Source: an uncultured Planctomycetia bacterium (lineage in GTDB: Bacteria > Omnitrophota > Gorgyraeia > 1-14-0-20-64-10). From it: a stretch of DNA of 64,000 nucleotides. Below, in pieces: positions 1 to 64,000 of the stretch. Every line of letters starts with the position of its first letter. The first letter of the stretch is position 1. The notes below the pieces were generated by a model, which did no database searches, was not told where the DNA came from, and saw only the letters and a list, made by a program, of their open reading frames with translations. Where the stretch lies: positions 5,714 through 69,713 of the forward strand of contig CAYJVR010000002.1 of the NCBI GenBank assembly GCA_964373715.1, read 5' to 3'. The position numbers and the translations under genes are program-made.

Positions 1-125
1 GCTCTCGAGAACGTTTTGATTCCTTACCGGGTGGAGGAAAACAGGGAGCTGCTTTTGAAAAGCGGTTTCAGCGAGTTCGACGTTTTCTTCAAGTGGTACA
101 ACTTCTGCGGAATGATTGCCATCAA

Positions 126-920
126 ATGAGTTCTATCCTACGCCAGGTCAGTGTTGCGGCGGGGAACTTCTTCTTCAAGTACCGGAACGCTATCTTTCCC
201 GTTGTTTTCGTCCTCTTCCTTGTTGTTGTGCGGCCCAGCGTGATATTCGGCGACCCTGTTGTTGACCGCCTGCTGGTGATCTGCGGGTTTGCGGTCGCGC
301 TGGCGGGCGAAGCGGTGCGGCTGTCAACGATCGGGTTTGAGTACATAGAGCGAGGCGGCAAGCAGGGGAAGGTGTACGCCAGCTTCCTCGTGCGCAAAGG
401 GGTTTACGGCATCAGCCGGAACCCGATGTACGTCGGCAACATGCTGATCGGCGTAGGGATTGTCATGGCCAGCGGCGCGCCTGCGGCCTACGTGACGGTG
501 ATTCCGTTCTTCGCGTTTGTTTATCACGCGATTACCTCGGCGGAGGAAGAATTCCTTCGCAAGAAGTTCGGGGCGGCCTACGAGGAGTACTGCGCCCGTG
601 TTCCCCGGTTTCTCCCGGCCTTAAGCGGTTTCCGGGAGGCTTTTTCCGGGGTGCGGTTCGACCTGAAGAGGCCTTTTAAGCAAGACTTGAGCACAATCAC
701 CTGGATTGCCATGGTTCTTACGGCGCTCCCTTTTTGGAGAGCCTATTTTCTCCATGGCTGGGATTTTACCAGGAGGCAGGCCATTCAAACAGGCGCCGCA
801 GAACTGGCGATAGCGGCTCTCTACGGCCTGTTGGCTTTTCTCAAGAAGCGGAAATCCCCCTTATTCTATCCGCGGGAGGAGCGCAATCCGGAAAAACAGG
901 CTGTTTCAGGCGGCGTCTAG
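126..920 (+). CDS. Membrane methyltransferase of the isoprenylcysteine carboxyl methyltransferase / phospholipid methyltransferase family
   Basis: Several hydrophobic helices; the motif '[11 protein letters not shown]' (RNPMY) is the hallmark of the ICMT/PEMT family. The track ORF starts at 93 and ATG 126 is an alternative; I cannot decide between them. Confidence 0.5.
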
Positions 921-936
921 CGGGTTCGCGCCTCCG

Positions 937-2889
937 ATGAGATCCCGCGTCATTTTTCGCCCCAGATTCTTTATTCCGTTTACTCTCCTTCTCTGCCTGA
1001 TTTTTCCCGCCGCGCCCGCTCTGGCCGATGAAAGAATCCGCCGGTTCCACAGCCAGATCACCGTCCATCCGGATGCCAGCCTGACGGTCCAGGAGACGAT
1101 TGAGGCCCACAGCGAAGGGATTGAAATCCGGCACGGCATCTACCGGGATTTCCCGACCGATTACCGGGACCGGTTCGGCAACCGCTCTATCGTGGATTTT
1201 TCCGTCAAGCAGGTACTGAGGGACGGCCGCCCTGAGAACTTCCATTTTAAGAGACTTTCCAACGGCACGCGCGTTTATATCGGAAACAAAAACGTCCTCC
1301 TGCCGCCCGGGGATTACACCTATGAGCTGACCTACAAGACGAACCGCCAGATCGGTTTTTTCAAAGAGCAGGACGAGCTGTACTGGAACGTGACCGGCAC
1401 CGGATGGGTTTTCCCGATCGAAGAAGCCTCCGCGTCGGTGGTGCTGCCGAAGCAGGTTTCGAGGGATGACCTCGGCACGGCCGGCTACACCGGCCCGCAA
1501 GGGTCAAGGGCGCAGGCGTTCCAGGCCGCCGTGGAAATGAACGGGACAGTCACGTTTGTCACCACGACGCCGTTGCGGCCCGAAGAGGGGCTGACGGTTG
1601 TCGTCTCGTGGCCGAAGGGGATTGTTGACGAACCGACGTTTTCCGACAAGCTTGGCTATCTGATCCACGATAACCGGGCGCTCCTCATCGGACTGCTTGG
1701 TTTGGCGGCGCTTCTTGCGTACTATCTGGTTGTTTGGTCGAAGGTCGGCCGCGATCCGGAGAAAGGCTCGATCATGCCGGTTTACGAGCCTCCGCGGGGG
1801 CTGTCGCCGGCGGAGATCCGCTACATCATGGAGATGGGTTTCGATCATAAAACGTTTGCGGCGGCGATTATTGACATGGCGGTGAAGAGAGTTCTGACCA
1901 TCAGCCTGGTTGACGGCGATTACGTGCTGCACCTCTCCAGGGAAGGTACCGATGGGAAAGCCCTTGCCCCGGAAGAGGAGGAGATAGAGGGGTGGTTTTT
2001 TGCCGGTTCCAGAAGGAGGTTTGCCCTGCAGCAAAGCAACCACGATCTCATCTCAAACGCGCTCCGGGCCGTTAAGAAATCGCTAAAAAAAAGGAATGAA
2101 AGGGTCTATTTTCTGACGAACAGCCGGTACCTCATCCCGGGTCTTGCGATCACCGCCGTCACGGTTGTTTTAAGCGTTCTCGCCCAGTCCCCCCAGGTCA
2201 CGTTCGCCCTGCTTTTTTTCTCTGTGTGGCTGACGATCTGGACGACCGGTGTCGTGATGCTCAGTCTTCAGGCCGCCTCTCTGTGGCGCGAGGTTTTCAG
2301 CGGCCGGGGAGGGGTGGGGAAAACCGGTTCAGCCCTTTTGCACACTCTTTTTGCGGTTCCCTTTTGGGCGGCGGAGATAGTCGTGTTGGTCATGGTCTCG
2401 GTCATGGTCAGTTTTATGCTTATCGTTGTTTTGTTGGTTTTGGTCGGAGTCAGCCTCCTTTTCTATCATCTGCTGAAAGCTCCGACCGGGGCAGGCAGAC
2501 AACTGATGGACAAGATAGAAGGGTTCAAAATGTTTCTGGCTGCGGTGGAAAAGGAGAGGCTCAATTTCTTGAACCCTCCGGGAAAGACGCCGGAGCTGTT
2601 TGAAAAATACCTCCCGTACGCGCTTGCGCTCGGCGTCGAGCAGGCCTGGTCCGAACAGTTTTCCAAAGTGCTCGCCGCGGCGGGGAAAGCGGGCGGAGGC
2701 TACACGCCGGCATGGTATTATGGAGCCGATTGGAACTCCTTCAGCTCGGGCAATTTCGCCTCGTCGCTCGGGAATTCTTTATCCTCCGCGATTGCCTCCT
2801 CCTCCACGGCGCCCGGATCAAGTTCCGGCGGTGGCGGCGGTGGGTCTTCCGGTGGCGGAGGAGGAGGCGGAGGAGGGGGCGGCTGGTAG
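937..2889 (+). CDS. DUF2207-like (YciQ-type) membrane protein with signal peptide, extracytoplasmic N-domain, TM block and C-terminal poly-Gly tail
   Basis: N-terminal signal sequence (LLLCLIFPAAPALA); ~230-aa soluble domain, then several TM helices; C-terminal SSGGGGGGSSGGGGGGGGGGGW tail typical of DUF2207 proteins. Confidence 0.5.
   Translation: MRSRVIFRPRFFIPFTLLLCLIFPAAPALADERIRRFHSQITVHPDASLTVQETIEAHSEGIEIRHGIYRDFPTDYRDRFGNRSIVDFSVKQVLRDGRPENFHFKRLSNGTRVYIGNKNVLLPPGDYTYELTYKTNRQIGFFKEQDELYWNVTGTGWVFPIEEASASVVLPKQVSRDDLGTAGYTGPQGSRAQAFQAAVEMNGTVTFVTTTPLRPEEGLTVVVSWPKGIVDEPTFSDKLGYLIHDNRALLIGLLGLAALLAYYLVVWSKVGRDPEKGSIMPVYEPPRGLSPAEIRYIMEMGFDHKTFAAAIIDMAVKRVLTISLVDGDYVLHLSREGTDGKALAPEEEEIEGWFFAGSRRRFALQQSNHDLISNALRAVKKSLKKRNERVYFLTNSRYLIPGLAITAVTVVLSVLAQSPQVTFALLFFSVWLTIWTTGVVMLSLQAASLWREVFSGRGGVGKTGSALLHTLFAVPFWAAEIVVLVMVSVMVSFMLIVVLLVLVGVSLLFYHLLKAPTGAGRQLMDKIEGFKMFLAAVEKERLNFLNPPGKTPELFEKYLPYALALGVEQAWSEQFSKVLAAAGKAGGGYTPAWYYGADWNSFSSGNFASSLGNSLSSAIASSSTAPGSSSGGGGGGSSGGGGGGGGGGGW
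2821..2886 (+). repeat. GGN trinucleotide-rich low-complexity tract encoding the poly-Gly tail (poly-Pro on the antisense strand)
   Basis: Direct reading: ggcggtggcggcggtgggtcttccggtggcggaggaggaggcggaggagggggcggc. Confidence 0.6.
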
Positions 2890-2928
2890 CGCCGGAAGGT
2901 CATCTTCACAGAAGACAAGGGGGTTTTT

Positions 2929-3720
2929 ATGAAAAGATACGGGATTCTTGATGCGCTCTATATGTCTTTTTATTCAAAACCACTGTACGCGGATGTGGCC
3001 TATTCCTGGAAAGGGGCGGGCTTAAGCTTTCTTCTCGTGCTGACGGTGTTTATCGCTCTTGTCTCTGGGGCACAGATTAACGCGGGGCTGCAGAAATTCG
3101 TTCATCAAGAGGCCCCGGCCATCACCGCCCAGATTCCGGAGATCACGATCTCGAAAGGGAAACTATCCACCCCGGAGCCGCGGCCGTATCTCATCAAAGA
3201 CCCGAAATCAGACCAGTTGGTCGCTGTTATTGACGCGACCCGCACGGATATTCCGGGCGATCTGGAGGGGGCGTATGTTTTTGCGGGAAGTTCCAGGGTG
3301 GTCGTCCGGAAAAGCGAAGCGGAGACACGGATTTACGACCTGGATAAGATTGACCAGTTTGTCCTGAACCAGAAAAGGATGGCTGGCTGGCTGAAGATGC
3401 TTGGAATGTGGGGTACCCCTGCGATTCTCCCGTTTGTCGTCTTTTTCTTTTTTATCGGTAAAGTTGCGCAGGCACTTTTTTTCTCTCTATGGGCGATTTT
3501 CCTCTGCAGGATCCTTCAGGTTTCTTTAGGGTACCGGGCGGTGTTCCGTTTAACCGTGGTCGCAATGACGCCCTCTTCGGTTGCCGGCCTTTTGTTTGAT
3601 GTCGCGCAGCTGAAGCTTGGGGTTTTGGTTTCCGTGCTTGCAGCCGGGTTTATCTATTTAGCGGTCCGTTCGGCGAAGGATGCCCCGGCAGAGGCGCCGT
3701 CTGGTCAAGGGGCTCTTTGA
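2929..3720 (+). CDS. Hypothetical polytopic membrane protein
   Basis: 263-aa ORF with at least four hydrophobic segments; SD-like ggggg upstream; no motif I can name. Confidence 0.4.
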   Translation: MKRYGILDALYMSFYSKPLYADVAYSWKGAGLSFLLVLTVFIALVSGAQINAGLQKFVHQEAPAITAQIPEITISKGKLSTPEPRPYLIKDPKSDQLVAVIDATRTDIPGDLEGAYVFAGSSRVVVRKSEAETRIYDLDKIDQFVLNQKRMAGWLKMLGMWGTPAILPFVVFFFFIGKVAQALFFSLWAIFLCRILQVSLGYRAVFRLTVVAMTPSSVAGLLFDVAQLKLGVLVSVLAAGFIYLAVRSAKDAPAEAPSGQGAL

Positions 3721-3752
3721 GAATCGGGTCGTATTTCTCCTCGTAGAAGCGT

Positions 3753-3758
3753 ATAATG
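3753..3758 (+). promoter_or_regulatory. TATAAT -10-like hexamer 5 nt upstream of the helicase ATG (possible leaderless transcript)
   Basis: gcgTATAATgtctctATG; no Shine-Dalgarno sequence between hexamer and start codon. Confidence 0.2.
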
Positions 3759-3763
3759 TCTCT

Positions 3764-5047
3764 ATGGGTACATTTGAAAACGGAGATGGGCTGGGGACGT
3801 TTGAAGCCCTCGGGCTCCACCCCAATCTGCTCAAGGGGATTCACGATCTCGGATTCCTCCATCCCACTCCGATACAAGCCAAAGCCATCCCGATTATCTT
3901 GGCCGGACGTGACCTGATCGGGTGCGCCCAGACCGGCACCGGCAAGACGGCGGCTTTCGTCCTGCCGATCCTTCACAAACTGCTTCAGCGCAAAGGAGGC
4001 AAGAACTTAAGGTCCCTCATTATCGCGCCGACCCGCGAACTGGCGCTGCAGTCTATGGACCATCTCAAGGACCTTTCCCGGTATGTCCACCTGAAAGGTG
4101 CGGCTATTTTCGGCGGCGTGCCGATGCAGCCGCAAATCTCGGCGCTTGCCCACGGGGTGGATATCGTGGCCGCCACGCCGGGGCGCCTACTGGACCACCT
4201 TTATTCCGGTCGGATCGATTTCGTGGATCTCGAGGTTCTTGTTTTGGATGAAGCCGACCGGATGCTGGACATGGGTTTTCTCCCAGACATCCAAAAAATC
4301 CTCCGGATGCTTCCTCAGAAACGGCAGAGCTTGATGTTTTCCGCGACGATGCCGCCGGAAATCCTCACGCTCGCCCATCAGATTCTCAGCAATCCGATGA
4401 CCGTCCAGATCGGCCACCGGTCCACGCCGGCGTCCGGAATCCGCCACGCGGTTTATCCGGTGCCGCGCCATCTGAAAATGGAACTGTTGGTTGAGCTGTT
4501 AAATCAACAGGGGATGAACTCCGTTCTCGTATTCATCCGGACAAAACACTCGGCGGACAGGGTGGCACATGATTTGCTCCGGCGGGGAATCCGGGTCTCG
4601 GTTCTTCACGGGAACCGCAGCCAAGGGCAGAGGCTTCAAGCGCTGGACCAGTTCCGTCAGGGGCGGGCTCAAGTCATGGTGGCAACCGACATTGCGGCGC
4701 GAGGCATTGACGTGGAAGAGATCAGCCACGTGATCAATTACGACGTCCCTCATACGCCGGACGACTACATCCATCGAGTTGGCCGGACCGGCCGGGCGGA
4801 TGCCGTCGGCGATGCCTTCACGCTGGTAGACCGGGAGGAAGAATCGACGATCCGCCAGATTGAACAGGTGCTGCGCAAGACTTTGCCCCGAGTGACTTTG
4901 CCGAACTTTGATTACAAGAAACCGGGAGAAAGAAGGCAGGTCTCCCGTCAGCCGCGCGGCCACAGCGGGTTTCAGAGAAACCGCGGTGAAAGCGCAGGCG
5001 GCCGGGGTGCCTCTTTTCGCCGCCGGACAGGTGGTCCAAGACGATGA
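3764..5047 (+). CDS. DEAD-box ATP-dependent RNA helicase with RGG-rich C-terminal tail
   Basis: Q motif GFLHPTPIQ, motif I AQTGTGKTAAF, Ia PTRELA, II DEADRM, III SAT, VI HRVGRTGRA; basic RG/RGG-rich C-terminus. The track ORF starts at 3680 but overlaps the upstream gene, so ATG 3764 is preferred. Confidence 0.85.
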   Translation: MGTFENGDGLGTFEALGLHPNLLKGIHDLGFLHPTPIQAKAIPIILAGRDLIGCAQTGTGKTAAFVLPILHKLLQRKGGKNLRSLIIAPTRELALQSMDHLKDLSRYVHLKGAAIFGGVPMQPQISALAHGVDIVAATPGRLLDHLYSGRIDFVDLEVLVLDEADRMLDMGFLPDIQKILRMLPQKRQSLMFSATMPPEILTLAHQILSNPMTVQIGHRSTPASGIRHAVYPVPRHLKMELLVELLNQQGMNSVLVFIRTKHSADRVAHDLLRRGIRVSVLHGNRSQGQRLQALDQFRQGRAQVMVATDIAARGIDVEEISHVINYDVPHTPDDYIHRVGRTGRADAVGDAFTLVDREEESTIRQIEQVLRKTLPRVTLPNFDYKKPGERRQVSRQPRGHSGFQRNRGESAGGRGASFRRRTGGPRR

Positions 5048-5079
5048 TTCGGTTTCCGCGAACTTCCGGAGGTCAGACA

Positions 5080-5319
5080 ATGAAAACCGCTAAGAGAAAA
5101 CGGGTTCTCAAGTTTCGGCCGTTGGAGCAGTGGCAGCTGGACATATTAGCTGAATCCGAATCGGAGAGAAAAAAGAGCTCAAAGAAGTAATTCCCGCCAG
5201 TTGGTTTATCCATAGGGAGCGGTCCTATCCTCGCTGATATGAACCATCCGCTGGCGGGTAAGACGCTGGATTTCAAAATCAAGGTTGTTTCCATCACCTC
5301 GCCTCCTGCCGATAAGTAA
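5080..5319 (+). pseudogene. Remnant of a SlyD-type FKBP peptidyl-prolyl isomerase gene (intact RBS and start, in-frame stop, internal loss, conserved C-terminal strand)
   Basis: GGAGG then 7 nt then ATG; MKTAK... resembles the SlyD N-terminus MK[VI]AK; TAA at 5188-5190; the same frame continues ...DMNHPLAGKTLDFKIKVVSI*, matching the SlyD/FKBP C-terminal signature (E. coli SlyD DGNHMLAGQNLKFNVEVVAI). Total ~79 codons versus ~150 for an intact FKBP domain. Confidence 0.35.
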
Positions 5320-5335
5320 AACCTCCCGCGAGCGC

Positions 5336-5392
5336 CCCCTTACCCTGCCCTCTCCCCTGAGGGGAGAGGATAAAGGTGAGGGGATGGTTGTG
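5336..5392. other. GC-rich imperfect hairpin with a perfect 9-bp core (CCTCTCCCC tga GGGGAGAGG)
   Basis: Direct reading: 5349-5357 is the reverse complement of 5361-5369; the flanks CCCCTTACCCTG / ATAAAGGTGAGGGG are partly complementary. Confidence 0.4.
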
Positions 5393-5431
5393 TTGGAGAA
5401 AAGGAAGATTGCTTCGTTGCTGGGGGCGACG

Positions 5432-5443
5432 AGCGATGCATCG
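5432..5443. promoter_or_regulatory. Perfect 12-bp palindrome GCGATGCATCGC
   Basis: Self-complementary on direct reading; sits in the intergenic region upstream of the outer-membrane-protein gene. Confidence 0.25.
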
Positions 5444-5475
5444 CCGGAGTTCCCCGAGGCGGAGCAAACTAGGCC

Positions 5476-5559
5476 ACTACCAAAATTTGGTAGTTATTGC
5501 GCTTGATGAATTTATAGAGTAAATTGACAAGGTATTTGCTGGATGTGAGAATAACCGCT
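5476..5559 (+). promoter_or_regulatory. Candidate operator (near-palindrome CTACCAAAATTTGGTAG) followed by a sigma70-like promoter (TTGACA-17 nt-GAGAAT) for the 5618 gene
   Basis: 17-bp near-palindrome at 5476-5492; TTGACA at 5525-5530; 17-nt spacer; GAGAAT at 5548-5553; the only AT-rich stretch in the region. Confidence 0.3.
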
Positions 5560-5617
5560 AAAGCAGGGAGGATTTTCCGTCAACACCAGTCGCTTTAGAC
5601 GTGGAATCAGCGTCATC

Positions 5618-6997
5618 TTGGCGTTCTCTCTTCTCTTTTTTGCCGCCCCCGTTTTTTCCCAGAACGAGTACGAAAGCGAAGTTCCTTCCCGCGAAACGGA
5701 AGCCCAGGCGAAAGCGCGGAAGACAGCCGCTCAGGCGCGGCAGCGCGTTCCCTTCGAAGGAAAGCAGGTGACCTACGAGCAGGTTCTCGCCGATCCCGAC
5801 AACATTGGTTTGAATTTCGATTACGCGAAGATACAGATCGTGCGCGGAGACGTTAAGGGGTCTGCGGCGACCCTCGAGAGGCTTCTTTTAGTGAACCCTA
5901 TGCTGGAGAAGGTTCGCCTCCTCTACGGGGTTGTTCTTTTCCGGCTCGACAATTTGGAAGAGGCCGAACGGATGCTTGACAGCGTGCGGGAGATGAAGAT
6001 TACAGACTCCCTGCGCGGGGAGGTGGATAATTATCTGCGCCAAATCCACCTGCGCCGCAAACGGACTCGCTGGACGGCCAGCGTAACCGCCGGGTTTGAA
6101 TTTGATTCGAACCGGAACGCCGCCTCCTCCTCAAAACAACGTTTGGTGGCGGATGCGCCGACAGGGTTGGGATCAAGCTCCCGAAAAAGGGATACGAGCT
6201 TCCTTGGGATCCAGAGCTTTAAGGTGTCCCATGATTTGGGGACTCAAGCGGGGCATCAGTTGTTCGCATCGTTCGACCATTTTCTTCAGGAGCAGACAGT
6301 GGTGAATTCCTTGGATCTGGAGTCCTTTTCGGGGGAGGCCGGCGGCTCCTTTAAGATCGGTCCCGCTGTTTTCACCCCTTCCGCCGAGATAGGCAACATC
6401 CGCCTTTCGAGAGAAACGTTCCTGCGGACGCAGGGAGGCGCCCTGCGCCTGGACCGGCGGGTCAACGAAAAGTGGGTTCTTTTTTGCAACGGGCGGTGGG
6501 TTCGGGAGGATTACACCGGCATTTCGGAGAACTCCGCCGCTCCGCAGCGGCGCGGGCACCGGGCAACTATGGAGCTTGGAACCAACTATGTGCTGAACCC
6601 GGCAATGCGGATTGACGTGAGCGGCAGCCTCATCACCAAATATGCGAAAGCGGCCTACTACGAGTATGACGGCTATGTTGCACAAGCGGGCCACACCTGG
6701 CTGCCAGGCAAGGGCCAGTTTCTGACGAACAGTTTTTCCTACGAGATGGATGCGTATGATGATCCGGATTTTGCCATCAGCGCCCGGACGCGGCGGGATG
6801 AAAAGTACCGGTACCGCCTGACATACGGGGCGCCCGTTTCTTTCTTTATAGGGAAAAAGATACTGCCTAAATTCATTCTGGATGACCTGACGGCAACGGT
6901 GATCTACGAACAATTTAGAGCGATATCCAACGTACAGAATTACACCTACACGAATTCAAAGGCAGTGGTCCTGTTAACAAAAACCGTGGAGTTTTAG
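5618..6997 (+). CDS. Outer-membrane beta-barrel protein with N-terminal TPR-like helical domain (architecture like Slam/DUF560 or FapF-type secretion pores)
   Basis: Signal peptide (LLFFAAPVFS/QN); ~130-aa helical TPR-like region; alternating hydrophobic beta-strand pattern; C-terminus ...KTVEF ends in Phe, the classic OMP beta-signal. Confidence 0.55.
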   Translation: MAFSLLFFAAPVFSQNEYESEVPSRETEAQAKARKTAAQARQRVPFEGKQVTYEQVLADPDNIGLNFDYAKIQIVRGDVKGSAATLERLLLVNPMLEKVRLLYGVVLFRLDNLEEAERMLDSVREMKITDSLRGEVDNYLRQIHLRRKRTRWTASVTAGFEFDSNRNAASSSKQRLVADAPTGLGSSSRKRDTSFLGIQSFKVSHDLGTQAGHQLFASFDHFLQEQTVVNSLDLESFSGEAGGSFKIGPAVFTPSAEIGNIRLSRETFLRTQGGALRLDRRVNEKWVLFCNGRWVREDYTGISENSAAPQRRGHRATMELGTNYVLNPAMRIDVSGSLITKYAKAAYYEYDGYVAQAGHTWLPGKGQFLTNSFSYEMDAYDDPDFAISARTRRDEKYRYRLTYGAPVSFFIGKKILPKFILDDLTATVIYEQFRAISNVQNYTYTNSKAVVLLTKTVEF

Positions 6998-6999
6998 CC

Positions 7000-8574
7000 A
7001 TGCCGAAATGCCGATTGCTGTTGCGCGTGTTTTTCGTGTCAGCGGCGCTTCTGACAGCCTTGCCGGCGTGGGCCCAGCCCGCTCTTCCGGCCGGGATTCC
7101 CTCAGCCGCGCCGGAGGGAGCAGTCCGGGTGGGAGTGGCGGCGGCCGTCAAGGGAACGGTGGAGATTACCCCCCCAGGAGCTGTCGGAAGAATCGCCGCA
7201 AGCGGCCAGCCGATTTTCTTGGGAGACACCGTGACGACCAATGCGCAAGGGGTTCTGCAGATCCTTCTTCTCGATGAGACGACGTTTACGATCGGCCCGA
7301 ACAGCGCCATTGTGATCGATGAATTCGTTTATGATCCGGCGACCTCCGCCGGAAAATTGAGCGCCCGGGTAGTTAAGGGAGCGTTCCGGTTCGTCACTGG
7401 GAAAATCGCAAAAAAGAACCCGAAAGACATGGAAGTAAAACTGCCCTCCGGCACCATCGGGATCCGCGGCACGATTGTGGCGGGGTTTGTTCAGGGAGAG
7501 GCAGCCAAAGTGGTCCTTTTGGGGCCCGGGCCGAGAAACAATACCGGAGACCCGCCCGGCCGTATCGTGGTCAGCAACGTGGCGGGCGGGAAGCTCCATG
7601 AGGTGGCGTTGACCCGGCCTGGATTTGGAACGGAGATCAAAGGGGTTGAAGCGATCCCGTCGCCGCCCGCTCAGGTTCCCGAGGCGGAACTGAACACCCT
7701 CCTCAGCGTGTTTCTGAGCCCTCCCCCTCCACCCGAGCAGACGGAGGGGCCGTCGGGAGCCGGCCAGCAGTCTTCTGGTCAGCAGGGATCGCAGACTCCG
7801 GCAGCAGGGGGGGGCTCAACTACGGGACAGTCATCCAACAGTACGGACGGTTCCGCCGGCACCTCTACCGCTGGATCGGGATCGGAGCCGGGGGGGATGA
7901 GCGACTCGGAAGGGGCGCCGCTCGCCGGCGGGTTTTCGGCGGGAGATTCGACAGCGGGATTTTGGACTGAAGGAGGAACAACGAATCTTGGGAACACAGG
8001 AAGTTTTCAGGATCTGACCGGAGGCCTGGGAGATCTTTCTCAGCAGACTGCTCAGTATACGGCCAATCAATCGGCGCAGATGGGTAATCTGATCGCTACC
8101 CAGGAACAGCTCCGGAGCATTCAAACAGGCGTTTTCCACTATAAAACAAACGGAGCGATCGGCTCATTCGTCCAGACGGTGATGAACGGTTTGCCGGTCC
8201 TTATTTCCGGAACGATCAGCGTACAGGTCAACATTGATTTCGGCGCCCGCGAGCTTGCCGGGACCGTTGGAGGGACAAGCCAATCGAAATACACGCTGGA
8301 TACGCTCAGCTACGGAGGAGACATTTCTGCGGCGGACGTTTCCATCAACCCCCAATCGTTTTCCACCGGAACCGGCCCCGCCGTTTTTCAGGATCCTTCG
8401 GGAGGAGTCCATCAGGTGAGCTTGGAGGTCAGGAACATCGATGGGGCTATCGCCAGCGAAGCGCGGATGGGGGTCACTTACAACACCACCTCCACCGATG
8501 GGGCTGCCAACCGGGATGAAGGCTCTACTCCCACATCGGTGGTAATGCAGCGCGAGGCAGGGGCTGCGCCTTAA
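7000..8574 (+). CDS. Secreted FecR-domain protein with long S/G/T/Q-rich low-complexity linker and C-terminal beta-rich domain
   Basis: SPI-type signal peptide (ALPAWA/QP); FecR-like domain (VKGTVEI...GDTVTTNAQGVLQILLLDETTFTIGPNSAIVIDEFVYDP...FRFVTGKI...GTIGIRGT); ~150-aa S/G/T/Q-rich region; starts 3 nt after the upstream gene. Confidence 0.6.
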   Translation: MPKCRLLLRVFFVSAALLTALPAWAQPALPAGIPSAAPEGAVRVGVAAAVKGTVEITPPGAVGRIAASGQPIFLGDTVTTNAQGVLQILLLDETTFTIGPNSAIVIDEFVYDPATSAGKLSARVVKGAFRFVTGKIAKKNPKDMEVKLPSGTIGIRGTIVAGFVQGEAAKVVLLGPGPRNNTGDPPGRIVVSNVAGGKLHEVALTRPGFGTEIKGVEAIPSPPAQVPEAELNTLLSVFLSPPPPPEQTEGPSGAGQQSSGQQGSQTPAAGGGSTTGQSSNSTDGSAGTSTAGSGSEPGGMSDSEGAPLAGGFSAGDSTAGFWTEGGTTNLGNTGSFQDLTGGLGDLSQQTAQYTANQSAQMGNLIATQEQLRSIQTGVFHYKTNGAIGSFVQTVMNGLPVLISGTISVQVNIDFGARELAGTVGGTSQSKYTLDTLSYGGDISAADVSINPQSFSTGTGPAVFQDPSGGVHQVSLEVRNIDGAIASEARMGVTYNTTSTDGAANRDEGSTPTSVVMQREAGAAP

Positions 8575-8575
8575 A

Positions 8576-10804
8576 CTACTTCGTGGTGGCTACGAATCTG
8601 CCGTCCCATTCTTTGCCGGGCGGGTTTGCCTCGTACAGCTCAATTCGCTCTCTGTAGAGGGCGTACAGCGCTTGAAGCCGCAGAGCGGGAGTTTCCAGTT
8701 TCCGGCATTCCTCGATAAGGCGCCGGGCGTCGTCCCAGCATTGTGTCCGGTAGGCCTCGAGCATCCGGTTGTGTTTGGCTTGCAGTTCCCGGAAAGAGTT
8801 CTCCGCATTTAAGAGGCTGTCTCCTAAAAGCGCGTAAATTCGAACAGGAAGGGTCTTTCCTTTCACGGTAATCAGGTCAATTTCCAGGCAGGCGTAATCG
8901 CCCGCCTGCTCCCGGCTCTGGTCTCCGAGGATAATATCCACGCCGTGCGTCTTGGATTGGCTTTCCAAACGGGAAGCCAGGTTGACGGTGTCTCCAAGCA
9001 CCGAGTAGTCGAATCGCTGATCCGACCCCATGTTCCCGACGCAGCAGGTTCCCGTGTTAATGCCGATTCCGATATGGACCGGCATCCACGATCTGCCGAG
9101 CGACTGCGCCTGGGCCGCCTGTTCTTTGTTCCACGCGATCAAGGTTTTCCGCATTTCAAGGGCCGCGTTACAGGCATGGCGGGCGTGTTCCGGGTCTTCC
9201 AGAGGGGCGTTCCAGAACGCCATGATGCAGTCGCCGATGTATTTATCAATCGTTCCGCTGTGTTTTAAGATAATGTTGGTCATAGGCGTCAGAAAGCGGT
9301 TCATGAATTGCGTGAGGCCCTGAGCGTCGAATTGTTCCGACAGGGTGGTGAATCTGCGGATATCCAGGAAAAGCAGCGTCATCGTTTTCAATTCCCCGCC
9401 CAGACGCAGCTGCTCGGGGTGTTCGGCGAGACGTTTGACGAGAACGGGAGAGAGATAACGGCCGAAAGCCTGGCGCACCTGCCGGCGCTCCATTTCCGTT
9501 TGCCAGGAGATGATGATGGAAGTCGCGAGATAAATGCTGACGGCTGTCAGGGAAGGGAAGACCGGATCCAGGAGCCAATGGTTTTTTGTGAACGCCAGCC
9601 AGGATCCCGCGTATGCGCCGGCGACAGCCAGCACGCCCGCGAGCGCGCACCAGAGAGGGCCTAAGCGGGGCAGCAGGAGGATAAGCCCGATTCCCGTCGC
9701 CACGAGAAAAAGCAATTCAGCCCCCGGCGCCCAGTCCGGGCGGTGGAGAAATTCGCTCGAAAGGGTCTGTTCAATCAATTGGGCGTGGACCTCCGTCCCG
9801 CCGGCCGCCGGATTAAGAGGCGTTGCCCGTATGTCTTTCAGCCCGGCAGCGCTGCTTCCGATAAAAACGATCTTCCCTTCAACAAGGGACCGGTCAAAAT
9901 CCCCGGTGAAAACGGTCCAGGCCGGAACGAAGCGGGCGGCCGCCGGGCCGGTGTCGTAGATCCAGACGCGGCCCTGCTCATCCGTTGGAATCTCGAAGGA
10001 ACCGATCTTGACCGCCACAATGCCGGTTTGGGCCCCTCCGCCCGTTTCGCCGCTTCCCTCGGAGGATTTCACCGTGATCGTCGAAGTTCCCTGCGCCACG
10101 CGCAGCGCTTCGGCCGCCAGGGAGGGGTAAAGAGAGTCGCCGAGGCGCAAAAACAGAGGGACGCGCCGAAGGATCCCGTCCCTTTCCGGCAGGATGTTGA
10201 AATGGCCGTTCCCTTTGGCCGCCTTTTCCAGCTCCGGAAGATTCACGACGGCCCCGCTAAGTCTTGGGACGAATAGAAGAGGATTGTCTCCGCCGTAAGC
10301 GATCCCTGTTTTTAATGCGGGTGTTTGGCCGTTTGGCTCGCTGGATAACACGAATCCGCAGACGACGTTCCCGTTGGAAATCGTTTGAGCGAGAAGCCGG
10401 TCATGGTCGGGCAATTCCCGCGCGGCGGCCTCCAGCGCCGGCGCGGCGGGCCAGAAGGCGATGGCTTGAGAGGGAGAAGTCCGGTCCGGCTCGGAAAAAA
10501 CGATATCGAGAGCAACGACGGCGGCATCCGCCTCATAAAGGCGGCCGATAAGTTTCGCCACCTGGGTGCGCGGCCACGGCCATTGCCCGAGGCGCTTGAG
10601 GCTTTCATCGTTCAGATCCACCACGCATACGGCGGTTTTTTCGAAGGAGCGTGGTTTCAGGTGTTGGAACGTGTCGAAGATCTTAAATCGCGCGTCTTCC
10701 AAAAGGGGAGGATCGGCGATTCGCAGGATTGCCGAGGCGAGGAGGATCAGCGCAGGAAGCAACCACCGCGACCACCGTCCCGATAGCCGGAATGCGCGAG
10801 TCAT
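8576..10804 (-). CDS. CHASE2 sensor-domain class III adenylate/guanylate cyclase
   Basis: N-terminal TM, then CHASE2 signature (VCVVDLNDESLKRLGQWPWPRTQVAKLI...ALDIVFSEPD), TM block, then the cyclase catalytic core (LTLLFLDIRRFTTLSE, GDCIMAFWNAP, IGINTGTCCVGNMGS...LGDTVNLASRLES), then a ~100-aa helical C-terminal extension. Confidence 0.8.
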   Translation of the reverse strand: MTRAFRLSGRWSRWLLPALILLASAILRIADPPLLEDARFKIFDTFQHLKPRSFEKTAVCVVDLNDESLKRLGQWPWPRTQVAKLIGRLYEADAAVVALDIVFSEPDRTSPSQAIAFWPAAPALEAAARELPDHDRLLAQTISNGNVVCGFVLSSEPNGQTPALKTGIAYGGDNPLLFVPRLSGAVVNLPELEKAAKGNGHFNILPERDGILRRVPLFLRLGDSLYPSLAAEALRVAQGTSTITVKSSEGSGETGGGAQTGIVAVKIGSFEIPTDEQGRVWIYDTGPAAARFVPAWTVFTGDFDRSLVEGKIVFIGSSAAGLKDIRATPLNPAAGGTEVHAQLIEQTLSSEFLHRPDWAPGAELLFLVATGIGLILLLPRLGPLWCALAGVLAVAGAYAGSWLAFTKNHWLLDPVFPSLTAVSIYLATSIIISWQTEMERRQVRQAFGRYLSPVLVKRLAEHPEQLRLGGELKTMTLLFLDIRRFTTLSEQFDAQGLTQFMNRFLTPMTNIILKHSGTIDKYIGDCIMAFWNAPLEDPEHARHACNAALEMRKTLIAWNKEQAAQAQSLGRSWMPVHIGIGINTGTCCVGNMGSDQRFDYSVLGDTVNLASRLESQSKTHGVDIILGDQSREQAGDYACLEIDLITVKGKTLPVRIYALLGDSLLNAENSFRELQAKHNRMLEAYRTQCWDDARRLIEECRKLETPALRLQALYALYRERIELYEANPPGKEWDGRFVATTK

Positions 10805-11535
10805 TCCAGATGTGTTTTAAAGGCCAGCTCCAAATCGTCGAGCATGAAGCCCTTTATGGAGAAAGAGACGCCTTCCGTGAAAGCGCCGAGAATCGCCAGC
10901 GCGTTCGGGTTGGCGTCGCCTTTCGTTGCGGACCTTATCCGGTGCGCGAAACCTTCGTTGACCTTTTGGATCTGGCTGTACATCTGTTCGAGCTGGGCCA
11001 GCGTCCAATCCGCTGGCTTGCCGTTTTTTGCTCTCAGATACTGGGCCATCAGGTACATCGACAAAATCCTGAATTGGGTTTCTTTCAAATCCGAGAAGGG
11101 AAGGTGGTGGCGGATGAGAGGCTTCAGTTTGCTTGTCACAGGACAGCCGCTGGCGGCCATCAAAAGCCCGATAAGCCCGCTTAAGGCTTTTTGCAGAGGG
11201 GTCAGCTTTTCATAAACCCGCTCGGGCCCCTCCACGCGGACAAGGACTTTGTCATAAGAGATGGCGGAAGCAAAAAATTCCACGACGTCCACAATACTCA
11301 CGGCGGCCGGGCACCGGGGCGAGTCCTGTTCATTCAGCGGGCAGTTCGCGCATTGGCGGTAAGAGAGCTTAGTCCACTCCGGAAGGGAGGTTTTCTCCGG
11401 GAACAGAAGGCTCAGGGATGCTTTTTCCAGATGGACGGAGAACGCTTTTGTTTCTCCCGAGGGGAGCTTAAAAATATATTTATAGCTGAGAGCTTCCTCC
11501 GGCTTCTTTTTTGGCGCGCTCAACGGTTCGTCCAT
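10801..11535 (-). CDS. Hypothetical soluble protein with paired-Cys motifs (CANCP...RCP...GCP), translationally coupled to the cyclase
   Basis: 244-aa ORF; its stop overlaps the cyclase ATG (ATGA) and its start overlaps the MBL gene by 16 nt; no TM segments; no family I recognise. Confidence 0.5.
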   Translation of the reverse strand: MDEPLSAPKKKPEEALSYKYIFKLPSGETKAFSVHLEKASLSLLFPEKTSLPEWTKLSYRQCANCPLNEQDSPRCPAAVSIVDVVEFFASAISYDKVLVRVEGPERVYEKLTPLQKALSGLIGLLMAASGCPVTSKLKPLIRHHLPFSDLKETQFRILSMYLMAQYLRAKNGKPADWTLAQLEQMYSQIQKVNEGFAHRIRSATKGDANPNALAILGAFTEGVSFSIKGFMLDDLELAFKTHLE

Positions 11536-12362
11536 GTTTTATCTCCCGCCAAGTCCAGAGCCAAATTTCCGGAAGCGGCCATTGTGTTTGGAAAGATTTT
11601 CCGGGTTTTTTCAACGATGTCGTCGATTTCCTCGTCCGATCGGCCGGGGTCGTGCGAGGTCAAAATAAGTTTCTGAACGCCCGCTTCCGCCGCGGTCCGT
11701 GCAGCCATCTCCCAGGTGCTGTGGCCCCAGCCGATCCTCTGTGGAAATTCTTCGGGGGTGTACTGGGCATCGTGAATCAGCGTGCCGGCTCCGCGGCAGA
11801 ATTCGAGGAATTTTCCGTCGAGGCCGGGGTCCCCCGGTTCCCGGTCTGTGGCCAGTACGAGCGTGTGGTCTTGGCCGGACAGTTTATAGCTCAGGCATCC
11901 CTGCGGATGGCGCACCGGGCACCAGGAAACGCGGATGCCGTAGAGGTCCATGCGGCTGCTTTTATCGGGCAAAGGTTTGAACTGGACCGATGCCCCCGAA
12001 TTCAGCAGAGGGACAGGCCAAAAAGGTTTTTCGGCGAATGTCTTGACAGCGGTCACCCAGTCCTTCAGGACGGCTGAGTCGGCCATGAATGTCACCTGGG
12101 CGCCGGGCGTCAGAAAAGGTTTAAACGCGGTGATTCCCAGAATATGGTCCAGATGGACATGCGTCAGGAGAATGGTGATCGGCGGGAGACTGTTTCGGCC
12201 GCATAAGGCATCGCTTAGAGAGGAGATCCCCGTCCCCGCGTCCAGCACAATAAGCCCGGAAGGGGTTTCCAGGCTCACGCAGGGGGTGTGCCCGCCATAC
12301 CGGAGGTACTCTTTACCGGATACCGGGCTGCTACCTCGGGCGCCGTGAATGGTGATCTTCAC
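11520..12362 (-). CDS. MBL-fold metallo-hydrolase, class II cyclic-nucleotide phosphodiesterase-like (HxHLDH)
   Basis: THVHLDHILGI matches the metallo-beta-lactamase H-x-H-x-D-H zinc site and, as I recall it, the class II PDE signature HxHLDH[LIVM]xG[LIVMA]; N-terminal beta-strand MKITIHGARGS...LIVLDAGTG is typical of the MBL fold; first gene of the cyclase operon. Confidence 0.5.
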   Translation of the reverse strand: MKITIHGARGSSPVSGKEYLRYGGHTPCVSLETPSGLIVLDAGTGISSLSDALCGRNSLPPITILLTHVHLDHILGITAFKPFLTPGAQVTFMADSAVLKDWVTAVKTFAEKPFWPVPLLNSGASVQFKPLPDKSSRMDLYGIRVSWCPVRHPQGCLSYKLSGQDHTLVLATDREPGDPGLDGKFLEFCRGAGTLIHDAQYTPEEFPQRIGWGHSTWEMAARTAAEAGVQKLILTSHDPGRSDEEIDDIVEKTRKIFPNTMAASGNLALDLAGDKTWTNR

Positions 12363-12458
12363 GAGAAAAACTATACACCGGAACTATCCTCTCCGTGAAG
12401 TAATTTCAAAAGGATTCGCGGCTGCCCCCTCAAAATTCTGGTTGAGCACTCAATAGTT

Positions 12459-13214
12459 GTGATATACAGTTATATTATGTCGCAGGAGCACGTAAGCCCG
12501 TACAGCGTGATGACGTCCGACCGGACCCGGATCGTTTTCGATTTGTATCGTCACGGGCGGGGGAGCGGGACGGTTTTGGTGATTTGCCCGGGTTTCTTAC
12601 AGAATAAAGGAACAGGAATCTTCCAAAGGCTTTGCCGCGATTTGGCCCGAGATCAGGATGTGATCTGTGTTGATTTCCGCGGGCACGGAAGGTCCGGCGG
12701 ACTTTACACCTTTTCGGCCCGGGAAGGGGAGGATCTGGAGGCTGTTTTGCGGTGGGCGCGGGACCGCTACAAACGGATCCGGCTCATCGGGTTTTCTCTC
12801 GGCGCGGCGGTTTCGATCAACACGGTGCGGCGCTTCTCGGGCCAGGTGGAAAAACTGGTTGCCGTCAGCGCGCCGGCCAGATTTGAGGATATCGAACTGC
12901 GGGTCTGGACCCCCGGGGTTTTTATGGAGGGGGCGCAGGTATGGGACTTCAAAATGGGCTGCCGCCCAAGCTACCCCTGGTTCAAAAAAGAGAAGCCGAT
13001 AGAGAACATTCATCGCTTGGGGTCCCTTCCCGTGCTGTTGATCCACGGATCGGATGACTGGGTCATTTCCCACCGGCACAGCCGCCGCCTTTTTGCCCGG
13101 GCGAAGAAACCCAAACAATTGGAGATCGTTAAACGCGGCGGTCACGCGGAAGAAATTTACCGCCGCCATCCGGAGTGGTTCCTCTCTGTTGTCCGCCGGT
13201 GGTTTTCGGAATGA
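12459..13214 (+). CDS. Alpha/beta-fold hydrolase
   Basis: GFSLG nucleophile elbow; HGSDD; C-terminal GGH. The true start may be an internal Met (MSQEH / MTSDR). Confidence 0.6.
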   Translation: MIYSYIMSQEHVSPYSVMTSDRTRIVFDLYRHGRGSGTVLVICPGFLQNKGTGIFQRLCRDLARDQDVICVDFRGHGRSGGLYTFSAREGEDLEAVLRWARDRYKRIRLIGFSLGAAVSINTVRRFSGQVEKLVAVSAPARFEDIELRVWTPGVFMEGAQVWDFKMGCRPSYPWFKKEKPIENIHRLGSLPVLLIHGSDDWVISHRHSRRLFARAKKPKQLEIVKRGGHAEEIYRRHPEWFLSVVRRWFSE

Positions 13215-13711
13215 ACACACGCTCCTTTTTGCAAGGGTTGGGATATCCGGTGGAGAAGCCGAAAATCGCCGATGAAGCTCTTTACGGCGTTGTGTGGCTG
13301 GCCGGCGTCGCCCAGAAAGAGGTGACGAAGGTTTTGAGAACGTACCGGTTGACGCCGGTGAAATTCAACTATCTGATGATCGTCAAGCATATCGGCGGAC
13401 CAGAGGGGCTTTCTCAGAGGGAAATCGCGCAGAGGCTTTTGATCGACGCCGGCAATGTTGCCCATGTGCTGGACGATTTGGAGCGCAGGGACTGGGTTGT
13501 CCGGGAAGCCGGGCCGGATAAGAGGTCCAACCGGATCAGGATCACCGCCAAAGGGGATAAACTGCTTGATGAAGCTTGGCCTGCCTATAAGGCGGTTATC
13601 CGCCGGTTGACCGGCGGATTGCAGGAGACAGCCCATAAGCGGTTGGTGGAAGCCTTGAACGAATGGCGCGACACATTAAAAACCTGCGGCGGTGAGAAAT
13701 CAGGAGGGTAA
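13211..13711 (+). CDS. MarR-family transcriptional regulator
   Basis: Winged-HTH pattern (LTPVKFNYLMIV...GLSQREIAQRLLIDAGNVAHVLDDLERRDWVVRE...DKRSNRIRITAKG); ATG 13211 overlaps the upstream stop (ATGA). Confidence 0.6.
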   Translation: MNTRSFLQGLGYPVEKPKIADEALYGVVWLAGVAQKEVTKVLRTYRLTPVKFNYLMIVKHIGGPEGLSQREIAQRLLIDAGNVAHVLDDLERRDWVVREAGPDKRSNRIRITAKGDKLLDEAWPAYKAVIRRLTGGLQETAHKRLVEALNEWRDTLKTCGGEKSGG

Positions 13712-13715
13712 GGCG

Positions 13716-14354
13716 ATGGCGCTTTACGACGTCAAACCGAAGTTCCGGCAGTTATTAAGCAGATTGCTGCCCTGGCTCGAGCCGGTTCATCCCGATGTTT
13801 TGACCTGGGGCGCTTTAGCCTGTTCCGTTGCCAGCGCAATTTTACTTTCCTGCGCCTACCGGCACCGCTGGCTTCTTCTCGTGATCCCGCTGTTGTTGTT
13901 CGTCCGGATCGCGCTGAATGCTCTGGATGGGCTGCTTGCCCAGGCGACAGGGAAAGCCAGACCGTTCGGAGAGGTTCTTAACGAAGCCACAGACCGTTTG
14001 GCCGACATGACGGTGCTTTTCGGAATCGCCTACTCCCCATTTTCTTCCATCCGGTGGGGCGCGCCGGCGGTAGCGGCCGTTCTTTTCTCCAGCTACATCG
14101 GCATTTTAGGCAAGGCGGTTGGGGCGGGCCGCCAGTACGGCGGCCTTTTTGGAAAAGCGGATAGAATGCTCTGGTTTGGGTTAGCCTGCCTGGCCGCTTA
14201 TTTCTTTGGGAACGCGACCCTGTTCAGGATACCCCGCGGACCGTCGGTGGAGCTGTTCGACGGACTGCTGGCGCTTTTCACGCCGATGGCCTGCCTGACT
14301 TCTCTCCAGAGGGTTTTCCAGATACATAAAACTCTTTCCGGGAGAGGGCCGTGA
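13716..14354 (+). CDS. CDP-alcohol phosphatidyltransferase family protein
   Basis: Motif D-G-x2-A-R-x8-G-x3-D-x3-D (NALDGLLAQATGKARPFGEVLNEATDRLAD); multi-TM; AGGAGGG SD 7 nt before ATG 13716 (track ORF begins GTG 13692). Confidence 0.65.
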   Translation: MALYDVKPKFRQLLSRLLPWLEPVHPDVLTWGALACSVASAILLSCAYRHRWLLLVIPLLLFVRIALNALDGLLAQATGKARPFGEVLNEATDRLADMTVLFGIAYSPFSSIRWGAPAVAAVLFSSYIGILGKAVGAGRQYGGLFGKADRMLWFGLACLAAYFFGNATLFRIPRGPSVELFDGLLALFTPMACLTSLQRVFQIHKTLSGRGP

Positions 14355-15283
14355 GCGGAAGTTTTCAGTTTGCCGAGCCGGTCTATCTGGTTTACGCCAA
14401 GATTTGGATCGGTCTGCTGGCGGTCGGCGGATTGATTTTAGGAGCGCTGCGCCTGTTCCTCGGCCGAGGCAATCCGACCGTTGCCGCCGCCTGGCTGACG
14501 TACCGCTCCTGGTGGATTATCCTTCCTCTGATGGCGGTTCCGTTAGGGCTGGGAAGGCCGGCCGTGATTTTAGCGGTGATGGCTCTCTCCCTTCTCTGTT
14601 TTAAAGAGTTTGCCCGGGCCACCGGCCTTTACCGGGACTGGTTTTTTACCGGCGCCGTTTACTTGGCGATCCTCCTCCTGACGTACCTAGTCTGGATCCG
14701 GTGGTACGGCATGTTTCTCGTCTGGCCGGTCTACGTAATTGCACTGGCCTGGATGATCCCGGTCTTGCGCAACAGGACCGAAGGGATGATTCAGAAGGTC
14801 TCGTTAAGCATTGTCGGCTTCCTCTACTTCGGCTGGTTCCTGGGGCATCTCGGTTATTTCGCCAATGTCAAAGAAGGACTCGCTTATCTGCTGTTTTTAA
14901 CGCTGGCGGTTTCGCTGAACGACATCGCCGCCTATACCATGGGAAAGCTGTTCGGCCGCAGTCCGTTAGCTTCCAACGTGAGTCCCCGGAAAACCTGGGA
15001 AGGGGCGATCGGCTGCGTGTTTGTAACCGGGGCGGTGGTGTGGTCTTTGTGTCCGCTGTTGCCCGGGTTCGGCACCCTGCAGAAGGTTTTGGCCGCGCTG
15101 ATTGTCGGGGTCGGCGGCCAGTTCGGAGACCTGGTGATCAGCGTCATCAAGAGGGACATCGGTATCAAGGATATGGGATCGGTTTTTCCCGGGCACGGAG
15201 GGATGCTGGATCGTTTCGACAGCTTGATTTTCGTCTCGCCGTTGTTTTTCCACATGGTGGCCCACTTCACGCAGATCCGATGA
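14351..15283 (+). CDS. cdsA: Phosphatidate cytidylyltransferase (CDP-diglyceride synthase)
   Basis: CdsA signature SPRKTWEG...GDLVISVIKRDIGIKDMGSVFPGHGGMLDRFDS; GTG start overlaps the upstream stop (GTGA); polytopic membrane protein. Confidence 0.85.
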   Translation: MSGSFQFAEPVYLVYAKIWIGLLAVGGLILGALRLFLGRGNPTVAAAWLTYRSWWIILPLMAVPLGLGRPAVILAVMALSLLCFKEFARATGLYRDWFFTGAVYLAILLLTYLVWIRWYGMFLVWPVYVIALAWMIPVLRNRTEGMIQKVSLSIVGFLYFGWFLGHLGYFANVKEGLAYLLFLTLAVSLNDIAAYTMGKLFGRSPLASNVSPRKTWEGAIGCVFVTGAVVWSLCPLLPGFGTLQKVLAALIVGVGGQFGDLVISVIKRDIGIKDMGSVFPGHGGMLDRFDSLIFVSPLFFHMVAHFTQIR

Positions 15284-16017
15284 AACGCTGGGTTTATATC
15301 CCCTCCCCGCTGTTGGCGAAGAGCATCGAAGAGAGGCTTACCTCCTTCCCTCGGGAGCCGGATATCGCCGTCTACGGCCTGCGTTTCATCGGCGTCTTGG
15401 TCGAGAGGTTTGTCCTCGGCACCTACTTCCGGCTGCGGATTATCGGCAGAGAGAAGATACCTTCCGAGGGGCCTTTTGTTCTGGTCGCGAACCATTCCAG
15501 TCACCTTGATGCGGCGGTTTTGTCGGCTGTTTTGCGGCCCTCGCAGTGGTATCACGCCTACGCGGTGGCAGCGCAGGATTATTTCTTCCGGGATTTTTTC
15601 TGGGCGCTTATGGCGGTGGCGTTTACCAACGCGATGCCGTTCGACCGGAAAGGGGACCCGAAGAAGAGTTTGGAGTTGTGCGCCGATGTTCTGCAGGTGT
15701 CGAGAGAGGCAATCATACTGTTTCCGGAGGGGACCCGTTCGCCGGATGGTTCACTCCAGCAGTTTAAACCCGGGATAGGGAAGCTTGTCGCCGGCACCGA
15801 TACCCCGGTTATTCCTGCTTATATCCACGGAGCCCATGAAGCCTGGCCGAAAGGGCACCTGATGCCTCGGCCTAGGAGGGTGACGCTGATTATGGGAAAC
15901 CCGAGGCGGTATAAAGGGATTCCTTCCACAAAAGAGGGGAGCATCGCCGTTGCCGATGATTTAAGGAAAGCGGTCGTGAATTTGCGCGAATCGTATAAAG
16001 GCGGAATCGGCGGATGA
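15280..16017 (+). CDS. plsC: 1-acyl-sn-glycerol-3-phosphate acyltransferase
   Basis: NHSSHLDA (H-x4-D acyltransferase motif), FPEGTRS motif III; ATG overlaps the cdsA stop (ATGA). The track ORF 14701..16017 has a spurious N-terminal extension in the cdsA region. Confidence 0.8.
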   Translation: MKRWVYIPSPLLAKSIEERLTSFPREPDIAVYGLRFIGVLVERFVLGTYFRLRIIGREKIPSEGPFVLVANHSSHLDAAVLSAVLRPSQWYHAYAVAAQDYFFRDFFWALMAVAFTNAMPFDRKGDPKKSLELCADVLQVSREAIILFPEGTRSPDGSLQQFKPGIGKLVAGTDTPVIPAYIHGAHEAWPKGHLMPRPRRVTLIMGNPRRYKGIPSTKEGSIAVADDLRKAVVNLRESYKGGIGG

Positions 16018-16301
16018 GCTGGCTCGTCTATATGGTCAGGTGCAGGGACGGCTCCCTTTACACGGGGGTCACGACCGACACACAGCGCCGGGTCAAGGAG
16101 CACAATGCCGGGATCGGGGGCGCGTATACCCGGGCCAGGCGTCCGGTGAGGCTTATTTATCGAAAGAGGGTCAAGGATCGTTCCTCCGCGCTGAGGCGGG
16201 AAGCGGGGATCAAGCAACTCTCCCGGACGGAAAAGGAGGCCTTGCTGCTGTACAATGGGTTTCAAACAGGAAAGAGATTGGAAAAGAGAGGGCGGTGGTG
16301 A
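16014..16301 (+). CDS. GIY-YIG nuclease-domain protein (UPF0213/YhbQ-like)
   Basis: VYMVRC...GSLYTGVTTD...RRVKEHN = GIY...YIG...R...E/H-N motif set; 95 aa; start overlaps the plsC stop. Confidence 0.65.
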   Translation: MSWLVYMVRCRDGSLYTGVTTDTQRRVKEHNAGIGGAYTRARRPVRLIYRKRVKDRSSALRREAGIKQLSRTEKEALLLYNGFQTGKRLEKRGRW

Positions 16302-16945
16302 ATTTCCGAGAGGTTACCCGTTGGGCGGGAGCGGTCATACTCGGAGTTTTCGTGTCCGCGGGTCTATGGAGCCAAAGTATCTTGGCCGGAGAGAAGATGG
16401 GACAAGAGTTGAAGAAAGCGGCGTTTGGCGCCGGTTGTTTTTGGGGGGTGGAAAAGATTTTTTCCAAGGTGGACGGCGTGGTAGTGACCCGGGTGGGATA
16501 CGCGGGAGGGACAGTCCAGAACCCCGGTTACGAGCAGGTATGCGCTGGCCGGACGGGCCATGCTGAAGCGGTGGAGGTGACGTATGATCCTTCCCGCATT
16601 AGCTACGAAGAGCTCCTGATCACCTTTTGGGAATGGCACGACCCGACGACGTTCAACCGGCAGGGGCCGGATGTCGGCACGCAGTACCGCTCGGTCATTT
16701 TTACGCATGATGCCGAACAAAAGAAAGAGGCCGAACGGTCAAAACAGCTTTTGGAAAAAGCCCGGACCTATAAAAGTCCGATCGTCACCCAGATCGTCGC
16801 CGCGGGCGAGTTTTACACGGCCGAAGAGTACCACCAGAAATACCTGGTCAAGAACCCGGACGGCTACTGTTCCCACCACTTGCAGACCCCTAAAGTGCGC
16901 GAGATTTTAAAAGGCAAGGTAGCGTCGCAGCCGTCGCCCAAATAG
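16295..16945 (+). CDS. msrA: Peptide methionine sulfoxide reductase MsrA (probably exported)
   Basis: GAGCFWGVE active-site motif and a conserved C-terminal region; GTG at 16295/16298 would give a signal-peptide-like N-terminus (AGAVILGVFVSAGLWSQSILA) and overlaps the GIY-YIG stop. ATG 16397 is the alternative cytoplasmic start. Confidence 0.75.
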   Translation: MVNFREVTRWAGAVILGVFVSAGLWSQSILAGEKMGQELKKAAFGAGCFWGVEKIFSKVDGVVVTRVGYAGGTVQNPGYEQVCAGRTGHAEAVEVTYDPSRISYEELLITFWEWHDPTTFNRQGPDVGTQYRSVIFTHDAEQKKEAERSKQLLEKARTYKSPIVTQIVAAGEFYTAEEYHQKYLVKNPDGYCSHHLQTPKVREILKGKVASQPSPK

Positions 16946-16948
16946 CCG

Positions 16949-18406
16949 ATGGATGATAACAGCGTTGCAAGCGCGGAATGTCAAAAAACGCTTCGCCAGA
17001 GTCGGTTCCGGCTCTGGTTTCTGCTCAATATCCTTGCTGTTGTGCTGGGGATAGGGTTAACCATCTGGTGCTATAACCCCGGTTACATTGATTACGATTC
17101 TTTATGGCAGCTCAATGAGGCCCGCAAGCACCAACTCGATGTCGTCCATCCGCCCCTGTCGAGTTTCCTCTGGGGATGGTTTGACTCGATCATCCCCGGC
17201 CCTTTCCTAATGCTTCTTTTTCAGAACCTCCTTTTCTGGATAGGCCTCGGGCTTGTTATTGGATTGTCTCTGGAGGGTTCGTTTTTGTCCCCGTTTATTA
17301 TTTTTGGGATAGGGCTCTATCCGGTTGTTTCCATCAATCTCGGGACAATCTGGAAGGATACCAGCATGGCGGGTTCTCTGCTGCTGTGCTGCGGACTGCT
17401 GCTTTTGACCCAGAGAAACCGGTCGAAATGGGCTTTTGCCGGAGTACTGGTAAGTTTGTATTATGCGCTGGCGGTCCGCCACGATGCGTTCCCCGCGGTG
17501 TTTCCTATGGCGCTGTGGACAGGATGGGTCGCCTGGGAGCTGTTCCTTCCGGCCGTGGCCGCCGGCCGATTGAAAAGGCTGGTTTCCGGGGTGTGCATTT
17601 TTTCCCTGCTCTGGATTTTGGTGGGAGCGACAAACAAAGCGCTGGCTCCTCAGGGGGTCCGTTTTGTCAAAACGTTGCCGTGGTCGGCGCAGACAGTCTT
17701 TATCCATGATCTTGTGGCCGTGTCGGTGGCCACCGGGCATGTGCAGATGCCGGCCTATCTCAAATTGCCGGATAATCAGGCCTCTCTTCGGTATTTGGAG
17801 AACCTGTATGCTCCTGAAGATGTCTACCCGCTTTTTTGGGTTCTACCGGGGACCCGTGCGAGGCCGCCTAAGTTGCCTTTAAGTCACGACCCGAAACATC
17901 TGGAGGAGCTTTTCTTGACATGGAAAAAGGTCATTCCGGCGCATCTGCCGGTATATCTTCGGCACCGGTGGGTGGGGTTTAAGTTTTTTATGGGGTCTGA
18001 GGGAAAATATTCCGGCCGATATCTTTTTACTAATGAGAGGCACTTAAAGCTGATTGGGATACCATTTAAACCGTCGCCGCTCAATACGCGGATGATGGGA
18101 TGGCTTTCCTCCTTGAGAAAAACAGTTTTCTTTAAAGGGTGGCTTTATTTCTGGACAATCGCGGTGCTTCTGTTTTTTGCAGTTCTGTTTTTTTCGGAAC
18201 ATACCGCCTTGAGTGTTGTTTTAGGCGCGGGGGCCATTTTGCGCATGCCGATATTTTTCTTTTTTGGCGGGTCGCCCTATTTTCGTTATCATTTCTGGAC
18301 TGTATGCACGGCGCTGGTGCTGCTCGTTATTTTTCCGGCGCAGCTGATGGCCGCAAGACGCGCCGCCGGAAAGGGGCTCTTCGGAAAAAAGGGAGAAACA
18401 GGATGA
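16949..18406 (+). CDS. Polytopic membrane protein, possible GT-C-fold glycosyltransferase (ArnT/PMT-like)
   Basis: 485 aa; ~11 hydrophobic helices with a large loop after the first helices; family assignment is only by architecture. Confidence 0.35.
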   Translation: MDDNSVASAECQKTLRQSRFRLWFLLNILAVVLGIGLTIWCYNPGYIDYDSLWQLNEARKHQLDVVHPPLSSFLWGWFDSIIPGPFLMLLFQNLLFWIGLGLVIGLSLEGSFLSPFIIFGIGLYPVVSINLGTIWKDTSMAGSLLLCCGLLLLTQRNRSKWAFAGVLVSLYYALAVRHDAFPAVFPMALWTGWVAWELFLPAVAAGRLKRLVSGVCIFSLLWILVGATNKALAPQGVRFVKTLPWSAQTVFIHDLVAVSVATGHVQMPAYLKLPDNQASLRYLENLYAPEDVYPLFWVLPGTRARPPKLPLSHDPKHLEELFLTWKKVIPAHLPVYLRHRWVGFKFFMGSEGKYSGRYLFTNERHLKLIGIPFKPSPLNTRMMGWLSSLRKTVFFKGWLYFWTIAVLLFFAVLFFSEHTALSVVLGAGAILRMPIFFFFGGSPYFRYHFWTVCTALVLLVIFPAQLMAARRAAGKGLFGKKGETG

Positions 18407-19101
18407 GTCTGGGAATAAGGTACCTTCTGGTCGCGGGCGCGCAGTTGGTGTTTACGCTCGCGCTCTATTTTCTCGGGGTCCTTATCGTCGGGACGGCGGC
18501 GTTTCCGGGTGCTGTTTTGTGGTTGTGGGTCTGGGGGAAAGCGGCCGAGATCTCTTTTCACCTGCGCGTGCTGGCGGTCTGTTTCGGTTTCGCGGCCGCT
18601 TACTTTCTCTACGGGTTAAGCCTTATTTTTGTAGTCGGCGCTTTGAGGATCCTGTTCAGGCTGAACCTGAAGGAAGGTTCCTACCCGATGGTTTGCGCCG
18701 AGACCGCCCGGTGGGCCCTGACGAACGCGCTCTTTCTTCTCGTGACGGTCACCTTCATGGATTTCATCCTGCTGACTCCATGGGCGGCCCTCTTTTTCCG
18801 GCTGATGGGGGCGAAGCTCGGGAAGAACGTCCAGATCAACTCGAAGTTCTGCGCCGACCTGCCACTACTGGAGATAGGGGACAACTCCGTTATAGGAGGA
18901 CACGCCACCGTCATAGGCCATTCTTTCGAGAGGGACAGGCTCATTCTTAAAAAGGTGAAAATCGGCAGGAATGTGGTGATCGGGTTAAACAGCATCGTTC
19001 TTCCCGGGGCGGAGATCGGCGACGGAGCTCTCGTGGCCGCGGCCGCCATCGTGCCGAAAGAGACCCGCGTGCCGCCTGGGACGACCTACTTCGGGAAGTG
19101 A
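18403..19101 (+). CDS. Membrane-anchored hexapeptide-repeat (left-handed beta-helix) acyl/acetyltransferase
   Basis: Four N-terminal TM helices, then hexapeptide repeats (IGDNSVIGGHATVIGHS...IGRNVVIGLNSIVLPGAEIGDGALVAAAAIV); ATG overlaps the upstream stop (ATGA). Confidence 0.55.
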   Translation: MSLGIRYLLVAGAQLVFTLALYFLGVLIVGTAAFPGAVLWLWVWGKAAEISFHLRVLAVCFGFAAAYFLYGLSLIFVVGALRILFRLNLKEGSYPMVCAETARWALTNALFLLVTVTFMDFILLTPWAALFFRLMGAKLGKNVQINSKFCADLPLLEIGDNSVIGGHATVIGHSFERDRLILKKVKIGRNVVIGLNSIVLPGAEIGDGALVAAAAIVPKETRVPPGTTYFGK

Positions 19102-21704
19102 TCCTCAGAAGAGAACCACAGCCGGACGTCCCTGCTGTCCCGCAGTCTCCACGCGATGTTCGCCCGGATTGTTTCGAGAGACTGCTTCACGGTCCGTTCA
19201 GTTCCGGGAACGGGGTGCCTCCTGAAGAATTTCTTGACGTCGGAGAGCTGTTTTGCTGAGGTGAAACCGCATGTTGCCCCATCAATAACGCGCGTCATCA
19301 ATCCCAGTCCGCCGCCCGCGTAACGCTTTGTCAGGGTCTTCCAGTTTGATTTGATGAATTCCCACACTATGGGCCGGCCGATCCGGTTGCCGCCAAATCC
19401 GGCCAGCAGGATGAAGGTGTCCTGCGCTCTCACCCCGGAAGAGAGGGCGAAATCAAGCGCGCGGCGGATAATTTTTTTCCTCTTAAAACGGGCGAGCGCC
19501 CGGAGAACTCGGACCTTCTCTTCCTGCAGGCCCGATTTTTTGTAGATCCCGAGCAGTTTTTCGTAGTCGGCAGGTCCTCCGTGCTCGGCCACGATAGAAT
19601 AGACGGCCGAACGCAGGTCCGGCGCGAGGGTCCCTCCCCGGGTGAATTTCCGGAATCGATCTCCGGCCTCTCGGATTGTTTTTGGGTCCGCGTAATGGCC
19701 CATCCGTCCGATGACCAGCGACCGGAGCAGCCTCTCAAGATGGGAGTCGTCCGGTTTTGGGTTCCAGCCGAACCGCCTGTAAACGGGCCGGAAAAGCTCC
19801 CTTGAGAGCCGGTGCAGGGAATAAGAGATCCCTTCATTTTCGAAAATATTTTCTACCTCGGCGAGAGCTCCTCCAATGGTCAGCCAGACATTGTAATCGG
19901 TTTGATAAGAGAAGCCGATCGTGTTCCACAAGTCGATCGCGTCCGAGGTTCGGATGAAACCGGCCCGCGCGAGCGCCAGCGCGTCATCGGCAATACCTAA
20001 ACAGTCGACGGGCGCCAGCCGTTTATGGCGAATTGCGGCCAGCAGGTTCCGGAGCAGTTCTTCCGAATAGGCGGTCCGGTGGAACCCGCTTTGGCCCGGG
20101 TTGATCTTCAGCCATTTTTCAGCACTTTGCGGAAGCGTAAGACGCGTTTTCTTTGACCGTAGCGTGGAGAAAACCGGTTTTTTGGATCCGCCGAAGAGAA
20201 TGCCGACCGGGACGGTCCAGCGTTTCTTCGGGTCGGCGCTTCCATCGAAAAGAAAGCGTTTTTGTTCAATAAAAAGGGTTGTTCTACGGCCGGCCGGTTT
20301 CGATCCGGCGATCAGGACCGGATAGCCTTCCTGCTTCGTGAAGCTTGCCATCATCGCTTTGACCGGTTTTCCGGAGACCTCCTCCAATACGCTCCAGAGG
20401 TCCTGGGTTTTGGCGTTCTTGTAGCTGTATCTCTTCAGGTAGATCGAAAGCCCTCTTCGGAAGAGCGGTTCCCCCAGGTAATGTTCGAGCATCCGGTTGA
20501 CCGAGGAGCCTTTGCTGTAGGTGATTTCATCGAAGATTTCCCGGATTTCGTGCGGGTTTTGGACGGGGATCTCTATCGGGTGGCTGTTTTTTAGGCTGTC
20601 GTTGTGCAGCGCCGAGAGGTATTCGGTGGCGATATGCTGGTTCCAGATGCGCCAGGAGGGAAACTGCGCGTCCACCGCCTTGGGCCCCATGAACGAAGCG
20701 AACCCTTCGTTGAGCCACAGATCGGTCCACCATTCCATCGTGACGAGGTTGCCGAACCACTGATGCGCCAGCTCGTGATCAATCACCTCGGCGACCCGCT
20801 GGCGTGCCTGGGCGGAGGAGTTCTTTGGGTCCACGAGCAGAGCCGTTTCCCGGTAGGTGACCAGCCCCCAGTTTTCCATGGCGCCGGAAGCGAAATCGGG
20901 AAGGGCGACCATGTCCAGTTTCGGCAGCGCGTAGGGGATGCCGAACCATCGGGCGAAATAGGGCAGAGTATGAAGCGCCGTTTTTAAGGCGAAGAGCCCC
21001 TGCGCTTTTTTGCCGGGGGTCGTCCAAACCCGGGTGAGGACGCCGTTTTTGTCCCTGGACTGAGAGTATTCCAGATCGGCCACGACGAATGCCACCAGGT
21101 ATGTGGACATTTGAGGTGTCGGTTCGTAGACGATCCTCTTAAGGCCCGTTCCTGAAACAGGCGTTTCGCTGGAGACGGGCATGTTGGAAAGGGCCGTCAA
21201 ATGCTTGGGCACCCGAAGGGCCAAGCGGAACACCGCTTTTCGGTCCGGCTCGTCCCAGCAGGGAAAAGCGCGGCGGGCGTCGGTTGCTTCAAACTGCGTG
21301 GCGGCTCCCCAGCGTTTTTCTCCCCTGACATCGTAGGAGGTCCGGTAGAAACCGTGCATTTTGTCGTTGAGGGCGCCCTCGAACTCGAGATCAAGAAAAA
21401 AAGATCCGCGGGGACGGAAAGATTTCTCGAACCGGATCTCGGCCGTCTCCATTTTCAGGTTAGTGAAGATTTTTCCTGCCGGAGGGGGGACCTCTTTTGA
21501 GCTGAGCCGAAGGGACGCTCTCGTGATTTTCAACTCGAGTGCGTGCAGCACAATCTTTGAGAAGGGGCCTCTCGCTTTCAGGCAAACCGTTTCCTGCCCG
21601 CGGAAGGTGAATGCCTCGAGATCCGGTTCCAGCTCAATGGAATAGGAGATCGGTTCAAAGAACTTGTCGAGCCGGTAAGGGTTGCGCTTCATTTTAGCTC
21701 TCAT
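19086..21704 (-). CDS. pepN: Aminopeptidase N (M1 family zinc metallopeptidase)
   Basis: GAMENWG exopeptidase motif; HELAHQWFGNLVTMEWWTDLWLNEGFA zinc-binding HEXXH...E; 872 aa. Confidence 0.85.
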   Translation of the reverse strand: MRAKMKRNPYRLDKFFEPISYSIELEPDLEAFTFRGQETVCLKARGPFSKIVLHALELKITRASLRLSSKEVPPPAGKIFTNLKMETAEIRFEKSFRPRGSFFLDLEFEGALNDKMHGFYRTSYDVRGEKRWGAATQFEATDARRAFPCWDEPDRKAVFRLALRVPKHLTALSNMPVSSETPVSGTGLKRIVYEPTPQMSTYLVAFVVADLEYSQSRDKNGVLTRVWTTPGKKAQGLFALKTALHTLPYFARWFGIPYALPKLDMVALPDFASGAMENWGLVTYRETALLVDPKNSSAQARQRVAEVIDHELAHQWFGNLVTMEWWTDLWLNEGFASFMGPKAVDAQFPSWRIWNQHIATEYLSALHNDSLKNSHPIEIPVQNPHEIREIFDEITYSKGSSVNRMLEHYLGEPLFRRGLSIYLKRYSYKNAKTQDLWSVLEEVSGKPVKAMMASFTKQEGYPVLIAGSKPAGRRTTLFIEQKRFLFDGSADPKKRWTVPVGILFGGSKKPVFSTLRSKKTRLTLPQSAEKWLKINPGQSGFHRTAYSEELLRNLLAAIRHKRLAPVDCLGIADDALALARAGFIRTSDAIDLWNTIGFSYQTDYNVWLTIGGALAEVENIFENEGISYSLHRLSRELFRPVYRRFGWNPKPDDSHLERLLRSLVIGRMGHYADPKTIREAGDRFRKFTRGGTLAPDLRSAVYSIVAEHGGPADYEKLLGIYKKSGLQEEKVRVLRALARFKRKKIIRRALDFALSSGVRAQDTFILLAGFGGNRIGRPIVWEFIKSNWKTLTKRYAGGGLGLMTRVIDGATCGFTSAKQLSDVKKFFRRHPVPGTERTVKQSLETIRANIAWRLRDSRDVRLWFSSEDHFPK

Positions 21705-21723
21705 GGGTCTCCTTTAAGGCTGT

Positions 21724-22263
21724 ATGCAAAAGCCCATTCTAATATGTCTTCTGCTGAAAAGGGTTTCTTGCTTTATAATCGGTATCGTGAAGAGCGCAAG
21801 AATAGCACTCTTAGGGATTGTCTTTTGGCTCGGCGCAACTTTGGGCGCGTCTCCGGCATGCGCCGAGGAGCAGGAGGCGGCCGGCGCTGTCCGGGCGGAT
21901 GAATGGCTTCAGGAGCATCCGCTTAAAAACGGAGAGGAGATCCGGAGTGACGAACTCTGGCGCACGAAGCTCTCCAGCATCCATGTTGTCCAAATTCGGG
22001 CCGAGGAAAAGCCGCACATCCACAAGGACCATGACTTGATAGTGGTTCTCCAACGGGGAAACGGCACCCTTTTTATCGGCAACGCGCCTCTGAAAATTGC
22101 TCAGGGAAGCGCCGCCTCGATTCCACGCGGCGTTCCCCACGCTTTCATCAACGAATCTGCCGAACCAGCAGCTGCCTACGCGGTTTTCACACCGCCTTTC
22201 GATGGGCAGGATACGGTTCCGCTGGACGCGGGAAGCCCTCCCCAGCCGGTGAAGAAAGAGTAA
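21724..22263 (+). CDS. Exported cupin-domain protein
   Basis: Signal peptide (LGATLGASPACA/EE); cupin-like His motifs (HIHKDHDLIVVLQRGNG...GVPHAFIN). The true start may be an internal GTG (~21787). Confidence 0.5.
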   Translation: MQKPILICLLLKRVSCFIIGIVKSARIALLGIVFWLGATLGASPACAEEQEAAGAVRADEWLQEHPLKNGEEIRSDELWRTKLSSIHVVQIRAEEKPHIHKDHDLIVVLQRGNGTLFIGNAPLKIAQGSAASIPRGVPHAFINESAEPAAAYAVFTPPFDGQDTVPLDAGSPPQPVKKE

Positions 22264-22276
22264 ACCGCACAGGAAG

Positions 22277-22648
22277 ATGAAGATGCGCGCAGCGAAACAC
22301 GCAGCTGTTGTGACGGCGCTGGCCGTTCTTGGGGCGGTTTCCTCTTCTTTCGCGGATGACTACGGGACGGGGACGCCGATGAAAAAGAGCGTCGTTCCTT
22401 CGAAAACGATGGAGATCCAGCCAAAAACGGTTGTTGGGTCGGTCAGCGCTGTTGATCCGCAAAGCGGCATCTTTACGCTGGCGACCATCGAGGGGGAGGC
22501 CTGGACGATCCAGACCCGTCCGACGACAAAAATTTCAGCTGCCGGGAGACCGGCCACGATTTCCGAGCTGAAGGCCGGCAAGCAGGTGAAGGTGCGCTAC
22601 ATCTCGAATGGGAATACGCAGACCGCTCGTTCCGTCGAGATCCAGTAA
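22277..22648 (+). CDS. Small secreted hypothetical protein
   Basis: Signal peptide (AVVTALAVLGAVSSSFA/DD); ~95-aa beta-rich mature domain. Confidence 0.45.
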   Translation: MKMRAAKHAAVVTALAVLGAVSSSFADDYGTGTPMKKSVVPSKTMEIQPKTVVGSVSAVDPQSGIFTLATIEGEAWTIQTRPTTKISAAGRPATISELKAGKQVKVRYISNGNTQTARSVEIQ

Positions 22649-22664
22649 GCGTCTGGATAAAGCG

Positions 22665-23441
22665 ATGGGGAAAAACCTAAGAAATTTGTGGATAGGGATA
22701 GCGGCGACGTCGGTTTTTTTCTCTGGGTGCGCCGGGCCTCGGCATACAATTCAGCCACCGTTCGCGGCGTTTCCGGCACAGCCTTTAATTACTCCGGGAG
22801 AGGTGTTCACGCATATCGTACAGCCGAAAGAGACCCTCTGGTCTATCGGTAAGCGGTATGGTGTTTCTTATAGCGAGATTATGCGGGCGAACAACCTGAC
22901 CGATCCGACTCAGGTGCCGGCAGGACAGGCGCTGATCATCCCGCGCACCGATATTTTGTCGGTTCCCCGGATTCCTCTTTACCCGGCTACCCAGTGGGAT
23001 TACATCGTGATCCACCACAGCGATACCCTGAAAGGGGACGCTAAACTGCTGGATCGTATTCACCGCAAACGGGGATTTTTAAACGGCCTCGGATATCATT
23101 TCGTTATCGACAACGGCACGCTGGGCCGCTTGGACGGAGAAATTCAGGTCGGGCACCGCTGGCGCAGGCAGATGGAAGGGGCGCACTGCGACGCCGCGAA
23201 CATGAATTACCGCGGGATAGGGATTTGCCTCGTCGGGGATTTTATGGGCCACCGCCCATCGGACGCGCAGATGGAGTCGCTCGTCTCTTTAGTGGAACAG
23301 CTGCGCTCCTACTACAGCATTCCGGTGGCCCACATCCTGCGCCATAAAGATGTGCCCGGTAAGCACACCGCCTGTCCAGGGGACCGATTCCCCTGGGCGA
23401 AGCTTCAGGAACGTCTTTACCGGGACCAAGGAAGCTCTTAA
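22665..23441 (+). CDS. Lipoprotein with LysM domain and N-acetylmuramoyl-L-alanine amidase (amidase_2/PGRP) domain
   Basis: Lipobox FFSGC; LysM (HIVQPKETLWSIGKRYGVSYSEIMRANNL...AGQALIIP); amidase_2 motifs (YIVIHHSDT, GYHFVIDNG, NYRGIGICLVGDF, HTACPG). The track ORF starts at 22608; ATG 22665 is chosen. Confidence 0.7.
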   Translation: MGKNLRNLWIGIAATSVFFSGCAGPRHTIQPPFAAFPAQPLITPGEVFTHIVQPKETLWSIGKRYGVSYSEIMRANNLTDPTQVPAGQALIIPRTDILSVPRIPLYPATQWDYIVIHHSDTLKGDAKLLDRIHRKRGFLNGLGYHFVIDNGTLGRLDGEIQVGHRWRRQMEGAHCDAANMNYRGIGICLVGDFMGHRPSDAQMESLVSLVEQLRSYYSIPVAHILRHKDVPGKHTACPGDRFPWAKLQERLYRDQGSS

Positions 23442-23447
23442 CCCCTC

Positions 23448-24236
23448 TTGCAGTACGCCATTGTCTGCGCCGCAGCGCTCCTCGCCTCCGCGCTCACTTT
23501 TTTCTCCGGGTTCGGGTTTGGGACCCTGCTGATGCCGGTCTTCGCCGTTTTTTTCCCGGTGGAGGTGGCTATTGCCGCGACCGCGGTGGTCCATTTGGCG
23601 AATAATCTTTTTAAGGCGGCCTTAGTCGGACGCAATACGGATTTCAGAGTGGCCCTTCGTTTCGCGCTGCCGGCCGCTTTGTGCGCCGTCGCCGGAGCCC
23701 TTCTTCTGGACCGCTTCTCGGGCATTCCGCCGCTGGCCGGTTACACGCTGTCCGGCAGGGTTTACTCCGTGACGGCGGTCAAGCTGGTGATCGCTTTTCT
23801 GCTCGCCGTTTTCTCGTTCCTTGAGCTGAGCCCCCGGTTCAAGGATCTCGCGTTTGATCCGAAGCTGGTCCCGTTGGGGGGTGCGGTTTCCGGGTTTTTC
23901 GGGGGGCTTTCCGGGAACCAGGGGGCTCTGCGCAGCGCCTTTCTCATCCGGACCGGCTTGAGCAAGGAAAGTTTCATCGCCACCGGCGTCCTGTGCGCCG
24001 TTGTGATTGACGTCTCCCGCCTGCTGGTGTACGGTGCCGTTTTTTTCGGCAGGCATTTCGATATTTTGACGGCGCACGGGCAGGGGGGGCTGGTTGCCGC
24101 CGGAACGGCGGCAGCGTTCCTCGGGTCGTTCATAGGCTCGAAATTTCTCGCCAAGATAACGATGCGGATCGTTCAGCGGATCGTCGGATGGCTGTTGCTG
24201 CTGATCGCGCTTCTGCTTGGTGTGGGCCTGATTTGA
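23448..24236 (+). CDS. TSUP-family (TauE/SafE, DUF81) anion exporter
   Basis: Two-repeat polytopic architecture with G-rich helices (GFGFGTLLMP..., GGLSGNQGALRSAFL); TTG start. Confidence 0.65.
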   Translation: MQYAIVCAAALLASALTFFSGFGFGTLLMPVFAVFFPVEVAIAATAVVHLANNLFKAALVGRNTDFRVALRFALPAALCAVAGALLLDRFSGIPPLAGYTLSGRVYSVTAVKLVIAFLLAVFSFLELSPRFKDLAFDPKLVPLGGAVSGFFGGLSGNQGALRSAFLIRTGLSKESFIATGVLCAVVIDVSRLLVYGAVFFGRHFDILTAHGQGGLVAAGTAAAFLGSFIGSKFLAKITMRIVQRIVGWLLLLIALLLGVGLI

Positions 24237-24326
24237 AAGCCGCCAGTTCTGAGCCGGTCATGGGGACAATTGTAATACGATTCTGGCGGTTTTCGCACCG
24301 GTGAATCTTCGTGAGATAATGGCGCC

Positions 24327-25916
24327 GTGAATCCGCTTGATTTGCTGATCGAAACTTTGTGCGCAAGCCCGCTGGCGCGGCCTAAACAGCTCAGGGCGGT
24401 GAAAAACCGGTTTGCCAAGACAGCCGGCACGGCGCCCGTCTCCAATTCGGTTTTGCTGAGAGAATTCCGGGCCCAGGTAAAGGAGGGGCGGAGAGACCCA
24501 AATCCGCAGCTAGAGCGGGTTCTCACGCTCAATGCCGTCCGATCCGAGTCGGGGATCGTCGCCGTGACCGTGCTGACGAAACCGTACGCTTGCCCCGGCC
24601 GGTGCGTTTACTGCCCGACCGAAGAGAAGGCCCCCAAATCTTACCTGCCGGATGAGCCGCTCGTCATGCGGGCGCTCAACAACGGCTATGATCCTTACCG
24701 CCAGACATCGAGCCGCCTGAATGCTTTAGAAAATACCGGGCACCCGACCGACAAGATCGAGCTGATCGTCAAAGGAGGGACCTGGTCCTTTTATCCGGCA
24801 GAGTATCAGGCCGATTTCATCCGGCGTTGTTTTGACGCGGCCAACGGTTTCGGATCCGGGACGCTGCGCGAAGCCCATGAACGCAACGAAACGACCCACC
24901 GTCGGATCATCGGGCTGACGGTGGAGACTCGGCCCGATTACGTGACGCCCGGAGAGATCCTCCGTCTGCGGGAACTGGGAGTCACCCGGGTGGAGTTGGG
25001 CGTCCAGAGCCTGGAAGAGCGCATTCTTGAGCTGACCGTGAGGGACCACGGCACGGAGGCTGTCCGGAAAGCAACGAATTTGCTGAAGGAAGCCGGTTTT
25101 AAAGTGGCCTACCATATGATGCCGAACCTTCCCGGAGCGATGCCGGAGGACGACAGCAGGTCTTTCCGTAAGTTATTTGAAAATCCAAGCTACCGGCCGG
25201 ATGCGCTGAAGATCTATCCGTGCGTCGTCGTGAAATCGGCCCCTTTATACAGTTGGTGGAAAGAAGGCCGTTACCAGCCTTACGGAGATGATGTTTTGAC
25301 GGAATTGCTTGTCGAACTGAAAGCAAAGGTCCCTCCGTATGTCCGGATCGAGAGGGTGGTCCGGGACATTGCCGCCCCCGTGGTGGAGGCCGGCTGCCGG
25401 CAGAACAACCTCAGAGAGGAGGTTCTAAGGAGGATGAAAGAGAGGGGGATCTCCTGCCGGTGCATCCGCTGCCGGGAGGTCCGCTCCCACCCGGCGGCTG
25501 AGTTCCGGCTGGTGCGCCGTGACTACGAGGCATCAGGAGGGAAAGAAATCTTCCTGAGTTTTGAAGAGCCGCAGACGGAGAGACTGGCCGCGCTTTTGAG
25601 GCTCAGGATCTCCGCGCACTGTTTTTCAGGTGAGAAACCTCTTTTTGAAGAGCTCAAGGGGTTGGCGTTGGTCCGTGAATTGCACACCTACGGGAGGCAG
25701 CTTTCTTTAAGACAAAAAAATCCGGAGGCCTCCCAGCATCTGGGATTCGGCAAGAGGTTGATGGCTGAGGCAGAGAGAATAGCCAGCAACGAATTCGGCC
25801 TCTCCAAGATGGCGGTGATTGCCGGCGTCGGCGTCCGGGACTACTACCGGAAGCTGGGTTACCGTCTTATAGGTACCTACATGGTGAAGCAGCTAAACGA
25901 GCCTTTAGCGGGCTAA
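24327..25916 (+). CDS. Elp3-like radical-SAM plus GNAT protein (tRNA wobble-uridine carboxymethyl synthase family)
   Basis: Radical-SAM Cys cluster (YACPGRCVYCP); TIM-barrel-like middle; C-terminal GNAT-like fold (RLIGTYMVKQL); ~530 aa as in archaeal and bacterial Elp3 homologues. GTG start. Confidence 0.6.
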   Translation: MNPLDLLIETLCASPLARPKQLRAVKNRFAKTAGTAPVSNSVLLREFRAQVKEGRRDPNPQLERVLTLNAVRSESGIVAVTVLTKPYACPGRCVYCPTEEKAPKSYLPDEPLVMRALNNGYDPYRQTSSRLNALENTGHPTDKIELIVKGGTWSFYPAEYQADFIRRCFDAANGFGSGTLREAHERNETTHRRIIGLTVETRPDYVTPGEILRLRELGVTRVELGVQSLEERILELTVRDHGTEAVRKATNLLKEAGFKVAYHMMPNLPGAMPEDDSRSFRKLFENPSYRPDALKIYPCVVVKSAPLYSWWKEGRYQPYGDDVLTELLVELKAKVPPYVRIERVVRDIAAPVVEAGCRQNNLREEVLRRMKERGISCRCIRCREVRSHPAAEFRLVRRDYEASGGKEIFLSFEEPQTERLAALLRLRISAHCFSGEKPLFEELKGLALVRELHTYGRQLSLRQKNPEASQHLGFGKRLMAEAERIASNEFGLSKMAVIAGVGVRDYYRKLGYRLIGTYMVKQLNEPLAG

Positions 25917-27791
25917 AGTTTTTTGCGCCGCCGGCACGGCGGCCAAAAGGAACAGCAGTTCAATCCCCGCGTAAATGCCGCAGCTGGCGGCAATTCCGGA
26001 AGTGAAACCGTAGGAATGGAGGCCCACCCCAAGCAGGTTGATCCCGAACCATGCCCACATCACCACGATTCCGCCGAAAACGCAGGCGGCCGCGGTGCCG
26101 ACCTGCCGGATCAGGCCGGCTAATCTGGAGTGCAGGATGATGCCGCACCAGAGGACGATCATGAGCGCCCCGTTCTCCTTCGGGTCCCATCCCCAGAAAC
26201 GCCCCCAGGACTGGTCGGCCCAGATACCCCCTAAGGCGGTTCCGAGCGCGGAAAAGAGGAGGCCGAACATCAGGCTCGCCAGCATCATCTTGTGGGTCTT
26301 CTCAAGCGGGGCTTTCTCCCGGGGTTTGAAGATCGCCTGGATCAGGTAGATATGGCCGAGGATGCCGGCCACACAGCAGCCGGCGTAGCCGGTGGTGATC
26401 GCCACCACGTGGGTACTCAGCCAGAAGTTTGAATTCAGCACCGCCACGAGCATCCTCATCGTGTCCCCCTCGGCCCCGAATTTCCCGGAGATCGTCATCA
26501 GGAGGACCCCCGCGGCCGAAGCGACGGCGATGCCCAGCCCTTTGCGGTGGGTCGCTTCAAGCAGAAGCCCCAGCAGGGCGGCGATCCAGCTGACGAAGAT
26601 AAAGGTTTCATACAGGTTACTTACCGGGGGACGGCCGAGGATCGTGATGCGGCAGGCCAGTCCGAACGTGTGCAGCAGCAGCGCTGCGCCCGCCGATACG
26701 GAGGCCAGCGCATACCGCTTTTCTCGGGACAGCCCCAGGCCGGAGAGCAGAAACAGCAGGGCCGCGGCGTAGAGGATTCTGGCCCAGGAGAACGGGTTGA
26801 CCCGGTTGTACAAAAGTTCCACAGGGCTGAAACGGGCTCCGCGGAAACGGAGCGAACGGCCCCTGACCGAAGAGGTCAGTTGCCGCGAGGCATCGGCGAA
26901 TTCTTCGTTTTGCCCGTTCAGATAGCCGAAGCGCATCCGGGCGAGCTGGACAAGGTCATTGCGCACCTCGGGGCGGTAAAAATCGCTGGCGATCGCGTCC
27001 CACGGGCTTGTCCAATCCTCTCTGCCCGGTTTCATCGGGGGGAGGATTTTAAACGGGAGGTCCCGGTACTGCAGAGACCATTGGTAAAGGGCTCCCATCA
27101 GCCGAAAGGCCTCCCGTTCAAAATCGGACCATTGCTCCGGGCTTTTGTTGAGCAGGGAATCGCTCACCTTCCTCAGGCGGTGCGCGTTGAGCGCCAGCTC
27201 CAGGAAACTGAATTCCAGCCGGCCGTCGGGAAGCCCCATGAGCTGCCGGATGTCCGCCCTCGGTATGGAAAAATCCCGGTTCCGCTCGGTGAACCGGAGG
27301 CTGGCGGAGAGGTTCATGTAGAGCACGAGGTTTTCATGGACGCGGATCAGCTCGTTTTCGACGATCGTCCGTTCTTTCGGTTCGATGGAGGAGGAGGAAA
27401 GAGCCAGCTCGCGCAGTTTGGGGTACCCTTTTTCCAGTTCGGAAAAACTGTAGCGGTGCCGGCGTTCCGGCGCAGGTTCAAGCCCGATTGCCCGAGGGAT
27501 GTCCGGGTGGTTGATCAAGAAGACGGCGTCAGTGCCGGTTTTTGCCGGATCGAAAAGGAGCTTGGCCATCCAGGAGAGGGCCGGCTCTCCGTGGAACGAG
27601 CGCTTCCCCGAAAACTGCAGAAGGAGGTTGTTCGAGTACGTTTCCAGAGGTTTGACCCGGCCGTGCTCCAGGATGAGGAGTCCCTTCATCGCTTCGACGC
27701 TAAAAGGGGTGGAGCCGCCGTGCGCCGCGGTGCCGGTGAAGAGGAGCAGGGCCGCAGCTCCGAGCCAGAGGAACAGCCGGCGCCTGCTCAT
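25905..27791 (-). CDS. ccsA: Cytochrome c-type biogenesis protein CcsA (system II haem-handling WWD protein) with large N-terminal periplasmic extension
   Basis: WWD motif GGIWADQSWGRFWGWDPKENGALMIVLW; C-terminal TM bundle with conserved His; N-terminal signal/TM plus ~330-aa soluble domain; overlaps ccsB at ATGA. Confidence 0.75.
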   Translation of the reverse strand: MSRRRLFLWLGAAALLLFTGTAAHGGSTPFSVEAMKGLLILEHGRVKPLETYSNNLLLQFSGKRSFHGEPALSWMAKLLFDPAKTGTDAVFLINHPDIPRAIGLEPAPERRHRYSFSELEKGYPKLRELALSSSSIEPKERTIVENELIRVHENLVLYMNLSASLRFTERNRDFSIPRADIRQLMGLPDGRLEFSFLELALNAHRLRKVSDSLLNKSPEQWSDFEREAFRLMGALYQWSLQYRDLPFKILPPMKPGREDWTSPWDAIASDFYRPEVRNDLVQLARMRFGYLNGQNEEFADASRQLTSSVRGRSLRFRGARFSPVELLYNRVNPFSWARILYAAALLFLLSGLGLSREKRYALASVSAGAALLLHTFGLACRITILGRPPVSNLYETFIFVSWIAALLGLLLEATHRKGLGIAVASAAGVLLMTISGKFGAEGDTMRMLVAVLNSNFWLSTHVVAITTGYAGCCVAGILGHIYLIQAIFKPREKAPLEKTHKMMLASLMFGLLFSALGTALGGIWADQSWGRFWGWDPKENGALMIVLWCGIILHSRLAGLIRQVGTAAACVFGGIVVMWAWFGINLLGVGLHSYGFTSGIAASCGIYAGIELLFLLAAVPAAQKTLAR

Positions 27792-28849
27792 CCCGTTACC
27801 TCAGGGGCAGAGATGCGGCTGGCCACGAGCAGTGTGTGCACCGCCAGGCCGAGGACCAGCACGAATGTGGCGATGTAGGGCAGGAGCCGACCGGCGTTTT
27901 TAACGACGGCAAGCGTCGAGATCTCCCTGCCCGCCGGGTCAATCGCGTAGGAGGCCTGGTAAAAGGTGAAGTCCTTTTCTCGCAGAGGCTCGTTCATCGA
28001 TATGACCGTTGTGCGCGGCTGCCCGTGGCTGAAGACAGACACCTCGCTCTGGTAGCTCCGGGCAACCGCCGTTCCCGGATGGACCTCCATCCGGAAATCG
28101 TTGAGCTGTAGAAAAAAAGGAAGGGGCAGCCGCTTCCTCCGGAGCGATACCGCGTATTGGTCCTCTTTGATCTCGATGAGCGCCGGTGAGTCGTCCCCTC
28201 CGTGGAGCAGAAGGGTTTGGCCTGTTTCGGGAAGGCTGAATAGCCCGCCCGGCAGGTTTCTTTCCGGCTCCTTCTCCTGTTTGAGGGAGTTCAGCGAGGA
28301 ACCGGTCTTGTCGGCGTTGGGGTAGTAAACTTGCGGAACCAGCCGGAACCCGAACTCGCTGAAGTCGAGGGGATACCCTCTTTTGAGGTGCTCTGTATCG
28401 TAGGCGGTCACCTCTTTCTCCTGGGTCCCTGTTTTCCATACGGCCAGTTCCCAATCCTGGTTCGACTCGGAAAGGTTGGAACCGTCCCCCTCCGCGAGCG
28501 TCAGGTGGGTCTCCTGGCACAGTTGAAAGGTGATGAACCCGGAGATGAAGAAAAGGAAAACTCCCGCGTGAACAAGCGCGATGCCGGTTTTGTGCCGGTT
28601 GAATTTGAAGCGGGTGAAAACGGCGCACAAAAGGTTCAGGAAAAGGACCCACAGCACCAGCTGTCCGCCCGGAAACGGGATTCCGCGGATAATCCAGAAG
28701 GCGAAGGATTCGAAAAAATGTTTCTGAGCCAGGTACAGGCCGTGCTGCACCTGATAGACGGTTCCCCAGAACACGAGGATAAACAGCAGCAGAAGGCAGG
28801 AGACGGTTATCCGGAGTGAAGAGAGAACGGTCAGCAGATTTCTAAGCAT
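27788..28849 (-). CDS. ccsB: Cytochrome c biogenesis protein CcsB/ResB (short form)
   Basis: ResB-like N-terminus (LRITVSCLLLLFILVFWGTV), periplasmic domain, C-terminal TM; directly upstream of and overlapping ccsA. Confidence 0.65.
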   Translation of the reverse strand: MLRNLLTVLSSLRITVSCLLLLFILVFWGTVYQVQHGLYLAQKHFFESFAFWIIRGIPFPGGQLVLWVLFLNLLCAVFTRFKFNRHKTGIALVHAGVFLFFISGFITFQLCQETHLTLAEGDGSNLSESNQDWELAVWKTGTQEKEVTAYDTEHLKRGYPLDFSEFGFRLVPQVYYPNADKTGSSLNSLKQEKEPERNLPGGLFSLPETGQTLLLHGGDDSPALIEIKEDQYAVSLRRKRLPLPFFLQLNDFRMEVHPGTAVARSYQSEVSVFSHGQPRTTVISMNEPLREKDFTFYQASYAIDPAGREISTLAVVKNAGRLLPYIATFVLVLGLAVHTLLVASRISAPEVTG

Positions 28850-29471
28850 TTTCCCTCAGCGACCGGCATAGAAGAAGGAAGGGGTCCCGGTTTTCCCGGA
28901 CCGCCACCTTGGTGCCGGTCATCTTAAAGAAAAAGGTCTGGCCAGATGCCGTTACTATCGCGGCGTGCAAAGAAGGATCGGATGCGGGCCCCTCTTTTTG
29001 GAGAAACCCGAAATCCACAAGCTGGACGAGCAAACCTCCTGCTGATCTGATCTGCTCCTGGCCGGCGATGTAACGGTCCGCCGCTTCCTCCGACAGAGGG
29101 GGCAGTTTCAACTGTTCCATCCATCGTCGCACGTTGGCCTTTATGCCGCCGGCCCCTCCCGGAATCGAAACGACTGAACATTCCACAGGACTGTCCGCGT
29201 TCTTGTTCTTGAATGTGGCGATCCGCATGCCGTCTGCCGGTAAAGAGAACCATCCTTCCGGAAGGGTCCATTGTAGGGAAATGTTTGCGCCCGGTTTGGC
29301 CGGCACAGCGGTTTCCGCCGAAGAGGGGGCAGTCCTCTGGTCGGCGGTGACGGAGAGCTCCTTGTACCGCCGTTTTTTCGGCTCCGGAGAGCAGGCAACG
29401 CCGGTGGTCATCACGGAGATCAGAATAAGAGCAATGGCCGCGCTGCCTTTTTTCGAGCAAGGTTTAAACAT
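28842..29471 (-). CDS. Hypothetical exported protein / possible lipoprotein
   Basis: Signal sequence (AAIALILISVMTTGVAC/SPE); the Cys after the hydrophobic core gives a weak lipobox. The track ORF begins further upstream at 29552. Confidence 0.4.
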   Translation of the reverse strand: MFKPCSKKGSAAIALILISVMTTGVACSPEPKKRRYKELSVTADQRTAPSSAETAVPAKPGANISLQWTLPEGWFSLPADGMRIATFKNKNADSPVECSVVSIPGGAGGIKANVRRWMEQLKLPPLSEEAADRYIAGQEQIRSAGGLLVQLVDFGFLQKEGPASDPSLHAAIVTASGQTFFFKMTGTKVAVRENRDPFLLLCRSLRENA

Positions 29472-29592
29472 CAAGAGAAAAGGTTTTCTTTTTTGGTTTA
29501 ACCGGTGAATGAAACCTGCGGGTAAAAGTAGATTATACCGCATCATACCCAAACTGGTTCACGGAAGAGGGAATGGGGTAGAATAGTACGCT

Positions 29593-30195
29593 ATGCATAT
29601 ATGCTGTCTTGATCTTGAAGGAGTTCTCCTTCCGGAAATCTGGATCCAGGTGGCCGACCGGTTCAAGAAGAGGGAGCTCCGGCTGACCACGCGGGATGTG
29701 CCCGATTACGACAAGCTGATGAAGTACCGTCTCGGGATCCTGAGAAAGGAGGGGATCCGGCTGAAAGACATCCAGCGGGTGATCCGGAAGATGGAGCCTC
29801 TGCCCGGCGCGCGGCGGTTTCTGGACCAGTTAAGGAGTCAGGGGCCGGTGGTCATCCTGTCGGACACTTTTTACGAGTTCGCTCTGCCGGCCATGAGAAA
29901 ACTGGGGGACCCGGCCCTTTTTTGCAACTGGCTTCAGGTGGATAAGGCCGGCTTCATCGCCGGCTACACGCTCCGGCAGAAAGACGGCAAGAGGAAGGCC
30001 GTTCTCGGCCTGAAAAAGCTTGGCTTCGAGGTCCGGTCCGCTGGCGATTCGTACAACGACCTGACGATGCTGAAGACCGCCAACCGGGGCGTGCTGTTCA
30101 GCCCGCCCGACTCGATCCGGAAAAGCCACCCGGAATTCCCGGTAGCCCGGGATTACCGCCGGCTGTTTCAGCTGCTGCAGGCGAAGAACGGCTGA
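29593..30195 (+). CDS. thrH: HAD-family phosphoserine phosphatase / homoserine phosphotransferase, ThrH-like
   Basis: N-terminus MHICCLDLEGVLLPEIWI and SDTFYEF...AGDSYNDLTML closely track Pseudomonas ThrH as I recall it (MEIACLDLEGVLVPEIWI...SDTFYEF...AGDSYNDTTML). Confidence 0.65.
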   Translation: MHICCLDLEGVLLPEIWIQVADRFKKRELRLTTRDVPDYDKLMKYRLGILRKEGIRLKDIQRVIRKMEPLPGARRFLDQLRSQGPVVILSDTFYEFALPAMRKLGDPALFCNWLQVDKAGFIAGYTLRQKDGKRKAVLGLKKLGFEVRSAGDSYNDLTMLKTANRGVLFSPPDSIRKSHPEFPVARDYRRLFQLLQAKNG

Positions 30196-30208
30196 CAGGT
30201 CAATCTCC

Positions 30209-31363
30209 GTGGCCCACGTCCCGTTCTTCCTGGCTCTTCTGACCTTGCTGTGGATTGTCCCCGCCTCTTTTAAGGTGCTTTCTGGAAAAGCCTCCGTCAA
30301 ACTCCTCAAGGACATTCCTCTTGCCGAGGGGGGAACTCTGCCGAAGGTCACGGCCGTCATCCCGGCGAGAAACGAGTCGAAGAAGATCGAAGAAGGGCTC
30401 CGGTCCGTTCTGAGCCAGGTTTATTGGAACCTCGAGGTGATCGTCGTGGATGACCGGTCCACGGACGATACGGGCATGATTCTCGACCGGCTTGCCAAAT
30501 CCCATACCCGCTTGAAGGTGGTCCACATCAAGGAGCTTCCCGATGGCTGGCTCGGCAAAACCCACGCGCTGGATGTCGGGGCCGCCGAGGCGGCGGGTGA
30601 GTATCTCCTTTTCGCGGACGCCGATGTGGTGATGGACCCGACGGTGGTCAGCAGGGCGGTGGAGTACGCCGCGAAGAACAGGATCGATTTCCTTACCGCC
30701 GCTCCGGAGCTCAGGATGCCTGGGACTGCGCTGAAGGCCTTCGGCGGCGCCTTCACCCTCTTTTTCAGTTTTTACGCCGAACCATGGGAAGCGAAAAACC
30801 CGAAAAGCAGAAAATATATCGGGGTCGGGGCGTTCAGCCTCGTTCGGGTGAATGCCTACCGGTCGGCCGGCGCCCATAAAGCGATCCGGATGCGGCCGGA
30901 CGACGACATGAGGCTGGCGCAGCTCATGAAAAGCCGCGGCTTCCGGAGCGAATTCGTCTATGGGACCGGGCTTCTGAGGATCGAATGGTACAGCTCGGTC
31001 GGGGAAATGATCCATGGACTCATGAAAAATGCTTTCGCTGCCCTCGATTACAATCTGTCGGCCGTGGCCGGGACGACTTTGCTGATGCTCGCGATGAATG
31101 TCTGGCCGTTCATAGCCGTTTGGTTTGCCTCAAGGGCGGTTTTTTGGATGAACGCCGCCGTGATCTTTATCATTGCTCTTTTGTACTGGGACGATGCCCG
31201 GCGGCACGATACGAACCCCCTCTACGGGCTGGGATTTCCCGCAGCGGTGGTGTTGATGGTCTATATCATGTGGCGGGCGGCTTTGCTGACGATCAGCCGT
31301 AAGGGGATCGAATGGCGGGGCACTTTTTATCCGTTGACGGAGCTTCGCGCGCATGAGGTGTAG
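30209..31363 (+). CDS. Membrane-anchored family-2 glycosyltransferase
   Basis: GT2 motifs (VTAVIPARNES, VIVVDDRSTDDT, FADADV); N-terminal TM and C-terminal TM bundle. Confidence 0.7.
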   Translation: MAHVPFFLALLTLLWIVPASFKVLSGKASVKLLKDIPLAEGGTLPKVTAVIPARNESKKIEEGLRSVLSQVYWNLEVIVVDDRSTDDTGMILDRLAKSHTRLKVVHIKELPDGWLGKTHALDVGAAEAAGEYLLFADADVVMDPTVVSRAVEYAAKNRIDFLTAAPELRMPGTALKAFGGAFTLFFSFYAEPWEAKNPKSRKYIGVGAFSLVRVNAYRSAGAHKAIRMRPDDDMRLAQLMKSRGFRSEFVYGTGLLRIEWYSSVGEMIHGLMKNAFAALDYNLSAVAGTTLLMLAMNVWPFIAVWFASRAVFWMNAAVIFIIALLYWDDARRHDTNPLYGLGFPAAVVLMVYIMWRAALLTISRKGIEWRGTFYPLTELRAHEV

Positions 31364-31369
31364 AAGATA

Positions 31370-32167
31370 ATGATGAGTCTCGTCCAAGCGGTGATTTTGG
31401 GGGTGGTGGAAGGGGTTACCGAGTTTCTGCCGGTCTCTTCGACCGGCCATCTGATCCTTGCGTCGGCCTGGATGGGGCTTCAGGGGGAGGCGGTCAAAAG
31501 CTTCGAGGTGGTGATTCAGGCCGGAGCTCTCGGCGCGATCCTGATCCTTTACCGGCAGAGGGTTCTTTCTCTCGCGAGGGCCGTTTTCAGGGCGGATCCC
31601 TCCGGCAGGAAACTGCTCGCCAATTTGAGTTTGAGTTTTCTTCCGGCGGCTGTCGCCGGTGTCGCGCTGCACAAGCTGATCAAGGCCCGGCTGTTCAGCA
31701 CTTGGCCGGTTGTGGCCGCTTTGGCCTTGGGCGGCGTCGCTATGATTCTTGCGGAACGTTTGAGAAGGCCCTCTTCAAACCGGGCGCTCGATTCGATCAC
31801 GCCGAAAGAGGCTTTTCTCATCGGAATCGCCCAATGCCTGTCTCTCTGGCCGGGGACCTCCCGTTCGATGGTGACGATCGTCGCCGGCTTGCTGATTGGG
31901 TTGCCGCCGGTGGCGGCGGCCGAATACAGTTTTCTTCTAGCCATTCCAACGCTGGGGGCGGCCACGCTTTTTGAGATGAAGGAGGGGTTTTTATTCCTAC
32001 AGCAGGCAGGCCCGCTTTCCGTTCTCTGCGGATTTCTGACGTCGGCAGTTGTGGCGGTCCTCGCGGTCAAGGGATTTATCCGCTACCTGACTTACCGGGG
32101 ACTGGCCCCTTTCGGCTGGTACCGGGTCGGGCTGGCTCTTGTCCTCTGGTTGATTGTCTCCCGCTAA
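31370..32167 (+). CDS. uppP: Undecaprenyl-diphosphate phosphatase
   Basis: UppP/BacA signatures GVTEFLPVSSTGH and PGTSRS; 8-TM profile. Confidence 0.85.
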   Translation: MMSLVQAVILGVVEGVTEFLPVSSTGHLILASAWMGLQGEAVKSFEVVIQAGALGAILILYRQRVLSLARAVFRADPSGRKLLANLSLSFLPAAVAGVALHKLIKARLFSTWPVVAALALGGVAMILAERLRRPSSNRALDSITPKEAFLIGIAQCLSLWPGTSRSMVTIVAGLLIGLPPVAAAEYSFLLAIPTLGAATLFEMKEGFLFLQQAGPLSVLCGFLTSAVVAVLAVKGFIRYLTYRGLAPFGWYRVGLALVLWLIVSR

Positions 32168-32183
32168 GAGGGAGAAATCCGGA

Positions 32184-33326
32184 TCAGACGCGCGCGGCGC
32201 TTGGGATCAGCGGGTGGGTGTTGACGAACAGGATCCACTCCCGGCGGGCGCTGCCGAACTGGCGCCGCTTTTCTTTCAGCTGTTGCCGGACCGACCGGAT
32301 ATAGTCTGACGATTTTTTGGAGACGGCCATCCGGTATTCCCTCTCCCACTTTTCCCACTCGTAAAGAGCGGTTTTGAGGTCGGCATACCGCTTCTGCAGG
32401 CCGTCCAGCAGATGCGCAATCTCCGGGTGCTTCCGGTGGGCCAGTTCCTGCTCAACTTGCTGCCTTTCGGCGGCGGCCTTTGCCTCCAGAATCCGGTAGG
32501 GGGCCGTGCGGTAGAGTTTGCCGGTTAACCCGAAACAACTCAACACAGAGATGAGCCATTTGCTCGGGTCCCACTGGTACCAGCGGACACCGTTGCGGTA
32601 ATCGCCGGGAAATTTGTGGTGGAAGTTGTGGTACCCCTCGCCGTTGGTGATCAGCGCAACCAGCCAATGGTCTTTCGCGGTGGCGTTGATGTCGTAGGTG
32701 GCCCTGCCGAACGTGTGGCAGATCGAATTGATCGAGAAGGTGGAGTGGTGGACGAACGTTAGCCGTCCGACGACGCCCACCAGGAAGGCCCCGAGCAGGT
32801 GGCCGGTTAAGGCACCGATAATCACCGGTAGCAGAATGCCGGTGCCGATTGCCCACACGCCGTAATATTTGTGCTGATGCATGATCAACGGATTGGCGGA
32901 CAGATCCTTGACATTGGTGTAGTCGGTCTCCTGCTGCCAAAAGAGCATCCATTTGATATGGGCGTACCAGAAACCTTTTTTGATGTTGTAGGGGTCGTTC
33001 TCGGTGTCCACGTACCGGTGATGGTCCCGGTGCTGGGAGGCCCACATCAGGGCCGACTGCTCGAAAGCGGCCGCGCCGAAGAGCAGGGCGAGGAAGGTGA
33101 CGAACCGGTTGGCTTCGAACGACCGGTGTGCGAAAAGGCGGTGGTAGCCGACCGTGATGCTGAAACCGGTGGCGATGACCAGAATCCAAAACAGCAGCCA
33201 TTCCGTTCTCGATATGCCGTAATGCAGAGCGTACCAAGGAAGCGCTGTGAGCGTCATCAACAGCATAAACGCGAAGAAAATAACATTAGTCCAGTTAATG
33301 CCTCTGGTAATTCTACAAGGGGCCAT
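32184..33326 (-). CDS. Membrane acyl-CoA/acyl-lipid delta-9-type fatty acid desaturase
   Basis: Three His boxes: HRLFAHRSF, HRDHHRYVDTENDPYN, HNFHHKFPGDYR. Confidence 0.8.
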   Translation of the reverse strand: MAPCRITRGINWTNVIFFAFMLLMTLTALPWYALHYGISRTEWLLFWILVIATGFSITVGYHRLFAHRSFEANRFVTFLALLFGAAAFEQSALMWASQHRDHHRYVDTENDPYNIKKGFWYAHIKWMLFWQQETDYTNVKDLSANPLIMHQHKYYGVWAIGTGILLPVIIGALTGHLLGAFLVGVVGRLTFVHHSTFSINSICHTFGRATYDINATAKDHWLVALITNGEGYHNFHHKFPGDYRNGVRWYQWDPSKWLISVLSCFGLTGKLYRTAPYRILEAKAAAERQQVEQELAHRKHPEIAHLLDGLQKRYADLKTALYEWEKWEREYRMAVSKKSSDYIRSVRQQLKEKRRQFGSARREWILFVNTHPLIPSAARV

Positions 33327-33387
33327 TAAGATATCTCCTTAAATATGATTGCTTACTATTCTAACACGTTACTGCGGAGAGTGGGGG

Positions 33388-34587
33388 TTAAACCGCCTGG
33401 CCCGCCGCCCATCCGGAGGACCAGGCCCACTGGAAGTTGTATCCGCCGAGCCAGCCGGTGACGTCCACCACCTCCCCGATGAAGTAGAGGCCCGGCACCT
33501 TCTTTGATTCCATCGTTTTCGACGACAGCGCGTTCGTGTCCACACCTCCTCGTGTCACCTCGGCCCGCTGATAACCCACAGTATCCGCCGGAATAAATTC
33601 CCAGCGCTGAATCTTCCGGCAAAATTCCTGGACCGTTTTGTCCGGTGTTTGGGGGAGGGTTTTGTGTTCCGGCAGCCAGGCGGCGCACAGTTTTTCGGAG
33701 AGGTTTTTGGGGAGCAGTTCCGCCAGCAGGTTTTTGATCTCTGTCCGGGTCCCCTGCCGTTTTTTATCCAGCAGCCATTCCGAGAGCTTCTCGCCGGGCA
33801 GCGCCGGCGCGAGGTTAACGGAAACCGGTTTCCCCGGGCGCCAGTAAAGAGAGGCCTGCAGAGCGGCCGGCCCGCTTAAGCCAGAATGGGTGAACAGAAG
33901 GCTTTCCCGGAAAGAGACTCCGCCGCACCGGATTTCGGCGTCGGCTGAAATACCAGCGAGCCCGTCAAACAGCGCCTTCTCGGCCGGCTGGAAGCGGAAG
34001 CCGTCGAGCGCTGGGGCGGTTTCGACGATGTTTAACCCGAACTGGCGCGCGATCCGGTAGCCGAAATCGGTAGCTCCTATTTTTGGCAGCGAGAGCCCGC
34101 CTGTGGCGATGACCAGCGACTGCGATGAGAAATCCCCGAGGCTGGTGTGGATGGCGAACTGTCCGCCAGGGTTTTTTCCCACGGACTCAGCCGCGCAGTT
34201 CAGGAGGAATTCCGCGTTTGCTCTCGTGCATTCCGAGATGAGCATCTCGACGAGATCCATTGCTGACCGGTCACAGAAGAGTTGTCCCAGTTTCTTCTCG
34301 TGGTAGCGTATGCCGTACTCTTTCACCATCCGGATGAAATCCTCCGGCGTGAAGCGGGATAGGGCGGACCGGCAGAAATCCGGGTTGGCCGAGACGTAAT
34401 TTTCTGGGCCGGCCCCGGTGTTGGTGAAATTGCAGCGCCCTCCCCCCGAGATTTCGATTTTCCGGCCGATCTGGGGGGAATGTTCCAACAGAGCGACACT
34501 GCGCCCCCGGCGGCCCGCCTGGATTGCGCACATCATGCCGGCCCCGCCGGCTCCGATAATCACCACGTCGAACGGTTTCATCCCCAT
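33388..34587 (-). CDS. BaiN/HI0933-family NAD(P)/FAD-dependent flavoprotein
   Basis: DVVIIGAGGAGMMCA dinucleotide-binding motif; ISGGGRCNFTN signature of the HI0933-like family. Confidence 0.7.
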   Translation of the reverse strand: MGMKPFDVVIIGAGGAGMMCAIQAGRRGRSVALLEHSPQIGRKIEISGGGRCNFTNTGAGPENYVSANPDFCRSALSRFTPEDFIRMVKEYGIRYHEKKLGQLFCDRSAMDLVEMLISECTRANAEFLLNCAAESVGKNPGGQFAIHTSLGDFSSQSLVIATGGLSLPKIGATDFGYRIARQFGLNIVETAPALDGFRFQPAEKALFDGLAGISADAEIRCGGVSFRESLLFTHSGLSGPAALQASLYWRPGKPVSVNLAPALPGEKLSEWLLDKKRQGTRTEIKNLLAELLPKNLSEKLCAAWLPEHKTLPQTPDKTVQEFCRKIQRWEFIPADTVGYQRAEVTRGGVDTNALSSKTMESKKVPGLYFIGEVVDVTGWLGGYNFQWAWSSGWAAGQAV

Positions 34588-34685
34588 CAGAATAGCTGAA
34601 TCGGCCTTGAAAGCGAAGCCTCATGGGCCGCCTCGACTCGTGAGATAATGGGGATCCATCAGCACGCAAACAGGAGAGTCAACAA

Positions 34686-35108
34686 ATGACGGTGAAAGAA
34701 AAAAGCGTAGGGTCCTGGATATCCCTGATCCTGAGGGTGGCGATGGCTTCCTTGTTCGTCGCCGCGGTTATCCCGAAATGGAAGAGCGGTCCGGATGCGC
34801 TGCTCGAGAGTTTCAGGGCAATGTTTAAGGGGTCGTGGATTCCGATGCCTCTGGTGGAATTCGAGGCCCGGATGATTCCCTATGTCGAGACGCTGATTCC
34901 GATCTGGCTGATGAGCGGCCGGCGATTGAAGGAGGCCTGGATCATCACAGCGCTGGTGCTGGTTTCTCTTGCCTTCGGGATGCTCGCGGCGGGGCAGGGG
35001 GCCGTGGCCGCCAACAGCTACCTCTACGTGTTGATCTGCTGCGCCGGCCTTTACTTCAGCCCTGAGGACACGATTGCGCTCGGTGTTCCTGGAAAGAAAA
35101 GGAAATAA
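34686..35108 (+). CDS. Small integral membrane protein (DoxX/MauE-like fold?)
   Basis: 140 aa, four hydrophobic helices; family guess is only by size and topology. Confidence 0.35.
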   Translation: MTVKEKSVGSWISLILRVAMASLFVAAVIPKWKSGPDALLESFRAMFKGSWIPMPLVEFEARMIPYVETLIPIWLMSGRRLKEAWIITALVLVSLAFGMLAAGQGAVAANSYLYVLICCAGLYFSPEDTIALGVPGKKRK

Positions 35109-35111
35109 TCT

Positions 35112-35657
35112 GTGCGGAAACGGGTTTTTCCGGCAGCGGTCTTGGCGGCGATCGGCGCGGCGGCTTGTCTGTGCGGGGCCGCCGGCTCCGGGCCCGGTTC
35201 CCCCGGCCGGGGCAAGGTTCTGATTTTCGATGCCGCTTCAGGGAAAGAAGCCGAAGTGGACCGGGTGGTGAAGAGCGATGAGGAATGGCGCCAGCAGCTG
35301 ACCTCCGAGCAGTTCGGCGTCACCCGCCGGAAGGGGACCGAACCGGCTTTTACCGGCCTCTATCATGCCAGCAAAGAGCAGGGGATCTACAAATGCATCG
35401 GCTGCGGAACCGATCTCTTTGATTCCGATACCAAGTTTGATTCCGGCACCGGCTGGCCGAGTTTTTGGGCCCCTATCGCCCCGCAGAATGTCCGGCTGGA
35501 AAAAGACAGGAGTTTTTTTATGGATAGGATCGAGGTTTTGTGCGCCCGGTGCGACGCCCACTTGGGGCATGTTTTCGACGACGGCCCGCCCCCCACGAGA
35601 AAGCGGTTCTGCATGAATTCCGCCTCGTTTCAGTTTATGAAACGGCAGAAGCCATGA
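35112..35657 (+). CDS. msrB: Peptide methionine-R-sulfoxide reductase MsrB (exported)
   Basis: Zn-binding CIGCGTDLF...CARCDAHLGHVF and GTGWPSF motif; N-terminal signal peptide; GTG start. Confidence 0.85.
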   Translation: MRKRVFPAAVLAAIGAAACLCGAAGSGPGSPGRGKVLIFDAASGKEAEVDRVVKSDEEWRQQLTSEQFGVTRRKGTEPAFTGLYHASKEQGIYKCIGCGTDLFDSDTKFDSGTGWPSFWAPIAPQNVRLEKDRSFFMDRIEVLCARCDAHLGHVFDDGPPPTRKRFCMNSASFQFMKRQKP

Positions 35658-36310
35658 CAATGACGGACTCGGCACCGCTGAAATCGGAACAGCAGAAGAC
35701 ATTGGGCTCCGCGAGGAGGAGGTACGGCCTTCTGGCGAAAGCCCTGTTTCTCTCGATGGACCTTTTTTACGGGCGCCGGCGTACCCTCTCCAAGTTCAAA
35801 GTGCTGGAGGTGATCGCCCGGGTCCCTTACCAATCGTGGGAGCATGTGGCCTACATCGCGATGACCCACACCTACGGCCGGCCCCACTTCGCCCGGCGGA
35901 TATTCGAGTTCATCAAAGAGTCCCGCCTCCAGCAGGACAACGAGCAGTGGCACCTGCTGATCCTCGAGGAGATGGTCCAGGCGAAGGGGATCAGGGAGAA
36001 ATTTTTCCTCCACAGGATTGCGCCGCAGATCGTCGCTTTCTTTTATTACCATGTGAGCTGGCTGCTTTACGTGATCAAGCCGGCCTGGAGCTACGGCCTG
36101 AACGCCGATTTTGAGGATCACGCCGAACATGAGTATATGGAGTTTGTCAGGGAGAACCCCGGTTTCGAAAAGGCACTGTTCGAAAGCGATTTTAAGGCGG
36201 AGTACGGCGATTTCGCGAACCTTGCCGACCTGTTCCGGCGCATCGGTCTCGATGAGCGTTTGCATAAAGAGGAAAGCCTGAATCGGATCGAAAAAGCCCG
36301 TTTTTCTTAA
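35654..36310 (+). CDS. Alternative-oxidase-like di-iron carboxylate protein (AOX/PTOX family)
   Basis: Four helices carrying E / ExxH ligands in AOX order: LEVIARV (cf. LETVA), NEQWHL (cf. NERMHL), EDHAEHE, DERLHKEE (cf. RADEAHH); ATG overlaps the msrB stop (ATGA). Confidence 0.55.
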   Translation: MTMTDSAPLKSEQQKTLGSARRRYGLLAKALFLSMDLFYGRRRTLSKFKVLEVIARVPYQSWEHVAYIAMTHTYGRPHFARRIFEFIKESRLQQDNEQWHLLILEEMVQAKGIREKFFLHRIAPQIVAFFYYHVSWLLYVIKPAWSYGLNADFEDHAEHEYMEFVRENPGFEKALFESDFKAEYGDFANLADLFRRIGLDERLHKEESLNRIEKARFS

Positions 36311-36324
36311 CGGCAGAGGACAAC

Positions 36325-37740
36325 ATGGACCAACAGAAGAGCTCCACATTCCTGGAAAGCGTCAACCGGATGATGGACAAGGCGGCCTCGCTGCTTACGC
36401 TGCCGCAGGGACTGGCCGAGCAGATCAAGGTCTGCAATTCGGTCTATCAGGTCTCCTTTCCGGTGAAGTTCGGGGACGGCTACAAGATATTTAAGGGCTG
36501 GAGGGCCGTTCACAGCGAGCACCGCTTGCCGGCGAAGGGGGGAATCCGCTATTCTCCGGACGTCAGCCAGGAGGAGATCGAGGCGATGGCCGCGCTGATG
36601 ACGTTCAAGTGCGCCATTGTGAGCCTCCCGTTCGGCGGTTCGAAAGGGGGTTTGTGCATCAACCCGAAGGAGTTCACCGAGGAGGAGCTGGAGCAGATCA
36701 CCCGCCGGTTCGTGCAGGAGCTGGCGAAAAAAGGGTACATCGGCCCGAGCATCAACGTGCCGGCCCCTGATGTTGGGACATCCGCCCGGGAGATGGCTTG
36801 GATTGCCGACGAGTACAAGAGCTTGTATCCCTACGATGTGAACGCGCTGGCCTGCGTCACCGGAAAACCGGTCTCCCAGGGAGGCATCCCGGGCCGTGAA
36901 GAGGCGACCGGGCGCGGCGTTCAGTACGGCCTGAGAGAATTCTTCCGCCATCCCGAGGATGTTCAGCGGGCCGGCCTGAAGGGGGGGCTGGAAGGCAAGC
37001 GGGTTGTGATTCAAGGGCTGGGGAAGGTCGGCTACCCGGCGGCCAAATTCCTTTCGGAAGAGGACGGGGTGAGGGTGATTGCTGTGATCGAGCGGGACGG
37101 CGCTGTTGTTTCGGAAAGCGGGATTCCGATCCAGCAGGTTTACGCCTACAAGCGTGAGCAAGGGAAGCTGGCCGGTTTCCCGGGGGCCAGGTTTCTCCCG
37201 GACGGCAAGTCGGCGTTGGAGATGGAGTGCGATATTTTGATCCCGGCTGCCATGGAGGAGCAGATCACCTCTGCCAACGCCCACCGCATCAAGGCCCGTC
37301 TGGTTGCCGAGGCGGCCAACGGTCCCGTAACCTACGAGGCGGACGAAATCCTCCGTTCCAAGGGCATCGTCATGCTTCCGGACATTTATCTCAACGCGGG
37401 CGGGGTGACTGTTTCCTATTTTGAATGGGTGAAAAATATTTCCCACATCGGGTTTGGCCGCCTGGAGCGGCGCTTTGACGAGACGCGCGGGATGAATATC
37501 ATACAGGCGATTGAATCGGCAACCGGGAAACCGATTGAAAACCGCCTGCGTCAGCAGATCATCCACGGCGCCGATGAGCTGGACCTGGTCCGCTCCGGCC
37601 TGGACGACACGATGCGGTTGGCCTACCAGGAGATCCGAGAGAGGATGTTTTCTCATAAAGGGATCGGCGATTTGAGAACAGCAGCTTTTGTCATCGGTCT
37701 TGAGAAGGTCGCTCGCGCCTACATGGAAATGGGAAACTAA
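36325..37740 (+). CDS. Glutamate dehydrogenase (Glu/Leu/Phe/Val dehydrogenase family)
   Basis: Catalytic motif LPFGGSKGG; dinucleotide-binding GLGKVG; 471 aa. Confidence 0.85.
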   Translation: MDQQKSSTFLESVNRMMDKAASLLTLPQGLAEQIKVCNSVYQVSFPVKFGDGYKIFKGWRAVHSEHRLPAKGGIRYSPDVSQEEIEAMAALMTFKCAIVSLPFGGSKGGLCINPKEFTEEELEQITRRFVQELAKKGYIGPSINVPAPDVGTSAREMAWIADEYKSLYPYDVNALACVTGKPVSQGGIPGREEATGRGVQYGLREFFRHPEDVQRAGLKGGLEGKRVVIQGLGKVGYPAAKFLSEEDGVRVIAVIERDGAVVSESGIPIQQVYAYKREQGKLAGFPGARFLPDGKSALEMECDILIPAAMEEQITSANAHRIKARLVAEAANGPVTYEADEILRSKGIVMLPDIYLNAGGVTVSYFEWVKNISHIGFGRLERRFDETRGMNIIQAIESATGKPIENRLRQQIIHGADELDLVRSGLDDTMRLAYQEIRERMFSHKGIGDLRTAAFVIGLEKVARAYMEMGN

Positions 37741-37743
37741 GAA

Positions 37744-38787
37744 ATGCCTTGGACCAGGCGCTTAAAGGTCGGCCTGCTGTTCGGCCGGGTTTTTTGGGGA
37801 GGCGGGTTTGCCGTTGCGTTGACGGCTGGCCTTTGGGTGGTTGGAGATTGCGGCGGCGCGTGGCGGGCATGGGTTTCTGCGCGGGAGAACAAGCAGGTGA
37901 TTCAGCCCAAAGAGATTGAAACAGCGCCGCTTCGTTTGGTCCGTTTGAGGGAGAGGCTGTGGATGGCCTATGTGTATCAACTGCATGGCCAAACAGAGAA
38001 TGCCCGGCAGCTTTATCAGGAACTCGTGAAAGAGGGGTGGGACCTCGAAGAGATCTCGGTGGCGAAAGATCTTCTGTCCGGGTTGAAAGAGGATGGTCCT
38101 CAGGAAGGGGTGAAGGTGAACGCCCCGGATTGGAAGGCCGCGGCCCGTCCTTTGCCGGAGGCAGGCGGACGGAACCCTCCAATTCCTGCCGTGCAAACCC
38201 CTGCTGTTTCGGCCCAGCGGGGCTTGCCGAAGGCCCCTTCCCACCCGGGTGTGTTGCCCCCCGCCATGCCGCCGGGATCTGCGCCGGATGTTCCATTGCC
38301 GGTCGCTTCTCAGAAGATACCGGCGATCGGCTGGCTCGAGAACGCGGTGCCCCGCTTTGTCGAGTTCACATCGGAGCGGTTGGCGGTGCATATGAAGATG
38401 GCGGGCGTGGAAAGGCTCAGCCGGATCTATACGGCCCGGGATTTTTATCTCATGGTGGTCAAGGTGATTGAAGATCAATCGGCAGGATATATTTCCGATG
38501 CCGAGACGGAGATTCACCCGGATGGGATTGTGGTAAACAGGACCGTTCTTTTAAGCCGGGATTTTGCCGTGAAGGTTGCTTCTCGCGTTGGAATCCAGGC
38601 TGTGGATGACAGGCCCCGCGTGGCGATTGAAGAGATCCGTGTGGACGGAATAGAGGTTCCTGAAGAGATGCGCGAACTTCTGGAGATCCGGGTGAATCAA
38701 TGGATTGAGCGGCAAAGAGTCCCGCTTAAGTTCAAAGATGTCCAGCTCAGAGAAGGCAGCGCCTGGATTTCCGCGGAACTGGCCTGA
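37744..38787 (+). CDS. Hypothetical membrane-anchored protein
   Basis: N-terminal TM (VGLLFGRVFWGGGFAVALTAGLWVV); Pro-rich linker; ~170-aa C-terminal domain; no recognised motif. Confidence 0.4.
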   Translation: MPWTRRLKVGLLFGRVFWGGGFAVALTAGLWVVGDCGGAWRAWVSARENKQVIQPKEIETAPLRLVRLRERLWMAYVYQLHGQTENARQLYQELVKEGWDLEEISVAKDLLSGLKEDGPQEGVKVNAPDWKAAARPLPEAGGRNPPIPAVQTPAVSAQRGLPKAPSHPGVLPPAMPPGSAPDVPLPVASQKIPAIGWLENAVPRFVEFTSERLAVHMKMAGVERLSRIYTARDFYLMVVKVIEDQSAGYISDAETEIHPDGIVVNRTVLLSRDFAVKVASRVGIQAVDDRPRVAIEEIRVDGIEVPEEMRELLEIRVNQWIERQRVPLKFKDVQLREGSAWISAELA

Positions 38788-38827
38788 CCGTGAGCTTACC
38801 GGTCGTTTCCGCGCTACAATACCTCTC

Positions 38828-39796
38828 ATGGTGAAACTGAAGAACCTGGAGCTTCCCGACGTGGTGCAGTCCCCGATGGCCAACTGCACCGACCTTCCGT
38901 TCCGGCTGATCGCCCGGAAGTACGGGATGTCCTTCGCGTTCCTCGAGATGCTTTCTTCCGAGACCCTCGTGCGGAACAACCCCGCTACCGAGGAGAGGAT
39001 GCGGACAATCCCCGAAGACTGGCCTGTGGCGGCGCAAATCGTCGGATGCGACCCAGCGAAGATGGGAGAGTCGGCGGCCATCATCGAAGAGATGGGATTC
39101 GCGCTGGTGGATATGAACCTCGGCTGCCCCGTCCCGAAAATAGTCAGCAACGGCGGCGGCTCCCAGCTATTGAGGGAACCGGACACTGCCGGGAAGATAT
39201 TCAGGAGCGTCGTTCGTTCGGTCAAAAAGATTCCGGTGACGGTCAAGATGCGGCTGGGCTACACCGATCCCAGCGGCGAAGAGGCGATCCGGATCGCCAA
39301 GATAGCCCAGGATTCCGGCGTGGATGCGATCGCTGTGCATGGCCGTACTCGGGTGCAGGGATATTCCGGCACCGCCAATTATGAGGCGATCCGCCGGATC
39401 AAAGAGGCGGTGTCGATTCCGGTGATCGGCAACGGGGACGTGGTGGACGGGGCGAGCGCCGTGAAATTGAAGCAGGTTTCCGGGTGCGACGGGGTCATGC
39501 TGGGCCGCGGAGCTTTGGGGAACCCCTGGATCTACCGCCAGGTCGAGGCCGCGCTGAAAGGGGAACCCTCTTTGCCGGAACCGGGCATCGAGGAGAAGAA
39601 GAGGGTACTCCTCGAACACATCGAACTCCAGTGCAGGCACGACCGGGATCCGGTCGGCCCTCTGCGGCGGATTTGCTGCTGGTACTTTAAGGAGATCCCG
39701 GGCGTGGCCGCTTTCCGCGGCGCGGTCCACAGCGCCCAGACGGTGGAGCAGATTAAAGAGATCGTCCGGAACTCCTTCTGTTCCGACGGAGGCTGA
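38828..39796 (+). CDS. dus: tRNA-dihydrouridine synthase
   Basis: Dus-family TIM barrel: MANCTDLPFR, DMNLGCP catalytic Cys, HGRTR. ATG 38828; the track ORF starts upstream at 38705. Confidence 0.75.
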   Translation: MVKLKNLELPDVVQSPMANCTDLPFRLIARKYGMSFAFLEMLSSETLVRNNPATEERMRTIPEDWPVAAQIVGCDPAKMGESAAIIEEMGFALVDMNLGCPVPKIVSNGGGSQLLREPDTAGKIFRSVVRSVKKIPVTVKMRLGYTDPSGEEAIRIAKIAQDSGVDAIAVHGRTRVQGYSGTANYEAIRRIKEAVSIPVIGNGDVVDGASAVKLKQVSGCDGVMLGRGALGNPWIYRQVEAALKGEPSLPEPGIEEKKRVLLEHIELQCRHDRDPVGPLRRICCWYFKEIPGVAAFRGAVHSAQTVEQIKEIVRNSFCSDGG

Positions 39797-39887
39797 CCGG
39801 CGCATGAACAAGAGGTTTTCGCCAGTTGCCGGAAGGGGTTAAAGAGGGGGTCTTGTCTTTTTCGTCCCTGCTTGCCACAATGGAGGC

Positions 39888-41462
39888 GTGAGAGAGATAT
39901 TCCCCCAAGGGGTCAAAATCACCGGCCGGCTCACCGAAGAACAGGCCTCCATCCTCACTCCCGAAGCGGTTTTTTTCGTCGCCGCTCTCGCCAGAAAATT
40001 CAATCAACGCCGGGTTAATCTGCTTCGGCAGAGGGAGATCCGCCAGCGGGAGCTGGATGCCGGCCTGTTCCCCGATTTCCTCAACGGCACGCAGGCGATC
40101 CGGGACCAGGACTGGGTTGTGGCCCCCATACCGGAAGATCTTCAGGAACGCAAGGTGGAGATCACCGGTCCGGTGGACCGGAAGATGATCATCAACGCAC
40201 TGAATTCCGGCGCGAGCGTTTTTATGGCCGATTTTGAGGATTCCCACACGCCGACATGGGACAACAACCTCACCGGCCAAGCCAACCTCCGGGATGCCGT
40301 CAACCGGACGATCTCCCACGAAAGCCCCGAAGGGAAGCGCTACGAGCTGAACGATAAGACCGCCGTTTTGATGGTCCGCCCTCGCGGCTGGCACCTCAGC
40401 GAAAAACATATGTTTGTGGACGGTGCGCCGGTCTCCGGCTCCCTGTTCGATTTCGGCCTCTTCTTTTTCCACAACGCGCAAGAGCTGATCCGTCGGGGAA
40501 CTGGCCCCTACTTTTACCTGCCGAAGATGGAGAGCCATCTCGAGGCCCGCCTGTGGAACGACGTTTTCAATGAAGCGCAGGATCTGCTCAAGATCCCTCG
40601 CGGGACTATACGGGCGACTGTTTTGATCGAGACGATCCCGGCGGCGTTCGAAATGGACGAGATTCTCTACGAATTGAAAGAGCATTCGGCGGGTCTCAAT
40701 TGCGGCCGGTGGGATTACATCTTCAGCGTGATCAAGAAATTCAGGAACCACGCCGCTTTTGTTTTCCCCGACCGGGCCCAGGTTACGATGGACAAGCCGT
40801 TCTTGAAGGCCTATGTGGATCTGCTGATCAAGACATGCCACCGCCGGCGGATTCATGCGATGGGAGGAATGGCGGCGCAGATCCCGATCAAATCGGACCC
40901 TCAGGCGAACGAATGGGCGCTCGAGAAGGTACGAGCCGATAAATTGCGCGAGGTGAAGGCCGGCCATGACGGGACCTGGGTGGCCCATCCGGGCTTGGTT
41001 CCGGTGGCGATGGAGATTTTCAACCGGCATATGAAGGGGCCGAATCAGCTCGATGTGAGAAGGGATGAGGTTCGCGTGATCCCGAAGGATCTGCTGTCGG
41101 TTCCGTCCGGCGAGATGACCGAGGCGGGTTTGAGGGTCAATATCAACGTCGGGGTCCGGTACCTGGAGTCCTGGCTGAGGGGGGTCGGATGCGTCCCTCT
41201 GAATTATCTGATGGAGGACGCGGCGACGGCCGAGATCTCCAGGTCCCAAATCTGGCAGTGGATCCGCCATAAGACGAAGCTGTCCGACGGAACGCTGGTC
41301 AGCCGGGAGTTGGTCGCCCGGATCATGCAGGAGGAGTTGGTTTCCATCCAGAAAACGGAGGGGAACCGGCTTGCGGAAGCAGCGGAACTGTTTGTCCGGA
41401 TGATGACGGCGCCGGAGATTCCGGAGTTCCTGACTCTGGCCGCCTACGAGTTGATTGACTGA
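39888..41462 (+). CDS. aceB: Malate synthase A
   Basis: ~524 aa; conserved blocks [13 protein letters not shown], catalytic-Asp region ...[12 protein letters not shown]...; GTG start. Confidence 0.85.
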
Positions 41463-41488
41463 ATAATTCCCAACAAGGAGCCTGACAG

Positions 41489-42817
41489 GTGGAAAAAAGC
41501 GAATTTGTCGCCAAGGTGTCCGCAGAGTGGAAAGGGTCGCTGCGCTGGAAAGGGATATGCCGTCCCTATTCGGCCGAGGACGTTTATAAGCTCAAAGGGA
41601 CCGTCTACCGGGAATACTCGCTTGCCAGGCTGGGCGCCAAGCGCTTATGGAAGCTGCTCAACGAAGAGCCGTACGTTCATGCGTTAAGCGCTGTGACCGG
41701 CAACCAGGCGATCCAGCAGGTCAGGGCCGGCCTGAAGGCGGTCTACGTCAGCGGCTGGCAGGTGGCCGCCGACATGAACAACGCGTTGAAGATGTACCCT
41801 GACCAGAGCCTGTATCCCTCCGACAGCGTTCCGTTCCTGATCAAGAGGATCAACAACTCCCTGCTGCGTGCCGACCAGATACATCATCTGAAAGGGGACA
41901 AGAGCATTTACTGGATGGCGCCGCTGGTGGCTGACGCCGAGGCCGGGTTCGGGGGCCCTTTGCAGACCTTCGAGATCATGAAATACATGATTGAGGAGGG
42001 GGTTGCGGGCGTCCATTTCGAGGACCAGCTGGCCTCGGTCAAGAAATGCGGCCATCTGGGCGGTAAAGTGCTTGTCCCGACCCGTGAGTTCATCGCAAAG
42101 CTGGTGGCGGCGAGGCTCGCGGCCGATGTCTGCGGGATTGACACTCTGCTGGTTGCCAGGACCGACGCCGACAGCGCCACGCTCTTGACGAGCGATGTGG
42201 ATCCCTACGATAGGCCGTTCATCTGCAGTAGGGAACGGACCCACGAAGGGTTCTACCAGGTCAAGGCCGGCCTCGATCAGGCGATCGCCCGGGCTTTGGC
42301 TTACGCCCCTTACGCCGATCTGCTCTGGTTTGAAACATCCAAGCCGAATCTTGATCAGGCTAGGATTTTCGCCGAGACAATCCGCAAAAAATACCCGGGC
42401 AAACTGCTGGCCTACAACTGCTCCCCCTCTTTCAACTGGAAACTCAATCTCAAGGATGATGTGATCGCCCGGTTCCAGCAGGAACTGGGGAAGATGGGCT
42501 ATAAGTTCCAGTTTGTCACCCTGTCGGCTTTCCACGTGCTCAACCACAGTATGTTCAAGCTGGCCAAGGGGTACAAGGCCAAAGGGATGGCCGCCTACTC
42601 AGAACTCCAGGAAGAGGAGTTCGCTTCCGAGAAACAGGACGGCTACGAGGCGATCAAGCACCAGGAATTCGTCGGTACCGGCTACTTCGATGTTGTGACC
42701 CAGGTAGCGATGCAGGGGCTCTCGGCAACGCTCGGCCTGGACGGCTCCACGGAAACGGAGCAGTTCGGTTCCTGCACCGAGAAGAAGAACGATTCCGCCA
42801 GGAAGAAAAAACGCTGA
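41489..42817 (+). CDS. aceA: Isocitrate lyase
   Basis: Signature [14 protein letters not shown]; SGWQ; 442 aa; GTG start; immediately after aceB. Confidence 0.9.
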
Positions 42818-42823
42818 GCCGAT

Positions 42824-44239
42824 ATGATTTCCGCATGGCATAGAACGAAAATTATTTGCACGCTGGGCCCTGCCACCGACAAGCCGGAAATGCTTGAACA
42901 GATGATCCTCCGGGGAATGGATGTGGCCCGGATCAATACCGCCCACGGCAGCCGGGAGTCGCATGCCAAGCAGATCCGGCTTGTCCGGGAGGCGGCCGCG
43001 GCATGCGGCGAGCCGGTGGCGGTTTTAGTGGATTTACCGGGGCCAAAATTCCGGGTCGGCGATCTGAAGGAGCCGTTTGCCGAGCTGCGTTCAGGGACCC
43101 GGGTTATCCTCGGCGAAAAGGCAGCGCAGGAGAAGGTGATCCCCTTGAGCCACCCCCACCTGATCCGGGAGCTGCGCGTCGGAGAAGCGGTCTATCTGGC
43201 GGATGGTTCGGTCCGGCTTCAGGTAGTCGAGACCGGTACCGACTACGCGGTTTGCCAGGTGGAGATCGGCGGGGTGATCCGCTCCGGTGCCGGAATCAAT
43301 GTTCCGCAGTCCCAGCTTTCCACCGAGATCCCGACTGAAGAGGATGTGGAACAGATCGTTTTCGCGCTCGAGCAGAAGGCCGATTGGCTCGGCGTTTCCT
43401 TCGTGAGGACCGCGGAGGACATCCGCCGCCTTCGTGCGCATCTGCCGGCGGAACGGTCTCCCAAGGTGATGGCGAAGATCGAGAAACAGCAGGCGGTGGC
43501 CGAGCTGGAGGCGATCATTTACGCAGCCGATGGAGTGATGGTGGCCCGGGGAGACTTGGGGGTGGAAACCGAGCTGGCAGAGGTGCCGCTTCTTCAGAAG
43601 AAGATTGTTCGGCTGGCCAACGAGCTTGGCCGCCCGGTGGTGGTGGCGACCCAGATGCTGGAGTCCATGATCAATCACGGCCAGCCCACCCGGGCCGAGG
43701 TGACCGACGTGGCGAATGCCCTGCTGGATGGAGCGGACGGTGTGATGCTCTCCGGAGAAACCGCGGTCGGGCGGTTTCCTCTTCAGGCGGTCGAGATGCT
43801 TGGCAAGGTGGTGACGGCGACCGAAAACAACTATCCTTACGGTGGCATCCTTCAGGAAGCCGCGCAGCGGCTGTCGAGTTCTTCCGAGGAGGCGATGAGC
43901 CTTGTGGCGTGCCGGCTTTCACAGGAGCTTGGCGCCAAGGCGATCGTCACCCCTGTTTCGAGGATGCAGACGGCACTACGGATCTCCCGGTTCCGGCCGA
44001 AGGCTCCGATTTTGGCGGTCTCCAAGTCTGAAGCTCTCTGCAGGCAGTTGGCCGCGGCTTGGGGTGTGGCGCCCATTTTCAGTGCTGCAATTGACCGTAC
44101 GGAGCTGTGTGTGGCAAAGGCCAAGGAATGGCTTGTCCAGAGGCAGATGGCGGCCCCCGGCGATCCGGTAGTCGTTCTCTCCGCTTCCGATCCTTCCGGC
44201 GGGCATTTGAGCGACACCGTCGAGATCGTCCGCCTGTAA
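42824..44239 (+). CDS. pyk: Pyruvate kinase
   Basis: N-terminus TKIICTLGPA; MVARGDLGVE active-site stretch; 471 aa. Confidence 0.9.
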   Translation: MISAWHRTKIICTLGPATDKPEMLEQMILRGMDVARINTAHGSRESHAKQIRLVREAAAACGEPVAVLVDLPGPKFRVGDLKEPFAELRSGTRVILGEKAAQEKVIPLSHPHLIRELRVGEAVYLADGSVRLQVVETGTDYAVCQVEIGGVIRSGAGINVPQSQLSTEIPTEEDVEQIVFALEQKADWLGVSFVRTAEDIRRLRAHLPAERSPKVMAKIEKQQAVAELEAIIYAADGVMVARGDLGVETELAEVPLLQKKIVRLANELGRPVVVATQMLESMINHGQPTRAEVTDVANALLDGADGVMLSGETAVGRFPLQAVEMLGKVVTATENNYPYGGILQEAAQRLSSSSEEAMSLVACRLSQELGAKAIVTPVSRMQTALRISRFRPKAPILAVSKSEALCRQLAAAWGVAPIFSAAIDRTELCVAKAKEWLVQRQMAAPGDPVVVLSASDPSGGHLSDTVEIVRL

Positions 44240-44253
44240 AAAGCTGTTTCCCC

Positions 44254-44272
44254 GCCTGCCGGAGAGGCAGGC
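44254..44272 (+). terminator. Stem-loop GCCTGCC-ggaga-GGCAGGC just after pyk (terminator-like, but no U-tract)
   Basis: Perfect 7-bp inverted repeat 15 nt after the pyk stop, followed by a T-poor sequence; function uncertain. Confidence 0.3.
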
Positions 44273-44329
44273 TTCCGCCGTCCGAAAAGAGGGTTTTCCT
44301 CTCTTAGTCGAGATACAATATCCCCTGCA

Positions 44330-45193
44330 ATGGTGAGAAATGTTTTGTTGGTTGTGAAGAAGTCGTCGCGGTCGGCCATCTCCGCCGGTTGGAGGAACTG
44401 GGTGTCTTTCAGGCGGCCCGCGTGGGTCCAGGCGGATATGCGCAGGCAGAGGGATGCCCAGCAAGCGCACCGGGAAACGCTTGCCTGCGTCGAGCGGCTT
44501 CTGCGCGAGAGGCAGGTTCCGTATAGGCTCATTGAGCGGACCGTGAACCTCGATATGGCTGCGTATGATTTGGTGATATCGGTTGGAGGGGACGGGACCT
44601 TTATGGAGGCCGCCCGCTGTGTCCGGAGCCAGCTTCTCTGGGGGATAAATTCCGATCCCGAACGCAGCGTCGGTAGTTTCTGCTCGGCCACCCGGCTTTC
44701 TTTCGGGCTGATTCTGGAGAAGCTGCTTCGCGCGCAGGCGAAGATACAGGAGCTTCAGCGGATCCAGATGACGCTCAACGGCAAACCCTTTGATCTTTTG
44801 ATTATGAACGATCTTTTGGTGACGCACAGTAAACCGGCGGCAACGAGCCGTTATTGGCTTAAAATAGGCCGAAGGCAGGAGGACCACCGTTCTTCCGGGT
44901 TATGGATCGCGACGGCGGCCGGGTCCACCGGGGCGATCCGTTCCGCTGGAGGGAAAGCTCTTTCCCGCGTGTCCAGGCAGCTGCAGTACAGGCCGCGGGA
45001 ACTGTACCGGAGGAGAGGGGTGGATTACAAGCTTAACGGGGGGGTTATCGAGCCTAGGGCGCGTCTCGAGGTTGGGTCCCTCATGAGGGAAGGTTTGATT
45101 TGCGCGGATGGGGAGCATGTGACGGTCCCGTTTCGCTACGGCGATCATTTGGCTGTTTCATTGTCCCCGTACCCGGTTCGGGTGGTCGGTTAG
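44330..45193 (+). CDS. nadK: NAD(+) kinase
   Basis: GGDGT motif, NDLLV, and a conserved C-terminal half (ATAAGSTGAIRSAGG). Confidence 0.8.
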   Translation: MVRNVLLVVKKSSRSAISAGWRNWVSFRRPAWVQADMRRQRDAQQAHRETLACVERLLRERQVPYRLIERTVNLDMAAYDLVISVGGDGTFMEAARCVRSQLLWGINSDPERSVGSFCSATRLSFGLILEKLLRAQAKIQELQRIQMTLNGKPFDLLIMNDLLVTHSKPAATSRYWLKIGRRQEDHRSSGLWIATAAGSTGAIRSAGGKALSRVSRQLQYRPRELYRRRGVDYKLNGGVIEPRARLEVGSLMREGLICADGEHVTVPFRYGDHLAVSLSPYPVRVVG

Positions 45194-45215
45194 GTTTTTA
45201 TCGGAGGCGAAACTC

Positions 45216-45959
45216 GTGATGCAGAACAGGGTGAAAACGACGGCGCAGCTTGTGGTTGAAATGGAAGAGGAGCGGGGACTGCCGTCCGATTTGGCTCCAA
45301 TGGAGGCGGCTCAGCAGCGGATTGAAATGGCGCTGCAGCGCTACGACAAGATGTCGCAGACGATCCTGGACAACACGACGGCTGTTATCTACGCGAAGGA
45401 CGAAAAGGGCAGGTATCTGCTGATCAACCGCTGGTTTGAAAAGCTTTTCCGCGTCACCAAGGAGCAGATGCTCGGGAAAACGGACCACGATTTTTTCCCG
45501 GAAACAATGGCGGATGCCTTCCGGGCGAATGACCGCCAAGTGGCGAAGATAGGCATGCCGATGGAATTCGAAGAGGTTGCCCCCCACGATGACGGAGACC
45601 ACACCTATATCTCCTTGAAATTCCCTCTGTTTGAAGCGGACGGGTCGATCTATTCCGTTTGCGGCATTTCGACCGATATCACGGAGCGCAAAAAAGCGGA
45701 ACAGGAATTCCGCCGGGCATGCCAGCAGTTTGAGATGAAGGTTCAGGCGAGGACCCGCGACCTCATCCGTGCGAACGCGGATCTCCAGCAGAAGGCGGCA
45801 CAGGACCGGGAGACGGAATCGGCGCTGCGCCACGAGATATGCAGGCTCCGCGAGAAAGAGCGGGAAATGGCGGAGAGCGGAAACCGGATAATAGAGTTGA
45901 TGCGCGAGGTCAACGCGCTTTGGTTGGAATCAGGCAAGGACGTCAAATACGGAGTCTAG
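45216..45959 (+). CDS. PAS-domain protein with C-terminal coiled coil (no output domain)
   Basis: PAS core (TAVIYAKDEKGRYLLINRWFEKLF...GISTDITERKKAE) followed by a helical region. Confidence 0.55.
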   Translation: MMQNRVKTTAQLVVEMEEERGLPSDLAPMEAAQQRIEMALQRYDKMSQTILDNTTAVIYAKDEKGRYLLINRWFEKLFRVTKEQMLGKTDHDFFPETMADAFRANDRQVAKIGMPMEFEEVAPHDDGDHTYISLKFPLFEADGSIYSVCGISTDITERKKAEQEFRRACQQFEMKVQARTRDLIRANADLQQKAAQDRETESALRHEICRLREKEREMAESGNRIIELMREVNALWLESGKDVKYGV

Positions 45960-45972
45960 AACGAGAGATCAC

Positions 45973-46896
45973 ATGACGAAACGGGCGGTATTCCTTCTGG
46001 TTCTCTTTTTAGCCGGGATCAGCGCGGCCGGTTCTCTTTCCTACAGAGTTTATCAAAATTCTCAGGAATCGCACAGGCAAAGGCTGGTTCTCGAAAAGAA
46101 GCGGCAGGCATGGGAACAGCTTAGGAAGTCACTGTGGGGTGAGATCCGCGATTTTCACGGGGAGGCAGGAGTCCTGATCGAAGATCTGGGGACCGGCTGG
46201 AAGCTCGGTTACCGATACCAGCAGCGGTTTCCTGCGGCGAGCTTGGTGAAGGTGCCGGTGATGGCCGCCTGTTTTGAAGCCGCCCAACAAGGCAAACTTG
46301 ATCTTTCGGAACAGCTGGTTTTGAAACGATCGGATAAGGTGGGCGGTTCCGGCGTTTTAAGGGGGAAATCTCCGGGAGCAGCGCTGACAATTCGGGAACT
46401 GATCGAGCTGATGGTGACCGAGAGCGACAATACCGCGGCGAACATGCTGATCAGCCGGATTGGGTTTAACACGCTGAACCATTCTTTCGAGCGGCAGGGG
46501 CTGGGAGGCACGGTTCTCGTGAGGAAGATGATGGATTTTTCGAACCGCCGCAACGGGGTGGAGAATTACACTACCGCCGAAGATGTCGCTTCGATTTTGC
46601 GCCGGCTTTACTATTTCCAAGTGGTTAACCCCCTTGTTTCGTCCAAGTGCCTGGAGTTGCTGATGCAGCAGAAGATCAACGACCGGATACCCGCCGGACT
46701 GCCTCCAGAAATCATCGTGGCGCACAAAACGGGCCTTGAGAACGGGGTATGTCACGATTCAGGGATTGTTTTCACCGGAAACGGCAATTACCTCATCACT
46801 GTGCTGACCCGGCATAACGGGAAAACCGCTCAGCCGGCCAAAAAGTTCATCGCCAGACTTTCTTCCTTAACGTACCGGTACATGACGGAGAGTTGA
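45973..46896 (+). CDS. Class A beta-lactamase-fold serine hydrolase (exported)
   Basis: Signal peptide; SxxK (ASLVK), SDN (ESDNTA), KTG (HKTGL) motifs in the correct order and spacing. Confidence 0.65.
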   Translation: MTKRAVFLLVLFLAGISAAGSLSYRVYQNSQESHRQRLVLEKKRQAWEQLRKSLWGEIRDFHGEAGVLIEDLGTGWKLGYRYQQRFPAASLVKVPVMAACFEAAQQGKLDLSEQLVLKRSDKVGGSGVLRGKSPGAALTIRELIELMVTESDNTAANMLISRIGFNTLNHSFERQGLGGTVLVRKMMDFSNRRNGVENYTTAEDVASILRRLYYFQVVNPLVSSKCLELLMQQKINDRIPAGLPPEIIVAHKTGLENGVCHDSGIVFTGNGNYLITVLTRHNGKTAQPAKKFIARLSSLTYRYMTES

Positions 46897-46926
46897 TTTG
46901 CCGATCAGCCTCCATCGAGCCGACAG

Positions 46927-49050
46927 ATGAGGGTTTGGCCGGGACGCCCCTATCCTTTAGGGGCCACGTGGGACGGGGCGGGGGTCAACTTCGCCGTCTA
47001 CGCCGAACACGCCACACGGGTGGAGCTGTGCCTCTTTGATTCTTCCGCCGCCGAAAAAGAATCTTCCCGTATTCCTCTGCCTGAACGGACCGATATGATT
47101 TGGCACGGTTATTTCCCGGATGTCCAGCCGGGGCAGCTCTACGGATACCGGGTCCATGGCCCGTATGAACCAAAGGAGGGGCACCGCTTTAACCCGAACA
47201 AGGTAGTTTTTGACCCCTACGCGAAAGCGGTCGGCCGCTCGCTGAAGTGGCACGATGCCCTTTTCGGTTACAAGATCGGGGATGCGAAGGAAGACCTTTC
47301 TTTCGATGGCCGAGACAGCGCCCCCTTCGCCCCCCTGGGGATGGTCATTGATCCAGTTTTCACATGGGGAGACGACCGGCGTCCGGAGACCCCCTGGCAT
47401 AAAACGATTATCTATGAGGTCCATGTCAAGGGATTCACGAAGAGCCACCCCGGCGTGCCTGAGCCTCTCAAAGGAACTTACGCCGGTTTGGGGTCGGAAG
47501 CGGCGATCCGCCACCTGACCGATTTAGGAATTACCGCGGTTGAACTCATGCCGGTTCACCATCATGCCATTGACCGCCATCTGGTGGAGCGGGGTCTGAG
47601 CAATTACTGGGGATACAACACCTTCGCTTATTTTGCTCCCGATACCCGTTATGCCGCGGCCGATTCCCCTTGGGATGCAGTCCGGGAATTTAAGACAATG
47701 GTCCGATCTCTTCATGCGGCTGGGATCGAAGTGATCCTGGATGTCGTCTATAACCATACCGCCGAAGGGAACCATTTCGGCCCTACGCTCTCCTTCCGGG
47801 GGATCGATAACGACGCCTACTACCGGCTTTTCGCTGCGGAGCCCCGGTTTTACGAGGATTTTACGGGGTGCGGCAACACGCTGAATATGCGCCATCCCCG
47901 GGTTTTGCAGCTGATCATGGACAGCCTCCGCTATTGGGTTCTTGAGATGCGCGTGGATGGCTTCCGGTTCGACCTGGCCAGCGCTTTAGCTAGGGAGCTT
48001 CAAGAGGTGGATAAGCTCAGCGCTTTCTTTGACACGATCGGCCAGGATCCGGTGCTCTCCCGGGTTAAGCTGATCGCGGAACCGTGGGACGTCGGGCAAG
48101 GGGGCTATCAGGTGGGCAATTTCCCGGCTGGATGGGCCGAGTGGAACGGAAAATACCGGGATTCGGTCCGGCGTTTCTGGAAAGGAGAGGGGGGAGCTGT
48201 TTCGGAGTTCGCCACCCGGTTGTGCGGAAGCAGCGACCTCTACGAGCAGGACGGACGGCGTCCCCATGCTAGCATCAATTTTGTTACGTGCCACGATGGG
48301 TTCACTCTTCAGGATTTGGTCGGCTACGAGCGGAAACACAATGAGGCCAACGGCGAGAATAACGCGGACGGAGAAAACAACAACATCAGCTTCAACTGCG
48401 GCGTAGAGGGCCCGACGGAAGCCCGCAAGATCCGACGTTTGCGGGAGAAACAGAAGAGGAATTTCCTGGCGACCCTCTTCCTGTCCCAGGGGGTTCCGAT
48501 GATCCTGGGGGGAGACGAAATCGGCCGGACCCAAAAGGGTAACAACAACGCTTATTGCCAGGACAATGAGATCAGCTGGTTCCGCTGGGATTTCACACAG
48601 GAGGACCGTCAGTTCCTTGAATTCGTGAAGAAGATGATCCGCTTTTGGAAAGACCAGCCGGTCATTCACCGGCGGAAGTTTTTCCAGGGCCGTCCGATCC
48701 GGGGGACGGAAGTCAAGGACCTGATCTGGTTCGACGCTTCCGGAAAAGAGATGACCGATGAAGCCTGGGGAGCCTCCGCCGTCCATGCGGTCGTCGTCCG
48801 TTTGGATGGAGAGGCGATCGATGAGCTGGACGAAAAAGGGGACCGCATTATGGGCGACACATTGCTGCTCCTCATGAACGCTTATCACGAACCGATCCCT
48901 TTCACTCTTCCTTCAGAAGGCATGGACGGGAAATGGGAGCTTCTCTTCGACACATCGGACAGCCAAAAACCTTCCGAATTGCTCTCCGGCGGCATTCCCT
49001 ATCCGCTGGATGGGCCCGCTGTGGCGGTATTCCAACTGGGGAAAAAGTAG
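46927..49050 (+). CDS. glgX: Glycogen debranching enzyme (isoamylase-type)
   Basis: N-terminus [24 protein letters not shown]; GH13 catalytic regions (GFRFDLA, EPWD); 707 aa. Confidence 0.85.
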
Positions 49051-49116
49051 AGTTGGCGCCGGCCAGGCTGAACCCCGTTAAGACTCCTCGACACGTCGAA
49101 GAAACTGGTTTATCTT

Positions 49117-51132
49117 ATGAAGAAAGGGAAAGGCGAGGGTTCTATGGGCAGCCAGACGGCCAGTGAAAAAGGAGTTCATTTGAAAGAACTGAAAACGCTT
49201 GCGGGCGCGGCACCAGTCCTCTCGGGTGTCAGCCTTCTGACCGACGACGATCTGCACCTTTTTAACGAGGGCACGCACTCCTGCCTCTACCGGAAACTGG
49301 GAGCCCATTCGATAACAGCAGCCGGCGTCCAAGGGACCTATTTTGCTGTTTGGGCTCCTGACGCCGGGCAGGTCTGGGTTGTCGGTGATTTTAACGGATG
49401 GCAGAAAGGGAAGCACGGCCTTTCTCCCCGGGGATCTTCCGGAATATGGGAGGGGTTCATCCCGGGCGTCGGCCAGGGCGCTTTGTACAAGTACCGGATC
49501 GTTTCCCGCCGGGGCGGCTATGAAGTGGAGAAATCGGACCCGTTCGGTTTCCGCCATGAGATCCCGCCGAAGACCGCTTCCGTCGTGTGGGACCTCAACT
49601 ACGCCTGGAGTGACCATAAGTGGATGATGACCCGGGCCGAGCGGAACAGCCTCGAAGCGCCAATCTCTATTTACGAAGTCCATCTGGGTTCTTGGATACG
49701 CAAGCCGGAGGAAGGGAACCGGTTCCTCACCTACAGGGAAGTCGCTCCACTCCTGGCCGATTACGTTAAACGGATGGGTTTCACCCATGTGGAGTTGCTG
49801 CCTCTGATGGAGCACCCATTTTACGGTTCCTGGGGATACCAGGTCACCGGGTTCTTCGCACCGACCAGCCGATACGGAACTCCCGAGGATTTCATGTATT
49901 TTGTGGATCTTCTCCACCAGAACGGCATCGGAGTGATTCTCGACTGGGTCCCTTCGCATTTCCCGATGGACCAGCACGGCTTGGCTTTTTTTGACGGCAC
50001 CCACCTTTTCGAGCACGCAGACCCCCGCCAGGGATATCAGCCGGACTGGGGCAGTTCCGTGTTCAATTACGGCCGCAACGAAGTCAAGGCGTTCCTCTTC
50101 AGCAGCGCCCTTTTTTGGCTCGAAAAATATCATGTGGACGGCCTGCGGGTGGACGCGGTCGCCTCCATGCTGTACCTCGATTATTCGCGCAGGGAAGGAG
50201 GATGGATCCCGAACCGTTACGGCGGCCGGGAAAACGTGGAAGCGGCCGAATTCCTGCGCTGGCTCAACAGGGAGGTGTACGACAGATTTCCTGATGTCCA
50301 GATGATTGCCGAAGAATCTACCGCTTGGCCGATGGTGTCGCGCCCGACCTATCTCGGCGGGCTCGGTTTCGGGCTGAAGTGGGATATGGGATGGATGCAC
50401 GACTCCCTCGTCTATTTCACCAAGGACCCGGTCCATCGAAGCTACCACCACAACGAGTTGACTTTCCGGATGCTGTATGCTTTCACCGAGAATTTTGTGC
50501 TGTCCCTTTCGCATGATGAGGTGGTGCACGGCAAGGGTTCGTTGCTGTCGAAAATGCCGGGTGACGACTGGCAGAAGTTTGCGAATTTGAGGCTCCTGTT
50601 CGGCGCTATGTACGGCCAGCCCGGGAAGAAACTGCTTTTCATGGGAGGAGAGTTGGGGCAGTGGAACGAGTGGAATCACGAGCAGAGCCTTGACTGGCAC
50701 CTGCTGGTGTATCCGCTGCACGCGCGCCTGCAGAGGTGGGTACGCGACCTGAATCAGATGCACGCGGCCGAACCTGCCCTGCATAAGGAGGATTTTTCGC
50801 CGGCCGGGTTCGAGTGGATTGACTGCCATGATACCCACCAGTCGGTATTGAGCTTCATCCGGAAAGACGAATCCGGCGGCTGTCCCATCCTTATCGTTTG
50901 CAACTTCACGCCGGTCCCCCGGCTCCATTACCGGGTCGGTGTCCCTCACGGCGGTTTCTGGAAAGAGATATTGAACAGCGACGCGCGCGATTACGGAGGT
51001 TCAGGCCTCGGGAACCTGGGGGGCAGCCAGGCGGAGCATGTGCCCGCGCACGGCAGGCCGTTCTCTCTGAGCCTCTGCCTGCCTCCTTTGGCGATCGTTT
51101 TCTTAAAAAGCGGTGGAACAACATGTCGTTAG
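49117..51132 (+). CDS. glgB: 1,4-alpha-glucan branching enzyme
   Basis: GH13 branching-enzyme blocks ([29 protein letters not shown]); 671 aa. ATG 49144 is an alternative start. Confidence 0.9.
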
Positions 51133-52361
51133 AGGCTCTTTGGGAAATGATCCGGACGATCGATTTGGCCGATATTCTGGACATCAGCGTCGTCGTCATT
51201 CTGATCTACTGCATCCTGATCTGGTTCAAGCAGACCCGGGCCGCCTTCGTCGCCCGCGGGATACTGATCTTCGCGATCTTCTTCTTTGTTGCGCGCCAGA
51301 CCAAGATGTATCTGACCACATGGATATTCCAGGGTTTCTTCGCTGTTTTTCTGATCGCTCTCGTTGTCATTTTTCAGGAGGAGCTGCGCCGGTTTTTCGA
51401 GCGGCTGGCCGCTTTAGGCCCGCAGCGCCGGGTTGCCAGGCCGATACAATCCGAGGAGGTGGAAGCCTTGGTCAGAACGGTCGCCCAGTTCGCGCGGGAA
51501 AGGATCGGGGCTCTCATCGTTCTGAAGGGGAAGGACCCGTTAGACCGGCACTTAAGCGGCGGCTATGAACTGGACGGACGGCTGTCCGAGGCGCTCTTGG
51601 CGAGCATCTTTGATTCCCATTCCGAGGGGCATGACGGAGCGGTCATTGTGGAGGGGGACCGGATCATCCGGTTTGCCGTCCAACTGCCTCTTTCAAAGGA
51701 ATTTGAGAAGCTCTCGGGCACCGGCACGCGCCACGCGGCGGCGCTTGGCCTTTCCGAGAGGACCGACGCGATGTGCATCGCTGTTTCCGAGCAGAAGGGA
51801 ACGATTTCAATTGCCCAAGCGGGTGAGATCACCGCTGTTCCGGACCTGCCGGTCCTTCAGAAACGAATCGCTGTTTTTGTTCGGGAAGGGAAAAATATTC
51901 CCGCCCAAAAAAGGTGGTACGGGTTTTTCCGGGAGCACACCCTGGAGAAGGTGGTTTCGCTTAGTTTCGCGGTGATTCTTTGGGTGGTTTTCGCGCAGGA
52001 ACTCAAGCCCGTAGACCGGATTTTCATGGCCCCGATCGAGGTGCACAACTTGCCCGTGAATCTCGGTGTCGAGAGAGTCAAGCCTGAGAGGATCCGGGTC
52101 CGGCTGGCCGGTCTGAAACGGGACTTCGGTATGCTGGATCCGAAGGGCATCAGGATCCACATCGACCTGGACCAGGCCGCCGCCGGGGGCCGAAGGGTTC
52201 TGGTTTCGGAAGACAACCTGCCGATTCCGCGAGCGCTGCGGCTTGTGAACGCGGAACCCGCCTACGTCGAGATTTTGCTGACAGAAGCGCCGGAAGGCAA
52301 AAGGGGGAACCCTTCAGGATTCATCTTCAGCCGTCCTTCAGCCGGTTCCAAGAAAAACTGA
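51123..52361 (+). CDS. cdaA: Diadenylate cyclase CdaA with fused C-terminal TM plus YbbR/CdaR-like domain
   Basis: Three N-terminal TM helices; DAC domain ([46 protein letters not shown]); an extra ~140 aa with one TM and a beta-rich YbbR-like segment. The track ORF 50898 has a spurious extension; ATG 51123 overlaps the glgB end by 10 nt. Confidence 0.75.
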
Positions 52362-52363
52362 TT

Positions 52364-53407
52364 ATGGAGAAAGATCCCCAAGATCCGGTTTTAGCTTTTC
52401 TCAAGGAAAACAGTAAAGAACTCTCTCCCCTTTTGATTCTCACTCATAATCATCCCGACCCCGATTCGATCGCCAGCGCTTGGGCCCTGGCTTTCTTGGC
52501 CGAGAAGCTTCACGGAATCCGGTCAAAGATCGTTTACGGCGGGATCATCGGGCGGATGGAGAACAAGGTGATGGTGCAGATTCTGCGTATACCGATCCGT
52601 TCGGTGAAGCCGTCGGACTTTGAGCGGTATTCGGCGATCGCCGTGGTGGATACGCAGCCCCCGTTCCAGAACAACTGTTTTCCGGCCAAACGCAAGGCCG
52701 ATATCGTCATCGACCACCACCCTTTGCACAAGAAGACGGAATCCAAATTTATCTTGATAAACCAGGCGGCAGGGGCCACCACGACGCTGCTGGCGGAAGC
52801 GCTCCTCGCCTCGGGGCTGGATATACCGGCCTCTCTGGCGACGGCGCTTGTTTACGGCATCGGATCCGAAACCCAGAATCTGGGCCGTGAAGCCGGGGCC
52901 AGGGACATGAATGCCTACCGGGCATTGTTCGCCAAAGCCAGCATGAAGAGCTTGTCGAAGATACAGAACCCTCAAAGGCCCAGCTCTTTTTTTAGCGTGT
53001 TAGGCAGGGCGATCCAGCAGGGCTTTCTCATCAAGGGGATCATCGGCGTCCATTTGAGGAGCGTCCCGAGCCAGGACATTGTCGCCCATATGGCCGACTT
53101 TTTGTTAACCCATGAGAAGATGAAGTGGTCTATCGTGACCGGCCGTTATCAAGGGAGGCTTTACGTCTCTTTAAGGACGAACAACACCCGCGCGGAGGCG
53201 GGAAAACTGCTGTGGAAGCTGCTCGGAGGAGGCACATCCGCCGGCGGTCACGGGATGATTGCCGGCGGATCGGTAGATGTCGGCGCGGAGGCTTCGGAGA
53301 CGGTCTGGCATGAGACCGAGGAGAAGCTGACCGAAGCGTTCCTGCGCAGACAAGGGATCAAGCCCCCCTACCAGCTCGGATATCCTTTCCGCCTGCTGAA
53401 CACGTAG
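52364..53407 (+). CDS. Standalone DHH/DHHA1 phosphoesterase (NrnA / c-di-AMP phosphodiesterase type)
   Basis: DHH motifs I-III (HNHPDPD, VVDTQ, VIDHHP) and DHHA1 motif GGHG(MIAGG); 347 aa; starts 3 nt after cdaA. Confidence 0.75.
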   Translation: MEKDPQDPVLAFLKENSKELSPLLILTHNHPDPDSIASAWALAFLAEKLHGIRSKIVYGGIIGRMENKVMVQILRIPIRSVKPSDFERYSAIAVVDTQPPFQNNCFPAKRKADIVIDHHPLHKKTESKFILINQAAGATTTLLAEALLASGLDIPASLATALVYGIGSETQNLGREAGARDMNAYRALFAKASMKSLSKIQNPQRPSSFFSVLGRAIQQGFLIKGIIGVHLRSVPSQDIVAHMADFLLTHEKMKWSIVTGRYQGRLYVSLRTNNTRAEAGKLLWKLLGGGTSAGGHGMIAGGSVDVGAEASETVWHETEEKLTEAFLRRQGIKPPYQLGYPFRLLNT

Positions 53408-53432
53408 CAACGGTGAATTCGTACCTGTTTCA

Positions 53433-53606
53433 ATGCAAGACGACGAAGAATTTGAAGAGGAAGGATCCGAGGAGGAGTCCTCGCAACCGCAGGGCAATCT
53501 TTACTGCCCCGTTTGCGGATCGGACGAGGTTCGTTTGATTGAAACGCGGCACAAGCAGGGTTTCTACGAGTGCGAAAGCTGCCATCTGACGTTTGAAGAA
53601 AACTGA
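53433..53606 (+). CDS. Small acidic zinc-ribbon protein (57 aa)
   Basis: Absent from the track (<60 aa): MQDDEEFEEEGSEEE...CPVCGS...CESCH = CxxC-x17-CxxC; the ATG follows 25 nt after the DHH gene. Confidence 0.4.
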   Translation: MQDDEEFEEEGSEEESSQPQGNLYCPVCGSDEVRLIETRHKQGFYECESCHLTFEEN

Positions 53607-53642
53607 GCGTGAAAGCCGGTCTGGCGGAAGAGGTATACGGTT

Positions 53643-54239
53643 TTAGCGGGCGAGTGTCACCAGTTTCTGCCACCAACCGTCGCTTTTCCAACTCTTCATC
53701 CGGCGGTAGATCTTTTTTGCACTCTTGGTTTTCAGCAGATGGGCGGGCCGATTCATCCAATCGATCGCCCGGGGGTGGTGTCCCTGTTCGGCGTATTCCT
53801 TCCCCTGGATCATGCATTCCAAAAGGTCGGCATCCCGCGCCACCCAGCTGGCTTTGGTCCGCTGGGTCAGCAGATCCTTGACCCAGCCGGAAAGCTCCCG
53901 GCGCATCGCCGGCGGCAGGCCGGCCAGCTGTTCGGACGAGGCCTTCCATTCCGCCGCCCGGAAATCAATATACCGGTGGCCGACCTTGTGCAGGTCGTTG
54001 ATCCGGGATTCATGCAGGTCGTTGATCAGCCCGATCATCACGGCGGGGTACGGGTCAATCCTTTCCATTTTCGCCAGCAGGTAGGCGAGAAATGCCGCCC
54101 TGAAACAGTGGTCCGCCACGCTTTCGGCGTTTTTCATCCCGAGCATCCACCAGCCGCTCCGGCGCACCGATTTCAGGATGCCGGCTTCGGCAGTGATGTC
54201 CAGCACCGCCTCAACCGTGGATTTCTTTCTCTTCGGCAT
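53643..54239 (-). CDS. HD-domain phosphohydrolase (YfbR-like 5'-nucleotidase family)
   Basis: RSGWW...ESVADHCFRAAFLAYLL...LINDLHESRINDL matches the YfbR/HD_3 pattern; start chosen at the ATG overlapping the rlmB stop (alternative 54263). Confidence 0.6.
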   Translation of the reverse strand: MPKRKKSTVEAVLDITAEAGILKSVRRSGWWMLGMKNAESVADHCFRAAFLAYLLAKMERIDPYPAVMIGLINDLHESRINDLHKVGHRYIDFRAAEWKASSEQLAGLPPAMRRELSGWVKDLLTQRTKASWVARDADLLECMIQGKEYAEQGHHPRAIDWMNRPAHLLKTKSAKKIYRRMKSWKSDGWWQKLVTLAR

Positions 54240-54958
54240 CAGTTCTTCTCCTTGCGGCGGCACGTGATTTCGTAGCCGATCAGCGCTGCCGCCGTGGCTA
54301 CATTGAATGATAAAGAAGCTCCGGGCATCGACAGGGTGAGCGTCAGGTCCAGATGTTTCGTCAGCCCTGGCCGGATCCCGCCGCCTTCAGAGCCGAGGAT
54401 GACCCCCAGGGGGAAGGGCAGCTTTGCCTGAGCCAGAGGCTCACCGCTGTCGGCGTCGGCGCCCGCGATCCAGTAGCCGGCTTTTTTTGCCAGCTCGCAT
54501 GCCCGGACCAGGTTGGTGACGCGGGATACCGGGACATAATTCTCTCCGCCGCAGGCCACCCGGAGGACCGTTTCGTTTACCTCGGTTGAATCATGTTTCG
54601 GCAGAACGAGAGCGATCCCTCCGAAGCAGGCCGTTGACCTGAGGATCGCCCCGAGGTTCTGCGGGTCGGTCACCCGGTCCAGAAGAAGGAGCAGCGGCCG
54701 CGGCTCCGGTTTGGCAAGCAGTTCCTCTAATTCGGTATAATGGAATTCCTCCACATCCGCCAAAACTCCTTGGGCGTGGATCGTCCCTGTTTTCTTGGCG
54801 AAATCTTCCTTTGAAAGGGAGGTGAAGGGAAGGCTCGCCGCCTTGGCGGCCTGCACCACCTCGGGGGCGTCCACCCCCTGATCCAGGTAGAGGGTACGGA
54901 TCGTCCCGGGGGCGGCCGCGAGGCGTTCCATGACTGGGCGCTTTCCATAAAGACGCAT
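54239..54958 (-). CDS. rlmB: 23S rRNA (guanosine-2'-O)-methyltransferase, SpoU/TrmH family (RlmB-like)
   Basis: SpoU motifs (LLLLLDRVTDPQNLGAILRS, GSEGGGI, LSMPGASLSFNVATAAAL); the track ORF 54239..55537 carries a spurious N-terminal extension antisense to the next gene. Confidence 0.75.
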   Translation of the reverse strand: MRLYGKRPVMERLAAAPGTIRTLYLDQGVDAPEVVQAAKAASLPFTSLSKEDFAKKTGTIHAQGVLADVEEFHYTELEELLAKPEPRPLLLLLDRVTDPQNLGAILRSTACFGGIALVLPKHDSTEVNETVLRVACGGENYVPVSRVTNLVRACELAKKAGYWIAGADADSGEPLAQAKLPFPLGVILGSEGGGIRPGLTKHLDLTLTLSMPGASLSFNVATAAALIGYEITCRRKEKN

Positions 54959-54976
54959 CGGGGGTATTCTAGCATC

Positions 54977-55906
54977 ATGATTGGCACCATCACACTGAAT
55001 CCATCGGTTGACCAGCACCTGACGGTCGAGAAGCTCGTTAAGGACGACGCGATCCGGGCGGTTTCCGTCCGGTGGTTCGCCGGCGGCAAGGGGATCAACG
55101 TTAGCCGGGTGGTCCACGAGCTCGGAGGGGAAGGCCGGGCGTTCGGGTTCGTCGGAGGATTCCCCGGGAAGATGCTGACCGGCTGGCTTGACTCCGCAGG
55201 GATACCGCACCACTTCATTGATATCGAGGGGGATACACGGATCAACACCACGGTCACGGATCTTTATGACATGACGCAGACCCATATCCGGGTCAAAGGG
55301 CCGCAGGTTACCGGATCCGAACTGAAGAAGCTGTCCCAGCAGCTTCTTATCTTTCCGAACCCGCCCGCTTTCTGGGTGCTGGGCGGCTCGCTGCCTCCCG
55401 GGGTCCCGGAGGATTTCTACAAGCATCTGATCGAGGGTCTTGAGGCGACCGGTGCCAAATGCGTGCTGGATACAGATGATGAAGCCTTGACTCTCGGCCT
55501 GGATGCCACCCCCTTTATGATCAAGCCGAACGAGCATGAATTTGAGCGGCTGACCGGGCAGACGGCCGACACGGATGAGCGCATCGTTGAAGCGGCCCGC
55601 CGGATCGTGAAGAAAGGCACCGGGATTGTGGTCACGACGCTGGGACCGCGCGGCGCCGTTGTCGTTTCGCAGGATGACGCGTTCCGGGTGAATACCCCGA
55701 AGATTATTCCCAAGAGCAAGGTAGGAGCGGGCGATTCCACCGTCGCCGGCACCTTGATTGCGCTGGAGCGGGGCGCCTCTCTGCGGGAGGCGGTCCGTTA
55801 CGGGGTGGCCGCCGGAACAGCCGCGGTTCTTACCGAAGGGACCAAGCTTTGCGAGAGATCCGAGGTGGAGCGGATTTTACCCCAGCTCCAGGCTGTCTCC
55901 CTCTGA
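54977..55906 (+). CDS. PfkB-family sugar-phosphate kinase (1-phosphofructokinase / tagatose-6-P kinase-like)
   Basis: GGKGINV, DTDD and the C-terminal VGAGDSTVAG anion-hole motif. Confidence 0.7.
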   Translation: MIGTITLNPSVDQHLTVEKLVKDDAIRAVSVRWFAGGKGINVSRVVHELGGEGRAFGFVGGFPGKMLTGWLDSAGIPHHFIDIEGDTRINTTVTDLYDMTQTHIRVKGPQVTGSELKKLSQQLLIFPNPPAFWVLGGSLPPGVPEDFYKHLIEGLEATGAKCVLDTDDEALTLGLDATPFMIKPNEHEFERLTGQTADTDERIVEAARRIVKKGTGIVVTTLGPRGAVVVSQDDAFRVNTPKIIPKSKVGAGDSTVAGTLIALERGASLREAVRYGVAAGTAAVLTEGTKLCERSEVERILPQLQAVSL

Positions 55907-55992
55907 GAGTTCCTTTATTGTTCTTGAGTAGGAGCTTTGTTCTGGACTAGAATCTGCATAACGTGCCTGCCTTGGATTAAGAGAGGATTTCT

Positions 55993-56187
55993 ATGCCTGA
56001 TTTGGAAGGGGAATACTCTTTTTTGTGTCCTTACTGCATGACGAGCAACACGCTCTCGGTGGATTTCACCGGCGGACGCAGCCAATCTTTCACGGTGGAT
56101 TGCGAAGTCTGCTGCAAACCGGTCTCCATCCGGCTTGAAGCCGGACCGGAGGGGATTATCCGGTTCGACGCGCAAAGGGAGTCGTAA
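55993..56187 (+). CDS. Small zinc-binding protein (CPxC...CxxCC)
   Basis: 64 aa; FLCPYCMTSN...VDCEVCCKPV; preceded by a promoter-like TTGAGT...TAGAAT. Confidence 0.45.
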   Translation: MPDLEGEYSFLCPYCMTSNTLSVDFTGGRSQSFTVDCEVCCKPVSIRLEAGPEGIIRFDAQRES

Positions 56188-56203
56188 ACCAAAGGGGAAT
56201 CGG

Positions 56204-57274
56204 GTGAAATCTTGGGATGAGAAAGTAGTCACGCGCCGTTCTTACGCGACCGGCGATCCGGTCATAGACGCGAAGATTTTGGAATTAACAGCCCCTTTCG
56301 ATGATCCTCAAGACCGCCGGCTCGTCGCGGAGTTGGTTGTTTCCGCCTACCGTCTGGGACGGGAAAAGGCCACCACGCTCGACCTGAAGATCATCAACAG
56401 CGCGGTGAAGGAACTGCGTTACGCCTTTAAGATCTTTAAACCGTACCGCAGGGTCAAAAAGGTCGCCACGTTCGGATCGGCACGGGTATCTCATAGGCAC
56501 CCGGCTTACAAGATGGCGAAGGATTTCGGGCGACTCATGTCCGAGGCCGGCTGGAGCGTTATCACTGGGGCCGCCAGCGGCATCATGAAGGCGGGCCATG
56601 AGGGAGCGGGCCGGGAGGCCAGTTTCGGGCTGAATATCCGGCTTCCTTTTGAACAGGAGGCCAATCCGGTCATCGCGGCCGATAAGAAACTGATCACCTG
56701 CAAGTATTTTTTCACCCGGAAACTGCTCTTTATCAGGGAATCGCACGCCACTGCGCTGTTTCCCGGAGGGTTCGGGACGCTCGACGAAGGGTTCGAGTCC
56801 CTCACGCTGGTCCAGACAGGAAAGTCGGATCCTCGCCCGATTGTTTTTGTTGATCTTCCCGGCAAAGGGTTTTGGAAGCCGCTGCTCAAGTTTATCGGCA
56901 GAGATTTGGTGAAGGAGAAAATGGTATCGCCGCACGACCCGTCTATTTACCAGGTGGCCACCTCTGCCGAGGAGGCGGCCCGGATGGTCCTCGATTTCTA
57001 CGCTGTTTACCATTCGATCCGGTATGTGAAGGAATGGACAGTTCTGCGGTTGCACAGGCCCCTCTCGTACAAAGCGGTGTCGCTTTTGAACAAGGAATTC
57101 AAGGACATCCTCTCGGATGGAGAAATCAGCCAGGGGCCGGCCGTTGCGGAAGAAGGGGATGAACCGGATTTGGAACTCTTAAGCCGCCTTATCCTTCGTT
57201 TCAACCGGAGGGATTACGGCCGCTTGAGCCAGATGATCCACAGGATCAATCAGATGGGGTCCGCGCAGGCCTAA
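56204..57274 (+). CDS. LOG-family protein, PpnN/YgdH-like nucleotide 5'-monophosphate nucleosidase
   Basis: Exact LOG signature PGGFGTLDE plus GAASGIM; ~360 aa with N- and C-terminal extensions as in PpnN; GTG start with AAAGGGGA SD; overlaps the preceding small gene. Confidence 0.65.
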   Translation: MKSWDEKVVTRRSYATGDPVIDAKILELTAPFDDPQDRRLVAELVVSAYRLGREKATTLDLKIINSAVKELRYAFKIFKPYRRVKKVATFGSARVSHRHPAYKMAKDFGRLMSEAGWSVITGAASGIMKAGHEGAGREASFGLNIRLPFEQEANPVIAADKKLITCKYFFTRKLLFIRESHATALFPGGFGTLDEGFESLTLVQTGKSDPRPIVFVDLPGKGFWKPLLKFIGRDLVKEKMVSPHDPSIYQVATSAEEAARMVLDFYAVYHSIRYVKEWTVLRLHRPLSYKAVSLLNKEFKDILSDGEISQGPAVAEEGDEPDLELLSRLILRFNRRDYGRLSQMIHRINQMGSAQA

Positions 57275-58473
57275 AGGCCCGATTTGTGCTGGAAGAGCCC
57301 GAGGCTGGAGGTGAAGCCGTGGATGAAATTCCGGCCCCCAACCGGCCCGATCTCTCCGTTGCAGAAGAAACCGGCGATCGGGCGGTTTCCAATCGCTGAC
57401 TGAATCGCCCGGATGTCGTAATTCGGCTCTCCGTAAAGGTCCCGCCCGCGCCCCAGACAGCTGAAGAGCAGCCCTCCGGCGGAAGGGGAGTTTTGGAAGC
57501 CGGGGGACTGCTCCTGAAGAAGGTGTTGGAGGTCCTCTTTTGAGGTGGCGGCGTCCCTCACCTGGAATTGGACCGTCTGCCCGACGCGGATCTTGTCGCC
57601 GACGGCCAACGCTCCCGAAGAGGGATCCATACCGATCAGGTTCCTGATAAGGAAATCCCCGCGCCGGAATTTATCCTTTTGTTCGTTCATTACGACCCCG
57701 ACGAAAAGGGCCCGTTGTGCCAAGGCTTTGTCCTGGTCGGAGAGGCTTATCAAAAGCGTCCGAAGCGCCTCCACGGCCGGCACCCCGGCCAGTTCCAGCA
57801 GCACGTTATCGTCCGCTTTCGTGACGATAAATGGCCTGCCGATCGGGCGGCATCCTTGGGAGACGATTGTTTGGAGCGCCACGTCGCCGGTGAAAACGAC
57901 CCCGACGGCCCCTTCTTTAAGGGCTTTGTCATTCAGGAAAAGGGCGTTCGGAGTCGCGTCATCGGCGCCGCTGGCCAGGCCCCCGATCAGGGGCATTTTG
58001 GGGTAGGCGTTTTTCAGTGATTCGATAAGCCTCATGCAGTCGCAGGAAAACGGCTCAGGCAAAAGCACGCCGATCGGCTCGTCGCCGGGAGTGGCGCCCA
58101 ATTTTTCGATCCAGAAACCCGGTCCTCGATCCTCCTGGAGGTCCTCCGGGGAGATGACAAACGGGTGCATGTTAACGCGGGGCAGATAAGCGCCGGCCAG
58201 AGAGACGGCCGGCGTGAATTCCAACTCCTGGTCCTTGCCGAGCACTCCGCCTCCGGTGCATCCGATAAGAAGAGGGTTGCCGAGCCGGCACCGGACTTCC
58301 TGCGCCACATGTTGCCAATCGGTTCGGTAGAGGCTGGAAATAAAAAGGAAGGCCGCGTGGCAGGGGTGCCCTTGAAGCTGAGAGAGCACGTCGTCGCAGC
58401 CTTTTTGCAAGGCCGCCTGAGGGTCTTTGTCATCCGAAATGCTGCTGCCAAACCGCATCTGTTCCGTCGGCAT
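57271..58473 (-). CDS. FIST-domain (FIST_N/FIST_C) sensory protein
   Basis: 400 aa, cytoplasmic; two-lobed Gly-rich pattern I associate with FIST proteins. Architecture-level call only. Confidence 0.4.
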   Translation of the reverse strand: MPTEQMRFGSSISDDKDPQAALQKGCDDVLSQLQGHPCHAAFLFISSLYRTDWQHVAQEVRCRLGNPLLIGCTGGGVLGKDQELEFTPAVSLAGAYLPRVNMHPFVISPEDLQEDRGPGFWIEKLGATPGDEPIGVLLPEPFSCDCMRLIESLKNAYPKMPLIGGLASGADDATPNALFLNDKALKEGAVGVVFTGDVALQTIVSQGCRPIGRPFIVTKADDNVLLELAGVPAVEALRTLLISLSDQDKALAQRALFVGVVMNEQKDKFRRGDFLIRNLIGMDPSSGALAVGDKIRVGQTVQFQVRDAATSKEDLQHLLQEQSPGFQNSPSAGGLLFSCLGRGRDLYGEPNYDIRAIQSAIGNRPIAGFFCNGEIGPVGGRNFIHGFTSSLGLFQHKSGL

Positions 58474-58599
58474 GGGGCCATTCTACCATCTTGTTTTGGA
58501 TGCGTGGCCGATTTGGCCCCGGAAGGTGTTAAAATTCTTGTTACCATCCATAAAAGGGAAATCTCGCGGTTCATCCGTTTTTAAAAAGGCAAAAGTCCA

Positions 58600-60549
58600 A
58601 TGGACGATACATTTCAAGGGGCGGCCATCCTCTCTTTTGAAAGCCGCCAGGCCGACACGATGGCGAGGAACATCGCGCTTCACGGAGGACTGCCGGTCAG
58701 CGCCCCCTGTCTTCAAGAGATTCCTCTCTCAGCCAGCCCGGAGGCGGAGGCGTTTTCCCGGATGCTTTTGGGCGGCGAGATAGACGTTTTTATCTTCATG
58801 ACCGGCGTCGGAACGCGGATCCTGCTCGATCTGCTTTCTTCCGGGGATTCCGCCGAGAAGGTGGCTCACGCAATTCGCCGTACAACGGTAGTGGCCCGCG
58901 GCCCGAAACCGATCCGGGCGCTCCGGGAGCGAGGCATCCCGGCGACCATCACGGTCCCTGAGCCGAACACCTGGGTGGAAGTCGTCCAGGCGATTGATTT
59001 CAGCAGCCGGTCGGCCGGTTTGGCCGGCCGTACGGTGGCGATCCAGGAGTACGGATCCTCCAACCGCCGGCTCATCCATGCTCTTAAGGAGCGGGGGGCG
59101 CGCGTGATACCGGTGGCCGCCTACCGCTGGGCTTTGCCTGAAGATACTGGCCCCCTGCTGGAGGGGATCCGCCGGTTGATTGCCGGGAAAATCCGGGCGG
59201 TTCTTTTCACGAATGCCGAGCAGATCCGCCAATTGGTCGGTTTCGCGGCCGAAAAAGGAATGGAGATCCCTTTGCGTGAAGCGATGAAGAAAACGGTCGT
59301 CGCTTCGATCGGCCCGAATACAAGCGACGCGCTGATGGAACACGGCCTCTGTGTCGATTTCGAGCCGTCCCACCCGAAGATGGGGATACTCGTCGCGGAG
59401 CTGGCATCACGGCTGGGGGAACTGCTTAAGCGGAAAAACGGTTCTACCCGTGGTTTGAGCCTCAGCAGCGCTCAACCGCTTCCTCCGATTCCTTCGAGAT
59501 CGCCTGACGGTTGCGGTCGAGAAGCTGTTTTCTTGAAAGCTTGTCGTCGAGAGGTTACACCGGTCACGCCGGTTTGGCTGATGCGGCAGGCCGGCCGCTA
59601 CATGAAGGAATACCAGGAGATCCGCAGGAAGGTCCCTTTCCTTGAGCTGTGCAAGAACAAGGAATTGGTGGCCGAGGTGACGGTTCACGCGGCGAAAAAG
59701 ATCAAGGCAGATGCGGCGATCCTCTTCTCCGATATCCTCGTCGTGGTGGAGCCGCTTGGGCTTGGGCTGGAATACACGGCCCAGGACGGGCCGGTCATCT
59801 CGGGTCAGGTGGCCTCTTCGGCCGATGTGGACCGGCTCGCCGAGATTGAGCCGGAGGAATCTCTCCGGTTTGTTTTTGACTCCGTCCGGCTGACCCGCGC
59901 CTCGCTGGATCCGAAGGTTCCGCTGATCGGTTTCTCGGGGGCCCCGTTTACGCTGGCATCATACGTAATCGAAGGGGGAAGCTCGAAATCCTTTTTCAAC
60001 ACCAAGAAGCTGATGATCACCGATCCCGGCGCCTGGAACGCCTTGATGGAGAAGATCAGCCGGGGACTGGTCAAATATCTCAACGGCCAAATTGAGGCGG
60101 GGGCCGATGCTATCCAGTTGTTCGACAGCTGGGTCGGCTGTCTGACCCCCGAGGATTACCGCCGGTTTGTGCTTCCTCATACCCGGTCGGTGATCCGGGG
60201 GATCCGGCCCGGGGTTCCGGTGATCCACTTCGGGACCGGGACGGCCGGATTTTTAAGCGAGATGCGGGAGGCGGGAGGCGACGTGATCGGTGTTGATTTC
60301 AGGGTCCGGCTGGATGAAGCATGGCAGTGCATCGGTCACGATGCCGGCATCCAGGGGAACCTCGATCCGGTTGTCCTCTGCGGCCCGCTCGATGAGATAC
60401 GCCGCCGGGTCAAAGAGATATTGAACCAGGCGGCCGGCCGGCCCGGCCACATTTTCAATCTCGGGCACGGGATCCTGCCTTACACGCCGGTGGAGAACGT
60501 GATCGCGCTTGTGGAGATGGTCCACGAACTGAGCCAGCGGCCGGAGTGA
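58600..60549 (+). CDS. hemE: Fusion protein: uroporphyrinogen-III synthase (HemD) N-terminal plus uroporphyrinogen decarboxylase (HemE) C-terminal
   Basis: Residues 1-270 show the HemD two-lobed pattern ([17 protein letters not shown]; [15 protein letters not shown]). From ~320 the HemE N-terminal signature [16 protein letters not shown] and the rest of the UroD TIM barrel follow. Confidence 0.75.
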
Positions 60550-60556
60550 CGGGCGG

Positions 60557-61990
60557 ATGAAGAGGTTCCTCGTGATCGGCGGCGGGATCTCCGGTTTGGC
60601 GGCGGCGCACCGTCTCTGTGAGATCTCCCGCGCTTCGTCCGAGAAGTTTGAGATTACGCTGCTGGAAGCCTCTGGCCGGTTCGGCGGGGTCATCGAGACC
60701 CGCCGCAGGGACGGTTTTCTGCTCGAGGGGGGGCCGGACGCTTTCATCACCGATAAGCCGTGGGCGCTCGACCTGTGCAAAAGGCTCGGCCTGGGAAATG
60801 AGATCATCGCCACCAACCCGGCGTGCCGGCGTTCATTCATCGTTTACAAGTCCAAACTGGTGCCGGTGCCCGAAGGATTTTATCTGATCGCCCCCACCTC
60901 GTTAAAGGCGCTGTTTGCCAACGGCACTTTAAGCTGGCCGGGCAAGCTGAGATTTTTAGCCGACATAGCGATCCCTCCGAAGAAGAACGGCTTGGATGAG
61001 AGCGTCGGCTCTTTTATCCGGCGGCGTTTCGGAAAAGAGGCTCTCGACCGGATCGGCCAGCCGATGATCGGCGGTATCTACACCGCCGATCCTGGCCGTT
61101 TGAGCTTGAAGGCCACATTCCCTCAATTCATCGAGGCCGAGAGCCGGTTCGGGTCCGTGATCCGCGGTTTCTTGCGGGAGGAATCTGCGGCCAGACAGGC
61201 GAGCGGCCCCCGGTACGGTCTCTTTGCCTCCTTAAAGGGCGGGGTAGGTTCGTTGGTCGAGGCGTTGGCGGCGAAAATGCCGGAAGTTTCCCTGCGCCTC
61301 TCATCGCCGGTCGTGCGTCTTCAGCCTGGCGACAGATGGACGGCGGTCTTGTCCGGAGGCGGAGTTCTTGAGGCGGATGCCGTCTGCGCGGCGCTTCCTG
61401 CCCGTCAGGCGGCCGGCCTTCTTGAATCGTTTGATCCCCAGACGGCGCGCCGGCTGAAAGAAGCGTCCGCCGAATCGGTGGCCACCGTCAACATGGCGTT
61501 CCGGAGGAAAGAGATTCCCCATTCTCTGGAAGGATTCGGGTTTGTCGTTCCCGCGGTCGAAAAAGCGAGTCTCATCGGCTGCACCTTCTCGAGCGTCAAG
61601 TTCTCTCAGAGGGCTCCTGAAGGGATGGTCCTTCTCCGTGCGTTTGTCGGGGGGCCGTTCCAGAAAGAGATGATGGTGAAGGATGACCTCTCGCTGGAAA
61701 GAACAGTGCTCGAGGGTCTGCGCCGCACGCTTGGCATTGAAGCGCCCCCCCGGTTCGTCTCGATACAGCGCTACCACGAAGCGATGCCGGTCTATACGGT
61801 CGGCCACCTCGATTGGGTGGAGGCTCTGGAAAAAGAATTGTCGAAGCATCCGGGTCTTTACGTGACGGGCGGCAGTTACCGGGGCGTCGGGATACCGGAC
61901 TGCATTCGCCAGGCCGAGGCGGCCGCAGAGCGGATGGCCGCGCAATCGGCGGACAGCCCGCGCGCAAGGGGAATGGCTCATGGGGTTTGA
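60557..61990 (+). CDS. hemY: Protoporphyrinogen/coproporphyrinogen oxidase (HemY/CgoX-type FAD oxidase)
   Basis: FAD motif VIGGGISGLAAA; ~477 aa; sits between hemE and hemH. Confidence 0.8.
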   Translation: MKRFLVIGGGISGLAAAHRLCEISRASSEKFEITLLEASGRFGGVIETRRRDGFLLEGGPDAFITDKPWALDLCKRLGLGNEIIATNPACRRSFIVYKSKLVPVPEGFYLIAPTSLKALFANGTLSWPGKLRFLADIAIPPKKNGLDESVGSFIRRRFGKEALDRIGQPMIGGIYTADPGRLSLKATFPQFIEAESRFGSVIRGFLREESAARQASGPRYGLFASLKGGVGSLVEALAAKMPEVSLRLSSPVVRLQPGDRWTAVLSGGGVLEADAVCAALPARQAAGLLESFDPQTARRLKEASAESVATVNMAFRRKEIPHSLEGFGFVVPAVEKASLIGCTFSSVKFSQRAPEGMVLLRAFVGGPFQKEMMVKDDLSLERTVLEGLRRTLGIEAPPRFVSIQRYHEAMPVYTVGHLDWVEALEKELSKHPGLYVTGGSYRGVGIPDCIRQAEAAAERMAAQSADSPRARGMAHGV

Positions 61991-62906
61991 CCATATTTTC
62001 CTGATTGGTTTCGGCGGCCCTGCCCAGCCCGAGGATGTGCTCCCTTTTCTTCAGGTGGTGACGAAAGGGACGAATGTGCCGGAGGCTCGTTTGAAGGAGG
62101 TTGCCCATCATTATGAGCAGACGGGCGGCTTCTCCCCGTATAACGAGCATGCGTTCCGGTTGACGGACAGCCTCAAGAAAAGCCTTGAGGCGGCGGGTGT
62201 CGTGCTGCCTGTTTTCATCGGCATGCGGAACTGGCACCCTTTCCTTAAGGAGACTCTTCTTCAAATCTCGCAGAAAGGTTTGAAGAAAGGCCTCGGAGTG
62301 ATTCTGGCCCCCCACCGCTCCTATTCGAGTTTCGAGAAATACACCGTCAGCCTTGAGGAAGCCCAGAGAGAGACCGGGACGTCCGCCATCCGGTACGGCT
62401 ATCTCGGCCCCTGGCACACCCACCCGTTTTTTATCGCGGCGCATGCCGACCATATCCGGAAAATTCTCGACCCGCTTGATCCGAAAGAAAGGAATGCCAC
62501 CCAGCTTATCTTCTGCGCCCACTCGATCCCGGCAGAGATTGCCGGCAGATCGAGATACGCTGAAGAATTCAAGGAGTCGAGCGCCTGCGTGGCCCGGGAG
62601 CTGAAGCACGACGCATGGACGACCGCTTATCAATCGAGGAGCGGCCCCCCTTCCCAGCCGTGGCTGGAGCCGGATATCAGTGACGTGATTCGGGGTCTTA
62701 AGCAAAAAGGGTGGCGCCGGGCGGTGGTGGTCCCGGTCGGCTTTCTTTTTGACCATACCGAGGTGCTCTACGATCTGGATCTGGAGGCGAAGAGTGAAGC
62801 GAAGGAAGCCGGCATCGAGTTCAGGCGGGCTTCGACCGTCATGGACCATCCGAAATTCGTCGCGATGTTCACCGAATTGATCAAAAATAGGGTGGTGGTC
62901 GATTGA
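61980..62906 (+). CDS. hemH: Ferrochelatase
   Basis: N-terminus IFLIGFGGPAQPEDVLPFLQVV; conserved QSRSGPPSQPWLEP; 308 aa. Confidence 0.85.
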   Translation: MGFDHIFLIGFGGPAQPEDVLPFLQVVTKGTNVPEARLKEVAHHYEQTGGFSPYNEHAFRLTDSLKKSLEAAGVVLPVFIGMRNWHPFLKETLLQISQKGLKKGLGVILAPHRSYSSFEKYTVSLEEAQRETGTSAIRYGYLGPWHTHPFFIAAHADHIRKILDPLDPKERNATQLIFCAHSIPAEIAGRSRYAEEFKESSACVARELKHDAWTTAYQSRSGPPSQPWLEPDISDVIRGLKQKGWRRAVVVPVGFLFDHTEVLYDLDLEAKSEAKEAGIEFRRASTVMDHPKFVAMFTELIKNRVVVD

Positions 62907-63270
62907 CCGGCCCAAGTTTGCTGATTGCCGGGTGCGGCTATCTCGGTCTGCGTGTGTGCCGGGAGGCCTCAGCGAGGGGCTGGAAAGTGTGGGGTCTGCG
63001 CCGGAATCCTGAAGCGGCCGGGCTGATCCGCGAGGCGGGCGGCGAGGCAATCATCGCCGACCTTACCGATCCGCGCGCGCTGACCGGCCGGTCCTCAAAT
63101 CGGAGTTCTACCCCTGGCTGGCCCGGCAGGCGGGTATCCCTCTTCCTCCCGCGGGACCCTCCGGTCCCGGCACGAAGCGGATTTCCAACAGGAAAGTCAA
63201 GGCCCTGGGGTACTCTTTTAAATACCACGATTACCTCTCCGGTTTCCCTGAAGCTTTAAGAAAAGGTTAA
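62903..63270 (+). pseudogene. Frameshifted, internally truncated NAD-dependent epimerase/SDR-like gene remnant
   Basis: Frame 1 (62903-63259) gives a Rossmann-type N-terminus LLIAGCGYLGLRVCREASARGWKVWGLRR that decays into low complexity. A second frame from ~63091 to TAA 63270 gives an epimerase-like C-terminus (...KRISNRKVKALGYSFKYHDYLSGFPEAL*). The frames switch at a (CG)4 run at 63072-63080. The whole is ~120 aa versus ~300 for intact homologues. Confidence 0.3.
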
Positions 63271-63326
63271 AACAGCGGTGAAGGTGTATATTCTCGGATG
63301 GGCGGAGTTAAACAAGGAGGAGCACA

Positions 63327-63740
63327 ATGAAAGAGAGTTGCGGTTCATCTGGGGCGTCGTCGTGCGGCGAGGAGCATGTGAAGACAACGGACGTTGCCGC
63401 TATCACGAAGGAGCAGCTGCAGAAAAAGATCCAGGCTGGGAACGTGCAGGTGGTCAACGTGCTCGACCCGAAATGGTACGAGCTGGGATTCATCAAGGGG
63501 TCGCAGAAGATTCCACTGAAAGAGTTGGATACGAGGGCTGGCGAGCTGGATAAATCGAAAGAGGTGGTGACCTACTGTGCTTCCACCGAGTGCAGCGCTT
63601 CCCGTGAGGCGGCCGAGAAACTGGCGGCCAAGGGGTTCAAGGTCAGCGCCTACGAAGGGGGGATCAAGGAGTGGAAGGCGTCTGGGTTGCCAACCGAAAA
63701 AGAGGGATCCGGACACTCCTCCTCCTGCTGCGGCGGATAA
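63327..63740 (+). CDS. Rhodanese-domain sulfurtransferase with Cys-rich termini
   Basis: Rhodanese fold (VVNVLDP...GSQKIP...VVTYCAST active-site Cys loop); N-terminal CGSSGASSCG and C-terminal SSSCCGG; AAGGAGG SD. Confidence 0.65.
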   Translation: MKESCGSSGASSCGEEHVKTTDVAAITKEQLQKKIQAGNVQVVNVLDPKWYELGFIKGSQKIPLKELDTRAGELDKSKEVVTYCASTECSASREAAEKLAAKGFKVSAYEGGIKEWKASGLPTEKEGSGHSSSCCGG

Positions 63741-63778
63741 GAAACGAAGTTTTGGAATCTTAAAAAGGGGGAACGGCG

Positions 63779-63955
63779 ATGGGAGAAGGGAAAGAGTGCT
63801 GTCCGAGCGATAAGCAGGGGAAGGACGAAAGCTGCTGTGCGAAGAAGAGCTGTTGCCCCGGGAAGAAACTGTGGCTTCTTCTTGCGGTTGTGGCTGTAGC
63901 TGTGGCGGCCGGTTTTGTGATGTGCAAGCTGCTGGGCATCTGCCCGGTCAAGTAA
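63779..63955 (+). CDS. Tiny Cys-rich membrane protein (three CC pairs plus C-terminal TM)
   Basis: 58 aa, absent from the track: MGEGKECCPSDKQGKDESCCAKKSCCPGKK then the TM LWLLLAVVAVAVAAGFVMCKLLGICPVK; SD AAGGGGGAA. Confidence 0.4.
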   Translation: MGEGKECCPSDKQGKDESCCAKKSCCPGKKLWLLLAVVAVAVAAGFVMCKLLGICPVK

Positions 63956-64000
63956 TTCAACCCGATAACTTGAGGAGACAACGGAAGATGAGAGGGGCAC

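Follow-up and report, generated by a model that had tools for sequence, protein, structure and literature searches.

Late heme biosynthesis in Bacillus subtilis is encoded in an operon, hemEHY, of the coproporphyrin-dependent pathway, and the fusions CobA-HemD and HemC-HemD are known examples of tetrapyrrole-pathway enzymes for neighboring steps being joined in one polypeptide. Fused enzymes of this pathway also include the HemH-HemQ (CpfC-ChdC) protein of Cutibacterium acnes, which follows the same principle with, again, a different partner pair from the one described here (PMC13564367). No physical complex has been shown for the soluble mid-pathway heme enzymes (PMC13564367). Uroporphyrinogen III synthase (U3S or UroS; HemD) is the least conserved heme enzyme; its human and Thermus versions are 14% identical, and it is still unannotated in some heme-synthesizing organisms (PMC13564367, a 2026 review). 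A full-text literature search and a term search of the same review (PMC13564367) found no published description of a HemD-HemE fusion.

Here, a 64,000-nucleotide stretch of Omnitrophota DNA (the window) was found to encode such a protein (Table 1). Its N-terminal part has the same two-lobed fold and the same TGVG, ARGxK, QxYG, and YR(W/H) motifs as the stand-alone U3S of Thermus thermophilus (1WCW and 3D8N; ~25% identical) and as the ~280-amino-acid (aa) HEM4 proteins of Nitrospira and Acidobacteriota (~48% identical), whereas in the window a covalent link ties this domain to HemE. In Nitrospira, the genes for the stand-alone HEM4 proteins are not even adjacent to hemE. Its C-terminal part has all the catalytic motifs of stand-alone HemE/UroD from E. 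coli/Shigella (3CYV), B. subtilis (2INF), and human (1URO), with 38 to 44% identity and target-normalized TM scores of 0.89 to 0.94, but is preceded by ~306 extra residues, the HemD domain and linker. As in B. subtilis, hemE, hemY, and hemH cluster together, but the window has them in the order E-Y-H, and its hemD, relocated out of the cluster of early genes into the late operon, is fused to hemE. We consider it probable that this is a genuine hemD/hemE fusion, derived by loss of a stop codon, that encodes a bifunctional enzyme with tethered modules leading from hydroxymethylbilane to coproporphyrinogen III and that heads a coupled operon with hemY and hemH.

Domain architecture of the fusion gene

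The gene runs from an ATG start through 649 codons to its stop codon with no internal stop, as the first-pass annotation (made from the sequence by a model) had claimed, and profile scans recovered both HEM4 and URO-D in the one chain. HEM4 (PF02602) matched aa 20 to 265 (E value, 4.3e-33; 114.8 bits versus a gathering score of 27.5) over positions 2 to 230 of its 231-position profile, and URO-D (PF01208) matched aa 311 to 643 (E value, 6.4e-124; 413.9 bits versus 23.9), covering positions 6 to 345 of 346; chance would not give scores anywhere near these. Domain scans, fold comparison, family-wide conservation, and independent assemblies together support the reading that a single polypeptide combines a HemD-like U3S domain with a complete HemE and that its gene heads a compact late-heme operon.

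Table 1. Coordinates, within the window, of the fusion gene, its parts, and its neighbors
Feature	Coordinates	Strand	Basis or remark
hemD-hemE fusion gene	58600..60549	+	Continuous ORF; HEM4 and URO-D domains; >120 same-architecture homologous clusters
HemD (uroporphyrinogen III synthase, HEM4) domain, aa 8-280	58621..59439	+	PF02602 match, aa 20-265
Interdomain linker, aa 281-306, Ser/Pro-rich, disordered	59440..59517	+	Low pLDDT; 9% mean family identity
HemE (uroporphyrinogen decarboxylase) domain, aa 307-649	59518..60546	+	PF01208, TIGR01464, and 3CYV fold match
hemY (HemY-type oxidase, most like coproporphyrinogen oxidase CgoX)	60557..61990	+	7-nt gap after hemD-E
hemH ferrochelatase (most like coproporphyrin ferrochelatase CpfC)	61980..62906	+	11-nt overlap with hemY
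Divergent intergenic region 5' of hemD-E, presumed promoter and RBS (inferred only)	58474..58599		Between minus-strand FIST gene and hemD-E

The claim of a complete HemE after the linker held: the domain scored 402.5 bits against the TIGR01464 hemE equivalog model (cutoff, 302.95), and the diagnostic HemE motif lies at aa 324 to 338. The predicted model of this domain is a (β/α)8 barrel, with pLDDT mostly above 90, and aligned to 3CYV by Foldseek with 44% identity, a target-normalized TM score of 0.94, an rmsd of 1.6 Å, and an E value of 2.3e-31. The motifs MRQAGRY, FSDIL, PFTLASY, FDSW, and FNLGHG are all intact, invariant in 37 fusion members, and align with those of 3CYV, 4WSH, and 2INF; the functional residues in them, which we take from human UROD, are the Arg pair of MRQAGRY, the Asp of FSDIL, the Tyr of PFTLASY, the Ser of FDSW, and the His of NLGHG. 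UroD is a homodimer (PMC13564367), and a dimer of the fusion would presumably carry two HemD modules. Translation of a separate HemE from an internal start was considered and rejected: the linker has no Met, and a start at the next Met beyond it, M328 (WLMRQ), would remove the conserved N-terminal helix.

Between the two domains lies a linker that is indeed rich in Pro and Ser (11 of 26 residues), although at ~26 aa it is about half the ~50 aa first proposed; the helix at aa 261 to 280 belongs to the HemD domain and not to the linker. Predicted disorder is limited to aa 282 to 301, with pLDDT below 50 at aa 282 to 293 and 298 to 301, and the pTM of the predicted structure, 0.66, means that its interdomain geometry is not reliable. 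Across the family, the linker measures 17 to 67 aa in a 37-member alignment, and the gap between domain matches 18 to 89 aa in 34 fusion loci. Mean identity to the window protein in the same alignment is 56% for HemD and 72% for HemE, far above the 9% of the linker; together with the HemD invariant residues described below, this indicates that both enzyme halves are under selection. Because the linker is hypervariable in both length and sequence, a loose tether is favored over a fixed channel.

Distribution and origin of the fusion

The first-pass annotation knew of no HemD-HemE fusion, but the pairing is no rarity: public sequence databases contain many examples, from several phyla. The same architecture occurs in >120 database clusters at 57 to 100% identity, the best 120 of which all have both PF02602 and PF01208 and measure ~640 to 700 aa, and a further search of 1.84 billion 50%-identity representatives gave ~20 full-length fusion clusters at 34 to 52% identity to the query. 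Within the window's HEM4 subfamily, 34 of 87 loci are fused, and the fusion occurs in Omnitrophota (the lineage of the window), Acidobacteriota, Armatimonadota, and others. The window was placed in Omnitrophota by its named homologs and by its synteny with locus L005. Fused and unfused clades interleave in a neighbor-joining tree of the N-terminal domain, built without support values, in which the Omnitrophota-clade loci are all fused.

Two unfused loci point to how the fusion came about. Locus L089, also from Omnitrophota, has separate hemD (278 aa), hemE (342 aa, with a 14-nt overlap), hemH, and hemY genes in that order, and L043 has the same four genes in the same order with a 4-nt overlap of hemD and hemE. 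As such overlapping, unfused loci exist, the most probable origin of the fusion is that neighboring hemD and hemE genes lost the stop codon separating them. It did not arise only once, to judge from a second type of fusion protein, P0372 of locus L090, which has the same order of HEM4 then URO-D and a similar length (~620 aa) but whose HEM4 domain shares just 23% identity with the window's and is the more canonical of the two (167 bits against the Pfam profile). The gene for P0372 occupies the expected hemD/hemE slot of an operon, hemA-hemC-[D-E]-hemN-hemH, and its fused relatives are few (P0395, P0396, P0401, and P0501) among mostly unfused HemE relatives, making this type sporadic. P0372 is, by these sequence comparisons, a second HemD-HemE fusion that originated independently from a different HemD lineage.

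Under substrate channeling, the mechanism put forward in the first-pass annotation, uroporphyrinogen III would be handed straight from the active site of HemD to that of HemE, and flux would be committed to heme and withheld from the enzymes of siroheme, B12, and heme d1 synthesis. HemD and HemE do catalyze consecutive steps within one chain, the fusion has at least two origins from unrelated HEM4 lineages, which suggests some selective benefit, and it has been kept across whole clades, such as all of the Omnitrophota-clade loci in the tree. We nevertheless regard channeling as unlikely, given that a disordered, nonconserved linker with a several-fold range in length (17 to 67 aa in the alignment and 18 to 89 aa between domain matches) is typical of a passive tether and that close relatives switch between the fused and the unfused state; by that alternation, the fusion is dispensable. 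The preferred reading, a bifunctional enzyme with tethered modules, would instead have the linker provide obligatory 1:1 coexpression and local proximity with no structured tunnel; since the linker is short, disordered, and nonconserved, a benefit of proximity and coexpression is the one to be expected.

Is the HemD domain a synthase?

The N-terminal domain is HemD-like, as first annotated, in its fold as well as its profile match: the predicted model has two α/β lobes with a hinge of two strands between them, and Foldseek matched it to Thermus U3S (TM score, 0.75 for 1WCX and 0.52 to 0.60 for other conformers) and to human U3S (1JR2; TM score, 0.66). The spread of TM scores fits the known hinge flexibility of U3S. 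By sequence, the nearest solved relative is again Thermus U3S (1WCW; E value, 1.5e-13), with which the domain shares the TGVG, ARGxK, QxYG, and YR motifs. Neither the alignment of fused proteins nor that of stand-alone ones shows any variation at residues E14, R16, T68-G69-x-G71, R100-K103, E121-P122, T124, Q149-E150, G152, Y175, W177, Q208, G238, and D253. Four more residues (N123, Y151, T204, and P239) do not vary among the stand-alone proteins and are ≥90% conserved among the fused ones; almost all invariant residues of the fused HemD domains are also invariant in the stand-alone 280-aa homologs. The counterpart of Y175 in the Thermus enzyme is the Tyr of “PYRH,” and Y175 also aligns, weakly (hhalign E value, 0.014), with the Tyr of “CYQR” in E. 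coli HemD. A conserved hinge-strand Tyr was reportedly proposed as catalytic in the paper on the Thermus product complex.

U3S has so few diagnostic residues that its sequence by itself does not reveal whether the domain is active, and it is conceivable that the HEM4 domain is a noncatalytic, tetrapyrrole-binding regulator or scaffold on HemE, like fusions of HEM4-like and DNA-binding domains, with the true synthase encoded elsewhere. In that regard, the domain fell below both NCBIfam HemD equivalog cutoffs (131.6 versus 233 bits for NF004584 and 118.5 versus 273 bits for NF005568), although these are lineage-specific models and U3S sequences are notoriously divergent. Moreover, one of these two best models, NF005568/PRK07239, is longer, at 381 positions, than a plain HemD, and PRK07239 represents what we take to be HemD-like proteins of mycobacteria that carry a regulator domain at the C terminus. 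Several observations nevertheless make a noncatalytic role improbable. The domain has kept essentially every residue that does not vary among the subfamily's stand-alone 280-aa proteins, and the motifs and the conserved Tyr are common to the purified and crystallized Thermus enzyme (the review lists it among purified enzymes; PMC13564367). Unfused orthologs sit in hemD/hemE/hemH/hemY operons, and the independent fusion of L090 puts its HEM4 domain in the hemD slot, directly after hemC. No recurrent second HEM4, nor any recurrent Porphobil_deam, ALAD, GlutR, or TP_methylase, was found within ~4 kb of the fusion among the 25 commonest Pfam families of 150 flanking ORFs at 29 fusion loci.

An artifactual merger of two genes, through an overlooked stop, a frameshift from sequencing, or chimeric assembly, can practically be discounted: while three loci (L020, L064, and L070) carry the halves in different frames, so that the family does contain frameshifts, whether genuine or introduced by error, the identical 649-aa product came from three independent assemblies (one NCBI MAG contig and two Logan run assemblies), >150 independently assembled full-length homologs have an in-frame linker, composition is smooth across the HemD/HemE junction, and the linker, free of stop and Met codons, continues in frame into the conserved N-terminal helix of HemE, FLKACRRE. 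The weak points that the first-pass annotation itself had foreseen, a missed stop or frameshift and an N-terminal domain unlike HEM4, are thus both absent.

Operon context and pathway branch

The hemY and hemH genes follow the fusion directly on the same strand, one after a 7-nt gap and the other with an 11-nt overlap, bearing out the compact late-heme operon first proposed. HemY scored 311.6 bits against TIGR00562 (cutoff, 97.85), and among solved structures it is closest to HemY of B. subtilis (3I6D; 296 bits, versus 209 bits for 2IVD of M. xanthus). HemH scored 252 bits against PF00762 and 163 bits against TIGR00109 (cutoff, 124.6), and its top solved relatives are B. subtilis ferrochelatase or deposits named “coproporphyrin III ferrochelatase.” Typing as CgoX and CpfC is thus by best solved relative, a match that does not prove substrate specificity, and by it the operon is probably coproporphyrin dependent. 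A ChdC-like gene (PF06778) lies directly upstream of the fusion in locus L013 and near it in L010; tblastn with the L013 protein as the query found no ChdC homolog in the window, in the 6.5 kb beyond it, or in L001.

As for expression signals, no sigma-70 consensus site was seen in the intergenic region upstream of hemD-E (58474..58599), and a promoter and terminator scan of positions 58300 to 63500 gave no promoter-like site upstream of the gene and 9 terminator-like matches, all of them intragenic and not far from the number that shuffling gives (5.4 ± 2.4).

In the mechanism that we propose, a translationally coupled hem(D-E)-hemY-hemH operon begins with the fusion. Its two-lobed HEM4 module would cyclize hydroxymethylbilane, with inversion of the D ring, to uroporphyrinogen III, and the TIM-barrel HemE module would strip the four acetate carboxyls to give coproporphyrinogen III, which the CgoX-like HemY and CpfC-like HemH would then take along the coproporphyrin-dependent route.

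Annotation and implications

Databases that name the full-length fusion call it “uroporphyrinogen decarboxylase” only; for the window's own protein, no name is recorded. With the UroS domain hidden under such names, hemD may be falsely counted as missing when pathways are reconstructed from MAGs of Omnitrophota and Acidobacteriota. A bolder reading, which we hold to be doubtful, is that the fusion is the sole U3S in Omnitrophota, several Acidobacteriota, Armatimonadota, and other lineages, where hemD looks “missing” through decarboxylase-only naming; that it acts as a kinetically coupled machine from hydroxymethylbilane to coproporphyrinogen III, favoring the III isomer and heme over siroheme and B12; and that its convergent appearance in two unrelated HemD lineages reflects selection for coupling.

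Since it leaves known chemistry unchanged, the fusion is a useful rather than a surprising finding. It offers what is probably a clean example of overlapping genes fused by stop-codon loss, with convergent recurrence, and the natural UroS-UroD fusion and its close unfused orthologs (L089 and L043) make a matched pair for any effects of proximity on isomer fidelity and branch partitioning.

Other fusions of heme-pathway enzymes were also seen among metagenomic proteins, namely, HemC-HemE, HemE-HemH, HemH-HemE, and HemE-HemN-like.

Architecture and integrity of the fusion

The hemD-hemE fusion is genuine and not an artefact. Base composition was even along the whole open reading frame (ORF), which is free of internal stops, and the exact 649-aa product was present on three assemblies, including an NCBI metagenome-assembled genome (MAG) contig of GCA_947085675.1 (315,815 bp) as well as two separately assembled Logan runs. 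Both domains were matched in Pfam: HEM4 (PF02602) at aa 20-265, with near-complete profile coverage and 114.8 bits (gathering score, 27.5), and URO-D (PF01208) at aa 311-643, also above its gathering score with 413.9 bits. When 5.8 billion clustered proteins were searched, the 120 best matches (57-100% identity) all carried both domains, nearly all of them at a length of ~620-716 aa, and exhaustive HMMER against 1.84 billion 50%-identity representatives returned ~20 full-length fusion clusters with 34-52% identity to the query. In an alignment of 37 members, the HemD and HemE halves averaged 56% and 72% identity to the window protein, respectively, and the linker 9%. Such a pattern, with a freely evolving tether between two conserved modules, marks a real multidomain protein. 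Every feature named in the first-pass annotation (the ORF, its two domains, and hemY and hemH directly after) was found, except for the linker of ~50 aa: the family alignment delimits only 26 aa ([26 protein letters not shown]), and an AlphaFold2 model (mean pLDDT, 88.1) assigns the helix at aa 261-280 to the HemD domain and places the disordered segment at aa 282-301. Linker length ranged from 17 to 67 aa across the family.

Features of the haem gene cluster and its flanks (nucleotide positions in the window)
Feature	Position	Strand	Remarks
FIST_N+FIST_C sensor-domain gene	57271-58473	-	Divergent, upstream of fusion
hemD-hemE fusion ORF	58600..60549	+	ATG start; 649 aa; no stops (ORF listing)
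HemY-type oxidase	60557..61990	+	TIGR00562, 311.6 bits vs 97.85; 7-nt gap after fusion
Ferrochelatase (hemH)	61980..62906	+	TIGR00109, 163 bits vs 124.6; 11-nt overlap with hemY; 308-aa ORF
118-aa ORF after hemH	62903-63259	+	Decayed gene

Both halves of the fusion are textbook enzymes. At the C terminus lies an ordinary and complete HemE, which passed the NCBIfam hemE equivalog TIGR01464 (402.5 bits versus 302.95) and shared 44% identity with 3CYV, an enzyme of the Shigella/E. coli type (TM, 0.94). It retained [28 protein letters not shown] and FNLGHG as intact motifs, which are invariant within the fusion family. The N-terminal half matched two lineage-specific NCBIfam HemD equivalogs below their cutoffs (131.6 versus 233 and 118.5 versus 273 bits) and is a member of a specific HEM4 subfamily, whose stand-alone members (~280 aa, ~48% identical to the fused domain) are widespread in Nitrospirota and Acidobacteriota under the source name uroporphyrinogen-III synthase (U3S). 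The invariant residue sets of fused and stand-alone forms were almost identical, sharing E14, R16, T68-G69-x-G71, R100-K103, E121-P122, T124, Q149-E150, G152, Y175, W177, Q208, G238, and D253. The nearest solved protein was the U3S of Thermus thermophilus (E value, 1.5e-13), with the common motifs TGVG, ARGxK, QxYG, and YR, and a fold search recovered both Thermus and human U3S. Y175 corresponds to the Tyr in the “PYRH” of Thermus; a profile alignment, though weak, also pairs it with that in the “CYQR” of E. coli HemD. A 2026 review (PMC13564367) includes the Thermus enzyme in its list of purified U3S proteins and underlines the poor conservation of U3S.

The haem operon and its pathway branch

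The window HemY resembled B. subtilis HemY most (3I6D; 296 bits), ahead of that of Myxococcus (2IVD; 209 bits), and the closest entries to HemH carry the deposited name coproporphyrin III ferrochelatase. In one homologous locus (L013), the gene immediately upstream of the fusion belongs to the chlorite dismutase family (ChdC-like); another (L010) has such a gene close by. Together, these relatives point to a putative coproporphyrin-dependent branch, an assignment that falls short of proof for this genome because ChdC was not found within the window. Among the 25 most frequent Pfam families in 150 ORFs that flank 29 fusion loci, there were neither recurrent early-haem genes nor a second HEM4. 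The public annotation calls the ferrochelatase as 271 aa (L001, 13492-14307), starting at window position 62091; as the Pfam Ferrochelatase profile covers the 308-aa ORF (start, 61980) from its aa 6 onward, the deposited model is probably truncated, lacking 37 N-terminal residues.

Distribution and origin

The N-domain profile, scanned against one genome per GTDB species, identified at least 80 loci. Among the matches listed plus seven further loci, domain HMMs classified 34 as fused and 53 as unfused; these totals count the window's own locus three times and contain one duplicate. By the lineage names in database records, fusions occurred in Omnitrophota (L008-L016; among the matches listed, all loci of that clade in the tree were fused), Acidobacteriota/Terriglobia (L022, L028, L039, L053, L056, L058, L059, L061, L066, L072, and L083), Armatimonadota and Abditibacteriales (L030 and L026), a Thermodesulfobacteriota chromosome (L082), a Spirochaetia MAG (L036), and bacterium HR37 (L017), usually as fusion-hemY-hemH or fusion-hemH-hemY. 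In three species-level genomes, the two halves lay in overlapping ORFs of different frames (L020, 7884-9939; L064, 1659-3805; L070, 5149-7328), which may reflect frameshift errors, pseudogene formation, or recent fission of the fusion.

Unfused relatives that retain this gene order included an Omnitrophota MAG (L089) in which a 14-nt overlap joins hemD (278 aa) to hemE (342 aa), with hemH and hemY next; a locus with a 4-nt hemD/hemE overlap, then hemH and hemY (L043); and two with hemD divergent from hemE-hemH-hemY (L018 and L023). The simplest origin we infer is that hemD lost its stop codon within an overlapping pair of this kind. Protein P0372 (620 aa; locus L090) is a second, independent HemD-HemE fusion: its HEM4 domain is only 23% identical to the window's, it takes the place of hemD and hemE in a complete operon (hemA-hemC-[HEM4-URO-D]-hemN-hemH), and a few of its HemE neighbours are likewise fused, most being unfused.

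Predicted function and precedent

The best-supported reading is a bifunctional enzyme with both predicted activities: the HemD half would convert hydroxymethylbilane to uroporphyrinogen III, and the HemE half would convert this to coproporphyrinogen III. Placed first in a tightly coupled late-haem operon, the fusion would supply both activities in equal amounts and keep them close together. That it truly channels uroporphyrinogen III between its sites seems unlikely: the reactions are consecutive, and the fusion arose convergently and was retained across whole clades, but the linker is disordered, variable in length, and unconserved, fused and unfused states alternate often among relatives, and other systems have no known UroS-UroD complex (PMC13564367). 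A merely regulatory HEM4 domain is disfavoured because the subfamily's residue signature is conserved, and because both the L090 operon and the operons holding unfused orthologues speak against it.

Fusions that join neighbouring steps of the tetrapyrrole pathway, as HemD-HemE does, have a precedent in HemH-HemQ of C. acnes (PMC13564367). The HemD-HemE pairing is present in large numbers in databases, and no paper describing it was found in the searched full-text literature. Among the best 120 protein matches, named full-length fusions were called only “uroporphyrinogen decarboxylase,” bar one “hypothetical protein.” The fusion is valuable mainly for annotation, because hemD is hidden within it, and as a natural system in which to test whether proximity matters where the pathway branches at uroporphyrinogen III. 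Other metagenomic fusions were HemC-HemE (Porphobil_deam plus URO-D), HemE-HemH, HemH-HemE, and HemE plus radical-SAM/HemN_C; these HemE fusions (P0367, P0351, P0319, and P0376) are each a single cluster representative and possibly assembly artefacts.

Neighbouring genes

In the otherwise syntenic Omnitrophota locus L005, a LOG-family gene abuts the fusion directly, without the FIST gene, which is therefore a lineage-specific insertion outside the haem module. The intact L005 counterpart of the 118-aa ORF, also after hemH, encodes a 279-aa Epimerase/NAD_binding_10 protein; by tblastn, its residues 4-62 matched window positions 62912-63088 and residues 214-273 matched 63088-63261 in a different frame, indicating an internal deletion of ~150 codons plus a frameshift. 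The remnant recurred in all three assemblies (L001-L003). Intact Epimerase genes also lie downstream of the haem cluster in L007 and L019, and this gene may be a conserved, uncharacterised neighbour of the Omnitrophota haem operon. Downstream of the operon, from window position 63327 onward, genes for rhodanese, YceI, Cu/Zn superoxide dismutase, and a Urate_ox_N-family protein form a block that is syntenic between the window's contig (L001, 14728-17178) and L005 (15731-17956). Immediately upstream of the fusion or near it, L006 (“Candidatus Omnitrophota”; 1-9642) and L007 (1-1630) carry giant genes without a Pfam match, with products of 9,596 and 8,175 aa.
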